This document shows, in pieces, positions 1 to 64,000 of a stretch of 64,000 nt of DNA (positions are counted from its first letter, which is position 1; each line of letters begins with the position of its first letter). The stretch lies in the NCBI GenBank assembly GCA_963768175.1, contig CAVYGQ010000001.1, forward strand, positions 318,305 through 382,304, written 5' to 3'. The notes under the pieces were generated by a model. It had not been told where the DNA came from and made no database searches. It saw only the letters and a program-made list of their open reading frames with translations. Source of the stretch: Candidatus Doudnabacteria bacterium. GTDB taxonomy: Bacteria > Patescibacteriota > Doudnabacteria > UBA920. The translations under genes and the position numbers were made by a program.

Positions 1-7
1 CCATCCC

Positions 8-541
8 ATGACCACCCACGACGTAAGGAGCGAACAGTATTATTTGGACATGATAAAGCTGCGGCCCAAAAATTTAGCCAACTACGATCTTTTGGGAAAA
101 TTCTATCTGGAGCAATCCAGCTTCACCGACGCCAAAGACATTTACGAATACCTGTGCAACCACGAACCCGGCAATCCGGAATTCCAGGCGCGGTTGGGTT
201 ATTGCTATTACCTGGACAAACAGTTTGCCAAAGCCGTCCAAGCTTATCAAAAATCCCTGGCTCTTGATTCCACCCAGCCAAACCGCTATTATAACCTGGG
301 CCTAAGCTTGGAGGGGGCGGGGAATTTGGCCGAATCGGCAAAGAGTTTTGAAACCGCCATTTCGCTGGAGCCGTCCGTAAAGTATTACGTCAGCCTAAGC
401 AACGTTTATTTAAAACTCAACAGCGGTTTAAAGGCCCGCGAAGTTTTAAAAAAGGCGCAAGCGCTTGACCCGCAAAATGAACTGGTAAAAGCCAAGCTGG
501 AAAAGCTGATGCTGCCGGTCATAGACGTCAATATGAAATAA
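8..541 (+). CDS. TPR (tetratricopeptide) repeat protein
   Basis: Repeated TPR-like helices in the translation (AKDIYEYL..., AKAVQAYQKSLALD..., AESAKSFETAISLEP). The ORF runs uninterrupted from a Met at 8. Confidence 0.55.
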   Translation: MTTHDVRSEQYYLDMIKLRPKNLANYDLLGKFYLEQSSFTDAKDIYEYLCNHEPGNPEFQARLGYCYYLDKQFAKAVQAYQKSLALDSTQPNRYYNLGLSLEGAGNLAESAKSFETAISLEPSVKYYVSLSNVYLKLNSGLKAREVLKKAQALDPQNELVKAKLEKLMLPVIDVNMK

Positions 542-682
542 TAGATTCTATCGTAAAAAAATCAGAATAAAAAAATTCCATTTCCTTGTGCCCAAGTAGC
601 TTCCGCCTTCGTCTGACTCCGGCGGACAAGCAGTTGGCTCCGCACCAAAATAAAAAAATTCCAAAAAATCCAATTATCCAGT

Positions 683-758
683 GCCGACGTAGCTCAGTTG
701 GTAGAGCAATTCCATGGTAAGGAATAGGTCATCGGTTCAATTCCGATCGTCGGCTCCA
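683..758 (+). tRNA. tRNA-Thr (anticodon GGU)
   Basis: 76-nt cloverleaf. Acceptor GCCGACG/CGTCGGC, D-arm GCTCAGTTGGTAGAGC, anticodon stem ATTCC/GGAAT with loop ATGGTAA, T-arm ATCGGTTCAATTCCGAT, encoded CCA. Confidence 0.85.
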
Positions 759-881
759 CTTCTTCGCCAAGGCTACGAAGAACGAGTAGAAGCTTGCGCT
801 GCACGTTGTCAAAGAAGTGACGATAAATTACATCGCAAAGAGGTGTCCTACGTAGGTTTATGCGTAGTAGGACAAAAAATT

Positions 882-913
882 AAATCCCAGATTAATCTGG
901 GATTTTTATTTTA
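882..913 (+). terminator. Intrinsic terminator-like hairpin downstream of the tRNA
   Basis: aaatcccagattaatctgggattt hairpin followed by a T-rich tract. Confidence 0.45.
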
Positions 914-1022
914 GCTTAAAAAATGCTAAAATAAGCCTAAGCGGGAATCTAGATTCCGGATATTTTTTGACTACCGATGATAATCTCTTTTTTAGTCAAA
1001 AATTCCGGAATGACATAAATTT

Positions 1023-1793
1023 ATGCAAAAGAAAAATACTTCCTGGGGCAAAGTTGCCGGCTGGTATAACCGGATGCTGGAAGAAGAGGAAGACACTTAC
1101 CAGGAAAAGCTGATAAAACCGAATTTAACAAGAATACTTTCGCCTAAGCCGGGCGAGGAAATTTTAGACGTCGGCTGCGGACAGGGCTTTTTTGCGCGCG
1201 AACTGGCCAAAAGCTCCGGCGCAAAAGTCGTGGGAATAGATATAGCAGGGGAGCTTATTCGGCTTGCCAAAGAGCAATCGGGAAAAAACGAAACTTACTT
1301 GACGCTCTCGGCGGAAAAGATGGCCGGATTAAATAATGCGCGATTTGACGCCGCCATTTGCATACTCGCCCTGCAAAACATAAAAAATTTACAGGCTGCA
1401 ATTTCCGAAATCTCGCGCGTGCTAAAGCCGGGCGGCAGATGCGTTTTGGTGTTAAATCACCCCGCTTTCCGCATCCCCACCGCTTCCTCTTGGTCTTACG
1501 ATGAAAAGACAAACATCCAATATCGCAATATCTACAAATATCTTTCCGAAATTTCCCAGCAAGTAGACATGACGCAAGGGGAAACCTCCCAAAAAAAGAA
1601 AAAGTTTACCATGTCTTTCCATCATCCGTTGCAGGTTTACTTTAAAGCTTTTGCCAAAGCAGGGCTCAATGTCGTGCGTCTGGAAGAGTGGGTTTCGTAC
1701 AAAACCTCAGATACCGGTCCGCGCAAACAGGCGGAAGATTTGGCCCGCAAAGAAATCCCGCTGTTTATGTGTTTGGAATTAAAAAAAATATGA
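1023..1793 (+). CDS. Class I SAM-dependent methyltransferase
   Basis: Motif I ILDVGCGQGFFARELAK, acidic post-I motif VVGIDIAGE, and motif LKPGG typical of Rossmann-fold methyltransferases. Confidence 0.7.
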   Translation: MQKKNTSWGKVAGWYNRMLEEEEDTYQEKLIKPNLTRILSPKPGEEILDVGCGQGFFARELAKSSGAKVVGIDIAGELIRLAKEQSGKNETYLTLSAEKMAGLNNARFDAAICILALQNIKNLQAAISEISRVLKPGGRCVLVLNHPAFRIPTASSWSYDEKTNIQYRNIYKYLSEISQQVDMTQGETSQKKKKFTMSFHHPLQVYFKAFAKAGLNVVRLEEWVSYKTSDTGPRKQAEDLARKEIPLFMCLELKKI

Positions 1794-2020
1794 ACGAATT
1801 TCCACCCTTAAAGGGCCAGCTTGAAGCGCAGTTGGTTTTAGTCGATAGGGATTTGGCAGGAGTTGAGAAGATAATTAAAGAAAAGGTTTTACAGCTCGGC
1901 AGGGAAAATGACGAAAATGTCAAAAAGCTGATTGCCCTGGAGCTTCTTGAGCACCGCGCCGAAAAGGCACAGCTTTTGGAGGAACAAAAAACACTAAAAA
2001 ATCAAATTAACAACTCATAA
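1790..2020 (+). CDS. Hypothetical protein (coiled-coil-like)
   Basis: ORF 1688..2020 overlaps the upstream gene, so the start was moved to the internal Met MNEFPP at 1790. Charged helical sequence. Confidence 0.35.
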   Translation: MNEFPPLKGQLEAQLVLVDRDLAGVEKIIKEKVLQLGRENDENVKKLIALELLEHRAEKAQLLEEQKTLKNQINNS

Positions 2021-2034
2021 TTAATCCAAAAATT

Positions 2035-2301
2035 ATGGGAACCTACAAAAATTGCCAGAGCTGCGGCATGCCCATGAAAAAAGATCCCCAGGGCGGGGGA
2101 GCAGAGGCAGACGGCAGCAAGAGCGCGATGTATTGCAGTTACTGTTATGCCAACGGCGCGTTTACCGCGCCCAACTGGACCGCGGAGCAAATGCAGGCCT
2201 TTTGCAAATCCAAGCTACAGGAAATGGGCTTTCCCGGTTTTTTGGCCGGCTTTATGACCAAAGGGGTGCCAAAGCTGGAAAGATGGCAGAAGCGGGTTTA
2301 A
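2035..2301 (+). CDS. Zinc-ribbon domain protein
   Basis: CQSCGMPM...CSYCY double CxxC pair characteristic of zinc-ribbon proteins. Confidence 0.5.
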   Translation: MGTYKNCQSCGMPMKKDPQGGGAEADGSKSAMYCSYCYANGAFTAPNWTAEQMQAFCKSKLQEMGFPGFLAGFMTKGVPKLERWQKRV

Positions 2302-2324
2302 TTTTAACGCAATAAAAAAATCAC

Positions 2325-2362
2325 GGCCGGCGCGAAGCGTGCATGCACGCAACGCGCCGGCC
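2325..2362. terminator. GC-rich near-perfect palindrome between convergent genes, likely a bidirectional terminator
   Basis: ggccggcgcg aa gcgtgcatgcacgc aa cgcgccggcc: 10-bp perfect outer arms with a nested 14-bp perfect palindrome. It lies between the stop of 2035..2301(+) and the stop of 2382..2744(-). Confidence 0.45.
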
Positions 2363-2381
2363 TTTGCCGTGGGCATCAAGG

Positions 2382-2744
2382 TCAAACAGGGCTAACCCGC
2401 AAAGCAAAACGGCGAACAGCCCTAAACACCAGGGCAGACAAAGTCAGCTCTCCCCAAAAGAGGTAAAAATAGCGGCGCACCACTACCTTATACCAGTACG
2501 GGGAGATTAATTCTGTATAGCATCTGCCCGGGTGCGGCACCCCGTAACGAAACCACCAAAACTTGTAGGTTGCCCAGACCGCCAGGCAGTACGCAATGCC
2601 AAACGCGAGCGCGCCGGCATAGCGAACAGCCCAGGAAACGGGAATCCACGGGCAGGCCGTTGCCAAGCCGGCAACAGCACCAAGGACGAGCGCCAACGCG
2701 CTCACCCCGGGATTTATGATGCCGAACTTTTTGACGACCAACAT
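2382..2744 (-). CDS. Hypothetical integral membrane protein
   Basis: Multiple hydrophobic helices (ALALVLGAVAGLATA, LAFGIAYCLAVWATY). Confidence 0.45.
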   Translation of the reverse strand: MLVVKKFGIINPGVSALALVLGAVAGLATACPWIPVSWAVRYAGALAFGIAYCLAVWATYKFWWFRYGVPHPGRCYTELISPYWYKVVVRRYFYLFWGELTLSALVFRAVRRFALRVSPV

Positions 2745-2822
2745 AACAGGCCCTCCTTTGCCTTAACTTAATTATCATCCTTAAAAAAGCCCTTTGTCAA
2801 TCATTTTTAAGATATAAAAAAC

Positions 2823-2865
2823 AGGGCCGGGCGCGTACACACACAGTGTACGCGCCCGGCTTTTT
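2823..2865. terminator. Intrinsic terminator (GC-rich palindrome plus T tract)
   Basis: ggccgggcgcgtacac-acaca-gtgtacgcgcccggc with 16-bp perfect arms, followed by ttttt. Sits 3' of the minus-strand gene 2879..3226. Confidence 0.6.
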
Positions 2866-2878
2866 GCGAGGGGCATCT

Positions 2879-3226
2879 TTACCCCCACAGTTTGCGCACA
2901 AACTCATAAAGCAGAATAGCGGCAAACGAGACCACGATGGCCAAGACGTAGTTGAACAAGTGGCTTATGGCCACTTTGCCAAAATTGTGCGACCACTCGG
3001 CCATTTGATCCGGCCACTGCGCTGACTCCCACGGAAAGAAAAACCGGTAGCCCGTGTAGATTACCACCGTGGCCAGTATGCCAACGACCATGGCCATCAG
3101 CAGCAGCCCCACCGGGGACACCTTGGCAATAACCAGCATGGCCGCAAGGTAGCCGAACAACAGCCCGACCGCAACCATTAGCCAGCGGACCACACGGTCC
3201 GCAAAACGGAACGCCTTGTAACTCAT
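2879..3226 (-). CDS. Hypothetical integral membrane protein
   Basis: Three or four predicted TM helices (LMVAVGLLFGYLAAMLVIA, LLLMAMVVGILATVVIY, YVLAIVVSFAAILLY). Confidence 0.5.
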   Translation of the reverse strand: MSYKAFRFADRVVRWLMVAVGLLFGYLAAMLVIAKVSPVGLLLMAMVVGILATVVIYTGYRFFFPWESAQWPDQMAEWSHNFGKVAISHLFNYVLAIVVSFAAILLYEFVRKLWG

Positions 3227-3276
3227 GTCCTATTCCTCCTTAGCCTGAAATTCATTATCGCCCCAAAAAAGGCGCT

Positions 3277-3846
3277 TTGTCAACCAGCCAAAAAAAGTGT
3301 AAAATAAAACCAGAAAATCTTTTTATGCTATTAAAACAAAACAATTACGCTTTCATAGACAGCCAAAATTTAAACCTTGCCATCAGGGAACAAGGATGGT
3401 CTCTGGACTTTGCCCGTTTTCGGGTTTACTTAAAAGAAAAATACAGGGTTAGCAAAGCGTTTTTATTCATTGGTTTTGTGGAAGGCAATAATAGCTTATA
3501 TAAATCTCTTCAGGAAGCGGGTTTTGTTTGCATATTTAAACCAACCCTTAAGTACCAAGACGGTACCACTAAAGGCAACTGCGACGCGGAACTGGTTTTA
3601 CAAGCAATGGTTGAATATCAAAACTACGACAAGGCCGTAATTGTTACGGGAGACGGCGATTTCCACTGTCTGGCTAAGTACCTGCTAGAACAGGGAAAAT
3701 TGCAGGTGATATTAATTCCTAACCGTTTCAAATTTTCCGCACTTCTTAAATTTAAAATATTTAGACCGTATTTAAGATTTATGAACGATTTACAAAGCTT
3801 ATTGGCCTATAAAAAGAAAAGGCCCCATAAGGACGAAACCTCATAG
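3277..3846 (+). CDS. NYN-domain (LabA/PIN-like) protein
   Basis: AFIDSQNL...FLFIGFV...CDAELVLQAM...VIVTGDGDFHCL pattern matches the NYN/LabA-like nuclease fold. Confidence 0.5.
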   Translation: MSTSQKKCKIKPENLFMLLKQNNYAFIDSQNLNLAIREQGWSLDFARFRVYLKEKYRVSKAFLFIGFVEGNNSLYKSLQEAGFVCIFKPTLKYQDGTTKGNCDAELVLQAMVEYQNYDKAVIVTGDGDFHCLAKYLLEQGKLQVILIPNRFKFSALLKFKIFRPYLRFMNDLQSLLAYKKKRPHKDETS

Positions 3847-3914
3847 GGTGAACTTTTCCGTTGGTGATATTAATATTATATCAAATTAAGAGTGTTTGTC
3901 AACCCGTAAAATTG

Positions 3915-3946
3915 GGTGTAAAATAGCCTTAATAAGGCATTTTAAT
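3915..3946 (+). promoter_or_regulatory. Promoter/operator motif shared with the hsdR upstream region
   Basis: ggtgtaaaatagccttaataaggcattttaat is nearly identical to 6167..6200. It contains a -10-like TAAAAT and a small palindrome gcctta-taaggc. A TTGTCA is 17 nt upstream. Confidence 0.45.
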
Positions 3947-3967
3947 TAGTCAGTAAATCGTATTTTT

Positions 3968-4480
3968 ATGCCGGAAACAACTCCCGAACAAGAAGCTTAC
4001 GATAAATATGTAGTACAAGTCGGTAACACTCCCGTAGACCCAAAAGTGGCTAAACGGGAACAGGATGTTTTAGCCAATGCGCAAAGCAGGGGCTATGAAC
4101 CCTTTAGCCACGAAGACCCAACCAGAGATGATTATATAAACGGCTTACCGGAAGGCGAGTTTTATAAAACCGATATGACGGAACCGGAATTGGAACTGGC
4201 CATAAAGGACTTAACCGAAGCTAGGGAAACCCTAACTAAGTTTTTGGAACATTCAACCGCCCCCGAAGTTAAATATCCAAAAGAGACTACGTTATTTGAA
4301 TTTGAGGAAAACATAGAAAAATTTCCGCCTAATATTGCCAAAGCCTTTAGCGACGTAGTAAAGTATTTGGATCCCGAAAGCAATATGGCTCTGTTTGATT
4401 TGCCGGTTTTTATCAAAGAAAATTTGACAAGATACCAAATAATTTTGGAACATAACAAAAAAAAGCAATTAAATAAATAG
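3968..4480 (+). CDS. Hypothetical acidic protein
   Basis: ORF with a good start context and no recognisable motifs. Confidence 0.45.
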   Translation: MPETTPEQEAYDKYVVQVGNTPVDPKVAKREQDVLANAQSRGYEPFSHEDPTRDDYINGLPEGEFYKTDMTEPELELAIKDLTEARETLTKFLEHSTAPEVKYPKETTLFEFEENIEKFPPNIAKAFSDVVKYLDPESNMALFDLPVFIKENLTRYQIILEHNKKKQLNK

Positions 4481-4502
4481 AAATTATTTTTATAATTATA
4501 AT

Positions 4503-4763
4503 ATGGATCAAGAACATTCCCCCGAAAAAGAAAGACAAATGGAGCTGGAAAGTTTAAGGAGTTTGTTGGTTTTATGGAGCCAGCTGGTTGAGGAGGTAAC
4601 AGATTACGGAACCCCGGAGACAATAGGGCGGATGGAAAACATTGCGCAGGAAGTGGAAGAAGAACTTAAGAGGATGCAGGTATCAAAGAGGGAGATTGAG
4701 GCTGACCCGGATTTGGCTGAATTAATGGGGGAGTACAAGGCATATAATGAGGGCCAGGAATAA
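4503..4763 (+). CDS. Hypothetical small acidic protein
   Basis: 86-aa ORF, highly acidic and helical. Confidence 0.35.
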   Translation: MDQEHSPEKERQMELESLRSLLVLWSQLVEEVTDYGTPETIGRMENIAQEVEEELKRMQVSKREIEADPDLAELMGEYKAYNEGQE

Positions 4764-4783
4764 AGTTTGAAATTAAAACCAAA

Positions 4784-5446
4784 ATGCCAATCAAAAATAT
4801 ACATAAAATAGAACAGCCACGCGAAAAGTTAGAAAAGTACGGACCAGGCAGACTTTCCGATGCCGAACTTTTTGCGATTTTACTGCGTACTGGGCCAAAG
4901 GGGACCGGGGTTTTAGAATTATCTAAAAAGATTTTAAAACAATTTCCGGACAGCAAACTGGCTAATGCGAGTTTCAATGAACTAAAAGATATCCACGGGA
5001 TTGGCCCTGCCAAGGCCTGCGAAATTGTAGCGTGCTTCGAATTAGGTCGCCGAATATTGAAAGACAAAAAATCCATCTTAATTTTATCGCCGCGAGAAGT
5101 ATGGGAGCAGTGTAAAGATATCCGCGACAGCAAAAAAGAACATTTTGTTGTATTTTTTCTGGACACGCAAAATCAGGAAATTAAGCGCGAACTAATATCC
5201 ATCGGCACCCTAAACGCCAGCCTCATTCACCCGCGAGAAGTATTTGAGCCCGCGATTAAACATCTGGCATCCCATATAATTCTCGCCCACAACCACCCCA
5301 GCGGCAGCTTGGAGCCGTCCCAAGAAGACCTCACCGTCACCAAACGCCTAACCGACTCCGGCCGGCTCTTGGGCATAGAAGTACTTGACCACGTAATTGT
5401 CACCGGCAGGGGACACGCTAGTTTAAAAGAAAAGAACCTTCTCTAA
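4784..5446 (+). CDS. radC: RadC-family JAB-domain protein
   Basis: N-terminal LSDAELFAILLRTG and HhH GIGPAKA, with the JAB/MPN metalloprotease motif HNHPSG...S..D at the C-terminus. This is the canonical RadC/UPF0758 architecture. Confidence 0.75.
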   Translation: MPIKNIHKIEQPREKLEKYGPGRLSDAELFAILLRTGPKGTGVLELSKKILKQFPDSKLANASFNELKDIHGIGPAKACEIVACFELGRRILKDKKSILILSPREVWEQCKDIRDSKKEHFVVFFLDTQNQEIKRELISIGTLNASLIHPREVFEPAIKHLASHIILAHNHPSGSLEPSQEDLTVTKRLTDSGRLLGIEVLDHVIVTGRGHASLKEKNLL

Positions 5447-5538
5447 TGTCATTCCCGCAGAAGCGGGAATCTTGTCAAAGTTATCCACTTGACAGATGTG
5501 TACATGTACGTTATTATGTACATAAGGAGAATAAACAT

Positions 5539-5910
5539 ATGAACGGTAAAACAACTTTATCTATTACGGACGCGAGAAAGAAGATTTTTGATATTGCGGA
5601 AGATGTCCAGCGGCCGGGTAAATATTATACTTTAACCGAACAGGGGAAGCCCAAAGCCGTTGTTATATCCGCGGATGAGTTTGAAAGTTGGCAGGAAACT
5701 CTGGAAATAATGGAACAATTTCCGGATTTGCCCAAAGATATTGCCCAAGTTGACAAAGACATAAAATCCGGGGCATATAAGAACTATATAACTTTGGAAG
5801 AGCTTTTAGCCAAAGAGGGTTATGTATTAAGCGAAAAAGCAAAGAATAAATATGCCGTATCAAATAAGGCTGGAAAAAAAGGCTCAAAAAGAGCTGGAAA
5901 AACTTCCTGA
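5539..5910 (+). CDS. Type II antitoxin, Phd/YefM family
   Basis: ORF trimmed to the internal Met preceded by an aaggaga RBS. N-terminal ...ITDARKKIFDIAEDV...KPKAVVISADEFESWQETLEI resembles Phd/YefM. It sits immediately upstream of, and overlapping, a RelE/ParE-like gene. Confidence 0.55.
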   Translation: MNGKTTLSITDARKKIFDIAEDVQRPGKYYTLTEQGKPKAVVISADEFESWQETLEIMEQFPDLPKDIAQVDKDIKSGAYKNYITLEELLAKEGYVLSEKAKNKYAVSNKAGKKGSKRAGKTS

Positions 5911-6106
5911 AATATTTAGGCTCAAAGTATTGGCAATTTTGCCGGAAATAGCGGTAAATCCTTTTTTAGGCAAAAAGCTAAAAGGGGAGCTTGCAGGCTC
6001 CTATTCATACCGCGCTTGGCCTTATAGGATTACTTATAAAATATTTAAGCAAGTTTTGGTTGTAGTAGTGGTAAAAGTTGAGCATAGGGGAAGTGCTTAC
6101 AAATAA
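5852..6106 (+). CDS. Type II toxin, RelE/ParE family
   Basis: MPYQIRLEKKAQKELEKLP...YSYRAWPYRITYKI matches the RelE/ParE signature, including the conserved YRIIY-like block. Overlaps the antitoxin gene. Confidence 0.6.
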   Translation: MPYQIRLEKKAQKELEKLPEIFRLKVLAILPEIAVNPFLGKKLKGELAGSYSYRAWPYRITYKIFKQVLVVVVVKVEHRGSAYK

Positions 6107-6120
6107 TAAAGCTTTAAACC

Positions 6121-6146
6121 AAGCCCCGTTTCCACGGGGTTTTGTT
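6121..6146 (+). terminator. Intrinsic terminator after the RelE-like gene
   Basis: aagccccgtttccacggggtttt hairpin plus T tract. Confidence 0.55.
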
Positions 6147-6166
6147 ATAGCCAAAAGGTAAAAAAA

Positions 6167-6200
6167 GGTGTAAAATGGCCTTATAAAAGGCTTTTTTAAT
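6167..6200 (+). promoter_or_regulatory. hsdR promoter/operator motif (second copy of the 3915..3946 motif)
   Basis: ggtgtaaaatggccttataaaaggcttttttaat lies directly upstream of the hsdR ATG at 6201. Confidence 0.45.
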
Positions 6201-8564
6201 ATGTCAAAGAGAGACTTATCAGAACAAGATATCTGTTCCAAGTTTATCCTTCCCGCAGTAACGTCTGCGGGTTGGGATTTGCAAACCCAAATCCGAGAAC
6301 AATATTCGTTTACGGCAGGTCGTATTATTGTGCGAGGAAAAACTATAGCCAGAGGCAAAAGAAAGCGTGTAGATTTTCTTCTTTATTACAAATCAAATTT
6401 TCCAATTGCCGTTATAGAAGCAAAAGAAAATAATTATTCCGTGGGTGCGGGTATACAACAGGCTTTGGGATATGCGGAATCGCTCGATGTACCTTTTGTT
6501 TATAGTTCCAATGGTGATGGATTTTTGGAACACGACAGATTATCAACCAGTGGTCCAAAAGAACAAGAAATTTCTCTGAATAGTTTCCCTTCCCCCAACG
6601 AGCTTTATAAAAGACTAAAGGATTCAAATAAATTATCCCCACAGGCCGAAACTATATTACAGCAAGATTATTTTCAGGAGTTAGGCGGCAAAGAGCCTCG
6701 TTATTTCCAACAGGTTGCTATCAACCGCGCAGTTAAAGCCATTGTTAACGGCCAAAAACGTCTTTTGCTTGTGATGGCAACGGGTACGGGTAAAACTTAT
6801 ACCGCATTTCAAATAATTTGGAGACTGTGGAAGTCTAAATTCAAAAAACGCATTCTTTTTTTGGTTGACAGAAATATTCTTGCGGACCAAGCCATTATGA
6901 ATGATTTTAAACATTTTGGCGATAAAATGGTTAAAATCCAGGATCGTGCAGTAGATAAATCCTATGAAATTTACCTCGCTCTTTACCAGGGCATAACCGG
7001 CAAGGAAGAAGAAAAAAATATTTTTAAACAATTTTCACCAGATTTTTTTGACCTTATTATAGTAGACGAATGTCACCGGGGAAGCGCAAGAGAAAACGCG
7101 CTTTGGCATGATGTTTTGGATTACTATAAAAATGCCACTCAAATAGGATTAACCGCTACCCCAAAAGAAACCAAAGACATTTCCACGCAAACCTATTTCG
7201 GCGAGCCCATTTACACCTATTCTTTGCGCCAAGGCATAGATGACGGATTCCTTGCGCCATATAAAGTTGTTCGTGTAACAATAGACCGGGACGTAGAAGG
7301 CTACCGGCCAGAGCAAGGGAAAATTGACAAGCATGGCAACGAAGTCCCGGACAGAATTTATAACCTGAAAGATTTTGACCGCAACCTTGTTATCGACGAG
7401 CGTACCAAACTTGTTGCCCATAAAATAACAGAGTATTTAAAGGCAACTGACAGAATGCATAAAACCATTGTTTTTTGTGTTGATATAGACCACGCTGAAC
7501 GAATGCGTCAGGCTTTAGTTAACGAAAATCCAGACGAAGTAGCTAAAAATCGCAGGTATGTAGTTAGAATTACCGGCGAAAACCCGGAAGCCCCAATTGA
7601 ACTGGACCATTTTATAGATCCGGAAAGCCCATATCCGGTAATAGCAACCACCTCAAAACTTATGACTACAGGTGTAGACGCTCAAACCTGCAAAATTATT
7701 GCTTTGGACACAAATATACAATCCATGACAGAATTTAAGCAAATCATCGGCCGGGGAACACGCGTGCGGGAAGATTATGGAAAGCTTTTTTTTACGATTT
7801 TAGATTTTAGGGCGGCAACCGAACTTTTTGCTGACCCAAATTTTGACGGCGATCCCGTGGTAATTTACGAACCAAAAAAAGGCGAAAGCATTGTACCGCC
7901 AGAAGAAACGACGCCGGCTGAATTAAATAAAGAGCAGACTGAAGAAGCTGGAAATTTGGATTGGAATCCATTAACAGACGGCGGTCAAATTACGCAGGGA
8001 CCAGTTCAAAAATATTATGTCAATAGTGTTCCGGTTAAAGTTATTAACGAACGTGTACAATACATTGGTGGAGACGGAAAACTTATTACTGAATCATTAA
8101 CAGATTTTACCAAAAAAAGCATCTTGCAGGAATATCGTTCTTTAAATGAGTTTTTAACCGCCTGGTCCCACGCGGAGAAGAAAGAGGCTATAATTAAAGA
8201 ATTGGAAGATCATGGCGTGCTGTTTGAAGCTCTAAAGGAAGAATCGGGAAAAGATTTAGATCCATTTGACTTGGTTTGCCATATTGCTTTTGGTAAACCG
8301 CCGCTCACCCGAAAGGAACGCGCTGAAAATGTAAAAAAGCGTGATTATTTTACAAAATACGAGGGCAAGGCCAGGGAAATAATAGACGCGCTTTTAGAAA
8401 AGTATGCCGATCAGGGCATAACCGCGATTGATGACATTGGTGATTTGGGGGTTGAGCCTTTTTCGGAATTCGGAACGCCTTATGAAATTGTAAATGGTAT
8501 TTTTGGCGGGAGAACACAATATATTAAAGTTATTAATAAAATTCAGGAAGCATTATACGTATAA
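6201..8564 (+). CDS. hsdR: Type I restriction enzyme R subunit (HsdR)
   Basis: N-terminal restriction-endonuclease domain (VDFLLYY...IAVIEAKE), SF2 helicase motifs I (LLLVMATGTGKT) and II (DECHRG), and a typical HsdR C-terminus. Confidence 0.85.
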   Translation: MSKRDLSEQDICSKFILPAVTSAGWDLQTQIREQYSFTAGRIIVRGKTIARGKRKRVDFLLYYKSNFPIAVIEAKENNYSVGAGIQQALGYAESLDVPFVYSSNGDGFLEHDRLSTSGPKEQEISLNSFPSPNELYKRLKDSNKLSPQAETILQQDYFQELGGKEPRYFQQVAINRAVKAIVNGQKRLLLVMATGTGKTYTAFQIIWRLWKSKFKKRILFLVDRNILADQAIMNDFKHFGDKMVKIQDRAVDKSYEIYLALYQGITGKEEEKNIFKQFSPDFFDLIIVDECHRGSARENALWHDVLDYYKNATQIGLTATPKETKDISTQTYFGEPIYTYSLRQGIDDGFLAPYKVVRVTIDRDVEGYRPEQGKIDKHGNEVPDRIYNLKDFDRNLVIDERTKLVAHKITEYLKATDRMHKTIVFCVDIDHAERMRQALVNENPDEVAKNRRYVVRITGENPEAPIELDHFIDPESPYPVIATTSKLMTTGVDAQTCKIIALDTNIQSMTEFKQIIGRGTRVREDYGKLFFTILDFRAATELFADPNFDGDPVVIYEPKKGESIVPPEETTPAELNKEQTEEAGNLDWNPLTDGGQITQGPVQKYYVNSVPVKVINERVQYIGGDGKLITESLTDFTKKSILQEYRSLNEFLTAWSHAEKKEAIIKELEDHGVLFEALKEESGKDLDPFDLVCHIAFGKPPLTRKERAENVKKRDYFTKYEGKAREIIDALLEKYADQGITAIDDIGDLGVEPFSEFGTPYEIVNGIFGGRTQYIKVINKIQEALYV

Positions 8565-8567
8565 AAT

Positions 8568-9995
8568 ATGTCTATTCAAACTGCGGTAAAATCCATTCAA
8601 GATATAATGCGTAAAGATCAAGGCGTGGACGGCGACGCTCAGCGTCTTTCGCAATTGGTGTGGATGTTATTTTTAAAAATTATTGACGACCAGGAAACGC
8701 AGTTTGAACTTGAAAACCCCAAATATAAATCGCCAATCCCTAAAATTTTGCGCTGGCGCGGATGGGCAGCAGACGCAGAAGGCTCCACAGGAGAGGAATT
8801 GTTGGATTTTATAAATAACCATCTTTTTCCAGGACTGAAAAATCTCAAAGTCCAACCTAGTGACAAATTGGGTCAGTTAATTAAAGAGGTGTTTATTGAT
8901 TCAAATAATTACATGAAGTCTGGTACTTTGATTCGCCAGGTCGTAAATAAAATTAATGAGGTTGATTTTAACAAAAAGGACGACCGCCATCATTTTAACG
9001 AAATCTACGAACATCTTTTAAAAGAACTGCAAGGTGCCGGAAATTACGGGGAATTTTATACGCCGCGGCCTTTAACTCGCTTTGTTGTAGAAATGGTTAA
9101 TCCGCAATTAGGAGAAACCGTGCTTGATCCTGCTTGTGGTACCGGCGGATTTTTAGTTAATACTTTGGAATATGTTGGCCATAATCAGGTTAAAAACAGA
9201 AAAGATCAAAGGCTGCTTGAAAGCACTATTCATGGTATGGAGTTAAAGCAATTGCCTTTTACTTTAGCCATTACCAATTTAATTTTGCATGGCGTCCAAA
9301 TGCCCGACCAAATTATCCGCGGCGACGCGCTTTCCAAGCCGTTGCGCGAGTATGGCCCCAAAGACAGGGTAGATGTTATTGTGGCCAATCCTCCTTTTGG
9401 CGGTTCAGTTAAAGACGGTACGGAAGGTAATTTTCCGCTTGAATTTCGTACTAAAGAAACTGCGGATTTATTTTTAGTGCTGTTTATGCATTTACTTAAA
9501 CCCACCGGGCGGGCGGGGATTGTTCTGCCAGATGGCACGCTGTTTGGCGAAGGCGTAAAAACTAAAATTAAAGAAAAATTGCTAGAAGAGTTTAATTTGC
9601 ATACTATTGTGCGTTTACCGCAAGGTGTTTTTAGCCCGTATGCCGGAGTAAACACTAATCTTTTGTTTTTTGAAAAGGGAAACCCGACCAAAGAAATTTG
9701 GTATTATGAACTTCCTTTGCCAGAGGGTATGAAGCAATATACCAAAGGCCGGCCAATTAGAATAGAAGAATTTGACCCGGTAAAAAAATGGTGGAAAAAT
9801 CGTAAAACGAACGGAAATTCCTGGAAAGTTTCCATAAAAGAAATTAAGGATAGAAATTATAACCTGGACTTTAAAAACCCGGCGAAAAAAGAAGATTTAG
9901 CGCATAAAGATCCAAAAGAAATTTTGGGAAATATTTTAGACTTAGAAAACAAGATAATAGGGATTTTAGATACGGTAAAAAAGGAGATTAAGTAA
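8568..9995 (+). CDS. hsdM: Type I restriction-modification methyltransferase subunit (HsdM, N6-adenine)
   Basis: HsdM N-terminal domain, SAM motif LDPACGTGGFL, and catalytic IVANPPFG motif. Confidence 0.85.
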   Translation: MSIQTAVKSIQDIMRKDQGVDGDAQRLSQLVWMLFLKIIDDQETQFELENPKYKSPIPKILRWRGWAADAEGSTGEELLDFINNHLFPGLKNLKVQPSDKLGQLIKEVFIDSNNYMKSGTLIRQVVNKINEVDFNKKDDRHHFNEIYEHLLKELQGAGNYGEFYTPRPLTRFVVEMVNPQLGETVLDPACGTGGFLVNTLEYVGHNQVKNRKDQRLLESTIHGMELKQLPFTLAITNLILHGVQMPDQIIRGDALSKPLREYGPKDRVDVIVANPPFGGSVKDGTEGNFPLEFRTKETADLFLVLFMHLLKPTGRAGIVLPDGTLFGEGVKTKIKEKLLEEFNLHTIVRLPQGVFSPYAGVNTNLLFFEKGNPTKEIWYYELPLPEGMKQYTKGRPIRIEEFDPVKKWWKNRKTNGNSWKVSIKEIKDRNYNLDFKNPAKKEDLAHKDPKEILGNILDLENKIIGILDTVKKEIK

Positions 9996-9996
9996 A

Positions 9997-10239
9997 ATGA
10001 AAAAGAATTGGGATAAATACGACGGGAAGACAAAATATGACGAGGGTGGTCGTGTTTGGGATGGGGTTATTACTTTTGTTCTAAATTTTTTTGCTATTAT
10101 TTTTGTTTTTATTGGATGGATCTTAAAACTTATTTGGAAATTTGTTAAAGATGTTTTACATAGCATGTATGGAAAGGTAGTGGCACTTATTGCGAGTGGC
10201 GTTTTGATATATTTTTTATCTCATTTTTTTAGAAAATAA
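9997..10239 (+). CDS. Small two-TM membrane protein embedded in the R-M operon
   Basis: 80 aa with two hydrophobic helices, between hsdM and the Shedu-like gene. Function unknown. Confidence 0.35.
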   Translation: MKKNWDKYDGKTKYDEGGRVWDGVITFVLNFFAIIFVFIGWILKLIWKFVKDVLHSMYGKVVALIASGVLIYFLSHFFRK

Positions 10240-10254
10240 TTTGGGAATGTTTAT

Positions 10255-11439
10255 TTGATACAAATTATGAATTTTGATTGTAATAATTTCAGAATGATTA
10301 CTTATAACGGATTAAGCCTTTATTTCGATAAAGGTTGTCGTTTTCATGAATACTTTCACCATAGGTTAAAAACAAAAAAATTTCGTTATTACAGAAATGT
10401 TCTCCAATTTTTAGCGGAAAATGTAGAGGCAAGATTATATTTTACTTTGAATGAGGAAGTCAAAAATTTTCAAAAGGTTGAAGGAGGCTTTTTGGTAAAT
10501 ATGGGTTCATATCAAGAGTTTTGTCGTACTATCGGAAGCAAAACAGGTGGAAGGTTAAAAGCTTTTCTCGGACAAAATATTAATTTAAAAGACCTTGATA
10601 TCACTGATATTGAACGAGATAATTTTATTATTGTTCATGCAACTGAGAAAAATATTTTAGAAGCAATAAAAAATTTAAGTGCCGAGGTTCAAATAAATAT
10701 TTTAAACTTTCTAAAGAACTTACACCCTACGGACCAGGGTGGAATAATACCGCCCCAAGAAATAAGTGGCGCCAAACTGATCGAAGCATTGGGAAAGTTT
10801 TTAACAGATAAAAACGTACAGCAGGCTTTTTTTTCAAATTTAACGAAAGTCCAAATTGATATTCTAAAATCACATATTTTATTTTTGAAAAACAATCTAG
10901 ATAAAAATGAGACCTTCATTCAAGACTGGATAGACGAAGATGGTGGTAAATTTAGGAAGCAGCGATGTCTTATATTTGGCCTAGAATATGTGGACCCAAA
11001 GAGGGAAGGGCAAGTGGCGGGAAAATTTTTTGATATTCTAGCCGAACATGATTTAGAACATCATGTTATTTTTGAATTAAAGTCGCCTAAGGACGATACA
11101 TTTAAAGTGGTTGAAAATCAAACACAAGCTGGCGGTATTTCTACTGAATATTCCTTATCTCCACAACTAAGTAGGGCGATACCTGAGGTGCTGGGTTATA
11201 GAAAAATGTATGAAAACGCGCAAGGTGAAGAATTACAAAAATTTGGCGTAAACGTCAAGAAAAAGATTTCAAAATGTGTTATAGTGGTTGGCACACAAAA
11301 AGATGATCTGGTTTGGAAAGAAAATTTTGAGCGCCTTCAGAATAGTTTAAATGGAATCGAATTATTAACATATAACCATCTTATTGACAGACTGCAAAAT
11401 ACCGTAAAAAATTTGGAAGAAAACACTTCAACCCAATGA
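10255..11439 (+). CDS. Shedu-like (DUF4263-like) PD-(D/E)xK nuclease-fold protein embedded between hsdM and hsdS
   Basis: The C-terminal half reads ETFIQDWID...LIFGLEYVD...FDILAEHD...HVIFELKSP...QLSRAIPEVLGY. It has a D...ExK nuclease motif plus a downstream Gln, in an arrangement resembling the DUF4263 domain of Shedu SduA. Called from memory of the family, not from a database search. Confidence 0.4.
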   Translation: MIQIMNFDCNNFRMITYNGLSLYFDKGCRFHEYFHHRLKTKKFRYYRNVLQFLAENVEARLYFTLNEEVKNFQKVEGGFLVNMGSYQEFCRTIGSKTGGRLKAFLGQNINLKDLDITDIERDNFIIVHATEKNILEAIKNLSAEVQINILNFLKNLHPTDQGGIIPPQEISGAKLIEALGKFLTDKNVQQAFFSNLTKVQIDILKSHILFLKNNLDKNETFIQDWIDEDGGKFRKQRCLIFGLEYVDPKREGQVAGKFFDILAEHDLEHHVIFELKSPKDDTFKVVENQTQAGGISTEYSLSPQLSRAIPEVLGYRKMYENAQGEELQKFGVNVKKKISKCVIVVGTQKDDLVWKENFERLQNSLNGIELLTYNHLIDRLQNTVKNLEENTSTQ

Positions 11440-12599
11440 ACAATTGGCCAACAAAAAAATTAGGAGAAATTTGCTCAATAAAAAAAGGAAAAAAACCTGT
11501 ACTGCGAAAAATTGCGATTGCGGGTGATTTGCCATATTTAATTGCAAAATTTTTAAGAGGGACTAAGGAGCCAGAATACGCATCGGCAGACGATAAGGGT
11601 TCGGTAGTGGTACAAGAAAATGAAACAATCATAATTTGTGACGGTTCAAATTCCGGTGATATTTTTACGGGTTTTAAAGGAATATTATCTTCGACAATGG
11701 GTAAAATTAACCATGAAGATAACATTGACACCCAGTACCTTAAAATATTTTTGGTCTCAAATTTTGATTTGTTTAATGGAGCTAAAAAAGGTGCAGCAAT
11801 TCCGCATCTTGATATAAAAGCTTTATACAATCTTAGAATCCCGCTCCCGCCTATTGTAGAACAACAAAAAATTGTAAAAAAAATTGAGGAACTTTTTGGG
11901 GAAATAGATAAGGCGCAAAAATTGCGCGAAGAGGCGCAAAAAGACGCCGCCGCCCTTGTCCCCGCCGCTTTGCATCATATTTTTTCGCGGGGAAAGAAAA
12001 AGGGTTGGAGAGAAATATCATTAGGTGATAAAAAGTATATCAAGATGACAAGTGGGGGGACTCCATCAAGAGGAAATAGATCTTATTATGACGGAAGTAT
12101 TGCCTGGCTAAAGTCTGGCGAATTAAATGATAATCAGAATATTCTGGATTCTGAAGAGCATATTACAGAAGATGCTATAAAAAATTCTAGCGCCAAGGTT
12201 TTCCCGAAAAATACTGTACTATTTGCTATGTACGGTGCTACTGCAGGAAAAACAGGTATTTTGGTTAAAGAAGCAGCTACTAATCAAGCCGTAGCTGGTT
12301 TAATTTGTTCTGAAGAAAGTATTTACTATAGATATGTATTTCAGTGTCTGATGAATATCAGAAACGATGTCATAGCTCAAGCGTGGGGTGGAGCACAACC
12401 AAATTTAAGCCAGACAATCATAAAAAAATTCAAAATTCCACTTCCGTCTCTTCCCGAGCAAAAAAAGATCGTGGAATATTTGGATTCGCTTTCGGAAAAG
12501 ACGAGGAACTTACAGAAGTTGCAGGAGAAGACGGCAGGGGATTTTAAGGCTTTAAAACAATCCATTCTTCACAAAGCCTTCGCGGGAGAATTAATCTAA
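11436..12599 (+). CDS. hsdS: Type I restriction-modification specificity subunit (HsdS)
   Basis: Two target-recognition domains separated by conserved coiled-coil repeats (LPEQKKIVEYLD...). Overlaps the upstream gene by 4 nt. Confidence 0.8.
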   Translation: MNNWPTKKLGEICSIKKGKKPVLRKIAIAGDLPYLIAKFLRGTKEPEYASADDKGSVVVQENETIIICDGSNSGDIFTGFKGILSSTMGKINHEDNIDTQYLKIFLVSNFDLFNGAKKGAAIPHLDIKALYNLRIPLPPIVEQQKIVKKIEELFGEIDKAQKLREEAQKDAAALVPAALHHIFSRGKKKGWREISLGDKKYIKMTSGGTPSRGNRSYYDGSIAWLKSGELNDNQNILDSEEHITEDAIKNSSAKVFPKNTVLFAMYGATAGKTGILVKEAATNQAVAGLICSEESIYYRYVFQCLMNIRNDVIAQAWGGAQPNLSQTIIKKFKIPLPSLPEQKKIVEYLDSLSEKTRNLQKLQEKTAGDFKALKQSILHKAFAGELI

Positions 12600-12691
12600 A
12601 TTTGTAAGCCACAAAACTCATCCTTATAAACTCCAGTATTTAAGGATGATAATTCAAAAAATACTTTTATAAAAGTTAAATAAAATTCTTT

Positions 12692-13141
12692 ATGCCTGTG
12701 AGTTTAGACGAAAAATTTGTCAGAAGAAAAATAATTGACTATTTGGGTAGGCACGGATGGGGACGAAATTTGCGTGAAAAAGCCACCGATGAACACGGAG
12801 TTGATATTTCAGTTTGGCATAATAATTATCAACGCCGATTTTTAGTTGAAGCCAAAGGAAACAGCAAAAATAAAATCAAAGCCCCACGTTCACGAATGGA
12901 AGTAAATTTTAATATTGCTTTAGGGCAAATATTAACAAGAATGAAGACAGAAAAGGCCGATAAGCACTATAAGTACACGCGTAAATATGGCGTTGGTTTT
13001 CCAGATAGCTACCAAGATATTATATTTCGCAGGTTACCCTGGGCAGTATGCGATGTCCTAAATTTATATGTTTTTTTGGTTGACAGTACTGGGAAAGTAA
13101 AAGAATATTGCTGGAGGGATTTAAAAAAATTACAAACGTGA
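12692..13141 (+). CDS. Small PD-(D/E)xK-like hypothetical protein
   Basis: GVDISVW...RRFLVEAKG gives a D-x(n)-E-x-K arrangement in a 149-aa protein immediately after hsdS. Weak. Confidence 0.35.
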   Translation: MPVSLDEKFVRRKIIDYLGRHGWGRNLREKATDEHGVDISVWHNNYQRRFLVEAKGNSKNKIKAPRSRMEVNFNIALGQILTRMKTEKADKHYKYTRKYGVGFPDSYQDIIFRRLPWAVCDVLNLYVFLVDSTGKVKEYCWRDLKKLQT

Positions 13142-13301
13142 ACAGAAGTCGGATAACATTTTAAATTCACGGGTATCCAACCAATAGGCAGGGGACAAAA
13201 GCAGGGGAAGAGGGTTTAACTTTCCATCTAGTAACATCATCCTTAAAAACTGGAGTTTATAAGGATGACTTTTGCCCAAAGTTTGATATTAAACTATATT
13301 T

Positions 13302-13688
13302 ATGAAATTTCTTGGTTTTTTTAAACCAACATGGTTAAAAATTTTAATAACGGCCTGCTTTGGCTTAATTTTTTACGGACTTTTTCAATACGCTGTAGCC
13401 CACGCTATGGATTGCTTTTTGGCATCGTTTTGTCCCAGACCTTGGTATGAAAATTTAATGATGCCGTTAACATATGTTATTTTTGTCCCGGCAATCTGGG
13501 TTGGCTGGCTAGTTGGCGGCATTAGTGGCATAGATGAAGTGCGCCATCAGCAAGCTTACTATACTATGTGCTATATTGGCATTGCAGTTTTTTACTATTT
13601 ATATGCTTGCGTTTTGTACAAAGTTTTTACTTTTTTAAAGAAGCTCTCTGATAAACGGCACACCCGGCCACATAAAAACCTTTTTTAA
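13302..13688 (+). CDS. Hypothetical membrane protein
   Basis: Four hydrophobic helices. Preceded by a copy of the 105-bp repeat. Confidence 0.45.
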   Translation: MKFLGFFKPTWLKILITACFGLIFYGLFQYAVAHAMDCFLASFCPRPWYENLMMPLTYVIFVPAIWVGWLVGGISGIDEVRHQQAYYTMCYIGIAVFYYLYACVLYKVFTFLKKLSDKRHTRPHKNLF

Positions 13689-13816
13689 TCAGATTTGCAC
13701 GGGTATCCAACCAAAAAAGCAAGGGACAAAAGCAGGGGAAGAGGGTTTAACTTTCCCATCTGGTGACATCATCCTTAAAAACTGGAGTTTATAAGGATGT
13801 GGTGTATAATATAAAT

Positions 13817-14101
13817 ATGAAAAAATTAAAGACGGCAAAACAAATGGAGCGGCACCTTAAAGGGATGGCCAACCATTACCGCATCCAAATACTTCTTACT
13901 ATTGCGGGCAGCAAGGGAATAACCCTGGAAAACATTGTCAAAACCCTCCGCGCCAACGAAAAAACCATCGGCGAGCACACCCGGAGGCTGTACGTGGCCG
14001 GGTTGATAGACAAAAAATATCGCGGCAAATTTGTGGAGCATGCCCTTTCGCCATACGGAAAAATATTTGTCGATTTCCTAAAATCATTTCAATCCACATA
14101 A
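13817..14101 (+). CDS. Winged-helix (ArsR/SmtB-like) transcriptional regulator
   Basis: ORF trimmed to MKKLKTAK at 13817. HYRIQILLTIAGSKGITLENIV...LYVAGLIDKKYRGKF resembles ArsR-family HTH. Confidence 0.45.
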   Translation: MKKLKTAKQMERHLKGMANHYRIQILLTIAGSKGITLENIVKTLRANEKTIGEHTRRLYVAGLIDKKYRGKFVEHALSPYGKIFVDFLKSFQST

Positions 14102-14159
14102 CATCATCCTTACATACTTGAGAATATAAGGATGAGTATAACCTGATAAAATAAAGCAT

Positions 14160-14540
14160 ATGGCACAAAAGATAAATAAATTTATATATTGGACGCCAAG
14201 AATTCTGTCAATAATATTTATTCCCTTCTTGATGATATTTTCGCTGGATGTCTTCCAGCCGGGATTAAGCGCTTGGCAAATCGCAATTGGATTATTTATT
14301 CATAATATCCCGGCTTTAATCCTGCTGGCTGTTTTGGTGGTTTCTTGGAGGCACGAAATAGTTGGAGGGATTATTTTTATTCTCGCCGGCATCGCATATA
14401 TTGCATCTATGTTAGCGGCCGGCCGGCTTAAAGGGGGGATGTGGATATCTATTCCGATTATTGCCGGCCCTGCGTTCCTTATAGGAATTTTATTCATTGT
14501 TAATTGGCTAAAAAAGAGAAATAACCATACCGTTCTCTAA
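14160..14540 (+). CDS. Hypothetical membrane protein
   Basis: Four predicted TM helices. Confidence 0.45.
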   Translation: MAQKINKFIYWTPRILSIIFIPFLMIFSLDVFQPGLSAWQIAIGLFIHNIPALILLAVLVVSWRHEIVGGIIFILAGIAYIASMLAAGRLKGGMWISIPIIAGPAFLIGILFIVNWLKKRNNHTVL

Positions 14541-14599
14541 TTCGCTCCAGTTAAATAAAAAATTTAACGGGGTAAACGCGAATAGGAGAACAAAATTAC

Positions 14600-14959
14600 A
14601 TGAAAAAAATTGCGCGAAATAAACTAGGAAGACAAATGAAGCCGGGAAAGCCGAAATTTATGATAATTTATCGCTGCGGCAATTGCGGGCAGGAATTCGG
14701 CAGGACCGAACTGCATACGCCGGTTTGTTCATATTGCGGCTCAAAACAAGGATTCACGGTCATCAAAAAGCAGAAACTCACGCCCAAGGCCATTGCCGAG
14801 AGGCTAAAGGCAAGCACGGATAATATGATGAAGGCGCTAATCGGCGCTTACCAGGCCAGGCCAGAGGGAATTAACGAAAAAGAGCTGCTAAAGGTTATGC
14901 AAAAAGCCAAAGCTTTTGCCGGCAAAGTCCAAAGTCTAAAATTAAAAAAATCAAAATAA
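14600..14959 (+). CDS. Zinc-ribbon protein
   Basis: CGNCGQEF...CSYCGS double CxxC with a basic N-terminus. Preceded by a split copy of the ATTCGC..GCGAAT operator. Confidence 0.5.
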   Translation: MKKIARNKLGRQMKPGKPKFMIIYRCGNCGQEFGRTELHTPVCSYCGSKQGFTVIKKQKLTPKAIAERLKASTDNMMKALIGAYQARPEGINEKELLKVMQKAKAFAGKVQSLKLKKSK

Positions 14960-15005
14960 AATATCGTTCTCTAATTCGCGCGAATGGTAGAATAACTTAT
15001 TTTTT

Positions 15006-15458
15006 ATGAAAAAAGCTGAATTACAAAACGAAGTGGCGAGGATTCGGGCCTTAAGCCCGCAGGAATTCGTAAAAGACTATCAACTTTATGATGCCGAAAT
15101 TCCTGGGGAGAACCAACGAGCTGCCGAGCAAAGGAATAAAAAGTGGCAACTATACCTGGCCTCTGCCACAGACTTGCAGTTGTATTATTTAGCCAAATGT
15201 GAATTCAGAAAGCCCGAACATGGCGGAAAAAAGGACCGGCTGGAAGCCTTTCTGAGATTAAGACTGGGAAACCGCGAGGAGTTTGCCCGCGAGCTTGGAA
15301 TTAAGGCTTATAAAGACAGTGAAGCTTTAAAAGTTGATGTTCGGACATGGGCGGACCAAATCATCAAGGTGCAAAAAGAGGGAGAAGCCATAGCACAAAA
15401 CCCCGAAAAACGTTTGCGGGGACTTTATGAAAATCAAGATTTTGGCCACAGGGCATAA
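15006..15458 (+). CDS. Hypothetical protein
   Basis: 150-aa ORF preceded by the operator palindrome. Confidence 0.45.
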   Translation: MKKAELQNEVARIRALSPQEFVKDYQLYDAEIPGENQRAAEQRNKKWQLYLASATDLQLYYLAKCEFRKPEHGGKKDRLEAFLRLRLGNREEFARELGIKAYKDSEALKVDVRTWADQIIKVQKEGEAIAQNPEKRLRGLYENQDFGHRA

Positions 15459-15551
15459 CATCATCTTAACTTTAAGCTTTAGCATTACCCAAGCTAGTAA
15501 CTATTCGCGCGAATAGTTACCAACTTTAAATAGTAATATAATACATTTACG

Positions 15552-15812
15552 ATGAAAAATTTGGAAAAACAATATAAAGCTTTGGCAAACCGGCGCAGGC
15601 TGGCAATTTTAAAATATCTAAAATCGCACCAACAGGCTACGGTAGGGGATATTGCCAGGGAAATTAAGCTTAAGCTTAAGGCTACGTCCAAACACCTGCG
15701 CATACTCGCCGCCGCGGATTTTGTGGATTTTGAGCAAAAAAGCCTGAATGTATTTTACTTTTTACCGGCTAACAAGCCCGCGGTTTTAAAAAGCACTTTA
15801 CCATTTTTATAA
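15552..15812 (+). CDS. ArsR-family transcriptional regulator
   Basis: LANRRRLAILKYLKSHQQATVGDIAREI...TSKHLRIL is the canonical ArsR/SmtB HTH signature. A perfect 24-bp palindrome lies directly upstream. Confidence 0.65.
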   Translation: MKNLEKQYKALANRRRLAILKYLKSHQQATVGDIAREIKLKLKATSKHLRILAAADFVDFEQKSLNVFYFLPANKPAVLKSTLPFL

Positions 15813-15867
15813 AATAATTAAGTAACCATTCGCGCGAATGGTAGAATGATTTAATTCCTTAGAATTT

Positions 15868-16275
15868 ATGAAAAAAACATTATTTGCATTTGGCCTGGCC
15901 GGAACCTTGTTTTCCGGATACATGAGCGGCGTAAAATTTTTTAGCAAAATTTGCGCGTTTAACGAAACCTGCCCGTACTTTTTGGGCCATCCGGCCTGCT
16001 ATTACGGCTTTACCGTATTTTTAGTTATCGCGATACTTTCCGGTTTGCTGGTTTTTGGGAAAATCAGGGAAAAACAGGCGCTCAACGCCATATTGGCAGT
16101 TTCTTTGCTCGGGATTTTGTTTGCCGGACACTTTAGCGTTAGCGAACTGCCCCTGCTGCTTAAGAACGGTTTTTCGGCCTATGTGTTCGGCCTGCCGACT
16201 TGCATGCTCGGCTTGGTTTTTTACCTCGCCGTGTTTGCGTGTTCCTATTTGGCGCGCTTTGGCAAAAACGGATAA
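15868..16275 (+). CDS. Membrane protein with conserved Cys pairs (possible thiol-disulfide oxidoreductase, VKOR/DsbB-like)
   Basis: Four TM helices. C-x5-C in the first loop and an additional Cys near the TM boundaries. Family assignment is tentative. Confidence 0.35.
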   Translation: MKKTLFAFGLAGTLFSGYMSGVKFFSKICAFNETCPYFLGHPACYYGFTVFLVIAILSGLLVFGKIREKQALNAILAVSLLGILFAGHFSVSELPLLLKNGFSAYVFGLPTCMLGLVFYLAVFACSYLARFGKNG

Positions 16276-16309
16276 ATGTAAGAAGCCGCAATCAATTAAC
16301 TTTTTTGCT

Positions 16310-16738
16310 ATGTACCACCCATTCGAAGACAACAGGATAAAGGCGGAACGGGGACGGGATCCGGAACGGGACCTGGTAGAAAATTTATTTAACCAGCTGG
16401 CCGAAAAATACGGCAGGGGAGCGGTATTAAAATATATTGAAGACCATACCGAAGTAGCCCAGAATGTGGTTAAAAGATGGCTAAATAAAATGGAGCGTCC
16501 AAGCTCGGGCATTTGCAAGGCTATTTTGGCTTACTTGCAAAATTTCCAGCCCGGCGACCTCCCGGAGTTAAAAAAAATACTACGGCCGCCGTTAAAACCA
16601 AAACCAGCCGCCAAGTCGCCTGTTGCCGAAAAAAAACTTAGCCCCCAGGAGCAAAGAAGACAAGACACTATAAAAAGCAACGAGGAACAGTTAAACGCCC
16701 TGATGAAAAAGCTAAAGGACGAAGGCAAAATTTTATAA
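16310..16738 (+). CDS. Hypothetical protein
   Basis: ORF 16055.. overlaps the upstream gene, so it was trimmed to MYHPFED at 16310. Basic, Lys/Pro-rich C-terminus. Confidence 0.4.
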   Translation: MYHPFEDNRIKAERGRDPERDLVENLFNQLAEKYGRGAVLKYIEDHTEVAQNVVKRWLNKMERPSSGICKAILAYLQNFQPGDLPELKKILRPPLKPKPAAKSPVAEKKLSPQEQRRQDTIKSNEEQLNALMKKLKDEGKIL

Positions 16739-16844
16739 AAACCAAAAACCCTGGGCAAAACCCATCCTTATAAACTTGCCTACCCCGTAGTGAACCGTAG
16801 GTTCTGCTACGGGGAGAATGTAAGGATGATAAATTAGATTAGAT

Positions 16845-17240
16845 ATGAATACCTACAACTGCTATCAACAGCTCAAAAAACCCTCCTGGGCTCCGCCGAG
16901 CAGGCTATTTGGCCCGGTATGGTCAGGTTTGTACATTCTAATCGCTGTTTCTTTTGGCAAGGTATTTTTGCTGGCTTGGCAACATAATCTTGCCTTTATT
17001 GTGGCTTTGCCGTTTATATTAAATTTAATTTTTAATTTTGCTTTTACGCCCCTGCAGTTTGGGCTCAAAAATAATTTTTTGGCGGCCATAGACGTTCTGC
17101 TGGTTTTGGCCACCCTGATTTGGGCGATGGTTGCAATTTTCCCATACTTGGGCTGGACGGCCTACATCCAAATCCCATATCTGCTCTGGGTTTGCTTTGC
17201 CACAGTGCTACAACTCACCATTACTTATTTAAACTCCTAA
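16845..17240 (+). CDS. TspO/MBR-family (tryptophan-rich sensory protein-like) membrane protein
   Basis: LKKPSWAPPSRLFGPVWSGLYILIAV matches the conserved TspO N-terminal signature. Somewhat short at 131 aa. Confidence 0.55.
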   Translation: MNTYNCYQQLKKPSWAPPSRLFGPVWSGLYILIAVSFGKVFLLAWQHNLAFIVALPFILNLIFNFAFTPLQFGLKNNFLAAIDVLLVLATLIWAMVAIFPYLGWTAYIQIPYLLWVCFATVLQLTITYLNS

Positions 17241-17419
17241 CCCTTAAACAAACTGATAACCATTCGCGCGAATCCTCCTTCGCTAAAGCTTCGGAGGACG
17301 ATGTAAACGAACAGTCTAAAACCGGGCAAAAAGCCGGTTTTTTGATTGCTTTTAGTTTTAACGATTATTGACAAAAGCGCGAAAAAGCGTATGGTTAATG
17401 ATACGAAAAAGGAGGATAT

Positions 17420-17995
17420 ATGCTGCAGATCGACTGGGGCCTGGACTTTATTGCCTTGGTTGTCTTGTGGTATGTTCTGAACGAAATTGCCGGTCGCTAC
17501 CGGCCTAAACGCCAAAACCGGGACATGGAAGAACTGGACAAGCTCTCCCAGATTCTGACTCGGGAGTTTAATAACAACGCCTTCCTGGAGGAGAAAGGCA
17601 ATGAGTTATATCAGTCGCTTCTGGATGGTATAACACTGAACCCCGATTTTAATTTGCTGCCCGACGGTAGCAAATATTTAGGGTGCGAACAGCTTTTGGC
17701 CAGGTACTGCAGGAACGGGGTGATAAGCGTCCTGGCGGTGGAAGCCGTAGACCAAAGCCAGACGGCTGGACGCGTCCCCATACTGACCGTATGGCTGGAC
17801 GTGAAGGGAGCCAGAATAGTCCGGTACGAACTTTGGCGGAAACAGTACGCCGACTTTGTTCCGGAAGCGATTACAAGCCTGGCTTGGCTGGTGCAGTTCT
17901 TTGTAGCGACGTGGCGGTTTCCCGCGCTACTGGCCAACAAGGAAATAATATCATACCACCCCGGCGTAGTAGCTAAATTAAGGCAACAGCCTTAA
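17420..17995 (+). CDS. Hypothetical protein
   Basis: 191-aa ORF with one N-terminal hydrophobic segment. Confidence 0.45.
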   Translation: MLQIDWGLDFIALVVLWYVLNEIAGRYRPKRQNRDMEELDKLSQILTREFNNNAFLEEKGNELYQSLLDGITLNPDFNLLPDGSKYLGCEQLLARYCRNGVISVLAVEAVDQSQTAGRVPILTVWLDVKGARIVRYELWRKQYADFVPEAITSLAWLVQFFVATWRFPALLANKEIISYHPGVVAKLRQQP

Positions 17996-18295
17996 ATCCC
18001 CCCTGGACCGTATTTTGGTTCCAGGGGATTCGTTTATAATAAAATAAATTGTTATTGAACTAAAACCGGATTTGGTGATATAGTTATAAAGACCTCTTGC
18101 GAGATAACATTTTGGCTAATTTCCCCAAACTTCGGGTTTGAGCCGGCACTGGCGAAGCCAGATGCCATCAAAGCTCTGCAAAACCCTCAAAACTCCTCCG
18201 CTTAGCTACTTAGCTAAACATCGTCGTTTGTTCGGGTTTTTCGCTCGAAGTTTGTAAAAATTATTTCAAAAGCTTATCTCGCAAGACGTCTTAGT

Positions 18296-18859
18296 ATGGA
18301 AGAAATTTTGGATTCGGAACTAATTAAGCAATATTTTAAAGGAGACGAACGGGCGCTAGACACTTTGGTCCGGCGCTATTTTAAGCAGGTATTCTTTTTT
18401 GCCAAGACTTACGTAAAAAATGACGCCGAAGCCGAAGACATAACCCAGGAGGTGTTCGTTAAAGCCTGGAAAAATTTAAGCAAATTTGAGCCGGACAAAA
18501 AATTCAAAACCTGGCTGTTCCAAATTACCAAAAATACCTGCATTGACTTTTTACGCAAGCACAAAAATTTTGTGGCCTCCGAGTCCTTAGACGAGCAGCA
18601 AATGGCGGAAAATTTGGAAAGGATTATAGACAAAGCCCCTTTGCCGGAGGAACTGTTTTTGGCCGCGGAGTTTTCCCAAAAACTGGATGAGGTTTTAAGC
18701 CGCCTGCCCAAAATTTACGAAACGGTGGTGGTTTTGCATTTGCAGCACGATTTAACTTTTCAGGAAATTTCCGAAGTCTTAGACGAGTCTATAAATACCA
18801 TTAAAAGCCGCTATAGGCGCGCTTTACTTATAATTAGGGAAGGTTTTGAGCAACATTAA
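18296..18859 (+). CDS. RNA polymerase sigma-70 family ECF sigma factor
   Basis: Region 2 (DAEDITQEVFVKAWKNL...WLFQITKNTCIDFLR) and region 4 HTH (TFQEISEVLDESINTIKSRYRRAL). Confidence 0.8.
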   Translation: MEEILDSELIKQYFKGDERALDTLVRRYFKQVFFFAKTYVKNDAEAEDITQEVFVKAWKNLSKFEPDKKFKTWLFQITKNTCIDFLRKHKNFVASESLDEQQMAENLERIIDKAPLPEELFLAAEFSQKLDEVLSRLPKIYETVVVLHLQHDLTFQEISEVLDESINTIKSRYRRALLIIREGFEQH

Positions 18860-18924
18860 GCTTAAAAACGGTTATTTTTGCACCAAAAAGCCAAAAATAT
18901 CGTATAATTAATAAGGTTAAGACT

Positions 18925-19395
18925 ATGAAAATAACTTCCCAACAACCCGACCAGGACCAAACGGCTTTAGAGCAGGCTATTAAAAGGCATCTTGAGCAAA
19001 ACCATTTGCCCGATTTTGGCAATTACCTTTTGGACGAAGTCTTAAACCGCCTGGATTACGAACGCGAGCTGAAAATTTTAAAGCCCAAACTTTGGACGGC
19101 CGTAGGTATTTTTCTGGCCGGCCTAGGGCTCTTGGCCTTAGCCGCCGGCATCTCCTGGCAAGCTTTCGCCCAAACCCCCACCCAGCATTATTTTTCTTTA
19201 ATATTCACCGATTTTAATTCAATAATAATCAACTGGCAGGACTATACTTTAGGAGTTTTGGAAAGCTTACCTTTGGGGGCACTGGCAATCCTGCTATCCA
19301 GTCTGCTTGGCAGTATTGTACTGGTGGATTTAGCCACGCACCGTCTGTTGAATTTTCGCAAAGCCTTAAACGCCGCCCATTACGTGCACCGTTAA
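18925..19395 (+). CDS. Membrane protein, candidate anti-sigma factor
   Basis: Immediately downstream of the ECF sigma gene, with TM helices. Lacks an obvious zf-HC2 motif, so the call rests on position only. Confidence 0.3.
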   Translation: MKITSQQPDQDQTALEQAIKRHLEQNHLPDFGNYLLDEVLNRLDYERELKILKPKLWTAVGIFLAGLGLLALAAGISWQAFAQTPTQHYFSLIFTDFNSIIINWQDYTLGVLESLPLGALAILLSSLLGSIVLVDLATHRLLNFRKALNAAHYVHR

Positions 19396-19446
19396 AAATT
19401 GGCGGAAGATTAGACATCCATCCTTTGAAGTATTAACTATAAATAT

Positions 19447-19953
19447 ATGGAGATCCCTAACGGGGCAAAAAATAACCCCCCCGACGACAAACCCAAAGGC
19501 AGCGCTTTAAGCCCGGTTTTTAACAAAACTCCGCACTCTAAAACATTCAAATTTATTATAGTGTTTTTGGCGGAACTGATCCTTTTGGTAGGAGTCTTCT
19601 CCCTGGGTGTAAATGTCGGGATTAAAAAGGCCGGCTTTACTTACGCCTGGAGCCAAAATTATTTTAACAACTTTGGCGGACGCAGCCCCCTTGTCCCGCC
19701 GCCTCCCAGCGGCCAGTTTTTTAATGCCCACGGGTTGGACGGCACCATTTTGACGCTCGACAAAAATACCGTAATTATCAAGGACGAAGACAACAACGAA
19801 AAAACTTTGGTAATTTCACCGCAAACTACCATACGGCAAAACTTCCAGAACATCCAAGCCGGTAATTTAAAAATTGGCGAAGAAATAATTGTCATCGGCG
19901 AGCCGAACCCGCAGGGCCAAATTGACGCTAAACTAATAAGAGTTTTAAACTAA
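19447..19953 (+). CDS. Membrane-anchored hypothetical protein
   Basis: Single N-terminal TM, Pro-rich linker, C-terminal beta-rich domain. Confidence 0.4.
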   Translation: MEIPNGAKNNPPDDKPKGSALSPVFNKTPHSKTFKFIIVFLAELILLVGVFSLGVNVGIKKAGFTYAWSQNYFNNFGGRSPLVPPPPSGQFFNAHGLDGTILTLDKNTVIIKDEDNNEKTLVISPQTTIRQNFQNIQAGNLKIGEEIIVIGEPNPQGQIDAKLIRVLN

Positions 19954-19962
19954 CAAAAAAAT

Positions 19963-21738
19963 ATGCCAAACGACATCCCCGCCAAAGGCGGAAAAACATT
20001 TTTTAAATCTTTGCTCTCCGGCAAAAAAAAGTATATGGTCTTAATTGTTTTGCTTATTGCCGGCTATTTTATTTATAAGCACTATTCGGGCTCCGGCGCC
20101 CCCACGCGCTATGTTTTAGGCCAGGCCAGCACACAAACTATTGTCACTTCCGTTTCCGGGACCGGACAGGTCTCGCAAAACAGGACGGTTAACATAACCG
20201 CGCCAAGTTCCGGCAAACTTACGGCTATAAGCGTAATACAGGGCCAGCAAATTAAAGCCGGACAAACCATAGCAATAGTAGATGAAACCAACAACACCAT
20301 TGCGCTAAACCAGGCTAAGGCATCCCTTGCCAGCGCCCAAGCCAGTTACGACCAGGTTATGGCCGGAGCCACCAGCCAAAGCATCCAGCTGTCCCAGCTT
20401 ACCGTGCAGTCCGACCAGCAGGCTTTGGATAATGCCAGTACCAGTTTGGCAACCGTAATCAAACAACAAGACCAGGCCGTGGCCAACGCGCTAAGCGCCT
20501 ACTTAAACGCGGGATTACAGGCCGTTCCGAGTTCCGGCAACAACAGCAACGGAACCATCGCCATTTCAGGAACCTATACCGGCACCGACCAGGGCGCATA
20601 TACCATTACCACCTACAACACCGGCGGGGGATTGGAATACGTAGTCAGCGGGCTGGAAACGGCCAGCGGGCCCATAAACAAAGTCTCGCCCATAGCTTTG
20701 GGAACCAAAGTCCTGTTTATGCAATTTACCGGAAATTTTTTGAACAACGACAGCTGGACGGTCTCTATCCCAAACTTATTGGCCTCAAGCTACAGCTCCG
20801 CTTATAACGCTTACCAAAATGCCTTAACCAGCCAGACCTCGGCGGAAGCCACCGCCCAAAACCAGGTACAAAGCGCCCAGAACAAACTACAGCAGGACCA
20901 AATAAACCTAAGTGTCCTTGAGGAGCCGCCCACCAACCAGCAGGTAGAAAGCGCCCAAGCTTCTTTGACGCAGGCCCAAGCCCAGCTGCAAAACGCGCAA
21001 ATCGCCTACCAAAATAATATTTTAAGTTCTCCTTTTGACGGCCAAGTCGCGCAGTTAAACAACCAGGTCGGCGACCAGGTTACCGCCTCCACAATTATCG
21101 CGGTGGTGGTCAGCCCGCAGTCGTTGGCCGTAATACCGCTTAACGAAGTGGACGTGGCAAAAGTTAAACTCAGCGATAAAGCCACTATGACTTTTGATGC
21201 CGTGAACGGCCTGACCATTACCGGCACCGTGGTGGAAATTGACAACATCGGCACGGTCAGCCAGGGAGTGGTAAACTATAACGTAAAAATTGCTTTTGAC
21301 ACCGAAGATCCGCGCGTTAAACCGGGTATGAGCGTAAATGTTTCTGTCATTACCGATATCCAAGCCGACGTTTTGGCCGTGCCCAACTCGGCCATCCAGA
21401 CCCAAGGAACCCAAAACTATGTGCAAATTTTGGATCCGACCAAAACCCAAAGTACTACGGGCGTAACCGGCGTAACCTCATCTGTGATACCGACTAATGT
21501 AGTCGTGCAAACCGGCGCCTCCGACGACACCTACACGCAAATTACCAGCGGCAGCCTGAAAGCCGGCGATACCGTGGTCACGCAAACCATTGCGACCACC
21601 GCGACTAAATCCGCGGCCTCCACGGCAACCAGCGCTTTAAGGCTCGGCGGTGGCGGAGGATTCGGCGGCGGAGGCGGAGCCGCGGTCATAAGAACAACCA
21701 CGGGCGGCAGCGCAGCTCCAGCAGCGGCGGGAAGATAG
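19963..21738 (+). CDS. Efflux periplasmic adaptor (HlyD/MacA family) with Gly-rich C-terminus
   Basis: N-terminal TM, long coiled-coil (QAKASLASAQASYDQ..., LTQAQAQLQNAQIAY), and biotinyl-lipoyl-like and beta-barrel segments typical of membrane fusion proteins. Confidence 0.7.
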   Translation: MPNDIPAKGGKTFFKSLLSGKKKYMVLIVLLIAGYFIYKHYSGSGAPTRYVLGQASTQTIVTSVSGTGQVSQNRTVNITAPSSGKLTAISVIQGQQIKAGQTIAIVDETNNTIALNQAKASLASAQASYDQVMAGATSQSIQLSQLTVQSDQQALDNASTSLATVIKQQDQAVANALSAYLNAGLQAVPSSGNNSNGTIAISGTYTGTDQGAYTITTYNTGGGLEYVVSGLETASGPINKVSPIALGTKVLFMQFTGNFLNNDSWTVSIPNLLASSYSSAYNAYQNALTSQTSAEATAQNQVQSAQNKLQQDQINLSVLEEPPTNQQVESAQASLTQAQAQLQNAQIAYQNNILSSPFDGQVAQLNNQVGDQVTASTIIAVVVSPQSLAVIPLNEVDVAKVKLSDKATMTFDAVNGLTITGTVVEIDNIGTVSQGVVNYNVKIAFDTEDPRVKPGMSVNVSVITDIQADVLAVPNSAIQTQGTQNYVQILDPTKTQSTTGVTGVTSSVIPTNVVVQTGASDDTYTQITSGSLKAGDTVVTQTIATTATKSAASTATSALRLGGGGGFGGGGGAAVIRTTTGGSAAPAAAGR

Positions 21739-21849
21739 GACAAATGACAAAAATGACATAAATTAAAAAAATAATAAAAATTATCCGCGACCTTGCAGTT
21801 TATTTTTGTCATTCTTGTTCATTTTTGTTCATTTTTGTCATTACTCTTT

Positions 21850-22554
21850 ATGATTGAAGTCCAAAATGTTACAAAAACTTATACAAGCGGCGATAACTCA
21901 ACCCAGGCGCTAAAAGGCGTAACCTTTACAATTAAAGACGGCGAGTTTGTGGCAATTATGGGGCCTTCCGGCAGCGGCAAATCCACGCTCATGCATATTA
22001 TCGGCGCGCTGGACACGCCGACTTCGGGCAAATATTTCCTGGACGGCAAGGATGTTTCCGAACTTAGCGAAGAGCAGTTGGCGGAAATCCGCAAAGACAA
22101 AATCGGTTTTGTTTTCCAATCCTTTAACCTCTTGCCAAGGACTACGGTTTTAAGGAACGTGGAATTACCCTTAATGTATGCCGAAGTGCCAAAGGCAAAG
22201 CGTGAAGAACTGGCCAAGCAAGCACTTTTGGCCGCCGGCATGGATGAAGAGCACTTTTCCCACTTTTCCAACCAACTTTCCGGCGGGCAAATGCAAAGAG
22301 TAGCCATAGCCCGGGCTTTAGTAAACAACCCTACTTTAATTTTGGCGGATGAGCCCACCGGCAATTTGGACACTAAAACCGGGGAAATTGTGCTTGGCAC
22401 CTTCCAAAAATTAAACAAAGAAGGCCATACGGTTATTTTAATTACCCACGAACGCGACGTGGCCGAACACGCGCAAAGAATCATCCACATCCGCGACGGG
22501 GTGGTACAAAATGACGGGAACTCGCACCAACCAAAAATTATTAATCTTAATTAA
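21850..22554 (+). CDS. ABC transporter ATP-binding protein (MacB/LolD-like)
   Basis: Trimmed to MIEVQNVTKTY. Walker A GPSGSGKST, signature LSGGQMQRVAIARAL, Walker B ILADEPTGNLD. Confidence 0.8.
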   Translation: MIEVQNVTKTYTSGDNSTQALKGVTFTIKDGEFVAIMGPSGSGKSTLMHIIGALDTPTSGKYFLDGKDVSELSEEQLAEIRKDKIGFVFQSFNLLPRTTVLRNVELPLMYAEVPKAKREELAKQALLAAGMDEEHFSHFSNQLSGGQMQRVAIARALVNNPTLILADEPTGNLDTKTGEIVLGTFQKLNKEGHTVILITHERDVAEHAQRIIHIRDGVVQNDGNSHQPKIINLN

Positions 22555-22628
22555 TCCGCCTTAGGCAGGCCGGTTGTAATTTTTATCAATTACCGTAAAA
22601 ACGCAATCAAGCAAAAAATCTAACAATT

Positions 22629-23858
22629 ATGTTGAACAAAGATTTATTTGAAGAAACCTACTGGGCGCTATCCGCCAACAAAGTCAGGACTTCCCTGACT
22701 ATGCTGGGCATTATTATTGGCATCGGCTCGGTTATTGCCATGATAGCCGTCGGCCAAGGCTCGCAAGCCAGCATTGCCTCCAGCATCCAGGCTTCCGGCG
22801 CCAATTTGCTGACCGTAACGCCGGGCGCGGTCAGGGGAGTCGGCACGCAAGTCAGCGCCGGCCGCGGCAGCGCGCAAACTTTGTTGCAAACCGATGCCGA
22901 CGCCATTTCCAGCGGCGTGGCTCTGGTCAAGGAAGTATCCCCGGAATTTGCCACGCGCGACCAAATTACCGCCAAAGGCACCAATACCAACACGCAGGTC
23001 ATCGGCAGCACGCAAAATTATATAGATGTCCATAACGTACAAATTGACCAGGGTGCCTTTATTACCGCCCAGGAAAACACCTCTTTGGCCAAGGTCGCCG
23101 TTTTGGGGCCCACAACGGCGGGCGACTTATTCGGCGTGGGAGCCAACGCGGTAGGCCAAACCATAAAAATCAACAGCCAAGAATTTAAAGTCATCGGCGT
23201 AACCGTGGCCAAAGGAGGTACCGGTTTTAATAACCCGGACACTGCCGTGTTTATTCCGCTGGACACAGTTGAGCACTTTTTGGCCGGCGATACGACCGGT
23301 TATTTAACCAGCATTGCCGTCCAGGTACAGGACGCCAACTCCATGGACGCGGCGCAAAACCAAATTACCAACTTGCTGCTTAGCCGCCATCAAATTACCG
23401 ATCCGACACTTGCGGATTTTAGCATTATTAACCAGGCAGACATTTTAGCCAGCGCCTCCACCGTTACGGGCACATTCACGATTTTGCTGGCCTCGGTCGC
23501 GGCTATTTCGCTTTTGGTCGGCGGTATTGGCATTATGAACATGATGCTGACCACGGTAACCGAACGCACCCGGGAAATCGGGCTTAGAAAAGCCATTGGC
23601 GCGCAGAAAAACGACATTACCAAACAATTCCTAAGCGAAGCCATAGCTTTAACTTTTTTGGGCGGTATTATTGGAATTGTTTTTGGCTGGCTTTTGGCTT
23701 TAGGCGTGCAGCATTTCGCCAACATTGCCGCGCAGGTTTCCTTGTCTTCCATCTTTTTGGCTTTCGGGGTTTCCGCCGCCATCGGTATAATATTCGGCTA
23801 CTATCCGGCGCGACGCGCCGCGGCACTGAACCCAATAGAAGCGTTGAGGTACGAATAA
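22629..23858 (+). CDS. ABC transporter permease (FtsX/MacB-like)
   Basis: N-terminal TM, large periplasmic domain, and C-terminal four-helix FtsX-like permease domain (LTTVTERTREIGLRKAIGA). Confidence 0.8.
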   Translation: MLNKDLFEETYWALSANKVRTSLTMLGIIIGIGSVIAMIAVGQGSQASIASSIQASGANLLTVTPGAVRGVGTQVSAGRGSAQTLLQTDADAISSGVALVKEVSPEFATRDQITAKGTNTNTQVIGSTQNYIDVHNVQIDQGAFITAQENTSLAKVAVLGPTTAGDLFGVGANAVGQTIKINSQEFKVIGVTVAKGGTGFNNPDTAVFIPLDTVEHFLAGDTTGYLTSIAVQVQDANSMDAAQNQITNLLLSRHQITDPTLADFSIINQADILASASTVTGTFTILLASVAAISLLVGGIGIMNMMLTTVTERTREIGLRKAIGAQKNDITKQFLSEAIALTFLGGIIGIVFGWLLALGVQHFANIAAQVSLSSIFLAFGVSAAIGIIFGYYPARRAAALNPIEALRYE

Positions 23859-23966
23859 ATCATGTAAGCATTTAAGCATACAAACATTTTAACACTCGGG
23901 TAAATTCGCGATGCTTAAATGTTTACATGTTTAGATGTTTAAATGAATAATTAACTAAGGACCAAC

Positions 23967-24413
23967 ATGACAAGCAAACAATGGATTATCTTGATAGTGG
24001 TTGCGGTAGTTTTCGCGGGCGGCGGTTTTTTTGGCGGGATGAAATACCAGGCCTCTAAGACTCCGGCTGTAGCCGTAAGGACAAGCACGGCTGGCGCCGC
24101 AGGAGCGGCGGGAGCTTTTGCCGGACGCAGAAGTGGTACAGGAGCCAACGCCAGCTTTATTAGCGGTGACGTGCTTAGCGTAAACGGCAATACCATTACC
24201 GTTAAGTTGGCAAGCGGCGGCTCGCAAGTCGCGGTACTCGCCCCTTCCACCCAATACCGCAAAGCGGTTGACGGCACAAGCGCGGACGTGGCCGTAGGCA
24301 GCCAGGTTACCATAACCGGCACCACCAATTCCGACGGCAGTTTAACGGCCCAAAGCGTGCAAATCCGCACGGCAAGTTCAACCTCTCCCGGTATGGGAAT
24401 GCCTCCGCAATAG
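23967..24413 (+). CDS. Secreted/membrane-anchored Ala-Gly-rich hypothetical protein
   Basis: N-terminal hydrophobic helix and AGAAGAAGAFAG low-complexity region. Confidence 0.4.
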   Translation: MTSKQWIILIVVAVVFAGGGFFGGMKYQASKTPAVAVRTSTAGAAGAAGAFAGRRSGTGANASFISGDVLSVNGNTITVKLASGGSQVAVLAPSTQYRKAVDGTSADVAVGSQVTITGTTNSDGSLTAQSVQIRTASSTSPGMGMPPQ

Positions 24414-24556
24414 CATTTTTAAAAATCCCCGTCACGGTGAATCGGGGCGGGGATTTATGCTATAATAGAAGTATTAAACTTATATTAGCTCCTCGGCTCG
24501 GAAACTTAAAAGTCAAACTTTTAAGTTTCTCTCGCTCTACGTCGCTAATAAAAAGC

Positions 24557-25222
24557 ATGGATACACACCCAACGGCAGGAATCGTCCAAAGATACCTCTC
24601 CCTAAAATCGCATAAAGTTTTTTACCTCCAGCTAGTTACGGGAATTTTATTTTTGTCCCTTAGCCTGTTTTTCAATTACTACGCGCAGGCCTACACCGCC
24701 ACCCACTCCACCAACAACTCCGTCAGCGATATTATTTTAGACCACTTGCCGGCCAAAAACGTGGACGACGTGTTTTTGGAAGGCTTTATGATTTTTATCG
24801 CTTTTGTCACGGTGCTGGCCATCCACAAACCCAGCCGTATTCCGTTTATCCTCAAAGCCTCGGCTTTGTTTATTTTTACCCGCGCAATTTTTATTACCTT
24901 AACGCATTTGGCGCCGCCCGCCCACATGACCACGGTCAACGCGGTAAGTTTTTGGGAAAGATTGCTTTCCGGTTCCGGGGATGACCTATTTTTTTCCGGC
25001 CATACGGGGTTTCCGTATTTAATGGCGTTGATTTTTTGGCAAAACAAATACCTGCGCTGGCTGTTTTTGGCAACTGCCGTCTTTTTTGGCGGAGCGGTGC
25101 TTTTGGGGCACCTGCACTATTCTATAGACGTTTTTTCGGCCTTCTTTATAACCTACGGCATTTTCAACATTGCCAAGCGCATATTTAAAAAAGATTACGA
25201 ATTTTTTCCTTATCATAAATGA
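24557..25222 (+). CDS. PAP2-like membrane phosphatase (tentative)
   Basis: Trimmed to MDTHP at 24557. FFSGHTG and GHLHYSIDVF resemble the PSGH and SR..H...D motifs of PAP2 phosphatases. Multiple TM helices. Confidence 0.4.
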   Translation: MDTHPTAGIVQRYLSLKSHKVFYLQLVTGILFLSLSLFFNYYAQAYTATHSTNNSVSDIILDHLPAKNVDDVFLEGFMIFIAFVTVLAIHKPSRIPFILKASALFIFTRAIFITLTHLAPPAHMTTVNAVSFWERLLSGSGDDLFFSGHTGFPYLMALIFWQNKYLRWLFLATAVFFGGAVLLGHLHYSIDVFSAFFITYGIFNIAKRIFKKDYEFFPYHK

Positions 25223-25235
25223 GACAACCAGGCAT

Positions 25236-25970
25236 ATGGAAAATAACGAACATTCAATTATCCATCACTTAATCTCGGAAAAACGCCGCATAGGCAGAAT
25301 CTCCCAAATTAGGGAACTAATATTCGGGGCCCAGGACGGTTTATTAACTTCCATAATTATTGTATCTACGGTGGCAGGGGCTTTTACCGACAGCCGCGTG
25401 GTGTTAATAACAGGCGTTGCACAAGGCCTGGCCGGCGCCATTTCCATGGGTACGGGAGCTTTTCTGGCCTCCGAGGCGGAACATCAAGTTCAACATGCCG
25501 AGCTTATAAAAGAGAGGGCTGCCAACAGACATTCACCGGAAGAAGAAAAAGAAGAAATGTTATTATTGTTTGAGCATGAAGACGTGCCTAAGCATAATGC
25601 TACGGTAATCGTTGAAAATTTGATGACCAGCGAAAAAGCTTTCTTTAATACCATGGTACAAAAGGAATTCGGCATTGACCCGGCGCCTTCTACCACACCT
25701 TTGGCCGACAGCTTTGTAGTTGGGACATCGTATCTTATTACTTCATTTGTGCCGCTTCTGCCTTACTTTTTTTTACCGGTTAAACACGCGCTTTTTTACT
25801 CCATATCATTTACCATTTTTACATTATTCGGATTGGGGGCATTGAAAGCCAAATTCGCCAAGTTGCATTATATCAAAAGCGGCTTGCAAATAGTCGTTAT
25901 CGGAGCCTTATCCGGCCTGGGAGGCTACTTGCTCGGCACAGTTTTGCCGAGGGTGTTGGGAATTAAATAG
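25236..25970 (+). CDS. VIT1/CCC1-family (iron/manganese transporter-like) membrane protein
   Basis: Trimmed to MENNEH at 25236. ELIFGAQDGLLTSIIIVSTVAGA is the characteristic VIT-family signature. Confidence 0.6.
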   Translation: MENNEHSIIHHLISEKRRIGRISQIRELIFGAQDGLLTSIIIVSTVAGAFTDSRVVLITGVAQGLAGAISMGTGAFLASEAEHQVQHAELIKERAANRHSPEEEKEEMLLLFEHEDVPKHNATVIVENLMTSEKAFFNTMVQKEFGIDPAPSTTPLADSFVVGTSYLITSFVPLLPYFFLPVKHALFYSISFTIFTLFGLGALKAKFAKLHYIKSGLQIVVIGALSGLGGYLLGTVLPRVLGIK

Positions 25971-25995
25971 CCAAAATAAGTTCTTACTAAATAAA

Positions 25996-26023
25996 AAGAC
26001 TCTGCCTGGCGCGGAGTCTTTTT
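25996..26023 (+). terminator. Intrinsic terminator
   Basis: agactctgcctggcgcggagtct hairpin plus ttttt. Confidence 0.6.
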
Positions 26024-26073
26024 ATGGTGGGCACTATTTGACAAAGTTGGAACAGAAATAGCTAAAAATATGG

Positions 26074-26736
26074 CTACAGTTTTTTAATTTCGGCAGTTGC
26101 TGTTCCGGATTTTTTATTAATTTTGTAAGGCCCAATCTTATAGCCCATTTCTTTTGCCAAAACTCGGTACATTGATGCTTTGGCTTTTTCATCTTCAGCA
26201 AAATTTTCTCCTTCAACAAAAAATTGAACAATGTTTCTTCCGCTACTTACAGCGTCCAAAATATTTTCTCTGTACCCTTCTCTCTTTTTTGCAATTTCTT
26301 CAGGTGGACTGCCTTTGTCAGCTAAAAGCTGCCAATATTTTTCAGAGTATTGACTGTCTCTGTCGGTCGCTATTTCCGCAGCCCCTAGTTGTTGCCTTAA
26401 TCTTGCAATTTCAGCAGCGTCTTCATTTCGTCTTTGGGCATGTGCTTCGGCCTTAAAAGGTTTTAAAATTCTGCGTTCGCCATTTTGACCAACGGCCACG
26501 GCTTCAAAATCTGTGCCTTCTCCCTTGTTTATTACAAAACTTTCTCCTTCGTTCAACGGGATAAAATTCCCTTCAGGATCCCTTACTCCTGTTTCTTTAC
26601 CGTTTTCAATTCTTGGTTGCCATAACTGCCTTTCTGATAAAGCCGAGCCGGGTCGGCGCAAGTTTGTTGTTGAATTTTTAGAAGGTTGATTATTTTTATC
26701 CTGAAAATCAGGGTTATCAAATTGTCCTGGGCGCAT
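26074..26736 (-). CDS. Hypothetical protein
   Basis: 220-aa ORF with no recognisable motifs. Confidence 0.4.
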   Translation of the reverse strand: MRPGQFDNPDFQDKNNQPSKNSTTNLRRPGSALSERQLWQPRIENGKETGVRDPEGNFIPLNEGESFVINKGEGTDFEAVAVGQNGERRILKPFKAEAHAQRRNEDAAEIARLRQQLGAAEIATDRDSQYSEKYWQLLADKGSPPEEIAKKREGYRENILDAVSSGRNIVQFFVEGENFAEDEKAKASMYRVLAKEMGYKIGPYKINKKSGTATAEIKKL

Positions 26737-26813
26737 ATAAAAAAATTTAATGCTAAAATCCTTTGCTTAAAATATAGCAAATTTTGGCTTAAAATAACAG
26801 GTGGATAAGGCCT

Positions 26814-26842
26814 TTGACACATCCAAATTGTTCAGGTATAAT
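26814..26842 (+). promoter_or_regulatory. Consensus sigma-70 promoter (TTGACA-N17-TATAAT) with no ORF downstream
   Basis: ttgaca at 26814..26819 and tataat at 26837..26842, with an exact 17-nt spacer. Confidence 0.55.
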
Positions 26843-26848
26843 TCTTAT

Positions 26849-26950
26849 GTGCTTGTGGACCTAGTCCTGTTCGGCTAAGGCAATAGCCAGTAAGCCGAAA
26901 AGCAAGCACACAATAGAATAATTTTAAAACGACCAGGCTGGTCGTTTTTT
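26849..26950 (+). ncRNA. Candidate small RNA (promoter to terminator unit)
   Basis: About 100 nt between the consensus promoter and the intrinsic terminator aaacgaccaggctggtcgttttttt. Internal pairing gtgcttg/caagcac and a hairpin ggctaaggcaatagcc. The only possible ORF is 5 codons. Confidence 0.35.
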
Positions 26951-26958
26951 TATATTCT

Positions 26959-27423
26959 TCATTCGTCGCTCATCCGGACAGAACCGAATACCTTATGCCC
27001 GTTTATTTCCGTCCAATAGGGCATTACGCTCCAAAAGTTATACTGTCCATTTTCGACCTGCCTTACAATCGCTTTCACCCTGGTTTTTTTATTCAAGACA
27101 GCCCAAAATGCGTAGTAATGAACTTTAACTGCCGGTCGCAATCCTTGCGCATCTTTTAAGCCGGCGGCTTCTAAAGTGGCCCGGTATTCCTGAATAGTTG
27201 ACGATAATTTTATTGTCTCAACCGCGGCAGCGATATGCGATAGTTTATTTCTGCGTTCCAGCTTACTCCTTTCCTTAAGAGAGCGGTCATAGCGAAGATG
27301 GTGAAACCCTTCAGAAGTAAAATGTACCTCGGCATTTAAAGCTGGGCATTTTACTTTATCAATTTTTTTATAAAACTCTTTTGCTTCAAAGAGTAACTTT
27401 TTAAATGGGTCGTTGGCGTCCAT
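26959..27423 (-). CDS. Hypothetical protein
   Basis: 154-aa ORF. Confidence 0.45.
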   Translation of the reverse strand: MDANDPFKKLLFEAKEFYKKIDKVKCPALNAEVHFTSEGFHHLRYDRSLKERSKLERRNKLSHIAAAVETIKLSSTIQEYRATLEAAGLKDAQGLRPAVKVHYYAFWAVLNKKTRVKAIVRQVENGQYNFWSVMPYWTEINGHKVFGSVRMSDE

Positions 27424-27523
27424 ATCGCTTTTTTGGAAAACTACTCTTATTTTTGCACCTTATTACCTAAAAGTCAAAATATTACTTAAAGCAAAAGCCG
27501 CCAAATATTTTGGCGGCTTTTGC

Positions 27524-27611
27524 TGGTGGGCAGGGAGGGATTCGAACCCCCGTAGCCAGTGAAGGCGTCGCGTCTACAGCGCGATGTAATTGACCGCTCT
27601 ACCACCTGCCC
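27524..27611 (-). tRNA. tRNA-Tyr (anticodon GUA), long variable arm
   Basis: Reverse complement gives acceptor GGGCAGG/CCTGCCC, anticodon stem-loop TCGCG-CTGTAGA-CGCGA, long variable arm, T-arm GGTTCGAATCC, and CCA. Followed 3' by hairpin gcaaaagccgcc...ggcggcttttgc. Confidence 0.8.
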
Positions 27612-27699
27612 AAACATTACTTATTCTATCATTTATCGGACAATTTGGTCAATCCTGCCTGAGACTAAGCTTACTTTGATTATAAAAATATTTCAGTAA

Positions 27700-28143
27700 T
27701 TATCCAATTTGCTCGGTATGAATTTCCGGCAAACCCTCATCCCCATGGCCTATGATTTCCACAAAAACCGTCTTGACTTCCAAATCCGGATGCTTAGTTA
27801 ATATTGCGAGTCGGGCAGAATATAAAGAATCGACGATAACTTTTTTCTCGGCAGTCGGGTCTTTAGGCGCGCCTTTTAAGGCAAAGCCGCCGCAGTTGCT
27901 GTGGCCGACGATAATAACTTGGCTAATACCATGCACCTTTAACGAAACATTTTGCAAAAGCCACCAAAAACTATCGGGGTCATACGGCTGATGAGGCTCG
28001 GTCATCCACAAAGACGGCCCGGCGTAAGTTAAAACTTCGTATTCGCCCGATGTTAAGCTAACTTTTTGGGCAATTTTTATTTCATTTTCCCCCTGAAGCC
28101 GGGGATCCATACAGTTAATTAGGAGCGCGCGATAGGTATGCAT
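27700..28143 (-). CDS. Beta-class carbonic anhydrase-like protein
   Basis: CMDPR and GHSNCGG correspond to the beta-CA zinc-ligand motifs (C-x-D-x-R, H-x-x-C-G). 147 aa is short for the family. Confidence 0.45.
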   Translation of the reverse strand: MHTYRALLINCMDPRLQGENEIKIAQKVSLTSGEYEVLTYAGPSLWMTEPHQPYDPDSFWWLLQNVSLKVHGISQVIIVGHSNCGGFALKGAPKDPTAEKKVIVDSLYSARLAILTKHPDLEVKTVFVEIIGHGDEGLPEIHTEQIG

Positions 28144-28197
28144 CTTTTTTGAAATCTAATCACTTAGCACTAAGCACTAAGCACTAACAACTTCCCC

Positions 28198-29478
28198 TTA
28201 CGTTCCTTCCTGCCAACTCGCCAAATACTTTTTTTGCGCAGGGGTTAAAACGTCAATTTTAACCCCAATTGATTTCAGCTTTAATTTGGAAACACGCTCA
28301 TCAATTTCGGCAGGTACATCATAAACTTGATTTTGAAGCTCCTGATAATGTTTAACCAGCCAGTCACAAGTTAGCGCTTGGTCGGCAAACGACATATCCA
28401 TAACGGCGGAAGGATGCCCTTCGGCCGCGGCCAGGTTCATGAGGCGGCCTTCAGCGATGAGGAAAAGTTTGCGCCCGTCTTTCATAGTATACTCCATCAA
28501 GCTATCCCTGACCTGCTTCATGCTTTTTGCTTCATGCTTCATGTCCTTCACATTTATTTCCACGTTAAAATGCCCGCTGTTGCCCAAAATCGCCCCATCT
28601 TTCATCAATTTAAAATGTTGCTTGGTAAGAACGTCTTTATCTCCGGTAGCGGTCAAAAATATATCGCCAATTTTTGCCGCCTTGGGCATTGGCATAACAT
28701 CAAAACCGTCCATGGCGGCCTGAAGCGCCGGCAGGGGATCTACCTCTGTGACAATCACGCGCGCGCCCAAACCCTTAGCCCTAAGTGCCATGCCCTTGCC
28801 GCAGTAACCGTAGCCGGCCACAACCAAAATTTTTCCGGCCAAAAGGATGTTGGTGGCGCGGAGCAAACCGTCCATAGTGCTCTGGCCGGTGCCATAATAA
28901 TTATCAAACATGTGCTTGGTCGGGGTGTCGTTTATGGCCACAACCGGATATTTTAACGCGCCGTCTTTGGCCATGGCCTTTAGCCGGATTATGCCGGTAG
29001 TGGTTTCTTCCTGGCCGGCCCAGACGGTTTTTAAAAGCTCGCTTCGTCCGGAATGGATAAGCGATATCAAGTCCGCGCCGTCGTCTATGGTAATCTGCGG
29101 TTTAAAATCCAAAACTTTATTTAGCGCCCAATAATAATCTTTCTTGGAAATATGCTTCCAGGCAAAAACGTTAATGTTCAGCTCCGCCAAAGCCGCGGCT
29201 ACGTCATCCTGCGTAGACAGGGGATTAGAGGCGCACAAGGCCATTTTTGCCCCGCCCGCCGCCAAAGCCTTCATTAGCACCGCGGTCTCTTTGGTCACGT
29301 GGAGACACGCCGCTATGGTTATGCCTTCAAAAGGCCGCCGCTTTTTTCCGCCAGAGGCGGATCCGCCTTTGGCGGAGAAATCTTCCGCGATAATCCGCAA
29401 AACCGGCATTTCCCGCTCGGCCAAAGCAATATTAATATGCCCTTGCTTGGCCAGTTTAATGTCTTTTACTTTGTGCAT
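28198..29478 (-). CDS. ahcY: Adenosylhomocysteinase
   Basis: NAD-binding GYGxxGKG (VVAGYGYCGKGMA), conserved LHVTKETAVL and HFNVEI blocks, and length 426 aa. Contains an in-frame GGSASGG palindromic insertion. Confidence 0.85.
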   Translation of the reverse strand: MHKVKDIKLAKQGHINIALAEREMPVLRIIAEDFSAKGGSASGGKKRRPFEGITIAACLHVTKETAVLMKALAAGGAKMALCASNPLSTQDDVAAALAELNINVFAWKHISKKDYYWALNKVLDFKPQITIDDGADLISLIHSGRSELLKTVWAGQEETTTGIIRLKAMAKDGALKYPVVAINDTPTKHMFDNYYGTGQSTMDGLLRATNILLAGKILVVAGYGYCGKGMALRAKGLGARVIVTEVDPLPALQAAMDGFDVMPMPKAAKIGDIFLTATGDKDVLTKQHFKLMKDGAILGNSGHFNVEINVKDMKHEAKSMKQVRDSLMEYTMKDGRKLFLIAEGRLMNLAAAEGHPSAVMDMSFADQALTCDWLVKHYQELQNQVYDVPAEIDERVSKLKLKSIGVKIDVLTPAQKKYLASWQEGT

Positions 29479-29645
29479 CTTGTGGTTGATTATTTTTAAG
29501 CTTTAAAAAGTATAGCAAATAATGGCCACCATTGCGAATGCAGATTGGGCTCGCAGCCCAAGGATGCCCCTCGGACAAAGGAATCTCCGGCCGAGGGGCA
29601 TCCTTGGTTGAACAACGCTGGTAAAAAATCCCGGATGACGAAACG

Positions 29646-30125
29646 CTACCGTCCCAACTTCCTGGTCAAATAATTATATTCGTGCCAAATTACAATTACG
29701 AACAGGGCGTCAAAAATGGTAAGCAGGGACAGTAAAAGGGAATGGTTTACGGCAATCCTAAAAATTTGATAGAGCATAAACGAACACAACACGCCGATGG
29801 CAACCAAATAAGCCCAAGTTTTTTCTTTGACCAGTCCCAAAACCAAAAGCAGGTTAATAATTCCGTGGGCTAAAATGTAAAGGCCGGCAAAATTTTTGAT
29901 TCCCACCGTTAAGTGGTTAAGATACTGGTGCGCGTAAACAAGGAAAAAATCCCGCGGGTCTTCCAGTTGCTCACCGCGGGAAAGCCGGCTTAAAATTCCC
30001 GTTAAAACCGCCGGGCTTAAATACACGAGCAAAAAACCGCTGGCCGTTTCCACCAAGCCGGTTAAGGTTTTTATGCAAATACTGATGATAAAAAATTCGT
30101 GCCAGTATTTTTCTTTGAGCTTCAT
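29646..30125 (-). CDS. Hypothetical membrane protein
   Basis: Four TM helices. Confidence 0.45.
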   Translation of the reverse strand: MKLKEKYWHEFFIISICIKTLTGLVETASGFLLVYLSPAVLTGILSRLSRGEQLEDPRDFFLVYAHQYLNHLTVGIKNFAGLYILAHGIINLLLVLGLVKEKTWAYLVAIGVLCSFMLYQIFRIAVNHSLLLSLLTIFDALFVIVIWHEYNYLTRKLGR

Positions 30126-30142
30126 ATATTCTTAAACGCACT

Positions 30143-30178
30143 TGAGGACAGTCCTCTGGACGTCCAGAGGACTGTCCT
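30143..30178. repeat. 36-bp perfect GC-rich palindrome (intergenic)
   Basis: gaggacagtcctctggac|gtccagaggactgtcctc: perfect 18+18 arms with nested sub-palindromes. Confidence 0.7.
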
Positions 30179-30327
30179 CGCTTGATGTTCACTAACACCA
30201 ATTATATCAAAAAAACTTCTTATTTAAAAGCCTTTTAAAACCGATTTTAGCCCTAACATAAGCCGGAAAAAAACTGAAACAATCTTTTGAACAATTACGT
30301 ATTAATTTATACAAGGAGCTAGTTGAT

Positions 30328-31302
30328 ATGAAATTTAAACCAAATATTTTAAATTTCCCCTTAACTTTGGGTTTAATACTGGCGACAGCGTTAACACTCG
30401 GGCAAAATACGGCTTTAGCCCAAACCGCACAAGCCACCGCTCCCAATTCCGGAGCGGGAGCAAACTCTTCCTATAACTGGGCCGGTTATGTTGCCACGGG
30501 AGGCAGCTTTACTTCTGTTACCGGCAGCTGGGTAATTCCGCAAATTCCCGCAACTTCCGGCCTTACGGGCGACGCAACTTGGATTGGCATTGGCGGGGTA
30601 ACCAGCACCGAGTTAATCCAAACCGGCACCCAGGCCTTGACTAATACCAACGGCTCGGCTGTTAGTTACGAAGCCTGGTACGAAGCTTTGCCCGGATATT
30701 CCCAACCCATATCCATTACGGTTAATCCCGGAGACTTAATTACGGCAAGCGTAACCGAACAAGCCCAAAACCAGTGGGCCATTACGTTACGCGATAACAC
30801 CAACGGCCAAAACTTCCAAACCGTCATCCCTTACAATTCTTCCATGTCGAGTGCCGAATGGATAGAAGAAATGCCCAGCCAACAAAGCGGCGCTTTTATC
30901 CCATTGGATAATTTCGGCACAATGCAGTTTAGCGCCGGCACCACGGTAAAAAACGGCCAAACATTAACCATCGCCCAGGCGGGCGCTCAACCTATGACTA
31001 TGGTTAACTCCTCCCAGCAAGCCTTGGCTACGCCATCGGCGCTAGGCTCTGACGGCGCAAGCTTTAGCGTTTCGCGCGGCAGCACCGCCGCCACTTCGCC
31101 CAATACCGTTCCTTACGGCAGCCGCGGATGGACAAGGACAGGTGTAGGGATACGGGGTTTTGGAGGATTTTCAACAAGGCCGCAAAGCCTTAGACGGTCT
31201 TATTACAATCATTTTTTAAGACTTAGAACCAGGATGTTTACCCCGTTAAAGAATACCGCCAACAAAGTTGGTGGCATAGAAAAGATTTTTTGGAACCGAT
31301 GA
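30328..31302 (+). CDS. Secreted protein with peptidase A4/G1 (eqolisin)-like N-terminal domain (tentative)
   Basis: Signal peptide, then NWAGYVATGGSFTSVTGSWVIPQ...DATWIGIGGV...LIQTGTQ resembles the conserved blocks of scytalidoglutamic peptidases. Confidence 0.35.
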   Translation: MKFKPNILNFPLTLGLILATALTLGQNTALAQTAQATAPNSGAGANSSYNWAGYVATGGSFTSVTGSWVIPQIPATSGLTGDATWIGIGGVTSTELIQTGTQALTNTNGSAVSYEAWYEALPGYSQPISITVNPGDLITASVTEQAQNQWAITLRDNTNGQNFQTVIPYNSSMSSAEWIEEMPSQQSGAFIPLDNFGTMQFSAGTTVKNGQTLTIAQAGAQPMTMVNSSQQALATPSALGSDGASFSVSRGSTAATSPNTVPYGSRGWTRTGVGIRGFGGFSTRPQSLRRSYYNHFLRLRTRMFTPLKNTANKVGGIEKIFWNR

Positions 31303-31599
31303 TGGTTTTAATGCCGCCATCGGTTCTCTAACGAGGTTTACCCGCGAATCTTTTAAAAAATAATTAATAACAGGACTTACGCATTGAGCCAAGTTCGAGG
31401 CATTTTCCGAGGATTTTATGAGACGTACTTTAGGTACGACGAATAAAACCGCAGGAAAATAACGAAGAAATTGGCCAAAGCCGCTTTGAGGGTCGGGCTC
31501 AAAAGCGATGACTTTTGGCTCCGCCAAAAGGCAAGCTCGTTCTGCCCGCCCAAAAAGCGGCGGTGCGGAAGTCCTGAATAAGATAATTAATCCCTTTGC

Positions 31600-31680
31600 G
31601 TTGGAGCAAGGGGGCTAGGAGGGGGTGCGAGAGCAAGCAGTCTTGTTCCCACTCCTCCTAACCTCCTCGCTCCAGCCAAA
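31600..31680 (+). ncRNA. Candidate SRP RNA (4.5S-like) or other structured RNA
   Basis: Long imperfect helix ggagcaagggggctaggaggg...cctcctaacctcctcgctcc closing an apical GNRA-like gaga tetraloop followed by agcaag. This partly resembles SRP RNA domain IV. A strong intrinsic terminator lies at 31742..31772. Confidence 0.25.
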
Positions 31681-31741
31681 ATTAGAGTGAGGATAAATCT
31701 GCAAGGGTGGCCAAAATCACCCAAATTTTTGTTTCTCACAA

Positions 31742-31772
31742 AAACCCCGCCTTCCGCAATGGCGGGGTTTTT
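31742..31772 (+). terminator. Strong intrinsic terminator
   Basis: aaaccccgccttccgcaatggcggggttttt. Confidence 0.7.
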
Positions 31773-31867
31773 GTACAGATTTTAAAACGCCTACCCTAAC
31801 GTACATTTGTTTGGTATAATAAAAGCGAAAGAATATATTTAAAACAAAGATTAATCAATTATTTATT

Positions 31868-33061
31868 ATGGGATATATACTAAAAGTTCCCATGAGCACA
31901 AAGGCTTTAGCCACTTTGGCCTGTTTTGGCATTTTAGCGGTTGCCGCTATATTTGCCCCTCGCGTTTCTGCTTTAACCATGTCCGATATTTTAAATCAGC
32001 CGAAGATTTTAGGGGATACTACATCAAACCCATATCCTTACCCCACCGCCAGTCTGGTCAACGACAACGGGACGATTTATTTTATCAGCGGTACCACAAA
32101 AATCCCTTTTACCAATTACAAAGCTTTTACCGGACTGGGTTATTCTTTGCGCAATGTGGTAAAAGGAGATTTAAGCAGCTACAACCCGTCGCAAAGTTAT
32201 GCAATTAATACCGCTAACGCCGCCCATCCCTGGGGGAGCTGGATAAGTTACAACAAAGTGGTTTATTATTCCGCCCAAACCGGAATGATTGGCGTACCCA
32301 GCGCCGAAGTATTTTTGTCCAACGGCGGCGAATGGAACCTGGTGGTTAAAGCCAATAAGTACGACCTTGCCCTTTTAAAAACCGGCGGGGCGCCGGCTGT
32401 GTTAACCGATAACGACCCGCGGGTTGCCGGCCAACCAACCCTACGATTTAACGGCTCCACCCCTTCCCAAAATAATCCTGCGAATTTGAGTTCCGGCTCC
32501 GGCGGTTCTTCCGCAAACAATACAGTCCCCACGAGTACGCTGTCGGTTATTATCCCTCAAAATATTTACGCCAGCTCTACGGCGACTTTTAACGTAACCT
32601 CCGCAGACCCTAACTTGCCTTTGATCTATACTTTTGCCTGGGACGACGGCTCGCCCAGCAATTCGGTTACGGCAAATTCCGTAGTCCATACCTACTATCT
32701 TCCCGGTTTGTATTATCTTTCGCTGACACAAACCGACTTCCAAAATAATACGGTCGCAACCACTATCCCGCTGACCGTTCTTTTACCTCCCAACCAAACT
32801 CCTTCGGTACCGCAGTTTAGCCTGCCTACCGGCATAATTATTGGGCAGCAAGTCACTGTTAACGCCAGCGCCTACGATCCGCAAAGCCTGCCTATAAATT
32901 ATACTTTTTCCTGGGGGGACGGCTCTCCCGACACAACAGCCCCGGCCAATTACGCCACTCACGTTTACAGCACTTCCGATAATTTCACGGTAACAGTTAC
33001 GGTTACCAACAGCCTGGGTTTTTCCAGCTCGGCCTCTAATTACATTTACATCGCGCCGTAA
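31868..33061 (+). CDS. Secreted PKD-domain repeat protein
   Basis: Signal peptide. Two C-terminal repeats carry the PKD signature (WDDGSPSNSV...HTY, WGDGSPDT...HVY). Confidence 0.6.
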   Translation: MGYILKVPMSTKALATLACFGILAVAAIFAPRVSALTMSDILNQPKILGDTTSNPYPYPTASLVNDNGTIYFISGTTKIPFTNYKAFTGLGYSLRNVVKGDLSSYNPSQSYAINTANAAHPWGSWISYNKVVYYSAQTGMIGVPSAEVFLSNGGEWNLVVKANKYDLALLKTGGAPAVLTDNDPRVAGQPTLRFNGSTPSQNNPANLSSGSGGSSANNTVPTSTLSVIIPQNIYASSTATFNVTSADPNLPLIYTFAWDDGSPSNSVTANSVVHTYYLPGLYYLSLTQTDFQNNTVATTIPLTVLLPPNQTPSVPQFSLPTGIIIGQQVTVNASAYDPQSLPINYTFSWGDGSPDTTAPANYATHVYSTSDNFTVTVTVTNSLGFSSSASNYIYIAP

Positions 33062-33093
33062 CAAACCAAGCTTTACGCGGCATTATCCATACA

Positions 33094-33121
33094 AAAAATC
33101 CCTCTAGCGAGGGATTTTTTA
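33094..33121. terminator. Bidirectional intrinsic terminator between convergent genes
   Basis: aaatccctctagcgagggattttt. Confidence 0.6.
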
Positions 33122-33145
33122 GCAGTTCCACTTAGCAAAAATTGT

Positions 33146-33772
33146 TTAATACTTTGGGGCGTTTGGATTTAAACAATCATTAACACTAAAAGTGCCGGGG
33201 GAAAAAGTATATAACGACCAACCTTGATAAACACCTTTTAAAATTATATGATACGCTGCGTTAGGAGGGATATCACTTCCTACCGTCCAGGGGTAATTGC
33301 CTTTGCCATCATTCTTTGGGGATTTATACGAGGCGGGGAATGTCCCAAGATTGTAAATTGGCGGTTGGTCATCGGCGGTTACAACATCTAAGCTTAAGGA
33401 AAGCATGTCTGAAGGAACCTGCCACTTAATGTCAACCGGCTGGCCAATGCACAATTTTGCGCCGTTTAGGGGTGTTAGTAAATGAATTTTGGCGTTTAAA
33501 TCCAAACCCTGCTGCCTAATTGCATCTGCTTCCGATTGAGCCGAAGAGCTTGGATTTGATACTGTTGAACTGCTATTGTTTGTTTGGTTTGGTTGGGCTT
33601 CCGGTACTGTTGGGCTCGCCGGTGCTGGAGCGCTGGCTTGAGGCTGAATTTGGGAAGCCGGAGCTGAGTTTGTATTTGGAGCAACCGGAGTTTGATAACC
33701 GGCCTGCTGGAGCGAACTGCATCCGGCGGCTAATAAGACGATGATTGGGAAAGCACAAAATATTTTTTTCAT
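33146..33772 (-). CDS. Lipoprotein with low-complexity linker
   Basis: Lipobox LLAAGCSS, then a Pro/Ser/Gln-rich linker and a C-terminal globular domain. Confidence 0.5.
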   Translation of the reverse strand: MKKIFCAFPIIVLLAAGCSSLQQAGYQTPVAPNTNSAPASQIQPQASAPAPASPTVPEAQPNQTNNSSSTVSNPSSSAQSEADAIRQQGLDLNAKIHLLTPLNGAKLCIGQPVDIKWQVPSDMLSLSLDVVTADDQPPIYNLGTFPASYKSPKNDGKGNYPWTVGSDIPPNAAYHIILKGVYQGWSLYTFSPGTFSVNDCLNPNAPKY

Positions 33773-33995
33773 AAATCATTGTTAATTAAGGCCATTATAC
33801 TTCTTTTTACCGCACCTTACAACCCGCTATAGTTTTAGCTCTATTTCCACGAATATTTACAAAAAATCGCCCACAAATGTGGACGATTTTTGCATACCCA
33901 TTTTTATGATTTAAAATTTTCATTCATTTGCTTAAAATAAGTATTTAATATAAAATTAACTTGTAGTTAATCCAAACAGGAGGATTTAGCTTTAC

Positions 33996-34409
33996 ATGAC
34001 CGACCCCACTCAGAGGCCGATTTTTGTTTTAACGCTAATGGACTTGCAAGATTATTACCAGTTCAAGCATTGCTTGAAGAGTAAACGCTTCCAGGTGCTG
34101 AACTTGACGGAACAAGTCGCTTTGGAGTATTTACGGACACACCACGTATCTGTGGTAATCTATGACAACGACCGCTACCACCATCACTGGCGTAGATTTT
34201 TCGCACAAACCCGGACGATCAATAACATGCCCCCAAAAATAATCGTGGCTTCCCGCCACGCCGATGAGCGGTTTTGGACAGAAGTCCTGAATGTGGGAGG
34301 CCCTGACATGGACGTTTTGGCCATACCTTTCCACAAAGACGAACTGTTCATTATTGCATCGATGGACCACCATTGGCGGCATCCGGGCGGACACCCAAAA
34401 CAGAAATAA
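33996..34409 (+). CDS. Receiver-like (CheY-like, possibly degenerate) domain protein
   Basis: VVIYDND...PKIIVASRHADE...GGPDMDVLAIPFHKDEL mirrors the receiver-domain beta3/beta4/beta5 blocks. The N-terminal acidic pocket is unclear. Confidence 0.3.
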   Translation: MTDPTQRPIFVLTLMDLQDYYQFKHCLKSKRFQVLNLTEQVALEYLRTHHVSVVIYDNDRYHHHWRRFFAQTRTINNMPPKIIVASRHADERFWTEVLNVGGPDMDVLAIPFHKDELFIIASMDHHWRHPGGHPKQK

Positions 34410-34610
34410 GGGTTGGCGCGATGCGGCTTGGGAAGAACGATTGAGAACATCAATCTGACCCGGCCGCTTTGTTTTTGGCCAAAATTAGTAACCTTTACCC
34501 GAAACATCGGGTGTTTTTGTCTGGCAGCCCCTGTGGGATGCCGTTCAAACGGAATTAGTTAAAATGGCAGGACGTTGTTAGGGATATTAGAACTTTGATT
34601 AGGCAACGCA

Positions 34611-34643
34611 AAATCCGAGAACTTTACCGCTCTCGGATTTTTT
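34611..34643. terminator. Intrinsic terminator
   Basis: aaatccgagaactttaccgctctcggatttttt. Confidence 0.55.
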
Positions 34644-34660
34644 AAACACCCTTTTATCTT

Positions 34661-34915
34661 TTACTCCACACCCGTATTACTATCTGTTTCCATGGCGCTG
34701 CTAATTTCCTCGGCAAGCTGCACTGGGTCTGTGGTTTCATCGTAACTGATATTATTATCGTCCGCCAGTTCGTGTAAACGCTCGATGGATTCCGAGGTAC
34801 CGGCTTGGGCCAGTTTTATCAATTGCTCGTAGCCTACCTGCCCATGATCGCCGAGCCAATTATACGCATGGCCTATTGGTTCTTGGTCGGAAGGGTTTTG
34901 GTTCAAGCCAGACAT
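34661..34915 (-). CDS. Small acidic hypothetical protein
   Basis: 84-aa ORF flanked by 23-bp direct repeats. Confidence 0.35.
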   Translation of the reverse strand: MSGLNQNPSDQEPIGHAYNWLGDHGQVGYEQLIKLAQAGTSESIERLHELADDNNISYDETTDPVQLAEEISSAMETDSNTGVE

Positions 34916-35014
34916 AAAATTGTTTTTAATTTAAGCTGATTAGCTCAAACGTGGCTTATGTATTCTTTGGCAGCGGTTATGGGATAGCGTTCAAGCGGAA
35001 ATTTTCAAAATATA

Positions 35015-35533
35015 TTAACTTTTATCTCCAATTTTAGCAGTATTTTGGCTTTCTAGGCCGCCTAAAATTTGTTGTTTAAGCTCTTGCATGTCATAGTTTT
35101 CCTTTGGTTTTATATGCAAAATGTTTAAATCGGAGGCTTTTACGGCTTCATTTACGAAACTATCTCTTTGCCTTCGTTCAGGCTGATTATGGCTAGGGTC
35201 ATCTAGTTCAATAGCCAGTAGAGCATTTAAATTTTGTTTATCAAAGATTACAAAATCAAAAGATTTCCTGATGATTTTATTAAACCAAGCCATAAAGTTT
35301 GGCTGTCCCTTTATGACTTCTAGAACGCTGGCTATATGGACTTGGGGAAAGACAAAATATTGGTCATTAACGATTTGCAGCAATACCTCAAAAAAGGCTC
35401 TCTCATTAGGAGTAAGGAAATACTTTTTCTTTTGATAAGGATAAATTTCTTTCTTCTTAGATAAGTTACTCAAAATAACGACCACGATTGCGATTACTAC
35501 TAGGATGACCGCAAAGATATACAGTTTAGACAT
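35015..35533 (-). CDS. DUF2726-like (PD-(D/E)xK nuclease-fold) membrane-anchored protein
   Basis: N-terminal TM, then LTPNERAFFEVLLQIV...YFVFPQV...IIRKSFDFVIFDKQNLNALLAIELDD, typical of DUF2726. Confidence 0.5.
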   Translation of the reverse strand: MSKLYIFAVILVVIAIVVVILSNLSKKKEIYPYQKKKYFLTPNERAFFEVLLQIVNDQYFVFPQVHIASVLEVIKGQPNFMAWFNKIIRKSFDFVIFDKQNLNALLAIELDDPSHNQPERRQRDSFVNEAVKASDLNILHIKPKENYDMQELKQQILGGLESQNTAKIGDKS

Positions 35534-35543
35534 TATATTTTAT

Positions 35544-36179
35544 TTAATTATTATTGAAGGATGTTAAATTTCTGACGTCTTGGTTGTGTATTTTAAGAGC
35601 TTCTTTATCTTGGATATTGGCATTTACCAGAATCTCATATATCTTGTCTCGGTCAGAGTCGGAGAGCACTGGAACAGTAAACTCTTCTATTTTATCAAGC
35701 ATATCTTCAGCATATCCTACGGAATCTGTCCCAGAAATTTCAAGTTTACCTGCGGATGGAAATACCACAAAGGAGGAAATAGGAACTTTGGGATATAAAG
35801 GACTAACTAAAGCCTCTATAGCTTTGGTGTGGGCATAATTTTGTCGTAATGGGTTATAAAACCTTTGTCTATAGTTATATATGACTTGAGTCCAATATTG
35901 CTGATGGGCACCGCCGAAAATCCACCCTTCGTAGTCTTTTGTCTCAATACAAAAAATACCATAATTTGAAATAACAACGTGGTCAATCTGCGTGGTATCT
36001 GTGTTTCCCAGAGATGGCAAAAGTAGATTATTTAAAACCTTATAATGTACAGGGTCTAATTGTAATAGGTCATTTGCTACAAACTCTTCGCCCATTCTGC
36101 CTTTCCAGACTGGATATTTTATTTTAACCCAAATTGCTATTACAAATATTACAATAGCAATAAAAAATAAAAAGCCCAT
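35544..36179 (-). CDS. NERD-domain membrane-anchored protein
   Basis: N-terminal TM, then GRMGEEFVANDL...IDHVVISNYGIFCIETKDYEGWIFG matches NERD (nuclease-related domain) conserved blocks. Confidence 0.6.
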   Translation of the reverse strand: MGFLFFIAIVIFVIAIWVKIKYPVWKGRMGEEFVANDLLQLDPVHYKVLNNLLLPSLGNTDTTQIDHVVISNYGIFCIETKDYEGWIFGGAHQQYWTQVIYNYRQRFYNPLRQNYAHTKAIEALVSPLYPKVPISSFVVFPSAGKLEISGTDSVGYAEDMLDKIEEFTVPVLSDSDRDKIYEILVNANIQDKEALKIHNQDVRNLTSFNNN

Positions 36180-36331
36180 ATAAAAATTTATTTATTAGAA
36201 ATTGTCCTTAAATAATCAACTAATTGGTCATATTGTCCACGCAAAAGAGGTGCTGGTGCCCGGCTCCATAATTAATCGATTCAGCAAAAACCTTAGCATA
36301 CTCCCGGTTTTTAGGTTCCAACTAATTCTGT

Positions 36332-36526
36332 TTACCGTTTTCTAACCTGATTATCAACCCAACCCATTCCTGCTGAAATTATGATAAATATTACCCATAC
36401 TTTCCAGAGGCGGATAAAATACAAATAAACAAGAAATTTTAACACGGGCCAGGTATAAATAGCAACGTTTTTCGTAAATTCCCAATAACTAGGGAGATTC
36501 ACTAACGCCGGTGTTGTTGTAGCCAT
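36332..36526 (-). CDS. Small hydrophobic ORF (doubtful)
   Basis: 64 aa with a weak codon signal. Confidence 0.2.
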   Translation of the reverse strand: MATTTPALVNLPSYWEFTKNVAIYTWPVLKFLVYLYFIRLWKVWVIFIIISAGMGWVDNQVRKR

Positions 36527-36793
36527 TTTCTTATTTTAATTTTCAAAGAGCCGGCACAAGAAACACAAAGCCCCGCGCCAGCAGGTTTTTAAGCCCCAGC
36601 TTTTTTAGAAACGGACTCTAAAATCATTATTTACACCCTAAGAATACGCTTATTCAAAACAAATGTAAACCCCGCACCACGCCTTTACAGGCGTGGTCTT
36701 GGGGAATTACGCTGCGCGTTTTTATAGCATTCAGCCCCATCTTTACAGATGGGGCTTTCTGCGTGGTGCGGGGTAAATATCTTACTCTTAATA

Positions 36794-36822
36794 AAACAAA
36801 AACAGCCGCTTTAACGGCTGTC
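36794..36822 (-). terminator. Intrinsic terminator on the minus strand, downstream of tRNA-Trp
   Basis: The reverse complement reads acagccgttaaagcggctgtttttgtttt. Confidence 0.5.
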
Positions 36823-36830
36823 ATTACACA

Positions 36831-36866
36831 ATGGCAGGGGGTTGAAGGAGTCGAACCCGCACAATT
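36831..36866 (-). pseudogene. Duplicated 3'-end fragment of tRNA-Trp (pseudo-tRNA)
   Basis: tggcagggggttgaaggagtcgaacc repeats the T-arm and acceptor 3' end of the intact tRNA 60 bp away. The upstream part does not fold as a tRNA. Confidence 0.45.
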
Positions 36867-36891
36867 GTCAATTTTTTATTATCACCCTTTT

Positions 36892-36965
36892 TGGCAGGGG
36901 ATGAAGGAGTCGAACCTTCGCAATTGGTTTTGGAGACCAATGTACTACCGTTATACGAACCCCCC
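36892..36965 (-). tRNA. tRNA-Trp (anticodon CCA)
   Basis: Reverse complement gives anticodon stem-loop TTGGT-CTCCAAA-ACCAA, T-arm GAAGGTTCGACTCCTTC, and CCA end. The acceptor stem contains G-U pairs and the exact 5' boundary is uncertain by 1-2 nt. Confidence 0.65.
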
Positions 36966-37125
36966 ACCAAAAAGGTTGATTTATTTAAATAGAGTTTTGT
37001 CCCGATGTCCGCTTAGCGGAATCGGGATCCCGACTGAAACGTCGGGAGAGACCACTGTGATACCGTTTCACCAAGCCCCCAGGGGGAAGGAATATTGAAT
37101 TTAGAATATTGAATATTGACGAACG

Positions 37126-37512
37126 CTAACCTTTTAAAAATTCCTTAGTCTTTTTAATTAATCCCGATAGAAGTTTGCTAACGACAACTATCTGATTGTT
37201 TAACTTACTGAATAATTCGCCTTTTATATAACTTAGGTCTTTTGCTATTATAAGTTGGTTTTCAATTTCGGTCAGCGAACCAAGCGCTACGCAATAAAAC
37301 TGCAGTTTATCTTTGTAAGTATTCCTGCTAAAGCCTTCCGCTATATTTGAAGTCAAAGAGACAGAAGCCCGTCTCAGTTGGGAGATTAATCCAAAAATTT
37401 CTGATTTTGGGAAAGCTTCCGTCTCTTTATATATTAGCAGCACAAGAGCATGCGCTTCTTTCCAGGAATTTAAATCTTTGAACGATTGAATTCTTTTTGG
37501 TTCAATATTCAT
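37126..37512 (-). CDS. Four-helix-bundle protein (23S rRNA intervening-sequence-protein family)
   Basis: LISQLRRASVSLTSNIAEGFSRNTYKDKLQFYCVALGSLTEIENQLIIA matches the conserved core of this family (TIGR02436-like). Confidence 0.6.
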   Translation of the reverse strand: MNIEPKRIQSFKDLNSWKEAHALVLLIYKETEAFPKSEIFGLISQLRRASVSLTSNIAEGFSRNTYKDKLQFYCVALGSLTEIENQLIIAKDLSYIKGELFSKLNNQIVVVSKLLSGLIKKTKEFLKG

Positions 37513-37942
37513 AATTCAAGATTCTAAATTCTTGCTACTTCGTTTCTTTGTGCGCAGTTTTCTTTTTGCAGAATTTGCAGAATTTTTGCAGTTCCAGACG
37601 CTTAGCGGTATTTTTTTTGTTCTTCGTGGTTTGATAATTCAAATTATGGCAAATCGTGCATTCCATATTTATCAGGTTATCTTGGGACATAGGAGATTAG
37701 ATTTAAGATTAAAGATTTGTGATTTAGGGTTTTCCTGGGCGTCAGGAAAATCCAAATGTATCATTTTGATCCATTAGAGATGAAGGCGCTTGCACTTCGT
37801 AGTCACCCGCAGGGTGACGAAGAGGTGGAGCCAGCTGTCGGACTCACCACAGTCATCCGACGTGGCTCCCTATCGAATGATAGGGCGAACCGACGAACTA
37901 TTTACCCCGCACCATTTATCAAAAAATCAACTTAAAATTTAG

Positions 37943-38018
37943 TGGAGCCGATGGTCGGGCTTGAACCGACGACCTACGGTTTACAAAACCGTTGCTCTAC
38001 CAACTGAGCTACATCGGC
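37943..38018 (-). tRNA. tRNA-Thr (anticodon UGU)
   Basis: Reverse complement gives GCCGATGTAGCTCAGTTGGTAGAGCAACGGTTTTGTAAACCGTAGGTCGTCGGTTCAAGCCCGACCATCGGCTCCA. This is a perfect cloverleaf with anticodon loop TTTGTAA. Confidence 0.85.
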
Positions 38019-38322
38019 AATATGACCGATGATATAATTGATAAATGGTGCGGGGCGGTTTACCCGCCTTCGCCAAGGCTCTAGCGGACTTTCAGCAAAA
38101 CCGTTGCTCTACTTCACCCCGTTAAATAATTCCAACTTATGTTGGAATGCCGCGAAGCGGCATTTAACGGGGCAAGGATGAGCTAAGCTGGCAAGCTTTA
38201 TATATTTTACTATAAATAACCCAAATTGTCCATACACATACGGCTAAAAAACCTTTATCCCAGACAAGTTATTTGCTATAATTAGCTTATATCCAGCTTA
38301 GATTACTATTAAACTTACACTT

Positions 38323-38679
38323 ATGTCACAAATGGATCAAGCGCCAACTCCTTTGCCACCGGAAGAGCAAACAAAATTAGTAGAAGCTTTTATAGCTCAA
38401 AATTTTTCCAGCTTTGAAGAACTTATTTCGGGATTAAGAAGACTAGAACAGCAGGGAGTAAAGACCTTAATGGGCAGCCATGGAAAACCTCATGAGCTAT
38501 CTTCTCAAATCCAAAAATTGGAAGAATTCTTACAGCAACTCAGAAGATCTGCGGAATCACCAACAAGAGCGTCTGATGCCCAAAAATTTACTATTTATAC
38601 AATAAAAAAATTTTATGGCATCACCGAACTGATTGCCAAAAAACTAATGCCTTTGATGGACGAATATTACAAACAGTAA
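38323..38679 (+). CDS. Hypothetical protein
   Basis: 118-aa helical ORF. Confidence 0.4.
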   Translation: MSQMDQAPTPLPPEEQTKLVEAFIAQNFSSFEELISGLRRLEQQGVKTLMGSHGKPHELSSQIQKLEEFLQQLRRSAESPTRASDAQKFTIYTIKKFYGITELIAKKLMPLMDEYYKQ

Positions 38680-38855
38680 AGGGTTAAATAAACAGGCAAA
38701 AATCCGATGAACACAGAAAGTTTTTTACTATAATACAATTATGGACGTTAAAGATAAAGTTATAATTATTTCCGAAAAGCCCGAAGCCATGATGTAATCC
38801 TATAATCATCCTTACATTCTTAAGTATGTAAGGATGATGTCTAAAATTTAAAAAT

Positions 38856-40385
38856 ATGCCAAATCCTGTTTGCCTCATAATTCTTGACGGCTGGGGCTAT
38901 CGCGAAAATCCGGAAAACAACGCCATCGCGCAGGCCAAGACGGCCTTTTTTGACGCTCTGCTAAAAAAATATCCGCACACGCAGCTTTTCGCCAGCGAAG
39001 AACACGTGGGCCTACCCAAAGGACAAATCGGCAACAGCGAAATCGGCCATATGACCATGGGCACCGGCCAGGTTTTGGACGTGGATTTGGTAAAAATCAA
39101 CAAAGCGGCGCAAAAAGGCGAATTCCACACTAATCCCGCCTTTTTGCAACTTTTTGACCACGTCAAGCAATACAATTCCACTCTACATGTCGTAGGTATG
39201 GTAAGCCCTGGCGGAGTCCACAGCCATCAGGACCATTTGCACGAATTCCTAAAAGCCGCCAAAACTGCCGGCGTAGAAAAAGTCGCCATTCACGCCATTA
39301 CCGACGGGCGTGATTTGCCTCCGCAAAGCGGCGCCCAATACCTAAAAGACCTGGAAAAAGTTTTGGCCGATTTAAAAATCGGTTTTATCGCCACCGTACA
39401 CGGGCGTTTTTACGCGATGGACCGAGACAAAAACTGGGAACGCTTGGCAAAAACCGAAGCTGCTATTTTTGAAAGCAAAGGCAAGGTCGTGCGGGCAAAA
39501 AAACCGTCCGAAGTCCTAAATGAGCTTTACAAACAAGGGGTTGTGGACGAGCATGTTGAACCGATAGTATTTTTGGACGAAACCGGCAAAGGCTGGCCCA
39601 TTTCGCAAAACGACGGCGTGTTCTTTTTTAACTACCGGCCCGACCGCGCCAGGCAGCTGGCCAAAAAAATCCTGGAAAAAAAGCAGACCCACAACCTGTG
39701 TTTTGTCACGCTTACCGAGTACGACAAAACTTTTGAAACGCTGGTTGCTTTTCCGCAAAGCAAAATCGATACATCTTTGGCCGCGGAAATATCCAAAGCC
39801 GGCTTAAAACAGTCACACATCGCGGAAACGGAAAAATACGCGCACGTAACTTACTTTTTTAACGGCGGACACGAACAGCCTCATAAAAACGAACACTTCT
39901 TTTTAATAGACAGCCGGCGAGACGTACCGACCCACGATTTGGCGCCGGAAATGCGCGCGCACGAAATTGCGGACAAAACCGTGGAAAGAATAAAGGCCGG
40001 CGACAATTTTTTGGTTATTAACTTTGCCAACGCCGACATGGTCGGCCACACGGCTAACCAAAGCGCGATTATAACGGCCGTGGAAACCGTAGACAGGGAA
40101 CTAAAAAGGGTGGTTGAAGAAGTTACAAAACACGATGGAATAGCTATTGTTACCGCGGACCACGGCAACGCCGAAGTAAATATAGACGAAAAAACCGGCG
40201 AAAAGCATACCGCCCACACCACCAACTTAGTCCCATTTATCTTGGTCAGTAATGTCATTCCCGCGAAAGCGGGAATCTTGCGCCCATTGGGCACCCTCGC
40301 CGACATCGCTCCCACCATTTTGGAGCTGATGAATTTAAAAAAACCCGCCTCAATGACGGGAAAAAGTTTAATTGTGTTAAATTAA
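38856..40385 (+). CDS. gpmI: 2,3-bisphosphoglycerate-independent phosphoglycerate mutase
   Basis: Conserved CLIILDGWG, NSEIGHMTMGTG, DGRD, ADHGNAE and C-terminal ADIAPTIL blocks. Contains a 30-bp palindromic element in-frame near the C-terminus. Confidence 0.9.
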   Translation: MPNPVCLIILDGWGYRENPENNAIAQAKTAFFDALLKKYPHTQLFASEEHVGLPKGQIGNSEIGHMTMGTGQVLDVDLVKINKAAQKGEFHTNPAFLQLFDHVKQYNSTLHVVGMVSPGGVHSHQDHLHEFLKAAKTAGVEKVAIHAITDGRDLPPQSGAQYLKDLEKVLADLKIGFIATVHGRFYAMDRDKNWERLAKTEAAIFESKGKVVRAKKPSEVLNELYKQGVVDEHVEPIVFLDETGKGWPISQNDGVFFFNYRPDRARQLAKKILEKKQTHNLCFVTLTEYDKTFETLVAFPQSKIDTSLAAEISKAGLKQSHIAETEKYAHVTYFFNGGHEQPHKNEHFFLIDSRRDVPTHDLAPEMRAHEIADKTVERIKAGDNFLVINFANADMVGHTANQSAIITAVETVDRELKRVVEEVTKHDGIAIVTADHGNAEVNIDEKTGEKHTAHTTNLVPFILVSNVIPAKAGILRPLGTLADIAPTILELMNLKKPASMTGKSLIVLN

Positions 40386-40430
40386 TACACACTGGAATTT
40401 ATACTCATTATTGAATTTTACATGGCAGAG

Positions 40431-40850
40431 AGGTCGACGGCGCGCCTCTCTGCCATGCGTGCTACAGGACGGTGCCCTACTCCTGACCGGCCCAAGCGGC
40501 TTGGCCGAGCTGGACGCCCTGAGTGACATGGGCGGCCTGGGTGGTGTCGGTAGTTGTGCCAACCAACTCCGGGTTCTTCAGCTTCAACTGCAAGATCCCC
40601 GAAGACGGCTCCTGGCAGGGTTCGAAGACCGGGATACCAGTTCTCGTGAACTTGAGCTGGTACATATCCGATCCGCTGGGCGATCTTTTGCCCCTGGCGT
40701 ATACGACCCCGGAGATCACACAAGCCTCTCCGGCATTCATTTGCTTCACTGCTTCCCGAACCTGCTCTTCTAGGCTACTAGTAGCGCTGGGCACTATGGA
40801 ATTCCTCCGTAGATAAAATTTAATCTTAAATAACTTTTTTGTCAACATCC
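40431..40850. other. GC-rich (about 60% GC) anomalous island with no convincing gene, opening with a 37-bp palindrome
   Basis: catggcagagagg-tcgacggcgcg-cctctctgccatg at 40431..40467. The overlapping ORFs on both strands have implausible composition. GC is far above the window mean. Confidence 0.4.
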
Positions 40851-40878
40851 CAAATTCCCACTATAATAACTAATAAAT

Positions 40879-42630
40879 ATGAAATCCCTAACCCGCAAAA
40901 CTTTTGATATTTTTGCCCAGCACTCCAAGCCGTACAAAAAAATGATTATGTTGGTGCTGCTCGGACTGGTTTTCGGCGTGGCTTTTGACACCTACCAGCC
41001 GTTTTTATATAAGGCGTTATTTAATCTTTTAGCCGCGGGCAACATTGCGGCAACCGGGCAAATGCTCAATATTGTCTGGAAAGTTTTGGCGATAAGTTTG
41101 TTTTCCTGGGCGGCTTGGCGGACTTCGCAATTTGCCCTGAATTTTTACGAAGCCAACGTCATGTCGGATTTGCTGAATACCTGTTTCGCGTATTTGCAAA
41201 ATCATTCTTATGGGTTTTTTTCCAACAATTTTTCCGGCAGTTTGGTACGCAAAGTCAACCGCTACAGCCGGACTTTTGAAGATTTATCCGACATCTTTTT
41301 CCAGAATATGCTGCAGACCGCCCTGCAGGTTATGATTATTATAGTTGTGCTGTTTATTTACTTCCGCCCCTTGGGCTGGATAGTCCTAATCTGGTCTTTG
41401 CTCTACATTTACTTTAACTACCGTTTTGCCTTGTGGAAAATAAAATATGATGTCGCCCGGGCCGCACAGGATACCAAAGTCAGCGGCCAGTTGGCCGATA
41501 CGGTAAGCAACAACATCAACCTTAAGCTGTTTAACGGCCTAAAAAAGGAAACCGAAGATTATAAAAGTTTGACTGGCGAGCTTTACCGTTTGCGTCTGCT
41601 CGGCTGGAATTTGGGGCAGATCTCCGAAACCGTGCAGGGGGCGCTGGTGGTCATTTTGGAATTCGGCGTAATGTACGCCGCGGTTTTGCTGTGGCAAAAA
41701 CATCTGCTGACCGTCGGTGATTTTGCTTTGCTGCAGGCTTACCTTATCCAAATTTTCCAGCAGCTTTGGAATTTCGGCCGCTTTGTCCGCCGCATTTACG
41801 AAAGCGTGGCCGATGCCAACGAGATGACGGAAATTTTGAAAATGCCGCATGAAGTACAGGATATTCCCAACGCCGATAATTTGCGCGTAAACAAGGGAAA
41901 AATTGAACTTCGTGGCGTGGACTTTGCTTATGAAAACAATCCGCCGGTGCTAAAAAACTTTAATTTGATTATTTCGCCCGGCGAACGCGCGGCGCTTATC
42001 GGCCCTTCCGGCGGCGGCAAATCCACCATTGTAAAACTGCTTTTGCGCTTTACGGACATCCAAGGCGGCGAAATCCTGATTGACGAACAGAACATTGCCA
42101 AGGTTGTCCAGGAGTTTTTGCGCGCCAACATTTCCCTGGTGCCGCAGGAACCGATTCTTTTTCATCGCAGCCTGATGGAAAATATCCGTTACGGCAAGCC
42201 ACAAGCTACGGAAGAACAAATTATCGCGGCGGCTAAGCTGGCCCATGCCGATGAGTTTATAACCAAGTTTCCCCAGGGCTACCAGACTTTTGTTGGGGAG
42301 CGGGGGATTAAGCTTTCGGGTGGGGAACGCCAGCGCGTGGCCATTGCCAGGGCCATACTGAAAAACGCGCCCATTTTAATTTTGGACGAAGCGACTTCCT
42401 CACTTGATTCCGAAAGTGAACACTTTATCCAGGATGCGTTAAAAAATTTAATGCAAGGCAAAACCGTTATTGTCATCGCCCACCGCCTAAGCACCATTAT
42501 GCAAATGGATAGGATTATTGTTTTGCAAGACGGCAAAATTACCGAACAAGGCAAACACGAAGAGCTGCTCAAAGTTGAACAGGGCACCTACCAAAAATTG
42601 TGGCAAATCCAGGCGGGGGGATTTGCTTAA
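40879..42630 (+). CDS. ABC transporter permease/ATP-binding fusion protein (type I exporter, MsbA-like)
   Basis: Six-TM N-terminal domain, Walker A GPSGGGKST, signature LSGGERQRVAIARA, Walker B ILILDEATS. Confidence 0.85.
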   Translation: MKSLTRKTFDIFAQHSKPYKKMIMLVLLGLVFGVAFDTYQPFLYKALFNLLAAGNIAATGQMLNIVWKVLAISLFSWAAWRTSQFALNFYEANVMSDLLNTCFAYLQNHSYGFFSNNFSGSLVRKVNRYSRTFEDLSDIFFQNMLQTALQVMIIIVVLFIYFRPLGWIVLIWSLLYIYFNYRFALWKIKYDVARAAQDTKVSGQLADTVSNNINLKLFNGLKKETEDYKSLTGELYRLRLLGWNLGQISETVQGALVVILEFGVMYAAVLLWQKHLLTVGDFALLQAYLIQIFQQLWNFGRFVRRIYESVADANEMTEILKMPHEVQDIPNADNLRVNKGKIELRGVDFAYENNPPVLKNFNLIISPGERAALIGPSGGGKSTIVKLLLRFTDIQGGEILIDEQNIAKVVQEFLRANISLVPQEPILFHRSLMENIRYGKPQATEEQIIAAAKLAHADEFITKFPQGYQTFVGERGIKLSGGERQRVAIARAILKNAPILILDEATSSLDSESEHFIQDALKNLMQGKTVIVIAHRLSTIMQMDRIIVLQDGKITEQGKHEELLKVEQGTYQKLWQIQAGGFA

Positions 42631-42814
42631 GGGTTGATAGGCATCTTCGGTTGAAGGGAGTCTCTTACTACAAAATTAGCCGGCCGATTTCTGTTAGTTT
42701 GATTACAAATAAAAAATAATCTTGTTATCCATAACGAAGACTCCCTTCAATCCTGGTTTTAAAAAACCTCCGCTCTCGCAAACTTAGATTTTTTTGTTTT
42801 GATTACGATATAAT

Positions 42815-43672
42815 TTGTTTGTGGCTAAAGCCGACTTACAATTTAACTTTTTGGCTTTCCTCAAAGGCCTTTGGCTGCTCAAAGAAAAGCCGTTACGCTA
42901 TGGCACCAAAAAATTCATTTTGGCTTTTTGGAAATACTATCTGCGCATACAATACTCAAACTTGGGCAAGCCGATTGTGGTTTCCTTACCGATTGACAAA
43001 AAAATTCCGTCCATACCTTCGGCAATAAAAACTTACAATAGCTATTTGCCGGTTTTTGGGGGCTGCGCTTACTGGGCCAGCCGTGAATTCGGAAAAAGAT
43101 CGTTGCAAGACATCGGCAAATTTTTTGAAGGGCTTAATGAATATTACAAGGATGCCGCGATAATTTTTAAAAACGCGCCCACAACCTGCGGCAGATCCGG
43201 ATATGGCGGAATTTTAACGGGAATAATAAGGCTTTTTGACCGCGACCTAAACGCGGCGCCAAGCCTCCATGTAGTATTGGTTGCCAGCTGGTACATGAAT
43301 TTTACGGAGATGATAAATACTTATGCCAACAGCTCCACTTCTTATGACGGCATCAAACAAAAAATTTTTAACCAAACCGTCAAAATAATTGAATCAACTT
43401 TGTTAACCAAACAGCACTGCGTAATGGATATCGCCCTGGCTTTTACCTTTCTTTCATGTCGTGACAGAAACTTTACCCAAGAGCGGGCAAAAAAATTTAC
43501 ATACGCTCTGTTTTCCCAATTTGATTATAGGATGGGCAAACAAACTGTGGCGGAAATCCAATCGGCAATTTTGGACATTTATTCCCAAACCTTAGCATTA
43601 TGCGAAGCCAGCGGGGATAAAAAAGGCCTTAATATCATAATCCCATTCCTTCAAGGATTACGCACTACGTAG
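42815..43672 (+). CDS. Hypothetical protein
   Basis: 285-aa ORF. Confidence 0.4.
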   Translation: MFVAKADLQFNFLAFLKGLWLLKEKPLRYGTKKFILAFWKYYLRIQYSNLGKPIVVSLPIDKKIPSIPSAIKTYNSYLPVFGGCAYWASREFGKRSLQDIGKFFEGLNEYYKDAAIIFKNAPTTCGRSGYGGILTGIIRLFDRDLNAAPSLHVVLVASWYMNFTEMINTYANSSTSYDGIKQKIFNQTVKIIESTLLTKQHCVMDIALAFTFLSCRDRNFTQERAKKFTYALFSQFDYRMGKQTVAEIQSAILDIYSQTLALCEASGDKKGLNIIIPFLQGLRTT

Positions 43673-43790
43673 ATTTTAGCTAAAGTAACCGGCACCTGCA
43701 TTTATAGGAAAAAAATAGCAACCAAAACAGTGGAGGAAGCGCCTTCTGGGCGCTTTTTATTTTCAAAAATGCTATAATACTTTTATTAAT

Positions 43791-44465
43791 ATGGATTACC
43801 TTGCCGAGATTGCCAAAACTAAGCTGCCTTTTGAACCTGTAGATATGCCTTTGGCCAAACGGGTTTTTGACATTATTATGGCGTGTCTGTTAACCCTGCT
43901 TTTGTCTCCGCTAATTTTATTGATTTTAATTTTATTTTTTCTTGAACAAATATTTGTGCCTCCCAGCCGGGGACCGCTGTTTTATTCGGAAACGAGAATC
44001 TCCAAAGGCCGGCCGTTTACTATTTTTAAATTTAGGATTTTTAAAATCCGAAGCAGCGGGGATTATTTTAAACAGCACGGTTATGTAGAAACCAAAGCTT
44101 TGGAAAACAACAAAAATAATTTAACCCTAACCGGCAAAATTCTCAAACAAATTTACATGGATGAATTTCCCCAGCTTTATAACGTACTGAGAGGGGATAT
44201 GACACTGGTGGGACCGCGCCCTTCCAACGTGGTGGTTACCTGGCAGGACGGCCAAAACGGCCGTTTCCAAAGATATTTGTTTACCGGCGGAATTACCGGC
44301 CCGTTCCAGGTGGTAAAAGATTCCGAGACGGTCCATAACCAAAGCCAAATCGACATGGACTACATCCAGTTTTGCAAAAACAACCCCGGCTGGAAAGTAG
44401 TGCTTAAAGACCTAAAATGCCTGCTTAGCACGATTTTTACGGTTATCCGGGCCAAGGGGGTTTAA
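43791..44465 (+). CDS. Polyprenyl-phosphate sugar phosphotransferase (bacterial sugar transferase family)
   Basis: KRVFDIIMACLLTLLLSPL TM segment and conserved DEFPQLYNVLRGDMTLVGPRP. Confidence 0.75.
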   Translation: MDYLAEIAKTKLPFEPVDMPLAKRVFDIIMACLLTLLLSPLILLILILFFLEQIFVPPSRGPLFYSETRISKGRPFTIFKFRIFKIRSSGDYFKQHGYVETKALENNKNNLTLTGKILKQIYMDEFPQLYNVLRGDMTLVGPRPSNVVVTWQDGQNGRFQRYLFTGGITGPFQVVKDSETVHNQSQIDMDYIQFCKNNPGWKVVLKDLKCLLSTIFTVIRAKGV

Positions 44466-44528
44466 ATAATTTGCCAAAAAAGCTATTGTGAATTATTATA
44501 ATAGTGAACTATCGTATACTATTAAAAT

Positions 44529-45701
44529 ATGGAACCGCTAGCCAATAAAATTCGCCCGACGTCGCTTAAAGGATTTGTCGGCCAACAGCATCTGGTCGGG
44601 CCGGATAAACCTTTAAAGATTGCCGTTGAACAAAAACATTTGTTCAGCTTTATTTTTTGGGGCCCGCCGGGGGTAGGGAAAACCACCCTGGCGCGGATTT
44701 ATGCCAAAGCGGTTAACGCGGAATATTTTGAACTGTCCGCTGTTTCCGCGGGTAAAGATGACATCCGGAAAATTGTTGACCGCCCGCCGATGATGGGACA
44801 GCCGAAAATATTGTTCCTTGATGAAATCCACCGCTTTAACAAAGCCCAGCAGGATTATCTATTGCCGTTTGTGGAAACCGGCAAATTATATTTAATCGGC
44901 GCCACCACGGAAAATCCTTCGTTTGAAGTGATCCCGCCTTTGCTTTCCCGTTGCAGGGTGTTTGTGCTAAACGAGTTGGCCGATGACGAAATCGAAAAAA
45001 TCATCGTTCAGGCCTGCAGAAGTGTCCCCTCTGCTGCAGAGGGGACACTTCTGCCAAAGAACAAAATAGATAAAAAATCCAAAGACTGGCTGGTACAAAT
45101 GGCTAACGGCGACGCTCGCCAGGCCATCAGCATGATAGAAAACACGGTAAATCTATACGGAAAAATTACCGTTGAAACCTTAAAAGACACCCTGCAATCC
45201 AAATTTTTGCGCTACGATAAAGCCGGTGAAGAACACTACAATATCATCAGTGCGTTTATAAAAAGTATGCGCGCCAGCCAGCCGGACGCGGCGCTCTATT
45301 ATATGTGCCGGATGATTGCTGCCGGCGAAGATCCGCTGTTCATCGCGCGGCGCATGGTGATTTTCGCCAGCGAGGACATCGGCTTAGCCCAGCCCACGGC
45401 CTTGGTGGTCGCCAACGCCGTATTCCGCGCCTGCGAAACCATCGGCTACCCCGAATGCGCCGAGAACCTTGCCCACGGGACCGTTTATCTGGCGCTGGCC
45501 AAAAAGGACCGCAGCGCCTACAACGCCTACCTGGCCGCGATGAAGGATGCCAAGGAATACGGCAACCTGCCCGTGCCGCTTAAAATCCGCAACGCACCCA
45601 CCAAGCTTATGAAAGAATTAAAATATGGGGAAGGTTATGAAAGTTATGATAAAGATGATTATCTGCCGGAAAAATTAAAAAGGAAAAAATATCTAATTTA
45701 G
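44529..45701 (+). CDS. rarA: Replication-associated recombination protein A (AAA+ ATPase)
   Basis: Walker [12 protein letters not shown], Walker [13 protein letters not shown], and conserved [10 protein letters not shown] and [11 protein letters not shown] blocks. Carries a 37-bp perfect palindrome in-frame. Confidence 0.85.
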
Positions 45702-45718
45702 GCAAAAAAGCTCCATCG

Positions 45719-46771
45719 ATGACGCAACTTAAAAAATTTTTAAAAAAATACGCCTATCGACTGCCATCGGAACTAGTTGCGCAAACTCCGGCCAAACCGC
45801 GCGATGCTGCGCGGCTTTTGGTTTACAATCGACGGTCAAAAAAAATAAAATTTGATCGATTTTTTAATCTTGCGGGATATTTACCCAAAAACGCCGTCCT
45901 GGTCTTTAACCAAACCAAAGTCTGGCCGGCGCGGCTAACAATAATCAAACCAACCGGTGGCAAAGTCAAAATTTTGTACATTGATGCCGATAAAAAAAGC
46001 GGGCTTATAAAAATTATCAGCAACAAGCATCTCCCAGTAGGGGAGCGTGTTGATTTTTTGCGCGGCCGCGCAAAAAATCAACACCTTAAAGTCATCGGCA
46101 AAAAAAACGGCTTTTATTATTTAAGACCAAATTTTCCAATATCCCAAATCACCAAAATCATGACAAAATACGGCGTAACGCCGCTACCACCTTACATTAA
46201 AAATTCCCCTTTATCGGAAATCCAACGCCGCAAAGAGTACCAATCGGTCTTTGCAAAAACCGGTTTATCGGTAGCCGCGCCCACAGCGAGTTTGCATTTT
46301 ACCAAACGATTAATCAACCAGCTTCAAAAGCAGGGGATAGGCATCGCTTTTGTTCAGCTTGATGTAAACTTAGGAACTTTTGCGCCTTTGCGCGAAGAAC
46401 AAATTAAATCTGGAAAACTTCACCAGGAGTTTTACCGGATAAATAAATCAACGGCGCGATTTTTGAATCAAGCCAAAGCGGCTGGCCGTCCCATTATTGC
46501 CGTTGGCACCACCGTGGTCCGCACCCTGGAATCCGCTGCAAAAAATCAACGGCTGACAAAACTAACGGGGAATACAGATCTGTTTATTAAAGAAAATTAT
46601 AAGTTTAAATTTGTTGACGGCCTTATTACCAACTTCCATGTTCCCAAATCCAGCCTGCTGATGCTCACTTCCGCCTTTGTCGGCCGAAAAAAATTATTTG
46701 ATCTATACAAGCAGGCCATCAGTAAAAACTTCCGCTTCTTCTCCTTCGGCGACGGCATGTTAATTTTTTAG
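45719..46771 (+). CDS. queA: S-adenosylmethionine:tRNA ribosyltransferase-isomerase
   Basis: YRLPSELVAQTPAKPRDAARLLVY N-terminus plus conserved GTTVVRTLES and HVPKSSLLML blocks of QueA. Confidence 0.8.
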   Translation: MTQLKKFLKKYAYRLPSELVAQTPAKPRDAARLLVYNRRSKKIKFDRFFNLAGYLPKNAVLVFNQTKVWPARLTIIKPTGGKVKILYIDADKKSGLIKIISNKHLPVGERVDFLRGRAKNQHLKVIGKKNGFYYLRPNFPISQITKIMTKYGVTPLPPYIKNSPLSEIQRRKEYQSVFAKTGLSVAAPTASLHFTKRLINQLQKQGIGIAFVQLDVNLGTFAPLREEQIKSGKLHQEFYRINKSTARFLNQAKAAGRPIIAVGTTVVRTLESAAKNQRLTKLTGNTDLFIKENYKFKFVDGLITNFHVPKSSLLMLTSAFVGRKKLFDLYKQAISKNFRFFSFGDGMLIF

Positions 46772-46786
46772 TGATATAATACTTTT

Positions 46787-47122
46787 ATGAACATAGTCTA
46801 TTCCACTCCCGCCTTTGCCTGGCTACTGGTTTCGGTGGCGTTTTTCGCGGTAGGAGAATATTTTTCCAAAAAATTCGCGCTGGGGCCGAGCTGGCAATAT
46901 GTCTTGTTGATCTTAACTGCATATATTTTAGGAACTTTGGCCTGGTTACCGGCGATTTTACAAAAAAATCAGTTATCCGTAACCGGAACAATTTGGTCCG
47001 TGCTTTCGGTTTTGGCAACAATCAGTATTGGCATATTAATATTCAAAGAACATTTAAATGCTTTGCAGATAACTGGTCTAATCTTGGCCATAGTGGCTTT
47101 AGCTTTGTTAAATTACCGCTAA
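46787..47122 (+). CDS. Small four-TM DMT/SMR-like transporter
   Basis: 111 aa with four TM helices resembling an EamA half-domain. Confidence 0.4.
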   Translation: MNIVYSTPAFAWLLVSVAFFAVGEYFSKKFALGPSWQYVLLILTAYILGTLAWLPAILQKNQLSVTGTIWSVLSVLATISIGILIFKEHLNALQITGLILAIVALALLNYR

Positions 47123-47343
47123 ATTGTGGATATCTTTTTTACCTCTAAATTTCTTTTAAGCTCAGTAAAATTAGGGTAAATCAAAATTCTCTTATACTTA
47201 AGCCCGTTTTAAAAGATTAACCATTAGCCAAATCTTTTAAATTTCCGGAAAACTCTTGACACTTTGGGAAAAACGCTTGATTTTATTGGCTTTTTTAGTT
47301 AATATGTAATCGTTAAAGAAATTAATAAAAGGGAGACAAAAAT

Positions 47344-47616
47344 ATGACGAAGTCAGAAATCTTGCAGGCCCTGGCTGAAAAGCTGGGAATAACCCGCAAA
47401 CAGGTTAGTGAGTTCATGGACGCCATGGTCGAAATGGCTTACACCGTAACCAAAAAAGAAGGCGAATTCGTTATTCCTGGCATGGGAAAACTCCAAAAAA
47501 AGCACCGTGAAGCCAGAATGGGCCGCAACCCAGCTACCGGCGCTTCCATCCAGATCCCGGCTAAAACCGTCTTAAAGTTCCGCGTTGCCAAACAGGCCAA
47601 AGACGCAATCCTGTAA
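47344..47616 (+). CDS. hup: HU-family DNA-binding protein
   Basis: MTKSEILQALAEKLGITRKQV...RMGRNPATGASIQIPAKTVLKFRVAK is the classic HU/IHF fold signature. Confidence 0.85.
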   Translation: MTKSEILQALAEKLGITRKQVSEFMDAMVEMAYTVTKKEGEFVIPGMGKLQKKHREARMGRNPATGASIQIPAKTVLKFRVAKQAKDAIL

Positions 47617-47632
47617 TCTAATTGTTGTTAAT

Positions 47633-47668
47633 AACCCCGTTTCTTTAGAGAGGCGGGGTTTTGTTTGC
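47633..47668 (+). terminator. Intrinsic terminator
   Basis: aaccccgtttctttagagaggcggggttttgtttgc. Confidence 0.6.
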
Positions 47669-47715
47669 TTTTTTATGGTATAATATACAGGAAAGCATAT
47701 TAAACACAAATTCAA

Positions 47716-48156
47716 ATGCAAAACTTTTTAAAGAAAATCACTTTGGAAACAAAAAAACAGTTTGAAATAATAGACATTACCGACCACGTAAAAAAAATTG
47801 TCGCTGAAAGCGGCGTTAAAGAAGGCATCGCGGTAATTTTTTGCCCGCATACAACGGCCGCGGTTCGGCTTAACCATAACGAGCCGCTGCTTATGCAGGA
47901 TATTATGAAAATGCTTTACAGGCTAGTGCCCATAGATACCAGTTACAGCCACGATTTGTTTGAAGTCAGGCAAAATGTGTCACCCAATGAGCGCAGCAAC
48001 GGGCACGCGCACGTTAAAGCTTTTTTATTGGGATCGTCCGAAACTTTGCCGGTCGAAAAATCCAGTTTGGCCTTGGGCGCCAAACAAAGTATCTTTTTTG
48101 TGGAATTGGATGGCGGCCGGGGCCGTGAAGTCCTGGTTAAAATTTTAGGCGAATAA
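47716..48156 (+). CDS. YjbQ-family (UPF0047, secondary thiamine-phosphate synthase-like) protein
   Basis: Conserved GIAVIFCPHTTAAVRLNHNE and NGHAHVKAFLLGSSETLPV blocks. Confidence 0.6.
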   Translation: MQNFLKKITLETKKQFEIIDITDHVKKIVAESGVKEGIAVIFCPHTTAAVRLNHNEPLLMQDIMKMLYRLVPIDTSYSHDLFEVRQNVSPNERSNGHAHVKAFLLGSSETLPVEKSSLALGAKQSIFFVELDGGRGREVLVKILGE

Positions 48157-48333
48157 AAAACTTAAGTGGTCGGTCTTAAGAAAAATTTGTCAGACAAAAA
48201 AACTTGATACCTAAATCAAAATAAAGGTTACTCGGAGCAGAGCTGTGAGGTATTGAACCTGTATTAGCTCCTCGGCTCGGTCTCCCTTCGGGAGACTCTC
48301 GCTCTACGTCGCTAATAAATAGAAAGGAACAAA

Positions 48334-49017
48334 ATGGATTACACAACATATCAGGCTGTAGTGATTCAGGCTTTGGGGGATTTATATTCCAAAACCCTAA
48401 CCTACCTGCCTAATCTTGTTGCCGCAATTATAGTTGTAATTATTGGCTGGCTGTTGGCCATATTCTTAAGCAAGGTAATTTACAAAATTTTAGAGATCAT
48501 TAAAATCGATCAGTTAGCCAACCAGCTTGGCTTAAAAAATCTCTCCGAAAAAGCCGGCAGAAAATTAAGCCTGGTCGCTTTGGGCGCTTGGCTGGTAAAA
48601 TGGTTCTTCTTCTTGGGCAGCTTTATTGCCGCCGCCGACATCTTGGGCCTTCAGGAAGTTTCAACCTTCCTCTACCAGGATGTGTTAAATTACGCCGGGC
48701 ATGTGGTCGTGGCAATGGCCATTCTGCTTTTGGGTATTCTGGCTGCAAACTTCTTTGCGAATATTGTTGTAAGCACGGTTAAAGCCAGCGGTCTGCATAA
48801 GGGCGAATCTTTGGGCACCCTTACCAAGTGGGCGATCTTAGTTTTTACCGCAATAGCCGCTCTGTCCCAGCTCCAAATTGCCACCGCGTTTTTGCAGGAC
48901 TTGTTCAGGGCTGTAGTTGCCATGCTAGCCATTGCTGGTGGTTTGGCCTTTGGCTTGGGCGGCAGGGATCATGCAAAAAAAGTCTTGGATAATATAGAAA
49001 ACGGCTTAAAGTCTTAG
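48334..49017 (+). CDS. Membrane protein with duplicated TM-helix repeat (mechanosensitive-channel-associated type)
   Basis: Two similar halves each with a TM helix. Preceded by the conserved leader motif. Confidence 0.45.
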   Translation: MDYTTYQAVVIQALGDLYSKTLTYLPNLVAAIIVVIIGWLLAIFLSKVIYKILEIIKIDQLANQLGLKNLSEKAGRKLSLVALGAWLVKWFFFLGSFIAAADILGLQEVSTFLYQDVLNYAGHVVVAMAILLLGILAANFFANIVVSTVKASGLHKGESLGTLTKWAILVFTAIAALSQLQIATAFLQDLFRAVVAMLAIAGGLAFGLGGRDHAKKVLDNIENGLKS

Positions 49018-49094
49018 TAAAAAAATACAAAATAGTTTATAATACAGAAACGACGCTTTTTGTGCCGTAATATTTTATTGTAATTTTACCAAGA

Positions 49095-49916
49095 ATGATA
49101 AAAAAATTTCTGATCGTTTTTATTATTTTTCTTCTTTTTTTAGGCTGTTTTGGTATTTACGGAGCTATAAAATACCGGAATCAGGTTAGGCAGGAAAGGC
49201 AGACGGCAAAAGCGCCGCAAATTAGCGTAACTTTTTTGGAAGGCTGGAGCAACCAGGATATCGCCCAATATTTAGAAAAAAATCAGATTGTTTCTTCCGC
49301 GGATTTTTTGGCTGCGGTTAAAAATTTTGACAGCTCAAACTATCAAAGCCAGTCGTTTAAACCGCAAACCCCTGACTTGGAGGGTTACTTGTTTCCCGAT
49401 ACTTATTTTATACCCAAAAACCCGCCGGCCGGCCAAAACATCAACAACATTATTATAGAAAAGGCTTTAAATAATTTTACGCAAAAAATTACGCCAGAAA
49501 TGCTCGCGCAAGCCCAAAATGAAGGCATGAGCTTATACCAAATTATCACACTGGCGTCCATTATAGAAAAAGAATCGGGCGGAAACCAGGACGACCGGAA
49601 AACAATCGCCGGAGTCTTTTACAACCGTTTAAAAGCCGGCATGCCTTTGGAAAGCGACGCCACCGTAAGTTTTGTAACGGGAACTTCGCCGATAAGCGCG
49701 GCGGACACGCTAATTGATTCGCCCTACAATACCTACAAATACAAAGGCCTGCCGCCGGGACCAATTTGCAACCCCGGGCTAAATTCCATTATGGCGGCGC
49801 TTTACCCGACGCCAAGCGATTATTTTTATTTCCTCACAAACCCGCAAACCGGCCGCGCGGTGTTTGCCCAAACCTTCGCTGAACATCAAAAAAATAAAGC
49901 GCAATACTTAAAGTAA
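49095..49916 (+). CDS. mltG: Endolytic murein transglycosylase MltG (YceG family)
   Basis: N-terminal TM. Conserved LASIIEKESG...AGVFYNRLKAGMPLESDATV...YNTYKYKGLPPGPI. Confidence 0.75.
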   Translation: MIKKFLIVFIIFLLFLGCFGIYGAIKYRNQVRQERQTAKAPQISVTFLEGWSNQDIAQYLEKNQIVSSADFLAAVKNFDSSNYQSQSFKPQTPDLEGYLFPDTYFIPKNPPAGQNINNIIIEKALNNFTQKITPEMLAQAQNEGMSLYQIITLASIIEKESGGNQDDRKTIAGVFYNRLKAGMPLESDATVSFVTGTSPISAADTLIDSPYNTYKYKGLPPGPICNPGLNSIMAALYPTPSDYFYFLTNPQTGRAVFAQTFAEHQKNKAQYLK

Positions 49917-49920
49917 TTAA

Positions 49921-49953
49921 AAAACCCCCGTCCTTTAAAAGAGGCGGGGTTTT
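49921..49953. terminator. Bidirectional intrinsic terminator
   Basis: aaaacccccgtcctttaaaagaggcggggtttt. Confidence 0.6.
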
Positions 49954-49954
49954 G

Positions 49955-50935
49955 TTATCCCAGACGACTTCCAATAAATTGCGGATAGCCGTTTAAAAAG
50001 TCGCCGATGGCAACTTCCGATTTCCCCTCAAGCTGAAGTTGTTTAATTTGCAAAAAAGTATTACTGCCGCAAACCGCCACTCCGTTTTCAAGCACTGTGC
50101 CCGGCATTCGTGTCATTCGTGTGCTATTCGTGTCATTCGTGTCGCTTAAAATACAATCGGTAATCTTTAAAATTTTACCGTTCCAAGTTGTCCAAATTCC
50201 AGGCCAAATATAAAAAGCGCGAAATTGATTATAAATTTCCGGAGATGTGCGCTGCCAATCAACTTTGCCGTCGGCTTTACTGATTATTTTGGTATAAGAA
50301 GCTTTGACTTCATCCTGGGGCAGGGGAGTAATTTTGCCGCTGGCATAATCCTCAACAACCCGATTAATCAACCGGGCGGACAGTCTGGCTAGCTTGTCGG
50401 ACAAAGTGAAATAGTTATCATCGGGATCAATTCCAACTATTTCCTGTGCCAGCAGCGGGCCGCCATCAATTTTTTGGTCCAACAAAAATATAGACGTGCC
50501 GGTTTGCTGGTCGCCATTAAGCAAAGCAAACTGGATGGGCGAAGGGCCACGATACTTTGGCAAAATTGAAAAGTGGACGTTAATCGTTTTGTATCGAGGC
50601 AGGCCGATAATTTCCGCCGGCAAAATTTTGCCGTAAGCCACCACTACAAAAATATCCGCGTTTAAATTTTGCAGCTGCCGTAAAAATTCCGGATTCTCCT
50701 TCAAATTTTCCGGCTTTAAAACAAACAGCTTTAAATCTTTTGCCAAAGCCGAAACCGGGCTTTCCTGCAAGTCCTGCGACCTTCCCGCTTCAGCGTCCGG
50801 CTTGGTAACCACAGCTAAAATTTTGTGCTGTTTATTTAAAGTTTCCAATACCGGCAAAGCTTCGTTAGCCGTGCCAAAAAATACAATTTTTCCGCCAAAG
50901 GCGGACCCGCCTCCGGCGGGCATTTTCTCATTCAT
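49955..50935 (-). CDS. fmt: Methionyl-tRNA formyltransferase
   Basis: N-terminal KIVFFGT, formyltransferase core (HFSILPKYRGPSPIQ), and C-terminal domain. Carries a GGSAFGG palindromic element at the 5' end and an in-frame tandem repeat. Confidence 0.85.
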   Translation of the reverse strand: MNEKMPAGGGSAFGGKIVFFGTANEALPVLETLNKQHKILAVVTKPDAEAGRSQDLQESPVSALAKDLKLFVLKPENLKENPEFLRQLQNLNADIFVVVAYGKILPAEIIGLPRYKTINVHFSILPKYRGPSPIQFALLNGDQQTGTSIFLLDQKIDGGPLLAQEIVGIDPDDNYFTLSDKLARLSARLINRVVEDYASGKITPLPQDEVKASYTKIISKADGKVDWQRTSPEIYNQFRAFYIWPGIWTTWNGKILKITDCILSDTNDTNSTRMTRMPGTVLENGVAVCGSNTFLQIKQLQLEGKSEVAIGDFLNGYPQFIGSRLG

Positions 50936-51498
50936 AATTTCCTCATTACTTTTCTTAAAACTTCCGCCTCCAACCGACAGTCAACCAAAGCGTTGTGCAA
51001 CTGGTTTTTACCGATTTTTATTTTAAATATTTTAATTAAATACTCCAGCCCAAAACCGGCAAAGTCTTTTTTGGAATTAAGCTTGTTGCGTTTGGCCAAA
51101 AAGCCGTAAAATAGAGCCCACAAATCAAAATAATGGTAGTCAAACGGCCACTTAACTCCAGCTTTTTTATAAGCATCCGTTAAAATCCGTTTGTCGTTAA
51201 AACCCACATAAAAAGCCTGGGTTACGTTGTGGGGAAACGCGCGGTTGAACTTTTTTATCGCCTGGCTCAAAGTCGGCGCGTCTTTGACCATTTCCCAGGT
51301 AATTTTATTCACCGCCATGGACTTAAGGTCGCGGCTTTTCCACTTGGACGGTTTGACGTAAGTGCTAAAATATTTTTTTTCTTTTAAAGTTTTTTTGTCC
51401 AAAAGCACCGCGGCGATTTGCAGCAAATCGTGCTTTTTGGGAACATCAAAACCGGAAAACTCGGTATCAATTAGCAGTAAATCCTTGTGAAAGTTCAT
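50932..51498 (-). CDS. DEDDh 3'-5' exonuclease (DnaQ-like)
   Basis: Exo I LLIDTEFSGFD, Exo II FNDKRILTD, Exo III HNALVDC. Confidence 0.65.
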   Translation of the reverse strand: MNFHKDLLLIDTEFSGFDVPKKHDLLQIAAVLLDKKTLKEKKYFSTYVKPSKWKSRDLKSMAVNKITWEMVKDAPTLSQAIKKFNRAFPHNVTQAFYVGFNDKRILTDAYKKAGVKWPFDYHYFDLWALFYGFLAKRNKLNSKKDFAGFGLEYLIKIFKIKIGKNQLHNALVDCRLEAEVLRKVMRKL

Positions 51499-51566
51499 AG
51501 ATAGTGGATAGTGGTCAGTGGATAGTGGTCAGTCCTGTCCACTGATCACTGTACACTGTCCACTTT

Positions 51567-52103
51567 TTAAACTTCTTTAATTATTCTCCTGAATATTTCC
51601 GCCGCCAGCCTGACTTTTTCCAGCATATCGTAAGGATTTTTTTGCTTTAACCTGAAATAATCCAGTAAAGTCTGGAACGTCGGCATTTTATTTAACCCGT
51701 AATTTAAAGTGTAAATATACCCTAAAGTCCAAAGCTGTATCACATGATAGTCGTAATCGTAAGTTACGGCCGCTTTTTTAAAGGCATTTTTTAAAAACCA
51801 AAGGTTGTTTGAGCTGTGGGTGGCCAGAAGCAAATCCGCGCCGAATTTTTTATGGAAATTTTTTATGGCATCATAGACTTTTGGGCTTTTGCGCAAGGTT
51901 TCGTAATCGGTATGTAAAATTTTTGCGTGTTCGTTGATAATGCTGTCCAAATAACTTATCCTGATAAAAGTATTAAAATTATTTTTTTCCAGCAGGTTAT
52001 CTTTATCCAGCAAAACCGCGGAAAGCTGGATTATGGAATCTTTGTCCGGGTCGTGCCCGGTGGTCTGGATTTCAAAAAATAAAATGTCTTTGATAAATTT
52101 CAC
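51567..52103 (-). CDS. DnaQ-like exonuclease paralog with substituted catalytic residues
   Basis: Same fold as the adjacent gene, but Exo I reads FFEIQTTG (D to E, E to Q) and Exo III reads YDMLEKV (H to Y, D to E). Confidence 0.5.
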   Translation of the reverse strand: MKFIKDILFFEIQTTGHDPDKDSIIQLSAVLLDKDNLLEKNNFNTFIRISYLDSIINEHAKILHTDYETLRKSPKVYDAIKNFHKKFGADLLLATHSSNNLWFLKNAFKKAAVTYDYDYHVIQLWTLGYIYTLNYGLNKMPTFQTLLDYFRLKQKNPYDMLEKVRLAAEIFRRIIKEV

Positions 52104-52194
52104 AACATAATCCTAATGCCCCGAATTAGTATCCGAATGCTCCAAATACTTCCCTTTCGGGTCATTTGGATTGTATCTATTCGGGTAATTCGGA

Positions 52195-52698
52195 TTATAA
52201 CAATTTTTCTTTCTTCCACCGGTTAACAATCTCTCCGCCTTGCGTATATTTTTTTATTAAATCGATAATTAAACGCCCGTTGATATGGTCAATTTCGTGC
52301 TGGGTGACACGGGCAAACCAGCCGTCATCCGTAAATTGCACGGTTTTGCCTTCGGCTGTTTGCGCCTCGAAGGTAACTTTTTTTGGCCGTTTGACCATAC
52401 CAAAGACATCTGGAATCGACAAACAGCCTTCTTCAATTTCGGTCTTGGTAAAACTTTTGGAAATTATTTTAGGGTTGTAAAAAACGACCAGCGGAATACC
52501 GCTTTTTTCCAGATTGACGATTATTACCTTAACCGGTTTTCCTACCTGCGGCGCGGCCAGACCAATACCGTCGGCCTTGCGCACGGTGTCTACCATGTCC
52601 CGAGTCAACTTTTTTATTTCCTTGGACAAAGGGAAAACTACCGGCTGGGTCGGCTGTCTTAAAACAGAATCGGGATAAATTTTTATTGGAAGAATCAT
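52195..52698 (-). CDS. def: Peptide deformylase
   Basis: GIGLAAPQVG, EGCLSIP and HEIDHING motifs. Confidence 0.9.
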   Translation of the reverse strand: MILPIKIYPDSVLRQPTQPVVFPLSKEIKKLTRDMVDTVRKADGIGLAAPQVGKPVKVIIVNLEKSGIPLVVFYNPKIISKSFTKTEIEEGCLSIPDVFGMVKRPKKVTFEAQTAEGKTVQFTDDGWFARVTQHEIDHINGRLIIDLIKKYTQGGEIVNRWKKEKLL

Positions 52699-52771
52699 AG
52701 CGATACTAATACACTAATTTATACGAATGACACTAATCCGCAATTCGTATTATTCGTATGCCATTCGTGGA

Positions 52772-53200
52772 TTAGTGTCGCTTTTCTTCATTATACTTTT
52801 TAATCAAATAAGCAAACAGTTTCCCCGGGCTCTTTACATCTTTTCCCTCCAAAACCTGCCCTAACAAATTTCTTAAAAAATTATGGTCATACAAAGTGGC
52901 CATTTTTAAATAAAAACCGAAATGCTTTTTATCGTTCAACTTTTGACATAACTCGTCGGCCAACAAATGGGCAGGGGAGTGCAAGTGGGCATCTTTTTTG
53001 GCCAACCTTTTAATATCATATAGATGGCCATCCTCCGAAGCCTTGGCGGAGGAGGATGGCTTGGCCGAAGAAAATTTGGCGATTTTACCCAAGCGCTCCA
53101 TAAAGCTAATGAACAAAAGGGACGGGAATGACAAAAATGAGCAAAAACGGCAGATTGCTGCCGTCCCGAACAAAGTGAGGGATCCCTCTCTCGGCTGCAC
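52772..53200 (-). CDS. Hypothetical protein
   Basis: 142-aa ORF containing an imperfect GC-rich palindrome at 53027..53060. Confidence 0.35.
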   Translation of the reverse strand: MQPREGSLTLFGTAAICRFCSFLSFPSLLFISFMERLGKIAKFSSAKPSSSAKASEDGHLYDIKRLAKKDAHLHSPAHLLADELCQKLNDKKHFGFYLKMATLYDHNFLRNLLGQVLEGKDVKSPGKLFAYLIKKYNEEKRH

Positions 53201-53347
53201 TCGCTCGGGATGACAACTATATTAGAAAATAGTTGTTTGTCATTTTCGTCGTTTTTGTCATTTTTTTAATTTTTGTCGTTAATATATTATACAGGATTTT
53301 GTGGATTTTGGCTATCAAATCGGGCTAAAATGAGCTATAATCCAAAT

Positions 53348-54682
53348 ATGACAAAAATAGACATAGCAGGGTTAAAAGTTGACGCTATAACTAAAAAGGA
53401 ATTACTTGATAGTGTTCTCGGCCGAATAAAAAACGGACAAAAAACTTTTATTATAACCCCCTATTCCGAATTTTTATACCACGGTTTTCAGGACCCAAAA
53501 ATTTTGAAGATTTTTAACCAAGCCGATCTCTCCGTGGCCGACGGCATCGGCCTGTTTTGGGCCAAACGATTTTTGGATATCCCGCTGACCGCCAAAAGCT
53601 ACTGGGGAAAAGTTTTGCAGGCGGCTTGGCAAATCAAATTCAGCTTGGCGGCGATTATATTCTACCCGCGATGGATTAAATCGGCATTGCCGGAAAAGAT
53701 TGTCGGCGCGGATTTAGTCTGGGATTTGGCAAAACTGGCCGCCGATAATAATTTGTCAGTTTATCTGCTTGGCGGCTTTGGCAACATTCCGCAACTCGCG
53801 GCAGAAAAACTATCTACTGCTATAAACCGCGGCCGCGGTTTTAACGAGTATTTAAAAATTGCGGGGTCGTCGAATAAAAATTCTGACGATCCGGCAATCA
53901 TTGACGGCATTAATATGGCTAATCCCGACCTCCTGTTTGTTGCTTTTGGCCCGATTAAACAGGAACAATGGATAGCCGAAAATCTATCTAAGCTAAATAT
54001 TAAACTCGCAATTGGCCTGGGCGGAAGCTTTGATTATATTGCCGAAAAAAAATCCACGCCGCCCAAATTTATCCGCTACATTGGGCTTGAGTGGCTGTGG
54101 CGCTTAATTACCCAACCTTACCGCCTAAAAAGGATTTTTAACGCGACTTTCGGGCTAATATCGCGTTTGTGGCGCTATAAAGTCTTTATGAGCCTGCCTT
54201 ATAGGCCAAACGTGGTTTCTATAATCCTAAACAGCCAAAACGACATTTTAATTGCCTTAAGAAATCCTGCAGATAAAGACTTACGTGACGTCGGCGATTT
54301 TGACATGGTAAAATTTAAAAACTATTGGCAGTTTTCCCAGGGAGGCGTTGAGGCCGATGAAAATTTGGAAACCGGCGCCAGACGTGAAATTTTTGAAGAA
54401 TTGGGTATTAAGAATCTTAAATTTTTATTCCGTTCCAGCCAAACGCCAAACTATTTCTGGAAGAACGGCCTTCGCCCATTTTTTAATATTTACCATTACA
54501 AAGGCCAGCAGCAGCAAATACTTTACTTCAAGTTTACCGGCGAGGACAGTGAAATTAAATTGGATAATCAGGAATTTATCCAATATAAATGGGCTAAGCT
54601 TAAAGATCTGGATAAACTTATACATCCGGAAAGGCTGCCCTTGGCAAAAATCGTCCAGGAAGATTTGAAGGATTTGGCTTAA
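53348..54682 (+). CDS. WecB/TagA/CpsF-family glycosyltransferase fused to a C-terminal NUDIX hydrolase domain
   Basis: N-terminal GADLVWDLAKLAADNNLSVYLLGG...FVAFGPIKQE resembles WecB/TagA. The C-terminus has the Nudix box GGVEADENLETGARREIFEELGI. Trimmed to the Met at 53348. Confidence 0.55.
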   Translation: MTKIDIAGLKVDAITKKELLDSVLGRIKNGQKTFIITPYSEFLYHGFQDPKILKIFNQADLSVADGIGLFWAKRFLDIPLTAKSYWGKVLQAAWQIKFSLAAIIFYPRWIKSALPEKIVGADLVWDLAKLAADNNLSVYLLGGFGNIPQLAAEKLSTAINRGRGFNEYLKIAGSSNKNSDDPAIIDGINMANPDLLFVAFGPIKQEQWIAENLSKLNIKLAIGLGGSFDYIAEKKSTPPKFIRYIGLEWLWRLITQPYRLKRIFNATFGLISRLWRYKVFMSLPYRPNVVSIILNSQNDILIALRNPADKDLRDVGDFDMVKFKNYWQFSQGGVEADENLETGARREIFEELGIKNLKFLFRSSQTPNYFWKNGLRPFFNIYHYKGQQQQILYFKFTGEDSEIKLDNQEFIQYKWAKLKDLDKLIHPERLPLAKIVQEDLKDLA

Positions 54683-54762
54683 AATGATAGAATAACTCAA
54701 GCCAATGGGCATCTTTGGTCTAAGATGGTGCCCAGTCCAAAGATGCCCATTGGAGCTAATTT

Positions 54763-56328
54763 ATGACGAATAAAAATCCACAAATCCGCACCCGTTTCGC
54801 TCCCAGCCCCACCGGGTTTGTCCACATTGGCAATCTGCGCACCGCGCTGTTTAGTTTTTTGTTCGCGCGCCATAACGGCGGCGTCCACGTTTTACGGATT
54901 GAAGACACCGACCAAAACAGAAAAATGGAAGGAGCTTTGATAAACTTATTGGGCGTCATGAAAGTTATGGGTGTGGAATTTGACGAAGGCTATTGCTTAA
55001 AAGACAACCGCGAAATAGGGGAGAGGGGAGATTATGGCCCTTACCTGCAATCAAAAAGACTTGATAAATACCAGCGGCATGCCCAAGAGCTCATTGAAAA
55101 GGGCAAAGCTTATTACTGTTTTTGCTCCGAACAACGGCTGGAAGATTTGCGCAAAGAGCAAACCGCGCTAAAAAAACCGCCGATGTACGACCGGCACTGC
55201 CGCAATTTAACGGACGGCGAAGTTAAAAAATTGCGCAATGAATTTGCGGCGGCGGGCAAAAACCCGGTAATCCGTTTTGCCATTCCTCTGGAAGGGCAAA
55301 CCGTAATCCACGATTTGGTTTACGGCGACATAACTTATGAGCATAAAATTTTGGACGACCAGGTAATCATAAAGTCCGACGGCTTTCCGACTTACCATTT
55401 GGCCGTAGTCATAGACGACCATTACATGAAAATTTCCCACGTTATCCGCGGCGAAGAATGGATTCCTTCCACGCCAAAACATCTGTTGATTTACCAAGCG
55501 CTGGGCTGGGAGCCAACGCAGTTCGCCCATTTGCCACTGATAGTCAACCCGGACAAAACCAAACTTAGCAAACGTCAAGGCGATGTTAGTGTGGAAGACT
55601 TTATCCAAAAAGGATATTTGAAAGAAGCGCTAATTAACTTTGTGGCGTTTTTAGGTTGGAACCCAAAAACCGAGCAGGAATTATTTTCCATGCAAGACCT
55701 GATTAAGCAGTTTGATTTAGCAAAAATCAACAAATCCGGCGCGGTTTTTGACATCAACAAACTGGACTGGCTAAACAGCCACTATATCCGCCAAATGCCA
55801 ATTAAGGAATTAACCGAACGTCTGATTCCTTATTGGCAGGAGGCTAAATTGGCCATACACAAATTTTTGCAAAAAAAAGATTACTTGGCGGCAATTGCGA
55901 ATTTGGAAAGAGACCGCCTTAAAAAACTTTCCGAAATAGGGGAGAGGACAAAGTATTTTTTTGCGACACCCGAATATGACCAAAGCCTGCTCATTTGGAA
56001 AAAGTCCGATAAGAAAAAAATCAAACAGGCGTTGTTGGATTTAGTAAACTTGTTCGAAAATATGGACTTATCCGCCTTCGCTAAAGCTACGGCGGATGAC
56101 CCTCTACATTTTGTCTCGGCTACCGCCGAGACTATAGAAAAGTGGATCAAAAAAATGATTTCGGATAAAGGCTACGACAACGGCTCCGCGCTTTGGCCGC
56201 TTCGGGTGGCTTTAACCGGATTGTCCGCCAGCCCCGGACCTTTTGAAGTTTGCGCCACCATAGCCTTGGGCTTGGGCAAAGAAGAAATTTTAAAAAGGCT
56301 GAATGCCGCAATAGCAAAATTAGGCTGA
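54763..56328 (+). CDS. gltX: Glutamate--tRNA ligase
   Basis: HIGH motif (FVHIGNLRTALF), KMSKS motif (KLSKRQG), and class I catalytic core. Confidence 0.9.
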   Translation: MTNKNPQIRTRFAPSPTGFVHIGNLRTALFSFLFARHNGGVHVLRIEDTDQNRKMEGALINLLGVMKVMGVEFDEGYCLKDNREIGERGDYGPYLQSKRLDKYQRHAQELIEKGKAYYCFCSEQRLEDLRKEQTALKKPPMYDRHCRNLTDGEVKKLRNEFAAAGKNPVIRFAIPLEGQTVIHDLVYGDITYEHKILDDQVIIKSDGFPTYHLAVVIDDHYMKISHVIRGEEWIPSTPKHLLIYQALGWEPTQFAHLPLIVNPDKTKLSKRQGDVSVEDFIQKGYLKEALINFVAFLGWNPKTEQELFSMQDLIKQFDLAKINKSGAVFDINKLDWLNSHYIRQMPIKELTERLIPYWQEAKLAIHKFLQKKDYLAAIANLERDRLKKLSEIGERTKYFFATPEYDQSLLIWKKSDKKKIKQALLDLVNLFENMDLSAFAKATADDPLHFVSATAETIEKWIKKMISDKGYDNGSALWPLRVALTGLSASPGPFEVCATIALGLGKEEILKRLNAAIAKLG

Positions 56329-56547
56329 TTTTTTGTGAAGCTCTAGCAAGAACTTGGCGACTTCACTGCGTATCCGCCTTCGCTAAAAGCTTCGACGGAT
56401 CACCAGCCTAACTTGCGGAACCAGCCGCAGCTAAACTTAAAAAGTCTGATAAGTTTACAATATCCGTACCGCTTTCAGCCGCGGGAAGAACCCGCGGCCT
56501 TCAGCGGAGGCTGGTGAAAATCGGCCTTTTTTGGTATAATATAGCAG

Positions 56548-57903
56548 ATGTTAAAGCTATATGACACCAAAACAAAAGTTCACCCCGTTAAATTCAGACA
56601 AAAAGAATTTGTCTTGATTTTAAAAACATTTAACGGGGTAAAAATTGCCTTAGGCTTAATTTTCGCCTTAGTTTTAACTGTAAACTTTAATTTTGCTTTA
56701 GGTGATACAATATCCGACCAGCTGACGGCCAGCCAGCAAAAGTTACTGCAAATTAACCAACAAATAAAAGGATACCAACAGCAGGTCGCCGACACCCAGG
56801 CTAAAGCGAGTTCCTTAAAAAACGAAATCTCTATTTACAACGACCAAATTTCCTCGCTGGAGCTGGAAATAGAAGCCAACCAAACCCAAATAGACGACGC
56901 TAATCTACAAATCAGCCAGCTGCAACTGTTGATTAACCAAAAAAACCAGGAAATTTCCGACAACAAAAATATTCTTGGGCAACTAATTGTGGAACTGAAT
57001 GAATATGACGACCGGTATGCTTTACAGACAACTGTGGGCAGCAATAATTTATCCGATTTTTTGGATCAACTTCAATATACCCAAAACCTTCAGGACAAAA
57101 TTTACCAGCTGGTAAAAAAAATTGAAGATTTAAAAACCCAGCTCCAAAGCGAGCAGCACGACTTGCAAGTCCAAGCCACCCAACTGGAGCAGGCTAAAAA
57201 CCAACTGATAATAAGCCAAAGCTCTTTAACCACAGTCAGAAATCAAAAACAGCAGCTATATAACCAAACACAGGGCCTGGAAAAAAATTTCCAAAAACTC
57301 TTGGCTTCCAGCAAACAGGACGCGGCAAACTTACAAAAAGAAATTGAGGACTTGGACGCGCAAGCCCGCGCGAAGGTAGGCAAAAATATTATTACTGGGA
57401 CACCAGGGCTCCTGGCTTGGCCAATGGATGGAATAATTACCCAAGGTTACGGCAACACCGGCTTTACTGCCTTGGGATATGACTTCCATAACGGGATTGA
57501 TATTGCCGGGCCGCCCGGACAGCCGATTTACGCCGCGGCCGACGGCGATGTGCTTTACACCGACCAAAGCGACGCCGATTTCGGCAATTGGGTGGCGCTA
57601 AAAAGCACGCTTGCTATTACCAAAGGCGCCGCGCAAATTATTACGCTTTACGGCCATATGCAGAGTTTTAAGGTCCAAGTCGGCCAGCACCTTTCGCAAG
57701 GGAATTTAATCGGTTATGAAGGCAACACCGGTAACACAACCCGTTTAATTTACGGGCCGGAGAGGGGATACCATCTGCACTTTGGAGTCTATGATGCTAA
57801 CGGTTTTGGCGTAAGCCAAGGCAAATACACCAGCGTCTATGGCAATTATAAAGTGCCTTACGGCTATACTTATAACCCCTTGGACTTTTTGAGTCCCGAT
57901 TAA
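56548..57903 (+). CDS. M23-family peptidoglycan metalloendopeptidase with N-terminal coiled coil (EnvC-like)
   Basis: Long Gln-rich coiled coil. C-terminal HNGIDIAGPPGQPIYAAADGDV...GYHLHFGVY M23 motifs. Confidence 0.7.
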   Translation: MLKLYDTKTKVHPVKFRQKEFVLILKTFNGVKIALGLIFALVLTVNFNFALGDTISDQLTASQQKLLQINQQIKGYQQQVADTQAKASSLKNEISIYNDQISSLELEIEANQTQIDDANLQISQLQLLINQKNQEISDNKNILGQLIVELNEYDDRYALQTTVGSNNLSDFLDQLQYTQNLQDKIYQLVKKIEDLKTQLQSEQHDLQVQATQLEQAKNQLIISQSSLTTVRNQKQQLYNQTQGLEKNFQKLLASSKQDAANLQKEIEDLDAQARAKVGKNIITGTPGLLAWPMDGIITQGYGNTGFTALGYDFHNGIDIAGPPGQPIYAAADGDVLYTDQSDADFGNWVALKSTLAITKGAAQIITLYGHMQSFKVQVGQHLSQGNLIGYEGNTGNTTRLIYGPERGYHLHFGVYDANGFGVSQGKYTSVYGNYKVPYGYTYNPLDFLSPD

Positions 57904-58853
57904 TGCGCTATAATAAAGCCACTATGACAAAAATAAAAAAATGCTTCTTCACCTTACTGCTTTTGGAATTGTTTTTTGCCTATGTGCCGGCTTTTGCCCA
58001 AACCACCCCGCCACCTTACGATTATGGTGCAAATGCAGGCGTTTCCAAACAGATTGAAGCCTACCTCTGCAATCCCACGGCAAGCGGCAGCGGGATTTTA
58101 TACCAGTGCATTAACCAACTCTACAAATTTGCCATAATTTTAGCCTGCGTTCTTGGCGTACTTTTTATAGTCGTTGCCGGCTATGTTTATATGTCAGCCG
58201 AAGGCAATTCCGAGTCCATAGACAAAGCCAAAAGTATCCTAGAAAGCACTATTACCGCCCTGGTTATCCTTTTTGCAGGTTACCTTCTGCTTTCCACCAT
58301 AAACCCCGACCTGGTGCAATTCCACGGCAATACCTTGCAGCCGGTCAACATAACCGGGCCTTCGGGTACTGGTGGAGGAGGAGGGCAATGCCAAGCGCCA
58401 ACTGTTGGTCCCGCCACAGCTTCGGCTCTAGCACAAACCTGCTTTGGCATTAACGCAAACAATGCCGCCATGATTGCCGGTAAAGAAACCGGGGGCAACT
58501 CTACTATTGGCAGTACAGTCGATATATGCCAAGACCAAAACGGCAATAAAGTTCCGTATACAGGCCAATATTCATCATATTCCAACAAATACGCTTCTGT
58601 ATCTTGGGGCCTGTTCCAAATTAATCTATCAGCTCATCCTATTGTAACATCAAGCGGGACTACTTTGCCCTGTCCAACCGCTTTTAGCTCGCAATATTCG
58701 GGTTCAAATAAAAAATGCACAATCACAAATATGCCCTTATATGAACAATGTATAGGAGCGGCCATAGATGCGACGACAAACATTAATAATGCTTGCCAAA
58801 TCTCAAACAACGGAACAAACTGGAGCCAATGGCAAAATGAGTGCGGTTTTTAA
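57903..58853 (+). CDS. Membrane protein with two-TM pilin-like N-terminus and lytic-transglycosylase-like Cys-rich C-terminus (tentative)
   Basis: Signal peptide. Two adjacent TM helices separated by a short polar loop, in a VirB2/TrbC-like topology. C-terminal ...KETGGNST...SWGLFQIN resembles the E...GLMQ core of SLT/GH23 lytic transglycosylases. Confidence 0.3.
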   Translation: MRYNKATMTKIKKCFFTLLLLELFFAYVPAFAQTTPPPYDYGANAGVSKQIEAYLCNPTASGSGILYQCINQLYKFAIILACVLGVLFIVVAGYVYMSAEGNSESIDKAKSILESTITALVILFAGYLLLSTINPDLVQFHGNTLQPVNITGPSGTGGGGGQCQAPTVGPATASALAQTCFGINANNAAMIAGKETGGNSTIGSTVDICQDQNGNKVPYTGQYSSYSNKYASVSWGLFQINLSAHPIVTSSGTTLPCPTAFSSQYSGSNKKCTITNMPLYEQCIGAAIDATTNINNACQISNNGTNWSQWQNECGF

Positions 58854-58873
58854 ATTATAACTATACCTAATAT

Positions 58874-59326
58874 ATGAACAAAATTAACAAAATTATTATC
58901 ACAATATTTATTATCTTGATAATTTTTGGTTTGGCGGCTATTTTTACCATTTTAAAAAATAATCGGCCAACCAAAAGTGTTCCTGGGACAAAAACTATCC
59001 AAACATCCCAAGGGCCAGTTACCGTAAACGATTACACCCAACATCCGGCAGCAACAACCAGCGATGCCACGATTATTGAAGAAAACAGTGAATTCCAAAT
59101 TTTGAATTATAAAATAGACGGTTCTTTCTTAATTACACTTTTATCAACTCCATTAAAAAAAGCCCGGACAGATGCCGAAAACACCTTTCTGAAGGATCTA
59201 AACATTAATCAAACACAAGCTTGCAGCTTAAAGTCATCAGTGGTCGTACCACAAAGCATAGATACTAATTACTCAGGCAAGGAGTTGGGTATGGATTTTT
59301 GCCCTAATTCAGCAACTTTACCCTAA
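58874..59326 (+). CDS. Membrane-anchored hypothetical protein
   Basis: N-terminal TM and a 150-aa ORF. Confidence 0.4.
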   Translation: MNKINKIIITIFIILIIFGLAAIFTILKNNRPTKSVPGTKTIQTSQGPVTVNDYTQHPAATTSDATIIEENSEFQILNYKIDGSFLITLLSTPLKKARTDAENTFLKDLNINQTQACSLKSSVVVPQSIDTNYSGKELGMDFCPNSATLP

Positions 59327-59643
59327 ATAGGTCAAATCAACACCATAGAAACAATACCTATATTTAAGGCGTCTCAATTTAGTACGTCGTAAAAGTTACC
59401 TTATGCGACCTTATAAATATTGAACTTTCTAAGACCCCCTTCTAACAAACAAGCCGTCCTATATAGGAACGGCTTATTTGTTATTTATCGAAATATTTTT
59501 CAATTTAAAATTTTCATTCAGTTATGTAGGATTAAAATCGCTTTTTTTAAACTGAATTTTATCTAAACATAGTTTATCCCCTAATTCAGCTTTTGGTTTA
59601 CGAAATTTAGGCCGCCCGTATTGAATAAAAAGTACGCATTTAA

Positions 59644-60861
59644 TCAAGCCCTCATTTTTCGCATTTCGGCAACTATTCCGGATAAAACTCTTAATACATA
59701 GTCTAAATTGGCTTTTGTGGTGCTTTTGCCCAAGCTAAACCTTATACTGCTTAAAGCGGCCTTTTTTGACCGCCCAATGGCCAATAAGACATGGGACGCA
59801 TCACTACTGCCGGTACTACAGGCACTGCCGGTGGAAACGGCAATCCCGTAACTATCCAAATACAACATTAACGCTTCGCCTTCAACGCCTTTAATGGTAA
59901 CGTTGATATTATTTGCCAAGCGTCTATTACCATCGCTGCCTGGCCCATTTAACTCAACCCCCGAAAGTTTAACCAATCTGGAAATAAAGTAGTGTTGCAG
60001 TTTTCCGATCCTCCGATTTTCCGATTCTCTAATTTCCTGAACCGACTCCAAAGCCTTGGCCAAACCGACAATGCCGGGAACATTTTCCGTGCCGCTTCGC
60101 AAATCACGCTCCTGCCCGCCACCGTAAATAAGAGGCTCTAAATCCACGCCGTTTTTTACAAATAAAAAGCCTGTCTGTTTTGGGCCGTAAATTTTGCTGC
60201 CGTTTAGCGACATCAAATTTACGCCCAAACGGTTAACATTAACATCAAGATACCCGGCCGCTTGGCAGGCGTCCGTATGGAAGATTATTCGCGACTGATG
60301 TTTTTGCCCACGCTTTTGGTTTTCGCTTCTAAGCCACTTCCCTATCTCCGCAATAGGCTCTATTGTGCCAATTTCGTTATTGGCATACATTACGGAAACT
60401 AAAATTGTTTCCGGACGGACGGCCTGTTGTAAAGTTTTTAGATTTACAAAGCCGTATTTATCTACGCCGAGGATAGTCAGGCCAAACCCCTCCCCTACTA
60501 GCGATTTTGCGGGATTGATTACCGCGTGGTGTTCAATGGCGGAAATAATTATATGCGGCTCAAAAATTTTTGTGGGTTTATATTTTTTAGCAGTGCCCAA
60601 AATTGCCAAGTTACAACTCTCCGTGCCGCCGGCAGTAAAAATAATTTCTTCCTGCCGCGCCCCGATTATATCAGCTATCTTTTTTCTTGAACAATCAACC
60701 GCTTTTTTGGCCTCTCTCCCCTGCTTATACAAACTTGACGGGTTGCCAAAAGACTTGCCCCAAAACGGCTGCATGGCTTTTGCAACTTTTGGGTCAACCG
60801 GCGTGGCGGCGGCATAATCCAAATAAATGGGGCTCACTAATTTTTTTTCTTTGGGAAACAT
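59644..60861 (-). CDS. Cysteine desulfurase (class V aminotransferase, IscS/NifS-like)
   Basis: PLP-lysine region SLNGSKIYGPKQTGFLFV, HHAVINPA, and C-terminal active-site Cys loop GSACSTGS. Confidence 0.85.
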   Translation of the reverse strand: MFPKEKKLVSPIYLDYAAATPVDPKVAKAMQPFWGKSFGNPSSLYKQGREAKKAVDCSRKKIADIIGARQEEIIFTAGGTESCNLAILGTAKKYKPTKIFEPHIIISAIEHHAVINPAKSLVGEGFGLTILGVDKYGFVNLKTLQQAVRPETILVSVMYANNEIGTIEPIAEIGKWLRSENQKRGQKHQSRIIFHTDACQAAGYLDVNVNRLGVNLMSLNGSKIYGPKQTGFLFVKNGVDLEPLIYGGGQERDLRSGTENVPGIVGLAKALESVQEIRESENRRIGKLQHYFISRLVKLSGVELNGPGSDGNRRLANNINVTIKGVEGEALMLYLDSYGIAVSTGSACSTGSSDASHVLLAIGRSKKAALSSIRFSLGKSTTKANLDYVLRVLSGIVAEMRKMRA

Positions 60862-60899
60862 AGGTGGATTATAGCAAAAAACGGCGAATAAAAAAACCG

Positions 60900-61380
60900 C
60901 TCATTTATACTGGGCGGCGAAAGGAGGCAAGGCACATAAAAGCCGGGTCAGCTTAAAGTGTCTTGTGATTGCTACGAATTCCTCCTTTCGCCGCAACAGG
61001 ATAAAACAAGGCCACCCCCTGTTCTTCGGACTCAGCCTTCTCGCTGATCACCCGTGTCCTCGCCCGCCTGTTACAGCAGGTTTCGTTGAGCCCCCCAACT
61101 GAAGAACAGCAAAATTGGCCGGGGACTCAACAAAGATACAGAAGAAAAACCCTGGTTATCCTGTTCTTCCGAACCTGTCCAACGGACAAGACGGGGCCCA
61201 TTCCAAGCCTGGGCAACAGCCTCGGGCCAAGTAGGCACAGAATTCCCAAGATCCTTTTTGCATAATCATCACCCCGATTTTACGGGGCCACCCGCTACCG
61301 GCCTCTAGGTCATGCAAAAAAGAAACTAGGCTCACGAATTCCTACCTTCCCAAACTAAAATCAAAAAACTCTAATAAACT
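60900..61380. other. 480-nt GC-enriched non-coding island with no 60-aa ORF in any frame
   Basis: Contains a 14-bp inverted repeat gcggcgaaaggagg / cctcctttcgccgc enclosing about 60 nt, and acgaattcct repeated twice. Function unknown. Confidence 0.3.
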
Positions 61381-61405
61381 ATTATAATTACTCTATCAAG
61401 CCCTG

Positions 61406-61816
61406 TCAACGGCTGGATTTCACAAACCCGGCAGCCAAGGCTTCGGCTTCAGTGTTAAAACACTGCTCGGGTTTTACTCTGTTATAAAACGCCCCGCCCT
61501 GTACGTGGTAAATTTTCTTGCCAGTGGAAGATATATTTCCCTTTACCACGCACGTTGAAGCCTGGGTGCTGGAGGCTGCTGTTGTCGTCTTCCCCAAAAC
61601 TTGGCCTTGGGTGGAAGTCGCGGTATTAGCTGGTTTTTTGGCCGCAGCCGTGGTATAATTCGCCTGAGGTTTGCTGCTGTCTCTCCGTGTCTCGCGCACG
61701 TAGCTGCCCGCGCCAAAACCCACTATAAAGACCAATACAAAACTAAGCCCCAGCACGAGCTTATCTTTATTTTCTTTTTGTTTCAGCCAATCTTTTACTT
61801 TTTCGTAAAAAGACAT
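61406..61816 (-). CDS. Membrane-anchored hypothetical protein with conserved C-terminal domain
   Basis: N-terminal TM, Thr/Ala-rich linker, C-terminal KIYHVQGGAFYNRV...CFNTEAEALAAGF block. Confidence 0.4.
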   Translation of the reverse strand: MSFYEKVKDWLKQKENKDKLVLGLSFVLVFIVGFGAGSYVRETRRDSSKPQANYTTAAAKKPANTATSTQGQVLGKTTTAASSTQASTCVVKGNISSTGKKIYHVQGGAFYNRVKPEQCFNTEAEALAAGFVKSSR

Positions 61817-61934
61817 TTGCTTAATTATAGCACAGATTTAATGACAAGAGCGGCATGATTTAAATGATTGACAAGATTTGGTGCAATTAATTCATGTCAT
61901 TCTTGTCAATCGTGTCATTCTTGTCAATTATTCT

Positions 61935-63308
61935 ATGAAATACGCTTTTATTTTAGGGAGGGTTTATACTTTATCGGTGGCCGAACTTTTGGCTGTTTTG
62001 GAAAAAACAGACGCCTCTTTAGGCTTAACGGGTGAACCTGTGCAAATTTTGGAAGCCTCGGAAGAAGTTTTAATCGTAGAAACCGGAAAACCCCTTAACG
62101 TGGAAAGGCTGCAAAAAAAGCTCGGCGGGGTAATTAAGATTCTTGAGGTAGTTGATGTGATAAAAAAACGCGAACGGGATTCCATTAATTTTGCCCTAAA
62201 ACATTATTTTAAGCCCGGCATCCTTAAAAAACAGTTTTTTAAGGACTACAAAGGCAAAGTGCAGTTCGGCCTGAGCATTTATATTTTAGATATGGATCTG
62301 CTTAAACGCCCCGGGCCGAATCCGAGGGACAAAAACCAAGGAGTTTTTTCCGCCGGAGGCGGATCCGCCTTCGGCGGAAATTCTGTTTTTAGCGAGCCCA
62401 AAAGAGTAGGCATGATGATAAAAAACGGGCTTACCGAAAGCGGCGCCAGCGTCAGGCTGGTCTTGCCCGAATACAATTCCCTATCGCTGGCTTCGGTAGT
62501 GGTAACAAAAAATTTGCTTCTGCAAAAAGGCGCGGAGATTTGCATCTTGGCCGCCAAAGACAATATTTTTACGGCTAAAACTTTAACAGTGCAGGACTTT
62601 GAAGATTACGGCCGCAGGGATTATCAACGGCCTGCCAGGGACGAGAAACAAGGCATGATCCCCCCAAAAGTGGCGCAAATTATGCTTAACCTCTCGGGCT
62701 GCAAATCCGGGGACAGCATTTTAGACCCGTTCTGCGGCGTCGGCACAATTATCCAGGAAGGCTTGTTGCTTGGCTTCCGCATGATTGGCAGCGATATAAA
62801 TAAGCAGGCCATAAAAGGCAGCGAACAAAATTTGGAATGGTTCAGAAACCGCTACAAAATCGCTCCGGGAAAATACGGAGTGGAGGTTTCCAACGCCGCC
62901 AAGGTCGCCGATTTGATAGATAAATCCAAAAGCCAAATTTCCGCCATTGTCACCGAAGGCACCCTGGGGCCAATATACGGCCAATACCCCAAAGCCGACG
63001 AGATTGCCAAAAATTTTAAGGACCTGGAAAAACTTTATAAAGCCAGTTTTAAAGAATTTGCCAAATTTCTCCCCAAACAAGCCAAAATTGTCATGTGCCT
63101 GCCGGCTTACCGGAAAAGCCGCGACCAATACGAAATGTTCCCCAGCCTTGACTTCGCCCAAGCTTTAGGATATAATTTAGTGGATATTATTTCCCCATCT
63201 GTTGTAAAAAAACTTAAATTCCTCAAACTGACGACCAGAAACACGGCTATTTATGATCGCAAAGATCAGATTGTTGCGAGAGAGATAGTAATCTTTGAAA
63301 AAATATAA
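61935..63308 (+). CDS. THUMP-domain class I SAM-dependent RNA methyltransferase (Trm11/RlmL-like)
   Basis: Trimmed to MKYAF at 61935. Motif I ILDPFCGVGTIIQEG and acidic motif II MIGSDIN. Carries a GGSAFGG palindromic element in-frame. Confidence 0.5.
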   Translation: MKYAFILGRVYTLSVAELLAVLEKTDASLGLTGEPVQILEASEEVLIVETGKPLNVERLQKKLGGVIKILEVVDVIKKRERDSINFALKHYFKPGILKKQFFKDYKGKVQFGLSIYILDMDLLKRPGPNPRDKNQGVFSAGGGSAFGGNSVFSEPKRVGMMIKNGLTESGASVRLVLPEYNSLSLASVVVTKNLLLQKGAEICILAAKDNIFTAKTLTVQDFEDYGRRDYQRPARDEKQGMIPPKVAQIMLNLSGCKSGDSILDPFCGVGTIIQEGLLLGFRMIGSDINKQAIKGSEQNLEWFRNRYKIAPGKYGVEVSNAAKVADLIDKSKSQISAIVTEGTLGPIYGQYPKADEIAKNFKDLEKLYKASFKEFAKFLPKQAKIVMCLPAYRKSRDQYEMFPSLDFAQALGYNLVDIISPSVVKKLKFLKLTTRNTAIYDRKDQIVAREIVIFEKI

Positions 63309-63394
63309 TTATCCACGAATTCACTAATTATCACGAATTACACAAAACGATTATTCGTGAAATTAGTAAAAATTCGTGAATTAGTGGAGAACGT

Positions 63395-63676
63395 ATGGCA
63401 CATAAAAAAGCAGGCGGCAGTACAGCACTAGGCCGCGATAGCGTATCCAAAAGATTAGGCGTTAAGATTTTCGGCAACCAAGCCGTCAAATGTGGCCAAA
63501 TAATTGTCCGCCAAAAAGGCACCAAATACCACCCCGGCAAGAATGTTGGCATTGGCGGCGACTCCACCCTGTATTCTCTGGCCGATGGATTGGTCCAATT
63601 CCAACACAAGATGACTAAACGCTTCCACGGCAATTTGCGCAAGACCAAGATTGTAAACGTGGTACCTGCCAAATAG
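63395..63676 (+). CDS. rpmA: 50S ribosomal protein L27
   Basis: [29 protein letters not shown]...[24 protein letters not shown] is a near-canonical L27. Confidence 0.9.
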
Positions 63677-63767
63677 GTCTTATACGACCAATCCGACCGA
63701 TTTTAAGCCCCGTCACTTAAGCGGGGCTTTATGTTTGGCTATCGTCTCTCTTAAAAACTTTTCAATC

Positions 63768-63989
63768 TCACCATTCGGAAAATCTAAAAATTCCGGAGGT
63801 ATTGCGCCAGACCCCCCCACATAACGAATGGTAAAGCATGCAGTGTTGGTATTCTTCAGGATATTTGGCATGTATTTCTCTTGCCTTTGCCTTGCATTCT
63901 TCCCATAAACCCAGATGATATAATTCCCGCCGTAAGGAATCTAATTCTTTAAATTTTTGCAATTGCTCGTCCTCTGGAAATTCTCCCAT
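63768..63989 (-). CDS. Hypothetical small protein
   Basis: 73-aa ORF at the window edge. Confidence 0.25.
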   Translation of the reverse strand: MGEFPEDEQLQKFKELDSLRRELYHLGLWEECKAKAREIHAKYPEEYQHCMLYHSLCGGVWRNTSGIFRFSEW

Positions 63990-64000
63990 AAATCAACTTC

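What the first reader, a model, noticed from the sequence alone, without database searches (positions are those of the whole stretch)
8568..12599. Type I R-M operon with two extra genes wedged between hsdM and hsdS: a small 2-TM protein and a Shedu-like PD-(D/E)xK protein
The order is hsdR-hsdM-[80-aa membrane protein]-[394-aa protein]-hsdS, with 2-16-nt gaps or overlaps. This implies co-transcription. The 394-aa protein's C-terminal half (EtfIQDWI...LIFGLEY...FDILAEHD...IFELKSP...QLSRAIPEVLGY) looks like the DUF4263 nuclease domain of Shedu. Genes embedded in type I R-M operons are typically second-line defence (PrrC- or RloC-like anticodon nucleases, Abi). A Shedu-like nuclease with a tiny membrane partner in that slot would be an unusual arrangement. 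Immediately downstream is a small D...EAK nuclease-like protein (12692..13141).
Basis: partly seen in the sequence, partly recalled or inferred. Interest (0 to 1): 0.55.

Follow-up and report, generated by a model that had tools for sequence, protein, structure and literature searches.

The report
Shedu nuclease embedded in type I R-M operon
A complete type I restriction-modification operon carries a Shedu-family anti-phage nuclease gene between its methylase and specificity genes; this kind of embedding is already documented, and the small membrane-protein gene next to it is a one-off insertion rather than a conserved partner.

Summary
The gene order hsdR-hsdM-[80 aa]-[394 aa]-hsdS is real. 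The 394-aa protein is a genuine Type 1 Shedu (SduA): Pfam PF14082 is above threshold, nine PADLOC SduA models hit, and the top seven Foldseek PDB hits are all B. cereus Shedu. D260, E274 and K276 align to Shedu motifs II/III and are invariant.

The arrangement is not unusual. Gu et al. counted 602 Shedu genes inside R-M systems. In this clade, 22 of 49 informative loci have sduA directly after hsdM.

sduA behaves as a reassorting cassette:
- DNA similarity to ~70%-identical relatives starts at its ATG and ends about 30 nt into hsdS.
- The flanking HsdM proteins in those relatives are only ~31% identical.
- About half of the clade is not next to hsdM or hsdS; some members sit by type III genes or housekeeping genes.

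The 80-aa two-TM ORF is probably a real gene. It has no homolog in a 5.8-billion-protein database or in 119 related loci. In the closest comparable operon a DUF3800 gene occupies its position. It is lineage-specific cargo in a variable slot, not a Shedu partner.

The N-terminal domain is clade-specific, with no PDB or viral structural match. The downstream 149-aa protein is a minimal PD-(D/E)xK-like protein that recurs at the ends of R-M operons.

Verdict: a new member of a known kind, of modest interest.

The parts
6201..8564 (+). hsdR, type I restriction subunit (787 aa)
   Evidence: Pfam ResIII 6e-43, EcoEI_R_C 1e-34, HSDR_N; PADLOC REase_I PDLC03049 at 1136 bits
8568..9995 (+). hsdM, type I methyltransferase (475 aa)
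   Evidence: Pfam N6_Mtase 2e-70 and HsdM_N 3e-12; PADLOC MTase_I 1.6e-204
9981..9986 (+). AAGGAG Shine-Dalgarno-like site, 10 nt upstream of the TM80 ATG and inside the 3' end of hsdM
   Evidence: Read directly from the sequence
9997..10239 (+). TM80: an orphan 80-aa ORF with two predicted transmembrane segments; lineage-specific cargo in the hsdM|sduA slot
   Evidence: Hydropathy. An ORF this long arose in 21 of 20,000 shuffles. Its only database match is itself. No homolog in 119 related loci. No Pfam, NCBIfam, PADLOC or PHROGs family.
10255..11439 (+). sduA, Type 1 Shedu nuclease (394 aa from TTG 10255; the likely true start is ATG 10267, giving 390 aa)
   Evidence: PF14082 at 39.2 bits, cutoff 27; PADLOC SduA, nine models; PDB 8ti8 by sequence and by fold, E=6e-7; about 159 homologs
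10276..10539 (+). Clade-specific N-terminal alpha/beta domain of SduA (residues ~8-95), the presumed sensor or regulatory domain
   Evidence: AF2 pLDDT ~83-90. No PDB match (best E 0.18) and no BFVD match (best E 0.27). Profile search found 42 representative clusters in 1.84 billion proteins, always N-terminal; 8 of the 10 hits scanned carry SduA_C.
10552..10974 (+). Helical linker region of SduA (residues ~100-240); contains invariant E219 (10909-10911), the candidate motif I residue
   Evidence: AF2 secondary structure; invariant columns; the motif I assignment is inferred
10975..11439 (+). DUF4263 PD-(D/E)xK nuclease domain. D260 (11032-11034) is motif II. E274 (11074-11076) and K276 (11080-11082) are motif III. 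E311 (11185-11187) sits at the motif IV position, which is Q in B. cereus.
   Evidence: Residue-level alignment to 8ti8, mapped onto the motifs named by Gu et al.; invariance across 31 sequences; codons checked
11436..12599 (+). hsdS, specificity subunit with two TRDs (387 aa); its start overlaps the sduA stop by 4 nt (ATGA)
   Evidence: Pfam Methylase_S 1e-42 in two stretches; PADLOC Specificity_I
11445..11467 (+). hsdS 'head' sequence TGGCCAACAAAAAAATTAGGAGA (encodes WPTKKLGE); marks the right-hand end of the DNA block shared with sduA relatives
   Evidence: The exact 20-mer is also at L001 4636 and L002 3168. Degenerate copies follow sduA in L001 and L041.
12692..13141 (+). 149-aa minimal PD-(D/E)xK-like protein. 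It is a neighbour and not part of the Shedu module.
   Evidence: Invariant D38/E53/K55/Q79. Weak NOV_C, Mrr_cat and PDDEXK_9 hits in 9, 9 and 4 of 20 members. Not found beside other sduA genes, except upstream of hsdM in L107.

Best explanation
The 394-aa gene is a Type 1 Shedu (SduA) anti-phage nuclease. It has a clade-specific N-terminal sensor domain, a helical linker and a C-terminal DUF4263 PD-(D/E)xK nuclease domain with its catalytic residues intact. It sits as a self-contained defence cassette at the hsdM|hsdS junction of a complete type I R-M operon, is probably co-transcribed with it, and is translationally coupled to hsdS through an ATGA overlap. By analogy with the characterised B. 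cereus and E. coli enzymes, it most likely forms a homotetramer whose N-terminal domains keep the nuclease off until an infection-associated nucleic-acid signal is sensed, after which it nicks or cleaves DNA. That would give a second, sequence-independent layer of defence behind methylation-dependent restriction. The fold, the motifs, the synteny and the cassette behaviour are shown here. Oligomeric state, trigger and anti-phage activity are inferred. The 80-aa two-TM ORF is probably a real but lineage-specific gene that landed in the same variable cargo slot. It is not a conserved Shedu partner.
For: Family membership. D260, E274 and K276 align to Shedu motifs II/III and are invariant in 31 relatives. 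The NTD-linker-nuclease architecture matches Type 1 Shedu. Autonomy and mobility: 26 of 49 informative loci in this N-domain clade have no hsdM or hsdS upstream. Members sit next to type III Mod/Res genes or beside housekeeping genes; C-terminal-only relatives lie in GmrSD/DUF2779 islands. Window SduA is 69-70% identical to L001, L002 and L043, whose HsdM is only 30-32% identical. HsdM of L071 is 65% identical, yet its SduA is only 40%. DNA similarity starts at the sduA ATG (10265-10267) and ends at 11459-11471. An hsdM-tail remnant and an hsdS-head remnant flank sduA in the non-R-M locus L041. TM80 is not a partner. Closely related sduA loci (L001, L043, 69-71% identical) have hsdM and sduA overlapping by 4 nt. 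The closest overall operon, L056 (HsdR 62%, HsdM 65-69%, SduA 68%), has a DUF3800 gene in that position. The literature already reports 602 Shedu genes within R-M systems and the general phenomenon of embedding.
Against: No experiment supports activity, trigger or oligomeric state. The motif IV position is E311 rather than the Q of B. cereus Shedu. E is shared by roughly half the clade, but its effect is unknown. The N-terminal domain has no structural relative, so the sensed signal cannot be inferred. E. coli SduA structures did not appear among the Foldseek hits, so the DNA-end-sensing model cannot simply be transferred. The strong bias to the hsdM|hsdS junction (22 of 49, against about 11% R-M embedding across all Shedu) leaves room for functional coupling to the R-M complex. 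Some loci in these counts are duplicate contigs, which inflates them slightly.
Confidence: 0.8

Rival explanations
1. PrrC-like guard. This Shedu clade is functionally coupled to the type I R-M complex. Its N-terminal domain docks on HsdM/HsdS and is released or activated when a phage anti-restriction protein disables the complex. Alternatively, it acts on the DNA ends that HsdR cleavage produces.
For: 22 of 49 informative loci in the clade have sduA directly after hsdM, and most have 4-nt overlaps on both sides. A different-N-terminus clade prefers the position after hsdS (9 of 37). The N-domain occurs only in Shedu proteins. PrrC is a precedent. E. coli SduA senses free DNA ends.
Against: 26 of 49 clade members have no adjacent hsdM or hsdS, and some sit beside housekeeping genes. 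The same sduA (~70% identity) is embedded next to HsdM proteins that are only ~31% identical, which argues against a co-evolving protein interface. No interaction data exist.
Confidence: 0.1
2. Two-gene membrane-linked Shedu. TM80 and SduA form a functional pair, analogous to the small upstream KELA partner of KELShedu. TM80 would anchor, sense or act as an effector at the membrane.
For: TM80 is probably a real gene (SD site; ORF length p~0.001). It lies immediately upstream of sduA. KELShedu shows that a small upstream partner can be essential. Other non-homologous predicted membrane ORFs occur next to sduA in L002/L053, L068, L093 and L071.
Against: TM80 has no homolog in 5.8 billion proteins or in 119 related loci. 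It lies outside the conserved sduA DNA block. Closely related sduA loci (L001, L043) have no gene there, and the closest overall operon (L056) has a DUF3800 gene there. The other membrane ORFs are unrelated to it and to each other, and they lie on the other side of sduA. T-rich DNA tends to give hydrophobic ORFs.
Confidence: 0.05
3. Inactive passenger. The sduA gene is a decaying hitchhiker kept only by linkage to the R-M operon, with no current defence function.
For: Motif IV is E rather than Q in this protein. GC content falls to 26-30% over TM80 and the 5' half of sduA, against ~40% in hsdM, which suggests foreign origin.
Against: The ORF is full length. D260, E274 and K276 and 38 invariant columns are conserved across relatives down to 38% identity. 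The start and stop overlaps are maintained in many loci. The AF2 model is confident in both folded domains.
Confidence: 0.05

Closest known systems
Type 1 (type I) Shedu SduA: B. cereus Shedu (PDB 8TI8/8TI9; Gu et al.) and E. coli SduA (Loeff et al.)
   Same: C-terminal DUF4263 PD-(D/E)xK nuclease with D/ExK motifs. N-terminal domain, helical linker and nuclease architecture. Length of ~390 aa, against a type I mean of 386 aa. Best fold match TM 0.68 on the nuclease domain.
   Different: Only ~20% identity to B. cereus Shedu. The N-terminal domain has no structural relative, so it matches neither of the solved or predicted sensor folds in the PDB. Motif IV is E rather than Q. The clade is mostly from Patescibacteria/CPR metagenome bins.
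Shedu genes encoded within R-M systems (Gu et al.: 602 of 5,499 Shedu with genomic context, types I-IV)
   Same: Exactly this kind of arrangement: a single-gene Shedu inside an R-M operon, proposed to complement restriction.
   Different: This clade is embedded much more often (22 of 49 directly after hsdM), at a defined junction and with overlapping start and stop codons. That paper's supplementary tables were not available here, so I could not check whether this clade was in their set.
PrrC/EcoprrI and RloC (anticodon nucleases embedded in type I R-M operons)
   Same: A second-line effector gene embedded in a type I R-M operon and co-expressed with it.
   Different: Here there is no ABC-ATPase or anticodon-nuclease domain, and the effector is a DNA nuclease family. 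PrrC is found almost exclusively embedded, whereas about half of this clade has no adjacent hsdM or hsdS.
TgvAB in V. cholerae VPI-2, and the 'guilt-by-embedding' systems of Payne et al. 2024
   Same: Independent defence genes interrupt a functional type I R-M operon. The slot carries varied cargo, including PADLOC candidate families: PDC-M04A/DUF3800 and PDC-M59A were found in the same slot in relatives.
   Different: A different effector family (GmrSD-like against Shedu). TgvAB needs two proteins, whereas here a single gene is conserved.
KELShedu (KELA + KELB) two-component Shedu
   Same: A small ORF sits immediately upstream of a DUF4263 nuclease gene.
   Different: KELA is a soluble 12.6-kDa beta-sheet dsDNA-binding protein that complexes with KELB. 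TM80 is a predicted two-TM protein, has no homologs and is absent from all relatives.

Membership tests
Shedu (SduA, DUF4263/PF14082) | DUF4263 / SduA_C domain detected above the curated threshold | tested here: met
   PF14082 E=1e-9, 39.2 bits against cutoff 27, residues 226-377. Nine PADLOC SduA models, best 7.7e-9.
Shedu (SduA, DUF4263/PF14082) | PD-(D/E)xK catalytic motifs II (D) and III (ExK) present | tested here: met
   D260, E274 and K276 align to the B. cereus D/E/K residues in the 8ti8 alignment. They are invariant in 31 relatives.
Shedu (SduA, DUF4263/PF14082) | Motif I (E) and motif IV (Q) of the Shedu active site | tested here: inconclusive
   Invariant E219 is a candidate for motif I but lies outside the aligned region. 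The motif IV position is E311 here, and Q in about half of the clade and in B. cereus.
Shedu (SduA, DUF4263/PF14082) | Fold similarity to a solved Shedu nuclease domain | tested here: met
   Foldseek ranks 1-7 are all 8ti9/8ti8, E 6e-7 to 3e-5, TM 0.68 normalised to the target. The model has pLDDT 79 overall and above 90 in the nuclease core.
Shedu (SduA, DUF4263/PF14082) | Type 1 architecture: a long N-terminal regulatory region precedes the C-terminal nuclease | tested here: met
   N-domain 8-95, helical linker ~100-240, nuclease 241-394; definitions.
Shedu (SduA, DUF4263/PF14082) | Homotetramer assembly and anti-phage activity | not testable with these tools
   Needs multimer modelling, biochemistry or phage assays.
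Type I restriction-modification system | HsdR (helicase plus nuclease), HsdM (N6-MTase) and HsdS (two TRDs) all present and full length in one operon | tested here: met
PrrC/RloC-type R-M-embedded anticodon nuclease | ABC-ATPase N-domain plus a C-terminal anticodon nuclease domain | tested here: not met
   The only Pfam family on the 394-aa protein is SduA_C. There are no PADLOC PrrC or Abi hits.
Two-component Shedu (KELShedu-like) | A conserved small partner gene co-occurs with the nuclease gene | tested here: not met
   TM80 has no homolog in the 5.8-billion-protein database or in 119 sduA loci. The slot is empty or holds unrelated genes.

The most novel reading that the evidence does not exclude
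This CPR-enriched Shedu clade, defined by an N-terminal domain with no structural relative, may be specifically adapted to type I R-M operons. It could be a guard that reads the state of the HsdM/HsdS complex, or the DNA ends made by HsdR. On this reading the hsdM|hsdS junction acts as a recombination-driven cargo slot bounded by the conserved hsdS head, where sduA and sporadic extra genes (TM80, DUF3800, other small membrane ORFs) are exchanged between unrelated R-M backbones.
Probability: 0.12. Interest if true: 0.6.

Novelty: new member of a known kind. Interest (0 to 1): 0.25.

Why it matters
It gives a clean, well-delimited example of a Shedu cassette integrated at the hsdM|hsdS junction in a small, probably Patescibacteria/CPR genome, a group whose defence repertoire is little studied. 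It also shows that the same sduA gene reassorts among very different type I backbones. That is useful context for "guilt-by-embedding" approaches and for choosing Shedu sensor domains to characterise. It does not reveal a new mechanism. The feature that would have been novel, a membrane partner for Shedu, does not hold up.

Tried and rejected
- **TM80 homolog searches.** The 5.8-billion-protein search returned only the query itself. tblastn and phmmer against 119 sduA loci and the rest of the window found nothing. Pfam, NCBIfam, PADLOC and PHROGs gave no credible family.
- **78-aa ORF upstream of the closest relative (L041).** I considered it as a TM80 analogue. It is an HsdM C-terminal remnant (blastp E=3e-6) and not a membrane protein.
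- **Identifying the N-terminal domain by fold.** There was no significant PDB or BFVD match. By profile search it occurs only in Shedu proteins.
- **Mapping the clade to Gu et al.'s N1-N59 / Type 1A-1X classes.** Their supplementary tables are not held, and the Mol Cell version is not held either.
- **The 149-aa protein as a Shedu or R-M partner.** It is not found beside other sduA genes. It recurs after type III Mod/Res and MazE/PIN operons instead. A profile search against PDB sequences found nothing.
- **tRNA-Thr (683-758) as an island integration site.** Housekeeping-like genes follow it, so I did not pursue this.
- **The exact hsdS-head 23-mer as a special recombination site.** It is the general HsdS TRD-start motif (W-x-x-K-K-L-G-E), and codon bias could explain the DNA identity. 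I therefore treat it only as a boundary marker.
- **The split hsdM in the Logan assembly (L040).** It is a single G deletion outside any long homopolymer, most likely an assembly or sequencing variant rather than phase variation.


Full report
**Observation**

The ORF map matches the finding. All genes are on the + strand:
- hsdR 6201-8564
- hsdM 8568-9995
- 80-aa ORF 9997-10239
- 394-aa ORF 10255-11439
- hsdS 11436-12599
- 149-aa ORF 12692-13141

The spacings are 3 nt, 1 nt, 15 nt and a 4-nt overlap. The third becomes 27 nt if sduA starts at ATG 10267, where its relatives start. Pfam and PADLOC confirm a complete type I system: HsdR has HSDR_N, ResIII and EcoEI_R_C; HsdM has HsdM_N and N6_Mtase; HsdS has two Methylase_S stretches. 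The only + strand terminator-like site inside the operon is a weak one within hsdM. Co-transcription is therefore plausible but inferred.

**The 394-aa protein is a Shedu nuclease**

- PF14082 (SduA_C) scores 39.2 bits against a gathering cutoff of 27, E=1e-9, over residues 226-377.
- Nine PADLOC SduA models hit.
- phmmer against PDB sequences finds only B. cereus Shedu, 8ti8/8ti9.
- An AlphaFold2 model built from 31 family members has mean pLDDT 79, with the nuclease core above 90. Its seven best Foldseek matches in the PDB are all B. cereus Shedu chains, E 6e-7 to 3e-5, TM 0.68 on the nuclease domain.
- In the residue-level alignment, D260, E274 and K276 fall on the motif II and III residues that Gu et al. 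define. They are invariant in the family alignment.
- The motif IV position is E311 here. It is Q in B. cereus and in about half of the clade.
- Invariant E219 is a candidate for motif I. That assignment is inferred.

The architecture is an N-terminal alpha/beta domain (~8-95), a helical linker (~100-240) and the nuclease domain. This is the "Type 1/type I" Shedu layout.

**The N-terminal domain**

Modelled alone, residues 1-105 give pLDDT 83 and pTM 0.75. The model has no significant structural neighbour in the PDB (best E 0.18) or in the viral BFVD library (best E 0.27).

A profile of this domain, searched against 1.84 billion representative proteins, found only 42 clusters. The match is always at the N-terminus. 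Of the 10 hits I scanned, 8 carry SduA_C; a 398-aa and a 183-aa protein had no Pfam hit. So it is a Shedu-specific sensor or regulatory domain whose ligand cannot be inferred from known structures.

**Is the arrangement unusual?**

No. Gu et al. (bioRxiv 10.1101/2023.08.10.552793) report 602 of 5,499 Shedu genes encoded within type I-IV R-M systems and 87 within BREX. Payne et al. 2024 and the TgvAB study describe embedding in type I R-M operons as a general phenomenon, with PrrC as the classic case.

I fetched 39 genome loci and 80 metagenome loci that encode relatives.
- Among members that share the N-terminal domain and have at least 1.5 kb of upstream sequence, 22 of 49 have sduA directly downstream of hsdM. 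Where hsdS is visible, it follows. One locus has sduA after hsdS, and 26 have no hsdM or hsdS upstream.
- Relatives that share only the nuclease half prefer the position after hsdS: 9 after hsdS, 4 after hsdM and 24 with neither.
- A batch Pfam scan of the ±2 neighbouring genes ranks Methylase_S, N6_Mtase/HsdM_N, ResIII and HSDR_N at the top.
- Other contexts are type III Mod/Res (L003, L014), a GmrSD/DUF2779 island (L024, a C-terminal-only relative) and housekeeping neighbours such as Obg, MFS and inositol monophosphatase genes.

Some loci are duplicate contigs, so these counts are approximate.

**sduA reassorts independently of the R-M backbone**

| Locus | SduA identity to window | HsdM identity to window |
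|---|---|---|
| L001, L002, L043 | 69-71% | 30-32% |
| L071 | 40% | 65% |
| L030 | ~43%, C-terminal region only (203 aa); sits after hsdS | 58% (HsdR 57%) |
| L056 | 68% | 65-69% (HsdR 62%) |

At the DNA level, similarity to L043, L041, L001 and L002 begins at window 10265-10267, which is the sduA ATG. It ends at 11459-11471, about 30 nt into hsdS.

The right-hand border is the conserved hsdS "head" WPTKKLGE, at 11445-11467. Degenerate copies of that head follow sduA in L001, where the real hsdS starts 200 nt later. The same is seen in L041, which has lost the R-M genes altogether but keeps a 78-aa remnant of the HsdM C-terminus upstream of sduA. The head is the general HsdS TRD-start motif, so I use it only as a boundary marker.

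In most embedded loci sduA overlaps hsdM by 4 nt, and it overlaps hsdS or lies within 15 nt of it.

**The 80-aa ORF (TM80)**

It is probably a real gene:
- An AAGGAG site lies 10 nt upstream of its ATG.
- It has two hydrophobic segments.
- An ORF of 80 codons or more arose in only 21 of 20,000 shuffles of the 271-nt spacer.

It is also an orphan:
- Its only match among 5.8 billion proteins is itself.
- No related ORF exists in any of the 119 sduA loci or elsewhere in the window.
- No family library recognises it.
- It lies outside the conserved sduA DNA block.

L056 is the only locus in which the R-M genes and sduA have diverged from the window's by similar amounts. There the same position holds a 252-aa DUF3800 gene, and a further 202-aa gene lies between sduA and hsdS. 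L071 also has a DUF3800 gene there, which matches PADLOC candidate PDC-M04A. L118 has an AntA-like gene, PDC-M59A.

Several loci carry other predicted membrane ORFs downstream of sduA: L002/L053 (145 aa), L068 (224 aa), L093 (101 aa) and L071 (189 aa). They are unrelated to TM80 and to each other.

The hsdM-hsdS interval is therefore a variable cargo slot. TM80 is one sporadic occupant, not a Shedu partner. The recurrence of hydrophobic ORFs is noted. It may simply reflect T-rich DNA.

**Mechanism**

Shown here: the fold, the catalytic residues, the operon integration and the independence of the cassette.

Inferred from the characterised enzymes:
- a homotetramer held inactive by its N-terminal and linker domains;
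- activation by an infection-associated nucleic-acid cue;
- DNA nicking or cleavage as a restriction-independent second layer of defence.

A PrrC-like coupling to the R-M complex is not excluded. It is disfavoured because about half of the clade has no adjacent hsdM or hsdS, and because the HsdM neighbours of near-identical sduA genes are highly divergent.

**Downstream 149-aa protein**

It belongs to a small family of 20 clusters with invariant D38, E53, K55 and Q79. Sub-threshold NOV_C, Mrr_cat and PDDEXK_9 hits occur in 9, 9 and 4 of 20 members. This fits a minimal PD-(D/E)xK protein. It is not linked to sduA. It recurs at the 3' end of type III Mod/Res operons and after a MazE/PIN pair.

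**Verdict**

The "unusual arrangement" and "membrane partner" readings are not supported. This is a new member of a known kind: a Type 1 Shedu embedded in a type I R-M operon. Two details add modest interest: a clade-specific sensor domain, and clear evidence that the cassette reassorts among R-M backbones.

Noticed in passing
window 12692-13141: The 149-aa protein belongs to a 20-cluster family with invariant D38/E53/K55/Q79 and weak NOV_C, Mrr_cat and PDDEXK_9 similarity. Homologs sit at the 3' end of type III Mod/Res operons (L047, L048), after a MazE/PIN pair (L045) and upstream of hsdM (L107). It may be an uncharacterised accessory nuclease of defence islands.
   Followed up: partly
window ~8780 (hsdM); L040 ~819: An independent Logan assembly of the same locus (99.94% identical) has a single G deletion that splits hsdM into 81-aa and 410-aa ORFs. 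The deletion is not in a long homopolymer, so it is probably an assembly or sequencing variant rather than phase variation.
   Followed up: partly
window 3277-6106: Just upstream of the R-M operon lie an NYN-domain RNase (3277-3846), RadC (4784-5446) and a Phd/YefM-ParE toxin-antitoxin pair (5446-5910, 5852-6106). In relatives L001 and L043 an NYN gene (plus WYL in L043) is embedded between hsdR and hsdM, and RadC precedes hsdR in L043, so these genes travel with this kind of operon.
   Followed up: partly
L056 3054-3812 and 5182-5790; L071 933-1739; L118 2357-3244: The hsdM|hsdS slot in related operons carries other cargo: DUF3800 proteins (the L071 one matches PADLOC candidate PDC-M04A), an AntA-like PDC-M59A protein, and an unannotated 202-aa protein with a D..ExK-like motif.
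   Followed up: partly
L002 2722-3159, L068 2942-3616, L093 5126-5431, L071 3055-3624, L041 4936-5196: Several unrelated small ORFs with predicted transmembrane segments lie between sduA and hsdS in other embedded loci. Two of them (L068, L041) begin with the HsdS head motif WPIKKLG. It is unclear whether these are real membrane proteins or ORFs created by insertions into T-rich DNA.
   Followed up: partly
L018 3996-8600: A 1534-aa ORF in a Saprospiraceae bin joins a full isoleucyl-tRNA synthetase in frame to a C-terminal SduA_C domain. This is probably read-through or an assembly artefact. In L043 an IleRS gene lies a few genes downstream of the R-M/Shedu operon.
   Followed up: no
window 9800-10700: GC content drops to 26-30% over TM80 and the 5' half of sduA, against ~40% in hsdM and ~35-39% in hsdS. 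This fits a foreign origin for the inserted genes.
   Followed up: partly
window 683-758, 27524-27611, 36892-36965, 37943-38018: Four tRNA genes (Thr-GGT, Tyr-GTA, Trp-CCA, Thr-TGT). No other Rfam family reached its gathering score in the window.
   Followed up: no

What the first reader, a model, noticed from the sequence alone, without database searches (positions are those of the whole stretch)
14534..17280. Repeated 26-bp palindromic operator TTCTNNNATTCGC-GCGAATNNNAGAA in front of five consecutive transcription units, two of them encoding ArsR-type regulators
Exact ATTCGCGCGAAT cores occur at 14967..14992, 15497..15520 (a perfect 24-bp palindrome gtaactattcgcgcgaatagttac), 15822..15846 and 17258..17273. 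Each lies 20-30 nt upstream of a start codon (15006, 15552, 15868) or just after a stop. A fifth copy at 14534..14590 has intact half-sites split by a 31-nt insert (ttctctaattcgc ... gcgaataggagaa) and overlaps the RBS of the zinc-ribbon gene. One copy sits directly upstream of the ArsR-family gene 15552..15812. This is the classic arrangement for autoregulation by a winged-helix dimer binding a 12-2-12 palindrome. The shared site implies a compact regulon: zinc-ribbon protein, 150-aa protein, ArsR, Cys-pair membrane protein, TspO-like protein. It may be metal- or redox-responsive, but its composition is not a described system.
Basis: partly seen in the sequence, partly recalled or inferred. 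Interest (0 to 1): 0.6.

Follow-up and report, generated by a model that had tools for sequence, protein, structure and literature searches.

The report
Conserved operator of a CPR regulator
The repeated palindrome is very probably the DNA site bound by a small ArsR-type regulator encoded next to it, a pairing kept across many lineages of the uncultivated Patescibacteria (CPR) and apparently not yet described.

Summary
The sequence facts hold. ATTCGCGCGAAT occurs exactly four times within 2.3 kb, where none is expected by chance, and a fifth copy is split at its centre.

The reading as an autoregulatory operator of the ArsR-type gene 15552..15812 is strongly supported:
- In 80 orthologous loci from many Patescibacteria lineages, the palindrome lies 20-90 nt upstream of the regulator gene in 73 of 77 testable loci.
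- It lies at or just after the stop codon in 54 of 79.
- Recognition-helix residues co-vary with operator bases.
- Paralogues within one genome carry different operator variants.

Three points need correcting:
- The second ArsR-like gene (13817) has its own palindrome, CATCCTTA-N14-TAAGGATG. This is equally conserved and also precedes the TspO gene.
- The 17262 copy precedes no gene.
- The protein has no Cys and no metal-site residues, so metal or redox sensing is unsupported.

Target genes are not conserved between genomes. An unbiased metagenome sample shows the site dispersed, directional and upstream of heterogeneous genes.

DNA binding and the sign of regulation are inferred, not shown. 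This is a new, phylum-wide member of a known kind of system.

The parts
14533..14590 (+). Split B copy. Left half TTCTCTAATTCGC is at 14533-14545 and contains the TAA stop of gene 14160..14540. A 32-nt hairpin insert is at 14546-14577. Right half GCGAATAGGAGAA is at 14578-14590.
   Evidence: The insert resembles repeat family C (ATTTAACGGGGTAAA, also at 56628-56642). As RNA the whole stretch folds at -23.8 kcal/mol, z = -6.2. Split B copies are rare: this is the only clear one in 1.54 Mb of window plus related loci.
14600..14959 (+). Zinc-ribbon protein gene, a target of the B site. The true start is probably ATG 14636 (107 aa), which has an AGGAAG Shine-Dalgarno sequence.
   Evidence: ORF. 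Only weak zinc-ribbon hits. The 45%-identical orthologue in L072 has an intact B site (TATTCTCTAATTCGCGCGAATGGTAGAAT) directly upstream. The gene call of 107 aa in the identical contig L001 is.
14967..14993 (+). B1 operator TTCTCTA-ATTCGCGCGAAT-GGTAGAA(T). Its right arm forms an extended -10 element, TGGTAGAAT (14985-14993), 12 nt before ATG 15006.
   Evidence: The same geometry occurs in orthologous arsR promoters (L027, L053, L069, L080). There is no significant RNA hairpin (z = -1.1).
15006..15458 (+). 150-aa protein gene with no family match, a target of B1.
   Evidence: A 30%-identical relative in L003 is preceded by a different operator variant with an ATTC-TGCA-GAAT centre.
15495..15522 (+). 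B2, the autoregulatory operator. It is a perfect palindrome, GTAACT-ATTCGCGCGAAT-AGTTAC. The -10 TATAAT lies at 15537-15542 (offset +22 from the core) and ATG 15552 follows 9 nt later.
   Evidence: The offset of about +22 from core to -10 and the near-leaderless start (here 9 nt from -10 to ATG) match the dominant class among orthologues. GGTAAC-type arms are specific to the closest relatives L002-L007.
15552..15812 (+). arsR-B: an 86-aa ArsR/SmtB-family winged-helix regulator with no Cys. It is the presumed binder of the B palindrome.
   Evidence: NF033788 scores 58.3 bits against a cut-off of 55. PF12840 scores 40.1 and PF01022 scores 35.9. AF2 model pLDDT is 91.9, with the recognition helix at residues 42-54. 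Best structural and sequence neighbours are HlyU, SmtB, CzrA and NolR. There are 379 homologues in the protein search and 420 tblastn-confirmed relatives among genome-contig stretches.
15822..15847 (+). B3 operator GTAACC-ATTCGCGCGAAT-GGTAGAAT, 10 nt after the arsR-B stop. Its right arm is an extended -10, TGGTAGAAT (15839-15847). It stands upstream of gene 15868.
   Evidence: A site at this position (0-90 nt after the stop) is present in 54 of 79 orthologous loci.
15868..16738 (+). Probable two-gene unit downstream of B3: a Cys-rich membrane protein (15868..16275, weak VKOR similarity) and a 142-aa protein (16310..16738). No palindrome lies between them.
   Evidence: PF07884 E = 3e-4, which is below the cut-off. 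The 35-nt intergenic gap without a site is read.
17255..17312 (+). B4, a disrupted copy after the TspO stop. GATAACC plus the core lies at 17255-17273. An inserted D-family repeat, CCTCCTTCGCTAAAGCTTCGGAGGACG, runs from 17274 to about 17300. A displaced arm, TAAACGAAC, lies at 17304-17312. An intrinsic terminator follows at 17319-17345 and no gene follows.
   Evidence: The same arrangement of core, insert and arm occurs in Doudnabacteria L002:7311-7365, where a 219-aa gene follows.
13817..14101 (+). arsR-A: a 94-aa ArsR-like winged-helix protein, 28% identical to arsR-B. It is the presumed binder of palindrome A, not of B.
   Evidence: NF033788 scores 28.8 bits, below the cut-off. blastp against ArsR-B gives E = 9e-8. 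The family has 2008 homologues, the best 120 of them 76-100% identical and many with PF01022.
12618..12649 (+). A1: palindrome TCATCCTTA-N14-TAAGGATGA upstream of the Mrr-like gene 12692.
13237..13268 (+). A2: palindrome A upstream of the membrane-protein gene 13302.
13770..13799 (+). A3: palindrome A upstream of arsR-A. The -10 TATAAT lies at 13805-13810 and ATG 13817 follows 6 nt later (leaderless).
   Evidence: The same arrangement occurs in L202, L205, L209, L211 and L063.
14104..14135 (+). A4: palindrome A starting 3 nt after the arsR-A stop, upstream of the DUF7670 gene 14160.
   Evidence: Downstream copies occur in all five independent ArsR-A contigs.
16763..16829 (+). Split A copy upstream of TspO (16845..17240). 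It reads CATCCTTATAAACTTG, then a 36-nt GC-rich hairpin (16779-16814), then AGAATGTAAGGATGA.
   Evidence: RNA fold is -33.6 kcal/mol, z = -6.8. A similarly split A copy follows the arsR-A orthologue in L063. The 67%-identical TspO orthologue in L174 is preceded by a related but different palindrome (ATTCTCACATTCTTGAGAAT, the TCAA/TTGA-centre type), not by a B site, and an intact A-type copy (ATCCTTACATTCTCAAGTTTATAAGGAT, L174:553) lies about 170 nt further upstream.
38805..38838 (+). A5: a distant copy of palindrome A upstream of the phosphoglycerate mutase (iPGM) gene 38856..40385.

Best explanation
The palindrome is the operator of the 86-aa ArsR/SmtB-family winged-helix protein encoded at 15552..15812.

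**Proposed mechanism**
- A homodimer, possibly two dimers on the full 26-28 bp element, binds the invariant core ATTCG-NN-CGAAT and the flanking arms.
- At its own promoter the site lies over the -35 region. The core ends 22 nt before the -10, so the centre is near -40 of a nearly leaderless transcript.
- At 15006 and 15868 the right arm itself forms an extended -10 element, TGGTAGAAT.
- Binding most likely represses by occluding the promoter or acting as a roadblock. The protein would then set its own level and that of the genes behind each copy.

**Wider picture**
- This regulator-operator pair is ancient and conserved across Parcubacteria and ABY1-type Patescibacteria. The target genes change from genome to genome.
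- The neighbouring regulator 13817 is a paralogue (28% identity) with a private operator, CATCCTTA-N14-TAAGGATG. The window therefore holds two interleaved regulons rather than one.

**Shown:** sequence conservation, position, directionality, co-variation and protein fold.
**Inferred:** physical binding, stoichiometry, repression rather than activation, and the signal. No sensor residues are evident.
For: - **Chance excluded.** There are 4 exact cores against 0 in shuffles. In 80 orthologous loci (799 kb), ATTCGNNCGAAT occurs 197 times against 0.9 expected.
- **Phylogenetic footprint.** The site lies upstream of the orthologue in 73 of 77 loci, after its stop in 54 of 79, and at both positions in 50 of 76. 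In 26 loci the TAA stop lies inside the left arm. The loci come from MAGs named Doudna-, Lipton-, Portnoy-, Lloyd-, Kerfeld-, Uhr-, Harrison-, Nomura-, Zambryski- and Giovannonibacteria.
- **Specificity.**
  - Within one window or genome, each paralogue is flanked by its own palindrome type. This holds for window A3/A4 versus B2/B3 and for L063.
  - Two B-family paralogues in one MAG have different centres and arms: L041 versus L055, and L028 versus L045.
- **Co-variation.**
  - Residue 44 lies in the first turn of the recognition helix. Ser rather than Ala goes with a TA, TG or CA centre instead of CG: 13/5 versus 6/50, Fisher p = 1.4e-6.
  - Residues 41-42 go with GGTAAC arms: 6/0 versus 1/67, p = 4e-8.
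- **Promoter geometry.** The dominant class has the -10 at +22 from the core and the ATG 6-7 nt after the -10. A second class has the arm TGGTAGAAT acting as the -10. The window copies fit both classes.
- **Unbiased sample.** The metagenome scan returned 120 loci. Of 109 sites with adequate flanks, 85 are not next to arsR. An ORF starts within 130 nt on the predicted downstream side in 56 of 83 sites, against 15 of 83 on the opposite side.
- **Protein.** It has the ArsR/SmtB fold and scores above curated cut-offs.
Against:
- The co-variation statistics are not corrected for phylogeny.
- Most non-autoregulatory sites (189 of 217) have no strong -10 at a fixed offset, so how binding affects their transcription is unclear.
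- The centre near -40 at the regulator's own promoter is also the classic position of class II activators.
- Outer arms vary between sites within one genome while staying self-complementary (L003, L181). I attribute this to additional paralogues, but it could reflect selection for a hairpin.
- Two of the five window copies (split, and B4) are disrupted and may not be bound.
- The rest of the 949-kb source genome could not be scanned, so the regulon size in this organism is unknown.
Confidence: 0.8

Rival explanations
1. The protein binds the same operator but acts as an activator rather than a repressor. It would act in class II fashion from about -40 at its own promoter, or by remodelling the spacer where the site lies between -35 and -10.
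For: The core-to-(-10) distance at arsR promoters is fixed at about +22 or +2, and the 20-bp difference keeps the protein on the same helical face. The closest solved relative is HlyU, which its depositors call a transcriptional activator. Many promoters here are extended -10 or leaderless with no recognisable -35.
Against: Most characterised ArsR/SmtB proteins are repressors (established knowledge of the family). Target sites show no fixed offset to a -10 in 189 of 217 cases, whereas activators usually need strict spacing. In class 2 the site overlaps the -10 itself. The conserved spacing at the regulator's own promoter may simply be inherited.
Confidence: 0.2
2. The palindromes are structural elements such as REP-like repeats, transcript 3' hairpins or terminators. 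They would act as RNA or single-stranded DNA hairpins, and their association with arsR would be incidental.
For: Many copies sit at or over stop codons. B2, the A copies and the split copies fold well as RNA, with z from -3 to -7. When the left arm departs from consensus, the right arm is complementary in 30-70% of cases against 1-6% otherwise. In L211 the copy after arsR-A lies between convergent genes and is followed by TTTTT.
Against: B1 and B4 do not fold better than shuffles (z = -1.1 and -1.0). None of the folded window copies is followed by a U-run. The invariant part is a sequence (ATTCG..CGAAT), not a pairing. The commonest site has asymmetric arms (TTCTCTA versus AGGCGAA). Sites are directional towards a downstream start (56/83 versus 15/83). 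Operator bases co-vary with protein residues. No Rfam family matches.
Confidence: 0.07
3. The palindromes are recombination or mobility sites: cassette boundaries of an integron-like or Xer-like system, or a small mobile promoter-carrying palindrome. They would explain the array of unrelated small genes, and the ArsR protein would be a passenger or accessory factor.
For: The window array (12.6-17.3 kb) consists of ten small, unrelated, co-oriented genes nearly all separated by a palindrome. Its G+C is low (0.38-0.41) and it lies next to a restriction-modification and Shedu-like island. Genes flanking the operator-arsR-operator unit differ in almost every genome. Hairpin repeats are nested exactly at the dyad.
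Against: No recombinase or integrase was found among the ORFs from 4.7 to 19.4 kb that were scanned against Pfam. At 26-32 bp the sites are far shorter than attC sites and lack their R''/L''-L'/R' layout (read from the sequence; family definition from memory). Paralogue-specific sites and residue-base co-variation are what a transcription factor predicts, not a shared recombinase. The site was absent from viral contigs. Spacing between the two flanking sites shows no constraint (292-407 bp).
Confidence: 0.07

Closest known systems
ArsR/SmtB-family autoregulated repressors with imperfect 12-2-12 inverted-repeat operators (SmtB, CzrA, CadC, ArsR)
   Same: The fold is the same: alpha-alpha-alpha-alphaR-beta-beta-alpha winged helix. 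HMM scores exceed the cut-offs. A roughly 26-bp inverted repeat overlaps the regulator's own promoter, and the same site is reused in front of neighbouring genes.
   Different: There are no alpha3N or alpha5 metal ligands and no Cys. At 86 aa it lacks an N-terminal arm. The operator sequence is ATTCG-NN-CGAAT with outer ATTC/GAAT tetrads; from memory the SmtB/CzrA type is TGAA-N6-TTCA. A second copy sits at the gene's own stop codon. The regulon is dispersed and variable rather than a single efflux or detoxification operon.
HlyU (Vibrio), the closest solved structure (3jth, 4k2e)
   Same: It is the best profile match (E ~ 1e-11) and the best Foldseek match, at 25-31% identity. It is also a small, non-metal-sensing member of the family.
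   Different: From memory, HlyU carries a Cys pair used for redox sensing and acts by relieving silencing at virulence promoters. The protein here has no Cys, and nothing links it to silencing.
SdpR-type autorepressors and BigR/SqrR/NolR-type ArsR proteins
   Same: There are partial HMM similarities: NF033789 at 45.6 bits and NF040642 at 24.1 bits. NolR and BigR appear among the structural neighbours.
   Different: All scores are far below the curated cut-offs of 100 and 155 bits. The BigR/SqrR thiol pair is absent. The protein is not a member of these subfamilies.
Phylum-wide global regulators defined by comparative genomics, such as the LexA network of Patescibacteria (Sanchez-Osuna et al. 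2017, cited in PMC7739468 ref. 52; text not available here)
   Same: A short palindromic box is conserved across the phylum upstream of the regulator's own gene and of a variable set of other genes. Recurrent targets here include DNA-repair genes: MPG, DinB, RarA, UvrC and several nucleases.
   Different: The protein family and the box are different. Housekeeping genes (PGK, ClpP, GluRS, Mur ligases) are also targets. No evidence links the system to DNA damage.
Integron attC sites and REP/BIME-type intergenic palindromes
   Same: All are repeated palindromes between co-oriented, unrelated small genes, and some copies lie at gene 3' ends.
   Different: These sites are much shorter than attC and no integrase is nearby. 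They are directional towards gene starts, and their sequence core co-varies with a DNA-binding protein.

Membership tests
ArsR/SmtB family of transcription factors (protein 15552..15812) | Score above the curated family HMM cut-offs | tested here: met
   NF033788 scores 58.3 bits (cut-off 55). PF12840 scores 40.1 (cut-off 27). PF01022 scores 35.9 (cut-off 22).
ArsR/SmtB family of transcription factors (protein 15552..15812) | Winged helix-turn-helix fold with a C-terminal dimerisation helix | tested here: met
   The AF2 model has pLDDT 91.9, with helices at 2-25, 31-38 and 42-54, strands at 59-63 and 66-70, and a helix at 77-85. The top Foldseek hits are HlyU, SmtB, CzrA, NolR and CadC. The dimer itself was not modelled.
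ArsR/SmtB metalloregulators (functional subclass) | Metal-binding ligands at the alpha3N (Cys) or alpha5 (Asp/His/Glu) sites | tested here: not met
   The sequence has no Cys. It has two His: H26, not conserved, and H48, inside the recognition helix. The family consensus of 50 homologues has no Cys or His cluster.
Thiol-sensing ArsR proteins (BigR/SqrR/HlyU type) | Conserved Cys pair | tested here: not met
   No Cys is present in the protein or in the family consensus. NF040642 scores 24.1 bits against a cut-off of 155.
ArsR/SmtB-type autoregulation | Inverted-repeat operator overlapping the regulator's own promoter | tested here: met
   B2 lies at 15495-15522, its end 14 nt (the perfect 24-mer 16 nt) before the -10 TATAAT at 15537-15542. 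The arrangement is conserved in 73 of 77 orthologous loci. This is a sequence-level test only.
ArsR/SmtB-type autoregulation | Specific DNA binding, and release on a signal | not testable with these tools
   Only indirect support is available: co-variation between residues and operator bases and paralogue-specific operators.
ArsR/SmtB family (protein 13817..14101) | Score above the curated family HMM cut-offs | tested here: inconclusive
   The window protein scores 28.8 bits on NF033788, below the cut-off of 55, and has no Pfam hit at E <= 0.01. Many homologues at 76-86% identity carry a precomputed PF01022 hit. blastp against ArsR-B gives E = 9e-8.
SdpR autorepressor subfamily | NF033789 score above its cut-off | tested here: not met
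   The score is 45.6 bits against a cut-off of 100.
Integron gene-cassette array | Integrase nearby, and attC sites of about 57-141 bp with R''-L''/L'-R' boxes | tested here: not met
   The ORFs from 4.7 to 19.4 kb that were scanned encode RadC, Phd, HsdR/M/S, a Shedu-like protein, the array genes and an ECF sigma factor, with no recombinase. The sites are 26-32 bp simple palindromes. The attC definition is taken from memory.
REP-like repeat or intrinsic terminator | Stable hairpin (plus U-run for terminators) at gene 3' ends, irrespective of the downstream gene's orientation | tested here: not met
   B1 and B4 fold no better than shuffles, and no window copy has a U-run. ORF starts are found on the predicted downstream side in 56 of 83 sites against 15 of 83 on the opposite side.

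The most novel reading that the evidence does not exclude
The 26-30 bp elements could be portable promoter-operator modules, rather than ordinary operators of an ordinary repressor.

- Patescibacteria hold a radiation of tiny, sensor-less ArsR-like regulators: at least the A, B and TCAA/TGCA-centre types.
- Each regulator gene is bracketed on both sides by its private palindrome.
- These palindromes often carry their own extended -10 element.
- They would be copied in front of newly acquired or reshuffled genes, wiring variable accessory genes and some repair and housekeeping genes into a few phylum-wide circuits.
- Other hairpin repeats are nested exactly at the dyads (B_split, A_split, L063). 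That would then reflect cruciform- or hairpin-targeted insertion, and hence a DNA-structure-based mobility of these sites.
Probability: 0.15. Interest if true: 0.75.

Novelty: new member of a known kind. Interest (0 to 1): 0.55.

Why it matters
Patescibacteria (CPR) have very small genomes, few transcription factors and almost no experimentally characterised regulation.

This analysis gives two concrete regulator-operator pairs, each with a defined consensus:
- (T)TCTCTAATTCGCGCGAAT(A/G)G(G/T)(C/A)GAATA
- AACATCCTTA-N14-TAAGGATGTT

Both pairs are conserved across many candidate phyla. That makes regulon prediction possible in MAGs from sequence alone.

It also gives directly testable reagents. 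The proteins are 86-94 aa, the sites are 28 bp, and one specificity residue (position 44) is predicted.

The results further show that the regulator and its site are ancient while the controlled genes turn over. This bears on how reduced, episymbiotic bacteria organise gene control.

If binding fails, what remains is a striking repeat family that would need another explanation.

Tried and rejected
- **Rfam.** A scan of the whole window at gathering threshold found only four tRNAs.
- **Viral contigs.** No match to TCTCTAATTCGCGCGAAT.
- **Conserved regulon content.**
  - blastp clustering of genes downstream of sites gave almost only singletons.
  - A Pfam scan of 111 candidate targets showed no dominant function.
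  - The most recurrent target, a roughly 600-aa CxxC-rich protein, has no family match.
- **DNA-damage (SOS-like) regulon.**
  - Repair genes recur among targets: MPG, DinB, RarA, UvrC, GIY-YIG, PD-(D/E)XK and EEP nucleases.
  - Housekeeping genes recur too, and a LexA network has already been published for Patescibacteria (reference seen; paper not readable).
  - I kept this only as a remark.
- **Hairpin selection on the arms.**
  - Overall complementarity is barely above the independent expectation.
  - The strong conditional co-variation is better explained by lineage- and paralogue-specific operator variants.
- **Split copies as a regular variant of the B site.** Only the window copy was found in 1.54 Mb.
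- **DNA looping between the two sites flanking arsR.** Spacings range from 292 to 407 bp with no helical phasing (Rayleigh p = 0.06-0.35).
- **Fixed operator-to-(-10) spacing at target genes.** It is not seen in 189 of 217 sites.
- **Strain variation.** The only other contig carrying the exact protein (L001, Logan ERR10755942) is 100% identical over 3208 bp and so uninformative.
- **Literature.** Searches for the motif, and for Patescibacteria or CPR with ArsR, palindrome, regulon or inverted repeat, found nothing relevant.

Full report

The exact 12-mer ATTCGCGCGAAT occurs at 14974, 15503, 15828 and 17262. No shuffle of the window gave a single match. Allowing two mismatches adds only two chance-level hits far away.

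- TTCTCTA|core|GGTAGAA at 14967-14992.
- The perfect 24-mer at 15497-15520.
- GTAACC|core|GGTAGAAT at 15822-15847.

The split copy consists of TTCTCTAATTCGC (14533-14545) and GCGAATAGGAGAA (14578-14590), separated by 32 nt. Its left arm contains the TAA stop of the preceding gene.

Gene 15552..15812 is a bona fide ArsR/SmtB-family protein. NF033788 scores 58.3 bits against a cut-off of 55, and PF12840 and PF01022 are above their cut-offs.

Two details of the title do not hold.
- The second ArsR-like gene (13817) is not associated with this palindrome.
- The 17262 copy is not in front of a gene. It follows the TspO stop, is interrupted by another repeat, and is followed by a terminator.

**2. 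A second palindrome family in the same array**

CATCCTTA-N14-TAAGGATG occurs at 12619, 13238, 13770, 14105 and 38807, where none is expected by chance. A copy split by a 36-nt GC-rich hairpin lies at 16763-16829.

This family (A) brackets the other ArsR-like gene (13817..14101). It also precedes:
- the Mrr-like gene,
- a membrane-protein gene,
- the DUF7670 gene,
- TspO (the split copy),
- and, 22 kb away, the phosphoglycerate mutase gene.

The array from 12.6 to 17.3 kb therefore holds two interleaved sets of sites, each with its own small regulator. It lies downstream of a type I restriction-modification system and has low G+C.

**3. Organism and relatives**

Homologues of the 86-aa protein are named Parcubacteria, Doudnabacteria, Liptonbacteria and similar. 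The source contig is 949 kb.

A profile scan of one genome per species confirmed 420 relatives by tblastn among 489 matched stretches. The best 80 loci (52-76% identity) were fetched.

**4. Phylogenetic footprint**

In these loci ATTCGNNCGAAT occurs 197 times in 799 kb, against 0.9 expected.
- It lies 20-90 nt upstream of the orthologue in 73 of 77 testable loci.
- It lies within 90 nt after the stop in 54 of 79.
- It lies at both places in 50 of 76.
- In 26 loci the last base of the TAA stop is the first A of the core, so the C-terminal Leu-Leu-stop is encoded by the left arm CTTCTCTAA.

The consensus is tTCTCTAATTCGCGCGAATagG(c/t)(g/a)GAATA. It is an imperfect 26-28 bp palindrome with an asymmetric right arm. 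The conserved unit is operator, arsR, operator.

**5. What is regulated?**

Genes behind the second site and behind further nearby sites are almost never the same.

Of 109 sites with at least 500 nt of flank, only 24 adjoin an arsR homologue.

I oriented the sites with a matrix trained on the arsR-linked sites. An ORF of at least 70 aa starts within 130 nt on the predicted downstream side in 56 of 83 sites, against 15 of 83 on the other side.

Targets are heterogeneous.
- Recurrent: a roughly 600-aa CxxC-rich protein without family match (9 sites in 7 loci), GIY-YIG proteins, Mur ligases, methylpurine glycosylase, RarA, DinB, UvrC, and PD-(D/E)XK and EEP nucleases.
- Also present: PGK, ClpP, GluRS, a topoisomerase and ArgRS.

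Among the window's targets, the zinc-ribbon protein has a 45%-identical orthologue with an intact B site (L072). The 67%-identical TspO orthologue in L174 is preceded by a related palindrome of the TCAA/TTGA-centre type (see section 7), not by a B site. An intact A-type copy lies about 170 nt further upstream in that locus.

**6. Evidence that this protein reads this site**

Binding cannot be tested here, but three lines of evidence point the same way.

- *Each paralogue has its own site.*
  - In the window and in L063, the A-type protein is flanked by A sites and the B-type protein by B sites.
  - Two B-family paralogues in one MAG have different centres and arms: L041 has GTAC with GGTC arms, L055 has GCGC with GGCGCAT arms, and L028 and L045 differ likewise.
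- *Residues co-vary with bases.*
  - Residue 44 of K-(A/S)-TSKHL is Ser in 13 of 18 proteins whose own operator has a TA, TG or CA centre, but in only 6 of 56 with other centres (Fisher p = 1.4e-6).
  - Residues 41-42 differ from the usual Ser-x in all six proteins (window included) whose own operator has GGTAAC arms (p = 4e-8).
  - The AF2 model (pLDDT 91.9) places residues 42-54 in the recognition helix.
  - These statistics are not corrected for phylogeny.
- *The fold is right.* The protein has the ArsR/SmtB fold and is closest to HlyU, SmtB, CzrA and NolR.

**7. The second regulator**

ArsR-A belongs to a larger and much more conserved family. It has 2008 homologues at E <= 1e-5, and the best 120 are all 76-100% identical across Sung-, Lipton-, Uhrbacteria and Paceibacterota.

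In five independent contigs the palindrome AACATCCTTA-N14-TAAGGATGTT appears twice. In four of them (not L207) it ends about 5 nt before the -10 of the gene, and in all five it appears again right after the stop. The neighbours are completely different in each contig.

More distant paralogues (54-64% identity) are flanked by a third type, ACATTC-N4-ATTC-TCAA-GAAT-N4-GAATGT. A TGCA-centred variant also exists.

All types share one frame: outer tetrad, 4 nt, inner tetrad, 4-nt centre, then the mirror image.

**8. Promoter geometry and mechanism**

At arsR-B promoters the dominant class has a -10, often TGnTATAAT, starting 22 nt after the core. The ATG follows 6-7 nt after the -10.
- These transcripts are therefore leaderless or nearly so.
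- The palindrome centre lies near -40 and covers the -35 region.

In a second class the right arm TGGTAGAAT is itself an extended -10, with the ATG 6-9 nt later.

In the window:
- B2 (the regulator's own promoter) belongs to the first class: TATAAT at 15537-15542, ATG at 15552.
- B1 and B3 belong to the second: TAGAAT at 14988-14993 and at 15842-15847.

At other targets no fixed offset to a -10 is seen. Flexible placement, overlap with promoter elements and family precedent favour repression by occlusion or roadblock. Activation from -40 is the main mechanistic alternative.

No sensor is evident. The protein and its family consensus lack Cys and the alpha3N and alpha5 ligands. The suggested metal or redox response therefore has no support.

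**9. Rival readings**

*Hairpin, REP or terminator.*
- For: some copies fold well and many sit on stop codons.
- Against:
  - B1 and B4 do not fold better than shuffles.
  - No window copy has a U-run.
  - The conserved part is a sequence, not a pairing.
  - The commonest site is asymmetric.
  - Sites are directional.

*Recombination sites or a mobile cassette.*
- For: the array-like layout and the variable neighbours.
- Against:
  - No recombinase is nearby.
  - The sites are unlike attC.
  - Paralogue-specific variation points to transcription factors.

I cannot exclude that the short element, which can carry its own -10, spreads as a module. This is the novel case.

**10. Disrupted copies**

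The 32-nt insert of the split B copy resembles another repeat family of the window, CCCCGTTAAAT...ATTTAACGGGG at 38117 and 56583.

B4 has a different repeat, CC(G/T)CCTTCGCTAAAGCT..., inserted between the core and the right arm. The same arrangement is seen in Doudnabacteria L002, where a gene follows.

The split A copy has a counterpart in L063. Split B copies are otherwise rare.

Whether these copies are still bound is open. As duplex DNA their half-sites are too far apart for one dimer.

**11. Novelty and verdict**

No paper in the held library contains the motif or describes an ArsR-type palindromic regulon in Patescibacteria. A LexA network of this phylum has been published, but it concerns another protein.

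The finding is a real, statistically solid operator system of a known kind: an autoregulated ArsR/SmtB winged-helix protein with an inverted-repeat operator. It is new in four respects:
- its sequence;
- its phylum-wide conservation;
- its paralogue-specific variants;
- its habit of bracketing the regulator gene.

Confidence that the palindrome is the binding site of the adjacent regulator is about 0.8. Confidence that it represses is about 0.6-0.65 overall. Interest is 0.55.

Noticed in passing
window 12618-12649, 13237-13268, 13770-13799, 14104-14135, 16763-16829 (split), 38805-38838: A second palindrome family, CATCCTTA-N14-TAAGGATG, brackets the other ArsR-like gene (13817). It is conserved on both sides of that gene's orthologues in five unrelated Patescibacteria contigs.
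   Followed up: yes
window 13817-14101; proteins P0124-P0243: The 94-aa ArsR-A protein is unusually conserved. The best 120 database homologues are 76-100% identical across several candidate phyla, which suggests a core regulator of Parcubacteria-type genomes.
   Followed up: partly
L125:2066 and 2408, L085:408 and 738, L003:2568, L202:3153, L008:625, L045:2759: Third and fourth operator flavours share the same frame: ACATTC-N4-ATTC-TCAA-GAAT-N4-GAATGT, and a TGCA-centred variant. The first flanks more distant paralogues of ArsR-A.
   Followed up: partly
window 38117-38172, 56583-56638, 14546-14577: Repeat family C, CCCCGTTAAAT...ATTTAACGGGG, carries variable inner hairpins. One copy lies at the 5' end of the M23 peptidase ORF (56548). 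A minimal copy forms the insert of the split B site.
   Followed up: partly
window 17274-17300, 56072-56089, 56374-56400, 38063-38090; L002:7324-7353: Repeat family D is CC(G/T)CCTTCGCTAAA(A)GCT(T/A)CGG.GGA. One copy displaces the right arm of B4. The same insertion occurs at the equivalent site in a Doudnabacteria MAG.
   Followed up: partly
window 29347-29376 and 62347-62380; 30144-30179; 45016-45054; 46047-46084; 54702-54753: There are further long perfect or near-perfect palindromes. They include a twin-hairpin motif, TCCGCC.G.GGCGGATCCGCCTT.GGCGGA, present twice. The genome is rich in palindromic intergenic elements.
   Followed up: no
window 6201-12599: A type I restriction-modification locus (hsdR 6201, hsdM 8568, hsdS 11436) has a Shedu-like gene (SduA_C domain, 10255-11439) inserted between hsdM and hsdS. 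RadC and a Phd-type antitoxin lie upstream (4784-5910).
   Followed up: no
window 13805-13819, 14145-14162, 15537-15554, 38842-38858; many loci: Start codons lie 6-9 nt after good -10 boxes and have no Shine-Dalgarno sequence. Leaderless transcription therefore seems common for these genes in Patescibacteria.
   Followed up: partly
L028:6309-8174, L008:8287, L011:3912 and others (cluster 2): A roughly 600-aa protein with N- and C-terminal CxxC clusters and no Pfam family is the most recurrent non-regulator target of the B site (9 sites in 7 loci).
   Followed up: partly
L124:1990-5815; also L006, L059, L077, L078: Some relatives carry dense arrays of B sites, for example 11 in 6.9 kb in L124, in front of small genes. 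This resembles the window array.
   Followed up: no
window 17290-17306: A GGAGGA Shine-Dalgarno-like sequence is followed 2 nt later by ATG-TAA, a start-stop mini-ORF, inside or just after the D repeat following B4. It is not conserved in L002.
   Followed up: no
L167:1-381 with arsR-B downstream; L065:9018-9811; window 16845-17240: TspO genes lie next to ArsR-A or ArsR-B type regulators in three loci (the window, L167, L065). This hints at a recurrent TspO-regulator association.
   Followed up: no

What the first reader, a model, noticed from the sequence alone, without database searches (positions are those of the whole stretch)
29337..29385. Family of GC-rich palindromic elements inserted in-frame in housekeeping genes, all encoding GGSA(F/S)GG (copy 1, in ahcY)
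The about-36-bp element TTTTTCCGCC-RRAGGCGGATCCGCC-TYYGGCGG-A is itself a near-perfect palindrome. It occurs three times in this window, each time inside a conserved CDS and each time in a frame that yields G-G-S-A-(F/S)-G-G. Here, in adenosylhomocysteinase (minus strand), it reads EDFSAKGGSASGGKKRRP. This falls where SAHH normally has a short loop before the conserved ...AGCLH block, so it adds about 10 residues. The other copies are in fmt at 50893..50931 (MPAGGGSAFGGK) and in the THUMP methyltransferase at 62338..62383 (FSAGGGSAFGGN). A degenerate relative may sit at 21650..21690 in the MacA-like gene (GGGGGFGGGGGAA from ttcggcggcggaggcggagccgcgg). Selfish palindromic repeats that tolerate in-frame insertion into proteins are known as Rickettsia palindromic elements. 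To my knowledge an analogous family in a small-genome, CPR-like bacterium is not described, and the consistent reading frame argues for selection on the encoded peptide.
Basis: partly seen in the sequence, partly recalled or inferred. Interest (0 to 1): 0.8.

Follow-up and report, generated by a model that had tools for sequence, protein, structure and literature searches.

The report
Tiny double-hairpin mobile element in genes
A 30-base piece of DNA made of two back-to-back hairpins has inserted itself, without breaking the reading frame, into essential genes of this small-genome bacterium. The same element is scattered through uncultured bacteria of many phyla, which makes it an unusually small and widespread variant of the selfish palindromic repeats already known.

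Summary
The window holds three exact copies of T-CCGCC-nnA-GGCGG-A|T-CCGCC-Tnn-GGCGG-A (0 expected by chance), in ahcY, fmt and a Trm11-like methyltransferase. All read SAxGGSAxGG.

Orthologue and sister-genome alignments show each copy is a clean 30-nt (10-codon) insertion with no target-site duplication, at TTY|AAA or ATG|AAA junctions. Relatives 85-93% identical lack it. The AhcY family carries the same element at three different sites, in scattered clades.

The element is two abutted 15-nt hairpins, not one long hairpin. The closing pair of each unit covaries (T..A or C..G), and decayed copies show compensatory changes within a unit.

It is not confined to CPR. At least 120 genome loci carry it: 53 CPR, 20 Omnitrophota, and also PVC, Ignavibacteria, Chloroflexota and others. 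Of 82 copies in long ORFs, 69 use the Gly/Ser/Ala frame (p=3e-21). Likely non-coding copies show no frame bias.

Best reading: a non-autonomous mobile double-hairpin element, similar in design to REPINs, RPEs and mitochondrial double-hairpin elements, filtered by selection to the one harmless frame. The mobilising enzyme is unknown. I found no published description. The proposed relative at 21650-21690 is an ancestral glycine tail, not a copy.

The parts
29347..29376 (.). Element copy 1: TCCGCC-AGA-GGCGGA|TCCGCC-TTT-GGCGGA. On the sense (-) strand it encodes SAKGGSASGG, AhcY residues 35-44.
   Evidence: Exact pattern match. It is a 30-nt insertion relative to the empty alleles GATTTC|AAAAAG in L121/L122. 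There is a 10-aa gap against PDB 7r3a/7r37. In the AF2 model it sits in the loop after helix 25-34, with pLDDT 73-77.
28198..29478 (-). Host gene ahcY (adenosylhomocysteinase, 426 aa).
   Evidence: phmmer against PDB gives E=1e-149. Homologues are named adenosylhomocysteinase, mostly Ca. Doudnabacteria.
50891..50920 (.). Element copy 2: TCCGCC-AAA-GGCGGA|CCCGCC-TCC-GGCGGG, with a C..G closing pair in one unit. On the sense (-) strand it encodes PAGGGSAFGG.
   Evidence: Exact match. The sister genome L126 has ATG|AAAATTGTT (MKIVFFGT) where the window has ATG[30 nt]AAAATTGTA, so the insertion lies between codons 1 and 2 of the ancestral fmt.
49955..50935 (-). Host gene fmt (methionyl-tRNA formyltransferase). 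The ORF starts at 50935; the ancestral start is probably the ATG at 50923-50921.
   Evidence: Pfam Formyl_trans_N and Formyl_trans_C. PDB homology begins at residue 16. No in-frame start codon lies downstream of the element before the conserved KIVFFGT.
62349..62378 (.). Element copy 3: TCCGCC-GGA-GGCGGA|TCCGCC-TTC-GGCGGA. On the sense (+) strand it encodes SAGGGSAFGG.
   Evidence: Exact match. It is absent from P0125/P0126 (91-93% identical; VF|NSVF) and from all more distant homologues. It is present but decayed in P0122-P0124.
61932..63308 (+). Host gene: Trm11-like / UPF0020 RNA methyltransferase (longest ORF from 61878).
   Evidence: Pfam UPF0020 and N6_N4_Mtase. JGI names for homologues: tRNA G10 N-methylase Trm11.
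19978..19992 (.). Single 15-nt unit CCCGCC-AAA-GGCGGA (encodes PAKGG) at the N-terminus of the HlyD-like ORF 19963..21738. It is a possible old remnant, and membership is uncertain.
   Evidence: Half-site match and sequence. The sister genome has a decayed homologue, CCCGCCCAAAGCGGA. HlyD Pfam hits.

Best explanation
This is a 30-nt non-autonomous mobile DNA element. It consists of two abutted, mutually inverted 15-nt hairpin units (TCCGCC-nnn-GGCGGA, a 6-bp stem with a 3-nt loop).

Shown here:
- It inserts as an exact 30-nt block.
- It makes no target-site duplication.
- It prefers T-rich|A-rich junctions (T at -2, A at +2).
- The same gene sites are filled in separate lineages, by recurrent insertion, precise loss or concerted evolution.

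Because the element has dyad symmetry, either orientation gives the same three reading frames, and none contains a stop codon. One frame gives a flexible SAxGGSAxGG loop. The others give RRRRIRLRR or PPxADPPxAE.

Inferred: insertions land in all frames, and purifying selection keeps mainly those in the Gly/Ser/Ala frame, in loops or at protein termini. Survivors then decay as ordinary coding sequence.

The step least supported is the mechanism of movement. I propose movement as folded single-stranded DNA handled in trans by a hairpin-recognising enzyme, for example an HUH/Y1 transposase as for REP/REPIN and IS200/IS605. Those elements also leave no duplication and excise precisely. I put about 0.3 on that specific mechanism.
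For: Insertion, not ancestry:
- Exact 30-nt gaps in close orthologues at four gene sites.
- AhcY carries the element at three different sites.
- Carriers of site 1 fall in four separate clades of an NJ tree, and an empty allele is sister to the window's gene.

No target duplication, with a defined target:
- Empty sites read TTY|AAA, TTT|AAA and ATG|AAA.
- T at -2 in 87% and A at +2 in 81% of copies, the same in coding and likely non-coding copies.

Two-hairpin structure:
- The unit closing pair is T..A in 108 copies and C..G in 20, with only 3 mixed (Fisher p=2e-20).
- The outermost bases do not covary.
- In the independent GC-centre subfamily, the unconstrained outer bases are C and G in 43 of 56 copies, as the model predicts.
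- Decayed copies show double compensatory changes within a unit: L031:1521, L069:6892, L097:1345.
- The variable loop bases are not complementary between the two units.

Frame filtering:
- 69 of 82 copies in ORFs of at least 150 codons use the GGSA frame (p=3e-21).
- In AT-rich loci the figure is 47 of 55.
- Copies in short ORFs split about evenly, 16/13/12.

Tolerated positions:
- In the AhcY model, site 1 is a loop after helix 25-34 with lowered pLDDT, and site 3 is a beta-turn.
- Other copies lie at the N-terminus of Fmt and the C-terminal tail of ribosomal protein L5.

Decay after insertion: SAGGGSSLGG, SAEGGFGFGG and AAGGGSAFGG in Trm11-like orthologues.

Breadth: at least 120 genome loci across many phyla.
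Against: - No mobilising enzyme was identified. phmmer with E. coli RayT against all ORFs of 128 loci plus the window found one Y1_Tnp gene (L095), and it is associated with its own GTAG-tagged REPs, not with this element.
- The two-sided, symmetric target preference is unlike IS200/IS605, which have a one-sided target.
- An element this small and identical across more than 10 phyla needs a vector or a ubiquitous enzyme. Only 2 copies occur in 2.9 million viral contigs, and none on plasmids or phages of cultured hosts.
- Perfect stems at AhcY site 1 in four lineages, while flanking synonymous sites differ, could instead reflect sequence maintenance.
- The database pattern required perfect stems, so the conservation seen in the collected copies is partly ascertainment.
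- The covariation could partly reflect a few subfamilies rather than many independent events.
Confidence: 0.8

Rival explanations
1. The hairpins serve the host at the DNA or RNA level, for example as a binding site for a nucleoid or recombination protein, an mRNA stability or translation-pausing signal, or a processing signal. On this view they are maintained by selection rather than being selfish.
For: - Stems are perfect at AhcY site 1 in four diverged lineages while neighbouring synonymous sites differ.
- Loop positions next to the central arms are fixed (A/T), and the R-R / Y-Y loop bias holds in non-coding copies too.
- Local folds are strong, -24 to -33 kcal/mol with z of -3.3 to -5.9.
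- One copy lies in a 23S-5S spacer and others lie near tRNAs.
Against: - Close relatives do without the element at every site examined.
- Host genes are unrelated to one another: AhcY, Fmt, Trm11-like, L5 and many others.
- Copies decay after insertion.
- Positions in proteins are loops and termini, as expected for tolerated rather than required insertions.
Confidence: 0.1
2. The encoded peptide SAxGGSAxGG(K) is itself adaptive, for example as a flexible linker or a P-loop-like GxxxxGK motif, and is spread because of what it does in proteins.
For: There is a strong bias to a single reading frame. With the usual AAA flank the peptide reads GSASGGK, which fits GxxxxGK.
Against: - About a third of copies lie outside long ORFs and have the same sequence and flanks.
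- The nucleotide-level covariation (T..A to C..G) changes Ser to Pro on one arm and is silent on the other, so it is not driven by the peptide.
- The peptide drifts freely after insertion.
- The other two frames also occur in long ORFs, 13 of 82.
- Insertion sites are at varied positions in unrelated folds.
Confidence: 0.05
3. The 30 nt are removed from transcripts like a miniature intron, or are bypassed during translation, so the protein never contains the peptide.
For: The element also sits at the D-loop position of tRNA-like sequences in two Omnitrophota loci, where an unremoved insert would be disruptive. Its two hairpins would make a recognisable RNA signal.
Against: - If the element were removed or bypassed, a bias to one frame would not be expected, yet 69 of 82 copies use one frame.
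- Decayed copies that can no longer fold remain in frame in intact genes.
- The tRNA-like hosts are fragments that neither ARAGORN nor Rfam calls as tRNAs.
- The analogous mitochondrial double-hairpin elements are reported not to be removed from transcripts (PMC2800124).
Confidence: 0.03
4. Artefact or chance: a low-complexity Gly-rich coding segment, an assembly chimera, or an adapter-like contaminant.
For: An identical short palindrome appears in MAGs of many phyla from many studies, which could suggest contamination.
Against: - 0 matches are expected by shuffling.
- The copies are in frame, with a frame bias.
- The element occurs at the same gene site in independent assemblies from NCBI, ENA and JGI, with sequence variants.
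- The assemblies include long-read contigs of 0.9-1.6 Mb and a single-cell genome.
- Loop bases vary between copies.
Confidence: 0.01

Closest known systems
REP / REPIN elements (repetitive extragenic palindromes and their inverted doublets, mobilised by RAYT Y1 transposases), including the intragenic REPs described by Di Nocera et al. 2013 (PMC3733652)
   Same: - The unit is a short GC-rich hairpin.
- The mobile form is a doublet of two units in inverted orientation.
- The element is non-autonomous.
- Copies occur inside ORFs in some species, encoding 10-30 extra residues.
- Stems are conserved and loops vary.
   Different: - There is no GTAG or CGTC tag.
- The units are abutted with no spacer, giving 30 nt in total, against my recollection of roughly 70-110 nt for REPINs.
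- Most collected copies are intragenic.
- The same sequence occurs in many phyla rather than being species- or genus-specific.
- No RAYT was found next to copies.
Rickettsia palindromic elements (RPE; Ogata et al. 2000, from memory; cited in PMC3733652)
   Same: Palindromic selfish repeats inserted in frame into functional genes, including housekeeping genes, in a reduced genome. They are tolerated at surface positions.
   Different: RPEs are about 100-150 bp (from memory) and restricted to Rickettsia. This element is 30 nt, has a double-hairpin design, and is spread across phyla. No sequence relationship was tested.
Mitochondrial double-hairpin elements of Allomyces and other repetitive hairpin-forming elements / yeast GC clusters (Paquin, Laforest and Lang 2000, as summarised in PMC2800124)
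   Same: - Two adjacent GC-rich hairpins.
- Insertion in intergenic regions, RNA genes and protein genes.
- No flanking duplication.
- Stems conserved and loops variable.
- Retained in transcripts.
- Presence/absence differences between close relatives.
   Different: Those elements are organellar and confined to close relatives. This one lives in bacterial chromosomes of many phyla, has a fixed length of 30 nt, and shows a clear reading-frame filter.
[quoted passage not shown]
   Same: Non-autonomous. Formally, the two units are inverted repeats of each other.
   Different: MITEs are 70-300 bp, have an internal segment, and create target-site duplications. None of these features applies here.

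Membership tests
REP/REPIN (RAYT-associated) | Short (20-40 bp) imperfect palindrome able to form a hairpin | tested here: met
   Each 15-nt unit has a 6-bp stem and a 3-nt loop. Covariation of the closing pair and compensatory changes support the fold.
REP/REPIN (RAYT-associated) | Conserved unpaired GTAG (or CGTC) tag at one end | tested here: not met
   The element's ends are T and A and its flanks are T-rich/A-rich. No GTAG or CGTC appears in the consensus of 131 copies.
REP/REPIN (RAYT-associated) | Doublet of two units in inverted orientation as the replicating form | tested here: met
   131 two-unit copies, 29 single units (many of them decayed doublets) and no arrays of three or more. 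Unit 2 is the inverse of unit 1 at the R/Y level of the loops.
REP/REPIN (RAYT-associated) | Association with a RAYT (Y1_Tnp) gene flanked by the same repeats | tested here: inconclusive
   phmmer with E. coli RayT found one Y1_Tnp in 128 loci plus the window. It carries different, GTAG-tagged REPs. Whole genomes could not be searched.
REP/REPIN (RAYT-associated) | Predominantly extragenic location | tested here: not met
   82 of 131 copies lie in stop-to-stop ORFs of at least 150 codons. All three full window copies are in genes.
Rickettsia palindromic elements (RPE) | In-frame insertion of a palindromic repeat into functional ORFs | tested here: met
Rickettsia palindromic elements (RPE) | Length of about 100-150 bp and sequence families RPE-1 to RPE-8 of Rickettsia | tested here: not met
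   The element is 30 nt and the hosts are not Rickettsia. Sequence comparison with RPE consensus sequences was not done.
MITE | Target-site duplication on insertion | tested here: not met
   Filled versus empty alleles at four sites differ by exactly the 30 nt, and no base is duplicated.
MITE | 70-300 bp with terminal inverted repeats derived from a parent IS | tested here: not met
   The element is 30 nt with no internal segment. No longer element bounded by the units was seen in the loci.
Mitochondrial double-hairpin elements (DHE) | Two adjacent GC-rich hairpins, mobile, no flanking duplication | tested here: met
   DHE description taken from PMC2800124.
Mitochondrial double-hairpin elements (DHE) | Residence in fungal mitochondrial DNA and sequence similarity to the Allomyces elements | tested here: not met
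   The hosts are bacterial chromosomes. Sequence similarity to Allomyces DHEs was not tested because no DHE sequence was available.
Mitochondrial double-hairpin elements (DHE) | Retained in mature transcripts | not testable with these tools
   No transcript data were available. The frame bias argues indirectly that the element is translated.

The most novel reading that the evidence does not exclude
This 30-nt double hairpin could be among the smallest mobile DNA elements I know of. On this reading it spreads between at least ten bacterial phyla (CPR, Omnitrophota, PVC, FCB, Chloroflexota and others) without a dedicated neighbouring transposase. It would use either a ubiquitous host replication or repair activity, or a not-yet-recognised hairpin-specific enzyme. 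It would insert as a folded single-stranded 'dumbbell' at TTY|RAA junctions and excise precisely. That would make it a continuing, cross-phylum source of 10-residue loop insertions in essential proteins.
Probability: 0.2. Interest if true: 0.85.

Novelty: new variant of a known kind. Interest (0 to 1): 0.65.

Why it matters
- Mobility limits. If this holds, mobile DNA can be as small as 30 nt, can cross phylum boundaries, and can colonise the most conserved genes of streamlined genomes. AhcY, Fmt, ribosomal protein L5 and tRNA-modifying enzymes are all affected here.
- Practical use. The element is a ready marker for strain-level presence/absence typing in CPR and Omnitrophota. Because the insert is in frame, annotation gives no warning of it; it shows up only as a 10-residue gap in alignments with orthologues.
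- Protein engineering. It is a natural experiment on which protein loops tolerate 10-residue Gly/Ser/Ala insertions.
- Mechanism. A double hairpin with no target duplication and a symmetric T|A target is a tractable substrate for finding the responsible enzyme. That enzyme might be a compact sequence-specific DNA inserter.
- Scope. Several other small hairpin families occur in the same window and in related loci. This suggests uncultured bacteria share a pool of such elements that has not been catalogued.

Tried and rejected
- One long hairpin. RNAfold prefers it, but covariation and compensatory changes support two unit hairpins, and the variable loop bases are not complementary.
- Tandem-repeat expansion of a 15-nt unit. 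No arrays of three or more units were found.
- Copy at 21650-21690. Rejected.
- Known RNA family. Rfam found only tRNAs in the window. In 20 loci with non-coding copies, no family overlaps the element.
- Intrinsic terminator. The T-run precedes the hairpins and the A-run follows them on both strands, the reverse of a terminator.
- Restriction-site explanation (central GGATCC). The centre varies (GGACCC, GGGCCC) in subfamilies.
- Uptake-signal-like origin by point mutation. Rejected because copies are clean 30-nt insertions.
- Phage or plasmid vector. Only 2 hits in IMG/VR, and only chance-level partial matches in plasmids and phages of cultured hosts.
- RAYT association. Not supported by the loci in hand.
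- Literature. Searches for the core sequence, the peptides, and in-frame palindromic elements in CPR/Patescibacteria found no description. The searched library excludes most subscription journals, so this is not proof of novelty.
- Parent element. A search for a longer element bounded by single units found only other small repeats.
Full report
**Observation.** The pattern CCGCCNNAGGCGGAYCCGCCNNNGGCGG occurs at 29348-29375, 50892-50919 and 62350-62377. Allowing 3 mismatches adds no further site, and 100 dinucleotide-preserving shuffles gave none. The core GGCGGAYCCGCC and the half-site CCGCCNNNGGCGG are also enriched: 6 vs 0.49 and 12 vs 2.0 expected. The three copies lie in ORFs 28198..29478(-), 49955..50935(-) and 61878..63308(+). 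They are read as SAKGGSASGG, PAGGGSAFGG and SAGGGSAFGG. The host proteins are adenosylhomocysteinase (PDB E=1e-149), methionyl-tRNA formyltransferase and a Trm11-like UPF0020 methyltransferase. Judging by the names of its nearest homologues, the organism is a Candidatus Doudnabacteria-like CPR bacterium. Its own contig is 949 kb.

**The copies are insertions.**
- AhcY: against the closest solved structures, AhcY has one gap of exactly ten residues. Among 120 AhcY homologues, those 85-89% identical (P0003-P0009) are 416 aa and read EDF|KKR. DNA alignment with two independent contigs encoding P0003 shows GATTTC|AAAAAG where the window has GATTTC[TCCGCCAAAGGCGGATCCGCCTCTGGCGGA]AAAAAG. That is exactly 30 nt with no base duplicated.
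- Methyltransferase: homologues 91-93% identical read VF|NSVF. The three closest carriers have decayed versions: SAGGGSSLGG, SAEGGFGFGG, AAGGGSAFGG.
- Fmt: in a sister genome (L126, AhcY 88% identical) fmt begins ATG AAA ATT GTT (MKIVFFGT). The window has ATG[30 nt]AAA ATT GTA, so the element sits between the first two codons of the ancestral gene.
- The proposed copy at 21650-21690: the same sister genome conserves the Gly-rich C-terminal tail of the HlyD-like protein, so this segment is ancestral.

**Repeated hits on the same gene.** Other AhcY genes carry the same element at two further sites. One is after QQPF (P0034, seen as DNA in L018). The other is near residue 323 (P0011, P0027, P0050, P0068). 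Each is again a 30-nt block, at CCGTTT|AAAAAT and ACAATG|AAAGAT. In an NJ tree of 60 homologues the carriers of site 1 fall in four separate clades, and an empty allele (P0003) is sister to the window's gene. The four site-1 copies available as DNA have intact or nearly intact stems while the flanking synonymous positions differ. This needs either recurrent insertion into a hot spot, precise loss, or concerted evolution. A single-gene NJ tree cannot separate these.

**Anatomy.** The element is two 15-nt units, TCCGCC-nnn-GGCGGA, abutted. In about 0.9 Mb of collected loci there are 131 two-unit copies, 29 single units (many are decayed doublets) and no longer arrays.
- The first and last base of each unit covary: T..A in 108 copies, C..G in 20, mixed in 3 for unit 2 (Fisher p=2e-20). 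The outermost bases of the whole element do not covary.
- As an independent test I searched JGI metagenomes for the predicted double variant with a GC centre. It gave 56 copies, and the unconstrained outer bases are C and G in 43 of them.
- Decayed copies show double compensatory changes within a unit, for example CCCGCT-CAC-AGCGGG and CCCTCC-GGA-GGAGGG.
- The two variable bases of loop 1 are not complementary to those of loop 2: 43% and 24% Watson-Crick pairs against 35% and 40% expected.
- So the conserved fold is two 6-bp hairpins, not the single long hairpin that energy minimisation prefers.
- The loop bases next to the central arms are fixed (A and T). The others are R-R in loop 1 and Y-Y in loop 2, in coding and non-coding copies alike.
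- Because of the dyad symmetry, both strands read SA-x-GG-SA-y-GG in one frame, and no frame has a stop codon.

**Target.** The flanks are T at -2 (87%), T/C at -1, A at +1, and A at +2 (81%). The frequencies are the same for copies in the Gly/Ser/Ala frame, in other frames, and in short ORFs. These flanks already exist in empty alleles. The preference therefore belongs to insertion rather than to codon choice.

- 53 CPR/Patescibacteria, from many classes
- 20 Omnitrophota
- 12 PVC (Kiritimatiellae, Planctomycetota, Verrucomicrobiota, Lentisphaeria)
- 11 MAGs labelled Gammaproteobacteria
- 5 Ignavibacteria/Bacteroidota
- 4 Chloroflexota
- 1 each of Acidobacteria, Firestonebacteria, Desulfotomaculaceae and Deltaproteobacteria
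- 11 unclassified

The set includes megabase long-read contigs and a single-cell genome, so mis-binning cannot explain the breadth. No archaea were among the 120. Only 2 of 2.9 million viral contigs carry the element. Plasmids and phages of cultured hosts give only chance-level partial matches.

**Frame filter.**
- 82 of 131 copies lie in stop-to-stop ORFs of at least 150 codons, and 69 of those use the SAxGGSAxGG frame (binomial p=3e-21). In loci below 50% GC the figure is 47 of 55.
- Copies in short ORFs split 16/13/12 among the frames.
- On the sense strand, residue y is Ser in 48 copies, Phe in 14 and Leu in 5.
- Positions are loops and termini. In an AlphaFold model of the window's AhcY (mean pLDDT 85.8), residues 35-44 follow helix 25-34 in the loop before strand 54-59, with pLDDT 73-77 against more than 90 around them. 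Site 3 is the turn between strands 327-332 and 337-341.
- Elsewhere the element forms the C-terminal tail of ribosomal protein L5.
- Together with the decay seen after insertion, this fits purifying selection against the Arg-rich and Pro-rich frames rather than selection for a useful peptide.

**Mechanism.**
- Shown: block insertion of 30 nt, no duplication, a T|A target, a unit-level hairpin constraint, patchy presence among close relatives, and filtering by reading frame.
- Inferred: the element is selfish and moves in trans.
- Proposed mechanism (about 0.3): it is handled as folded single-stranded DNA by a hairpin-recognising enzyme. This is modelled on REP/REPIN-RAYT and IS200/IS605, which also leave no duplication and excise precisely (from established knowledge of those families).
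- Test: phmmer with E. coli RayT against all ORFs of the loci and the window found one Y1_Tnp gene (L095, Pfam E=8.5e-7). It is associated with its own GTAG-tagged REPs, not with this element. The enzyme remains unknown, and the symmetric target is not typical of IS200/IS605.

**Comparison with known kinds.** Intragenic REPs (GTAG and CGTC superfamilies) and RPEs are documented (PMC3733652). REPINs are inverted REP doublets (PMC3116915, listed). Mitochondrial double-hairpin elements insert into genes without flanking duplications and stay in transcripts (PMC2800124). This element shares their logic but fails membership of each family:
- it has no GTAG or CGTC tag;
- it is 30 nt long, against about 100-150 bp for RPEs;
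- it makes no target duplication, unlike MITEs;
- it is bacterial and multi-phylum, unlike DHEs.

Searches of the full-text library for its core sequence, its peptides and related phrases found no description. That library omits most subscription journals.

**Verdict.** I rate it a new variant of a known kind. Interest is 0.65, mainly for the very small size, the cross-phylum identity, the recurrent hits on essential genes, and the unknown mobilising activity.

Noticed in passing
window 5451-5470 and 40257-40276: A second small hairpin family, aatgtcATTCCCGC-RRAA-GCGGGAATcttg. The second copy is in frame near the C-terminus of ORF 38856..40385 (..VSNVIPAKAGILRPLG..). The first lies at the 5' end of ORF 5446..5910, probably upstream of the real start. 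Only one further copy was found in 184 fetched loci.
   Followed up: partly
window 45016-45054: A 39-nt perfect palindrome (18-bp stem, loop CTG) lies inside the rarA/mgsA-like gene 44529..45701 and encodes [14 protein letters not shown]. It aligns to a variable loop of E. coli MgsA (3pvs) with a net gain of only 3 residues. It may be another kind of in-frame palindromic insertion.
   Followed up: partly
window 30144-30179 and 2826-2860: Two more long perfect GC-rich palindromes (16-bp and 15-bp stems) in intergenic positions. The second is followed by a T-run and looks like a terminator.
   Followed up: no
L062:590-650; L101:2409-2440 and 2500-2530: In two Omnitrophota genomes the element sits at the same D-loop position of tRNA-like fragments (GCTCA-TTT[element]GGGTTAGAGCG). 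L101 has two tandem 5'-half copies just upstream of a genuine tRNA-Arg. Neither ARAGORN nor Rfam calls these as tRNAs.
   Followed up: partly
L030:1797-2342 (-): In a Patescibacteria ribosomal-protein operon the element forms the C-terminal tail of ribosomal protein L5 (..GFPISAKGGPASGGK*). A second copy lies just downstream of the L18 stop codon.
   Followed up: partly
L008:4569-4752 and 6390-6572: In a Kiritimatiellae MAG the element is nested in a roughly 185-bp intergenic repeat present twice, 1821 bp apart. The same MAG has copies on at least three contigs. The repeat also contains a GTCATTCCGAGCGTAG-type hairpin motif.
   Followed up: partly
proteins P0099, P0133, P0150 (homologues of window ahcY and the Trm11-like gene): Different inserts of about 10-14 residues occupy the same variable loops: ALRQGSGPAV in AhcY, and segments including SFAKATEGKPGQSF and FSKASSGKPAFGSF in the methyltransferase. 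This suggests other small element families use the same tolerated sites.
   Followed up: no
L095:3644-4330 (-): A RAYT-like Y1_Tnp gene in an Omnitrophota MAG that also carries the element. The gene is accompanied by GTAG-tagged REPs (GTAGGGGAGGGCCTTGCGTCCTCCC; GGGCGGACGCAAGGCCCGCCCCTAC) inside and beside it, and a partial duplicate of its 3' part lies downstream.
   Followed up: partly
L131-L184 (JGI metagenome contigs): The GC-centre subfamily (CCCGCC..GGCGGG twice) is often embedded in longer palindromes (tgccca..tgggca, aggttt..aaacct, caggtt..aacctg). It shows no clear reading-frame bias. Several contigs carry two or three copies.
   Followed up: partly
L114:2509-2538: A copy of the element lies in the spacer between the 23S and 5S rRNA genes of an unclassified bacterium, so it is probably part of the rRNA precursor transcript.
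   Followed up: no
L010:1-760; L007:330-600: Intergenic regions of Saccharibacteria and Patescibacteria MAGs hold clusters of several different small GC-rich hairpin repeats next to copies of this element, for example CCCTGAGCGAAGTCGAAGGG and GGAATGACAG motifs.
   Followed up: no
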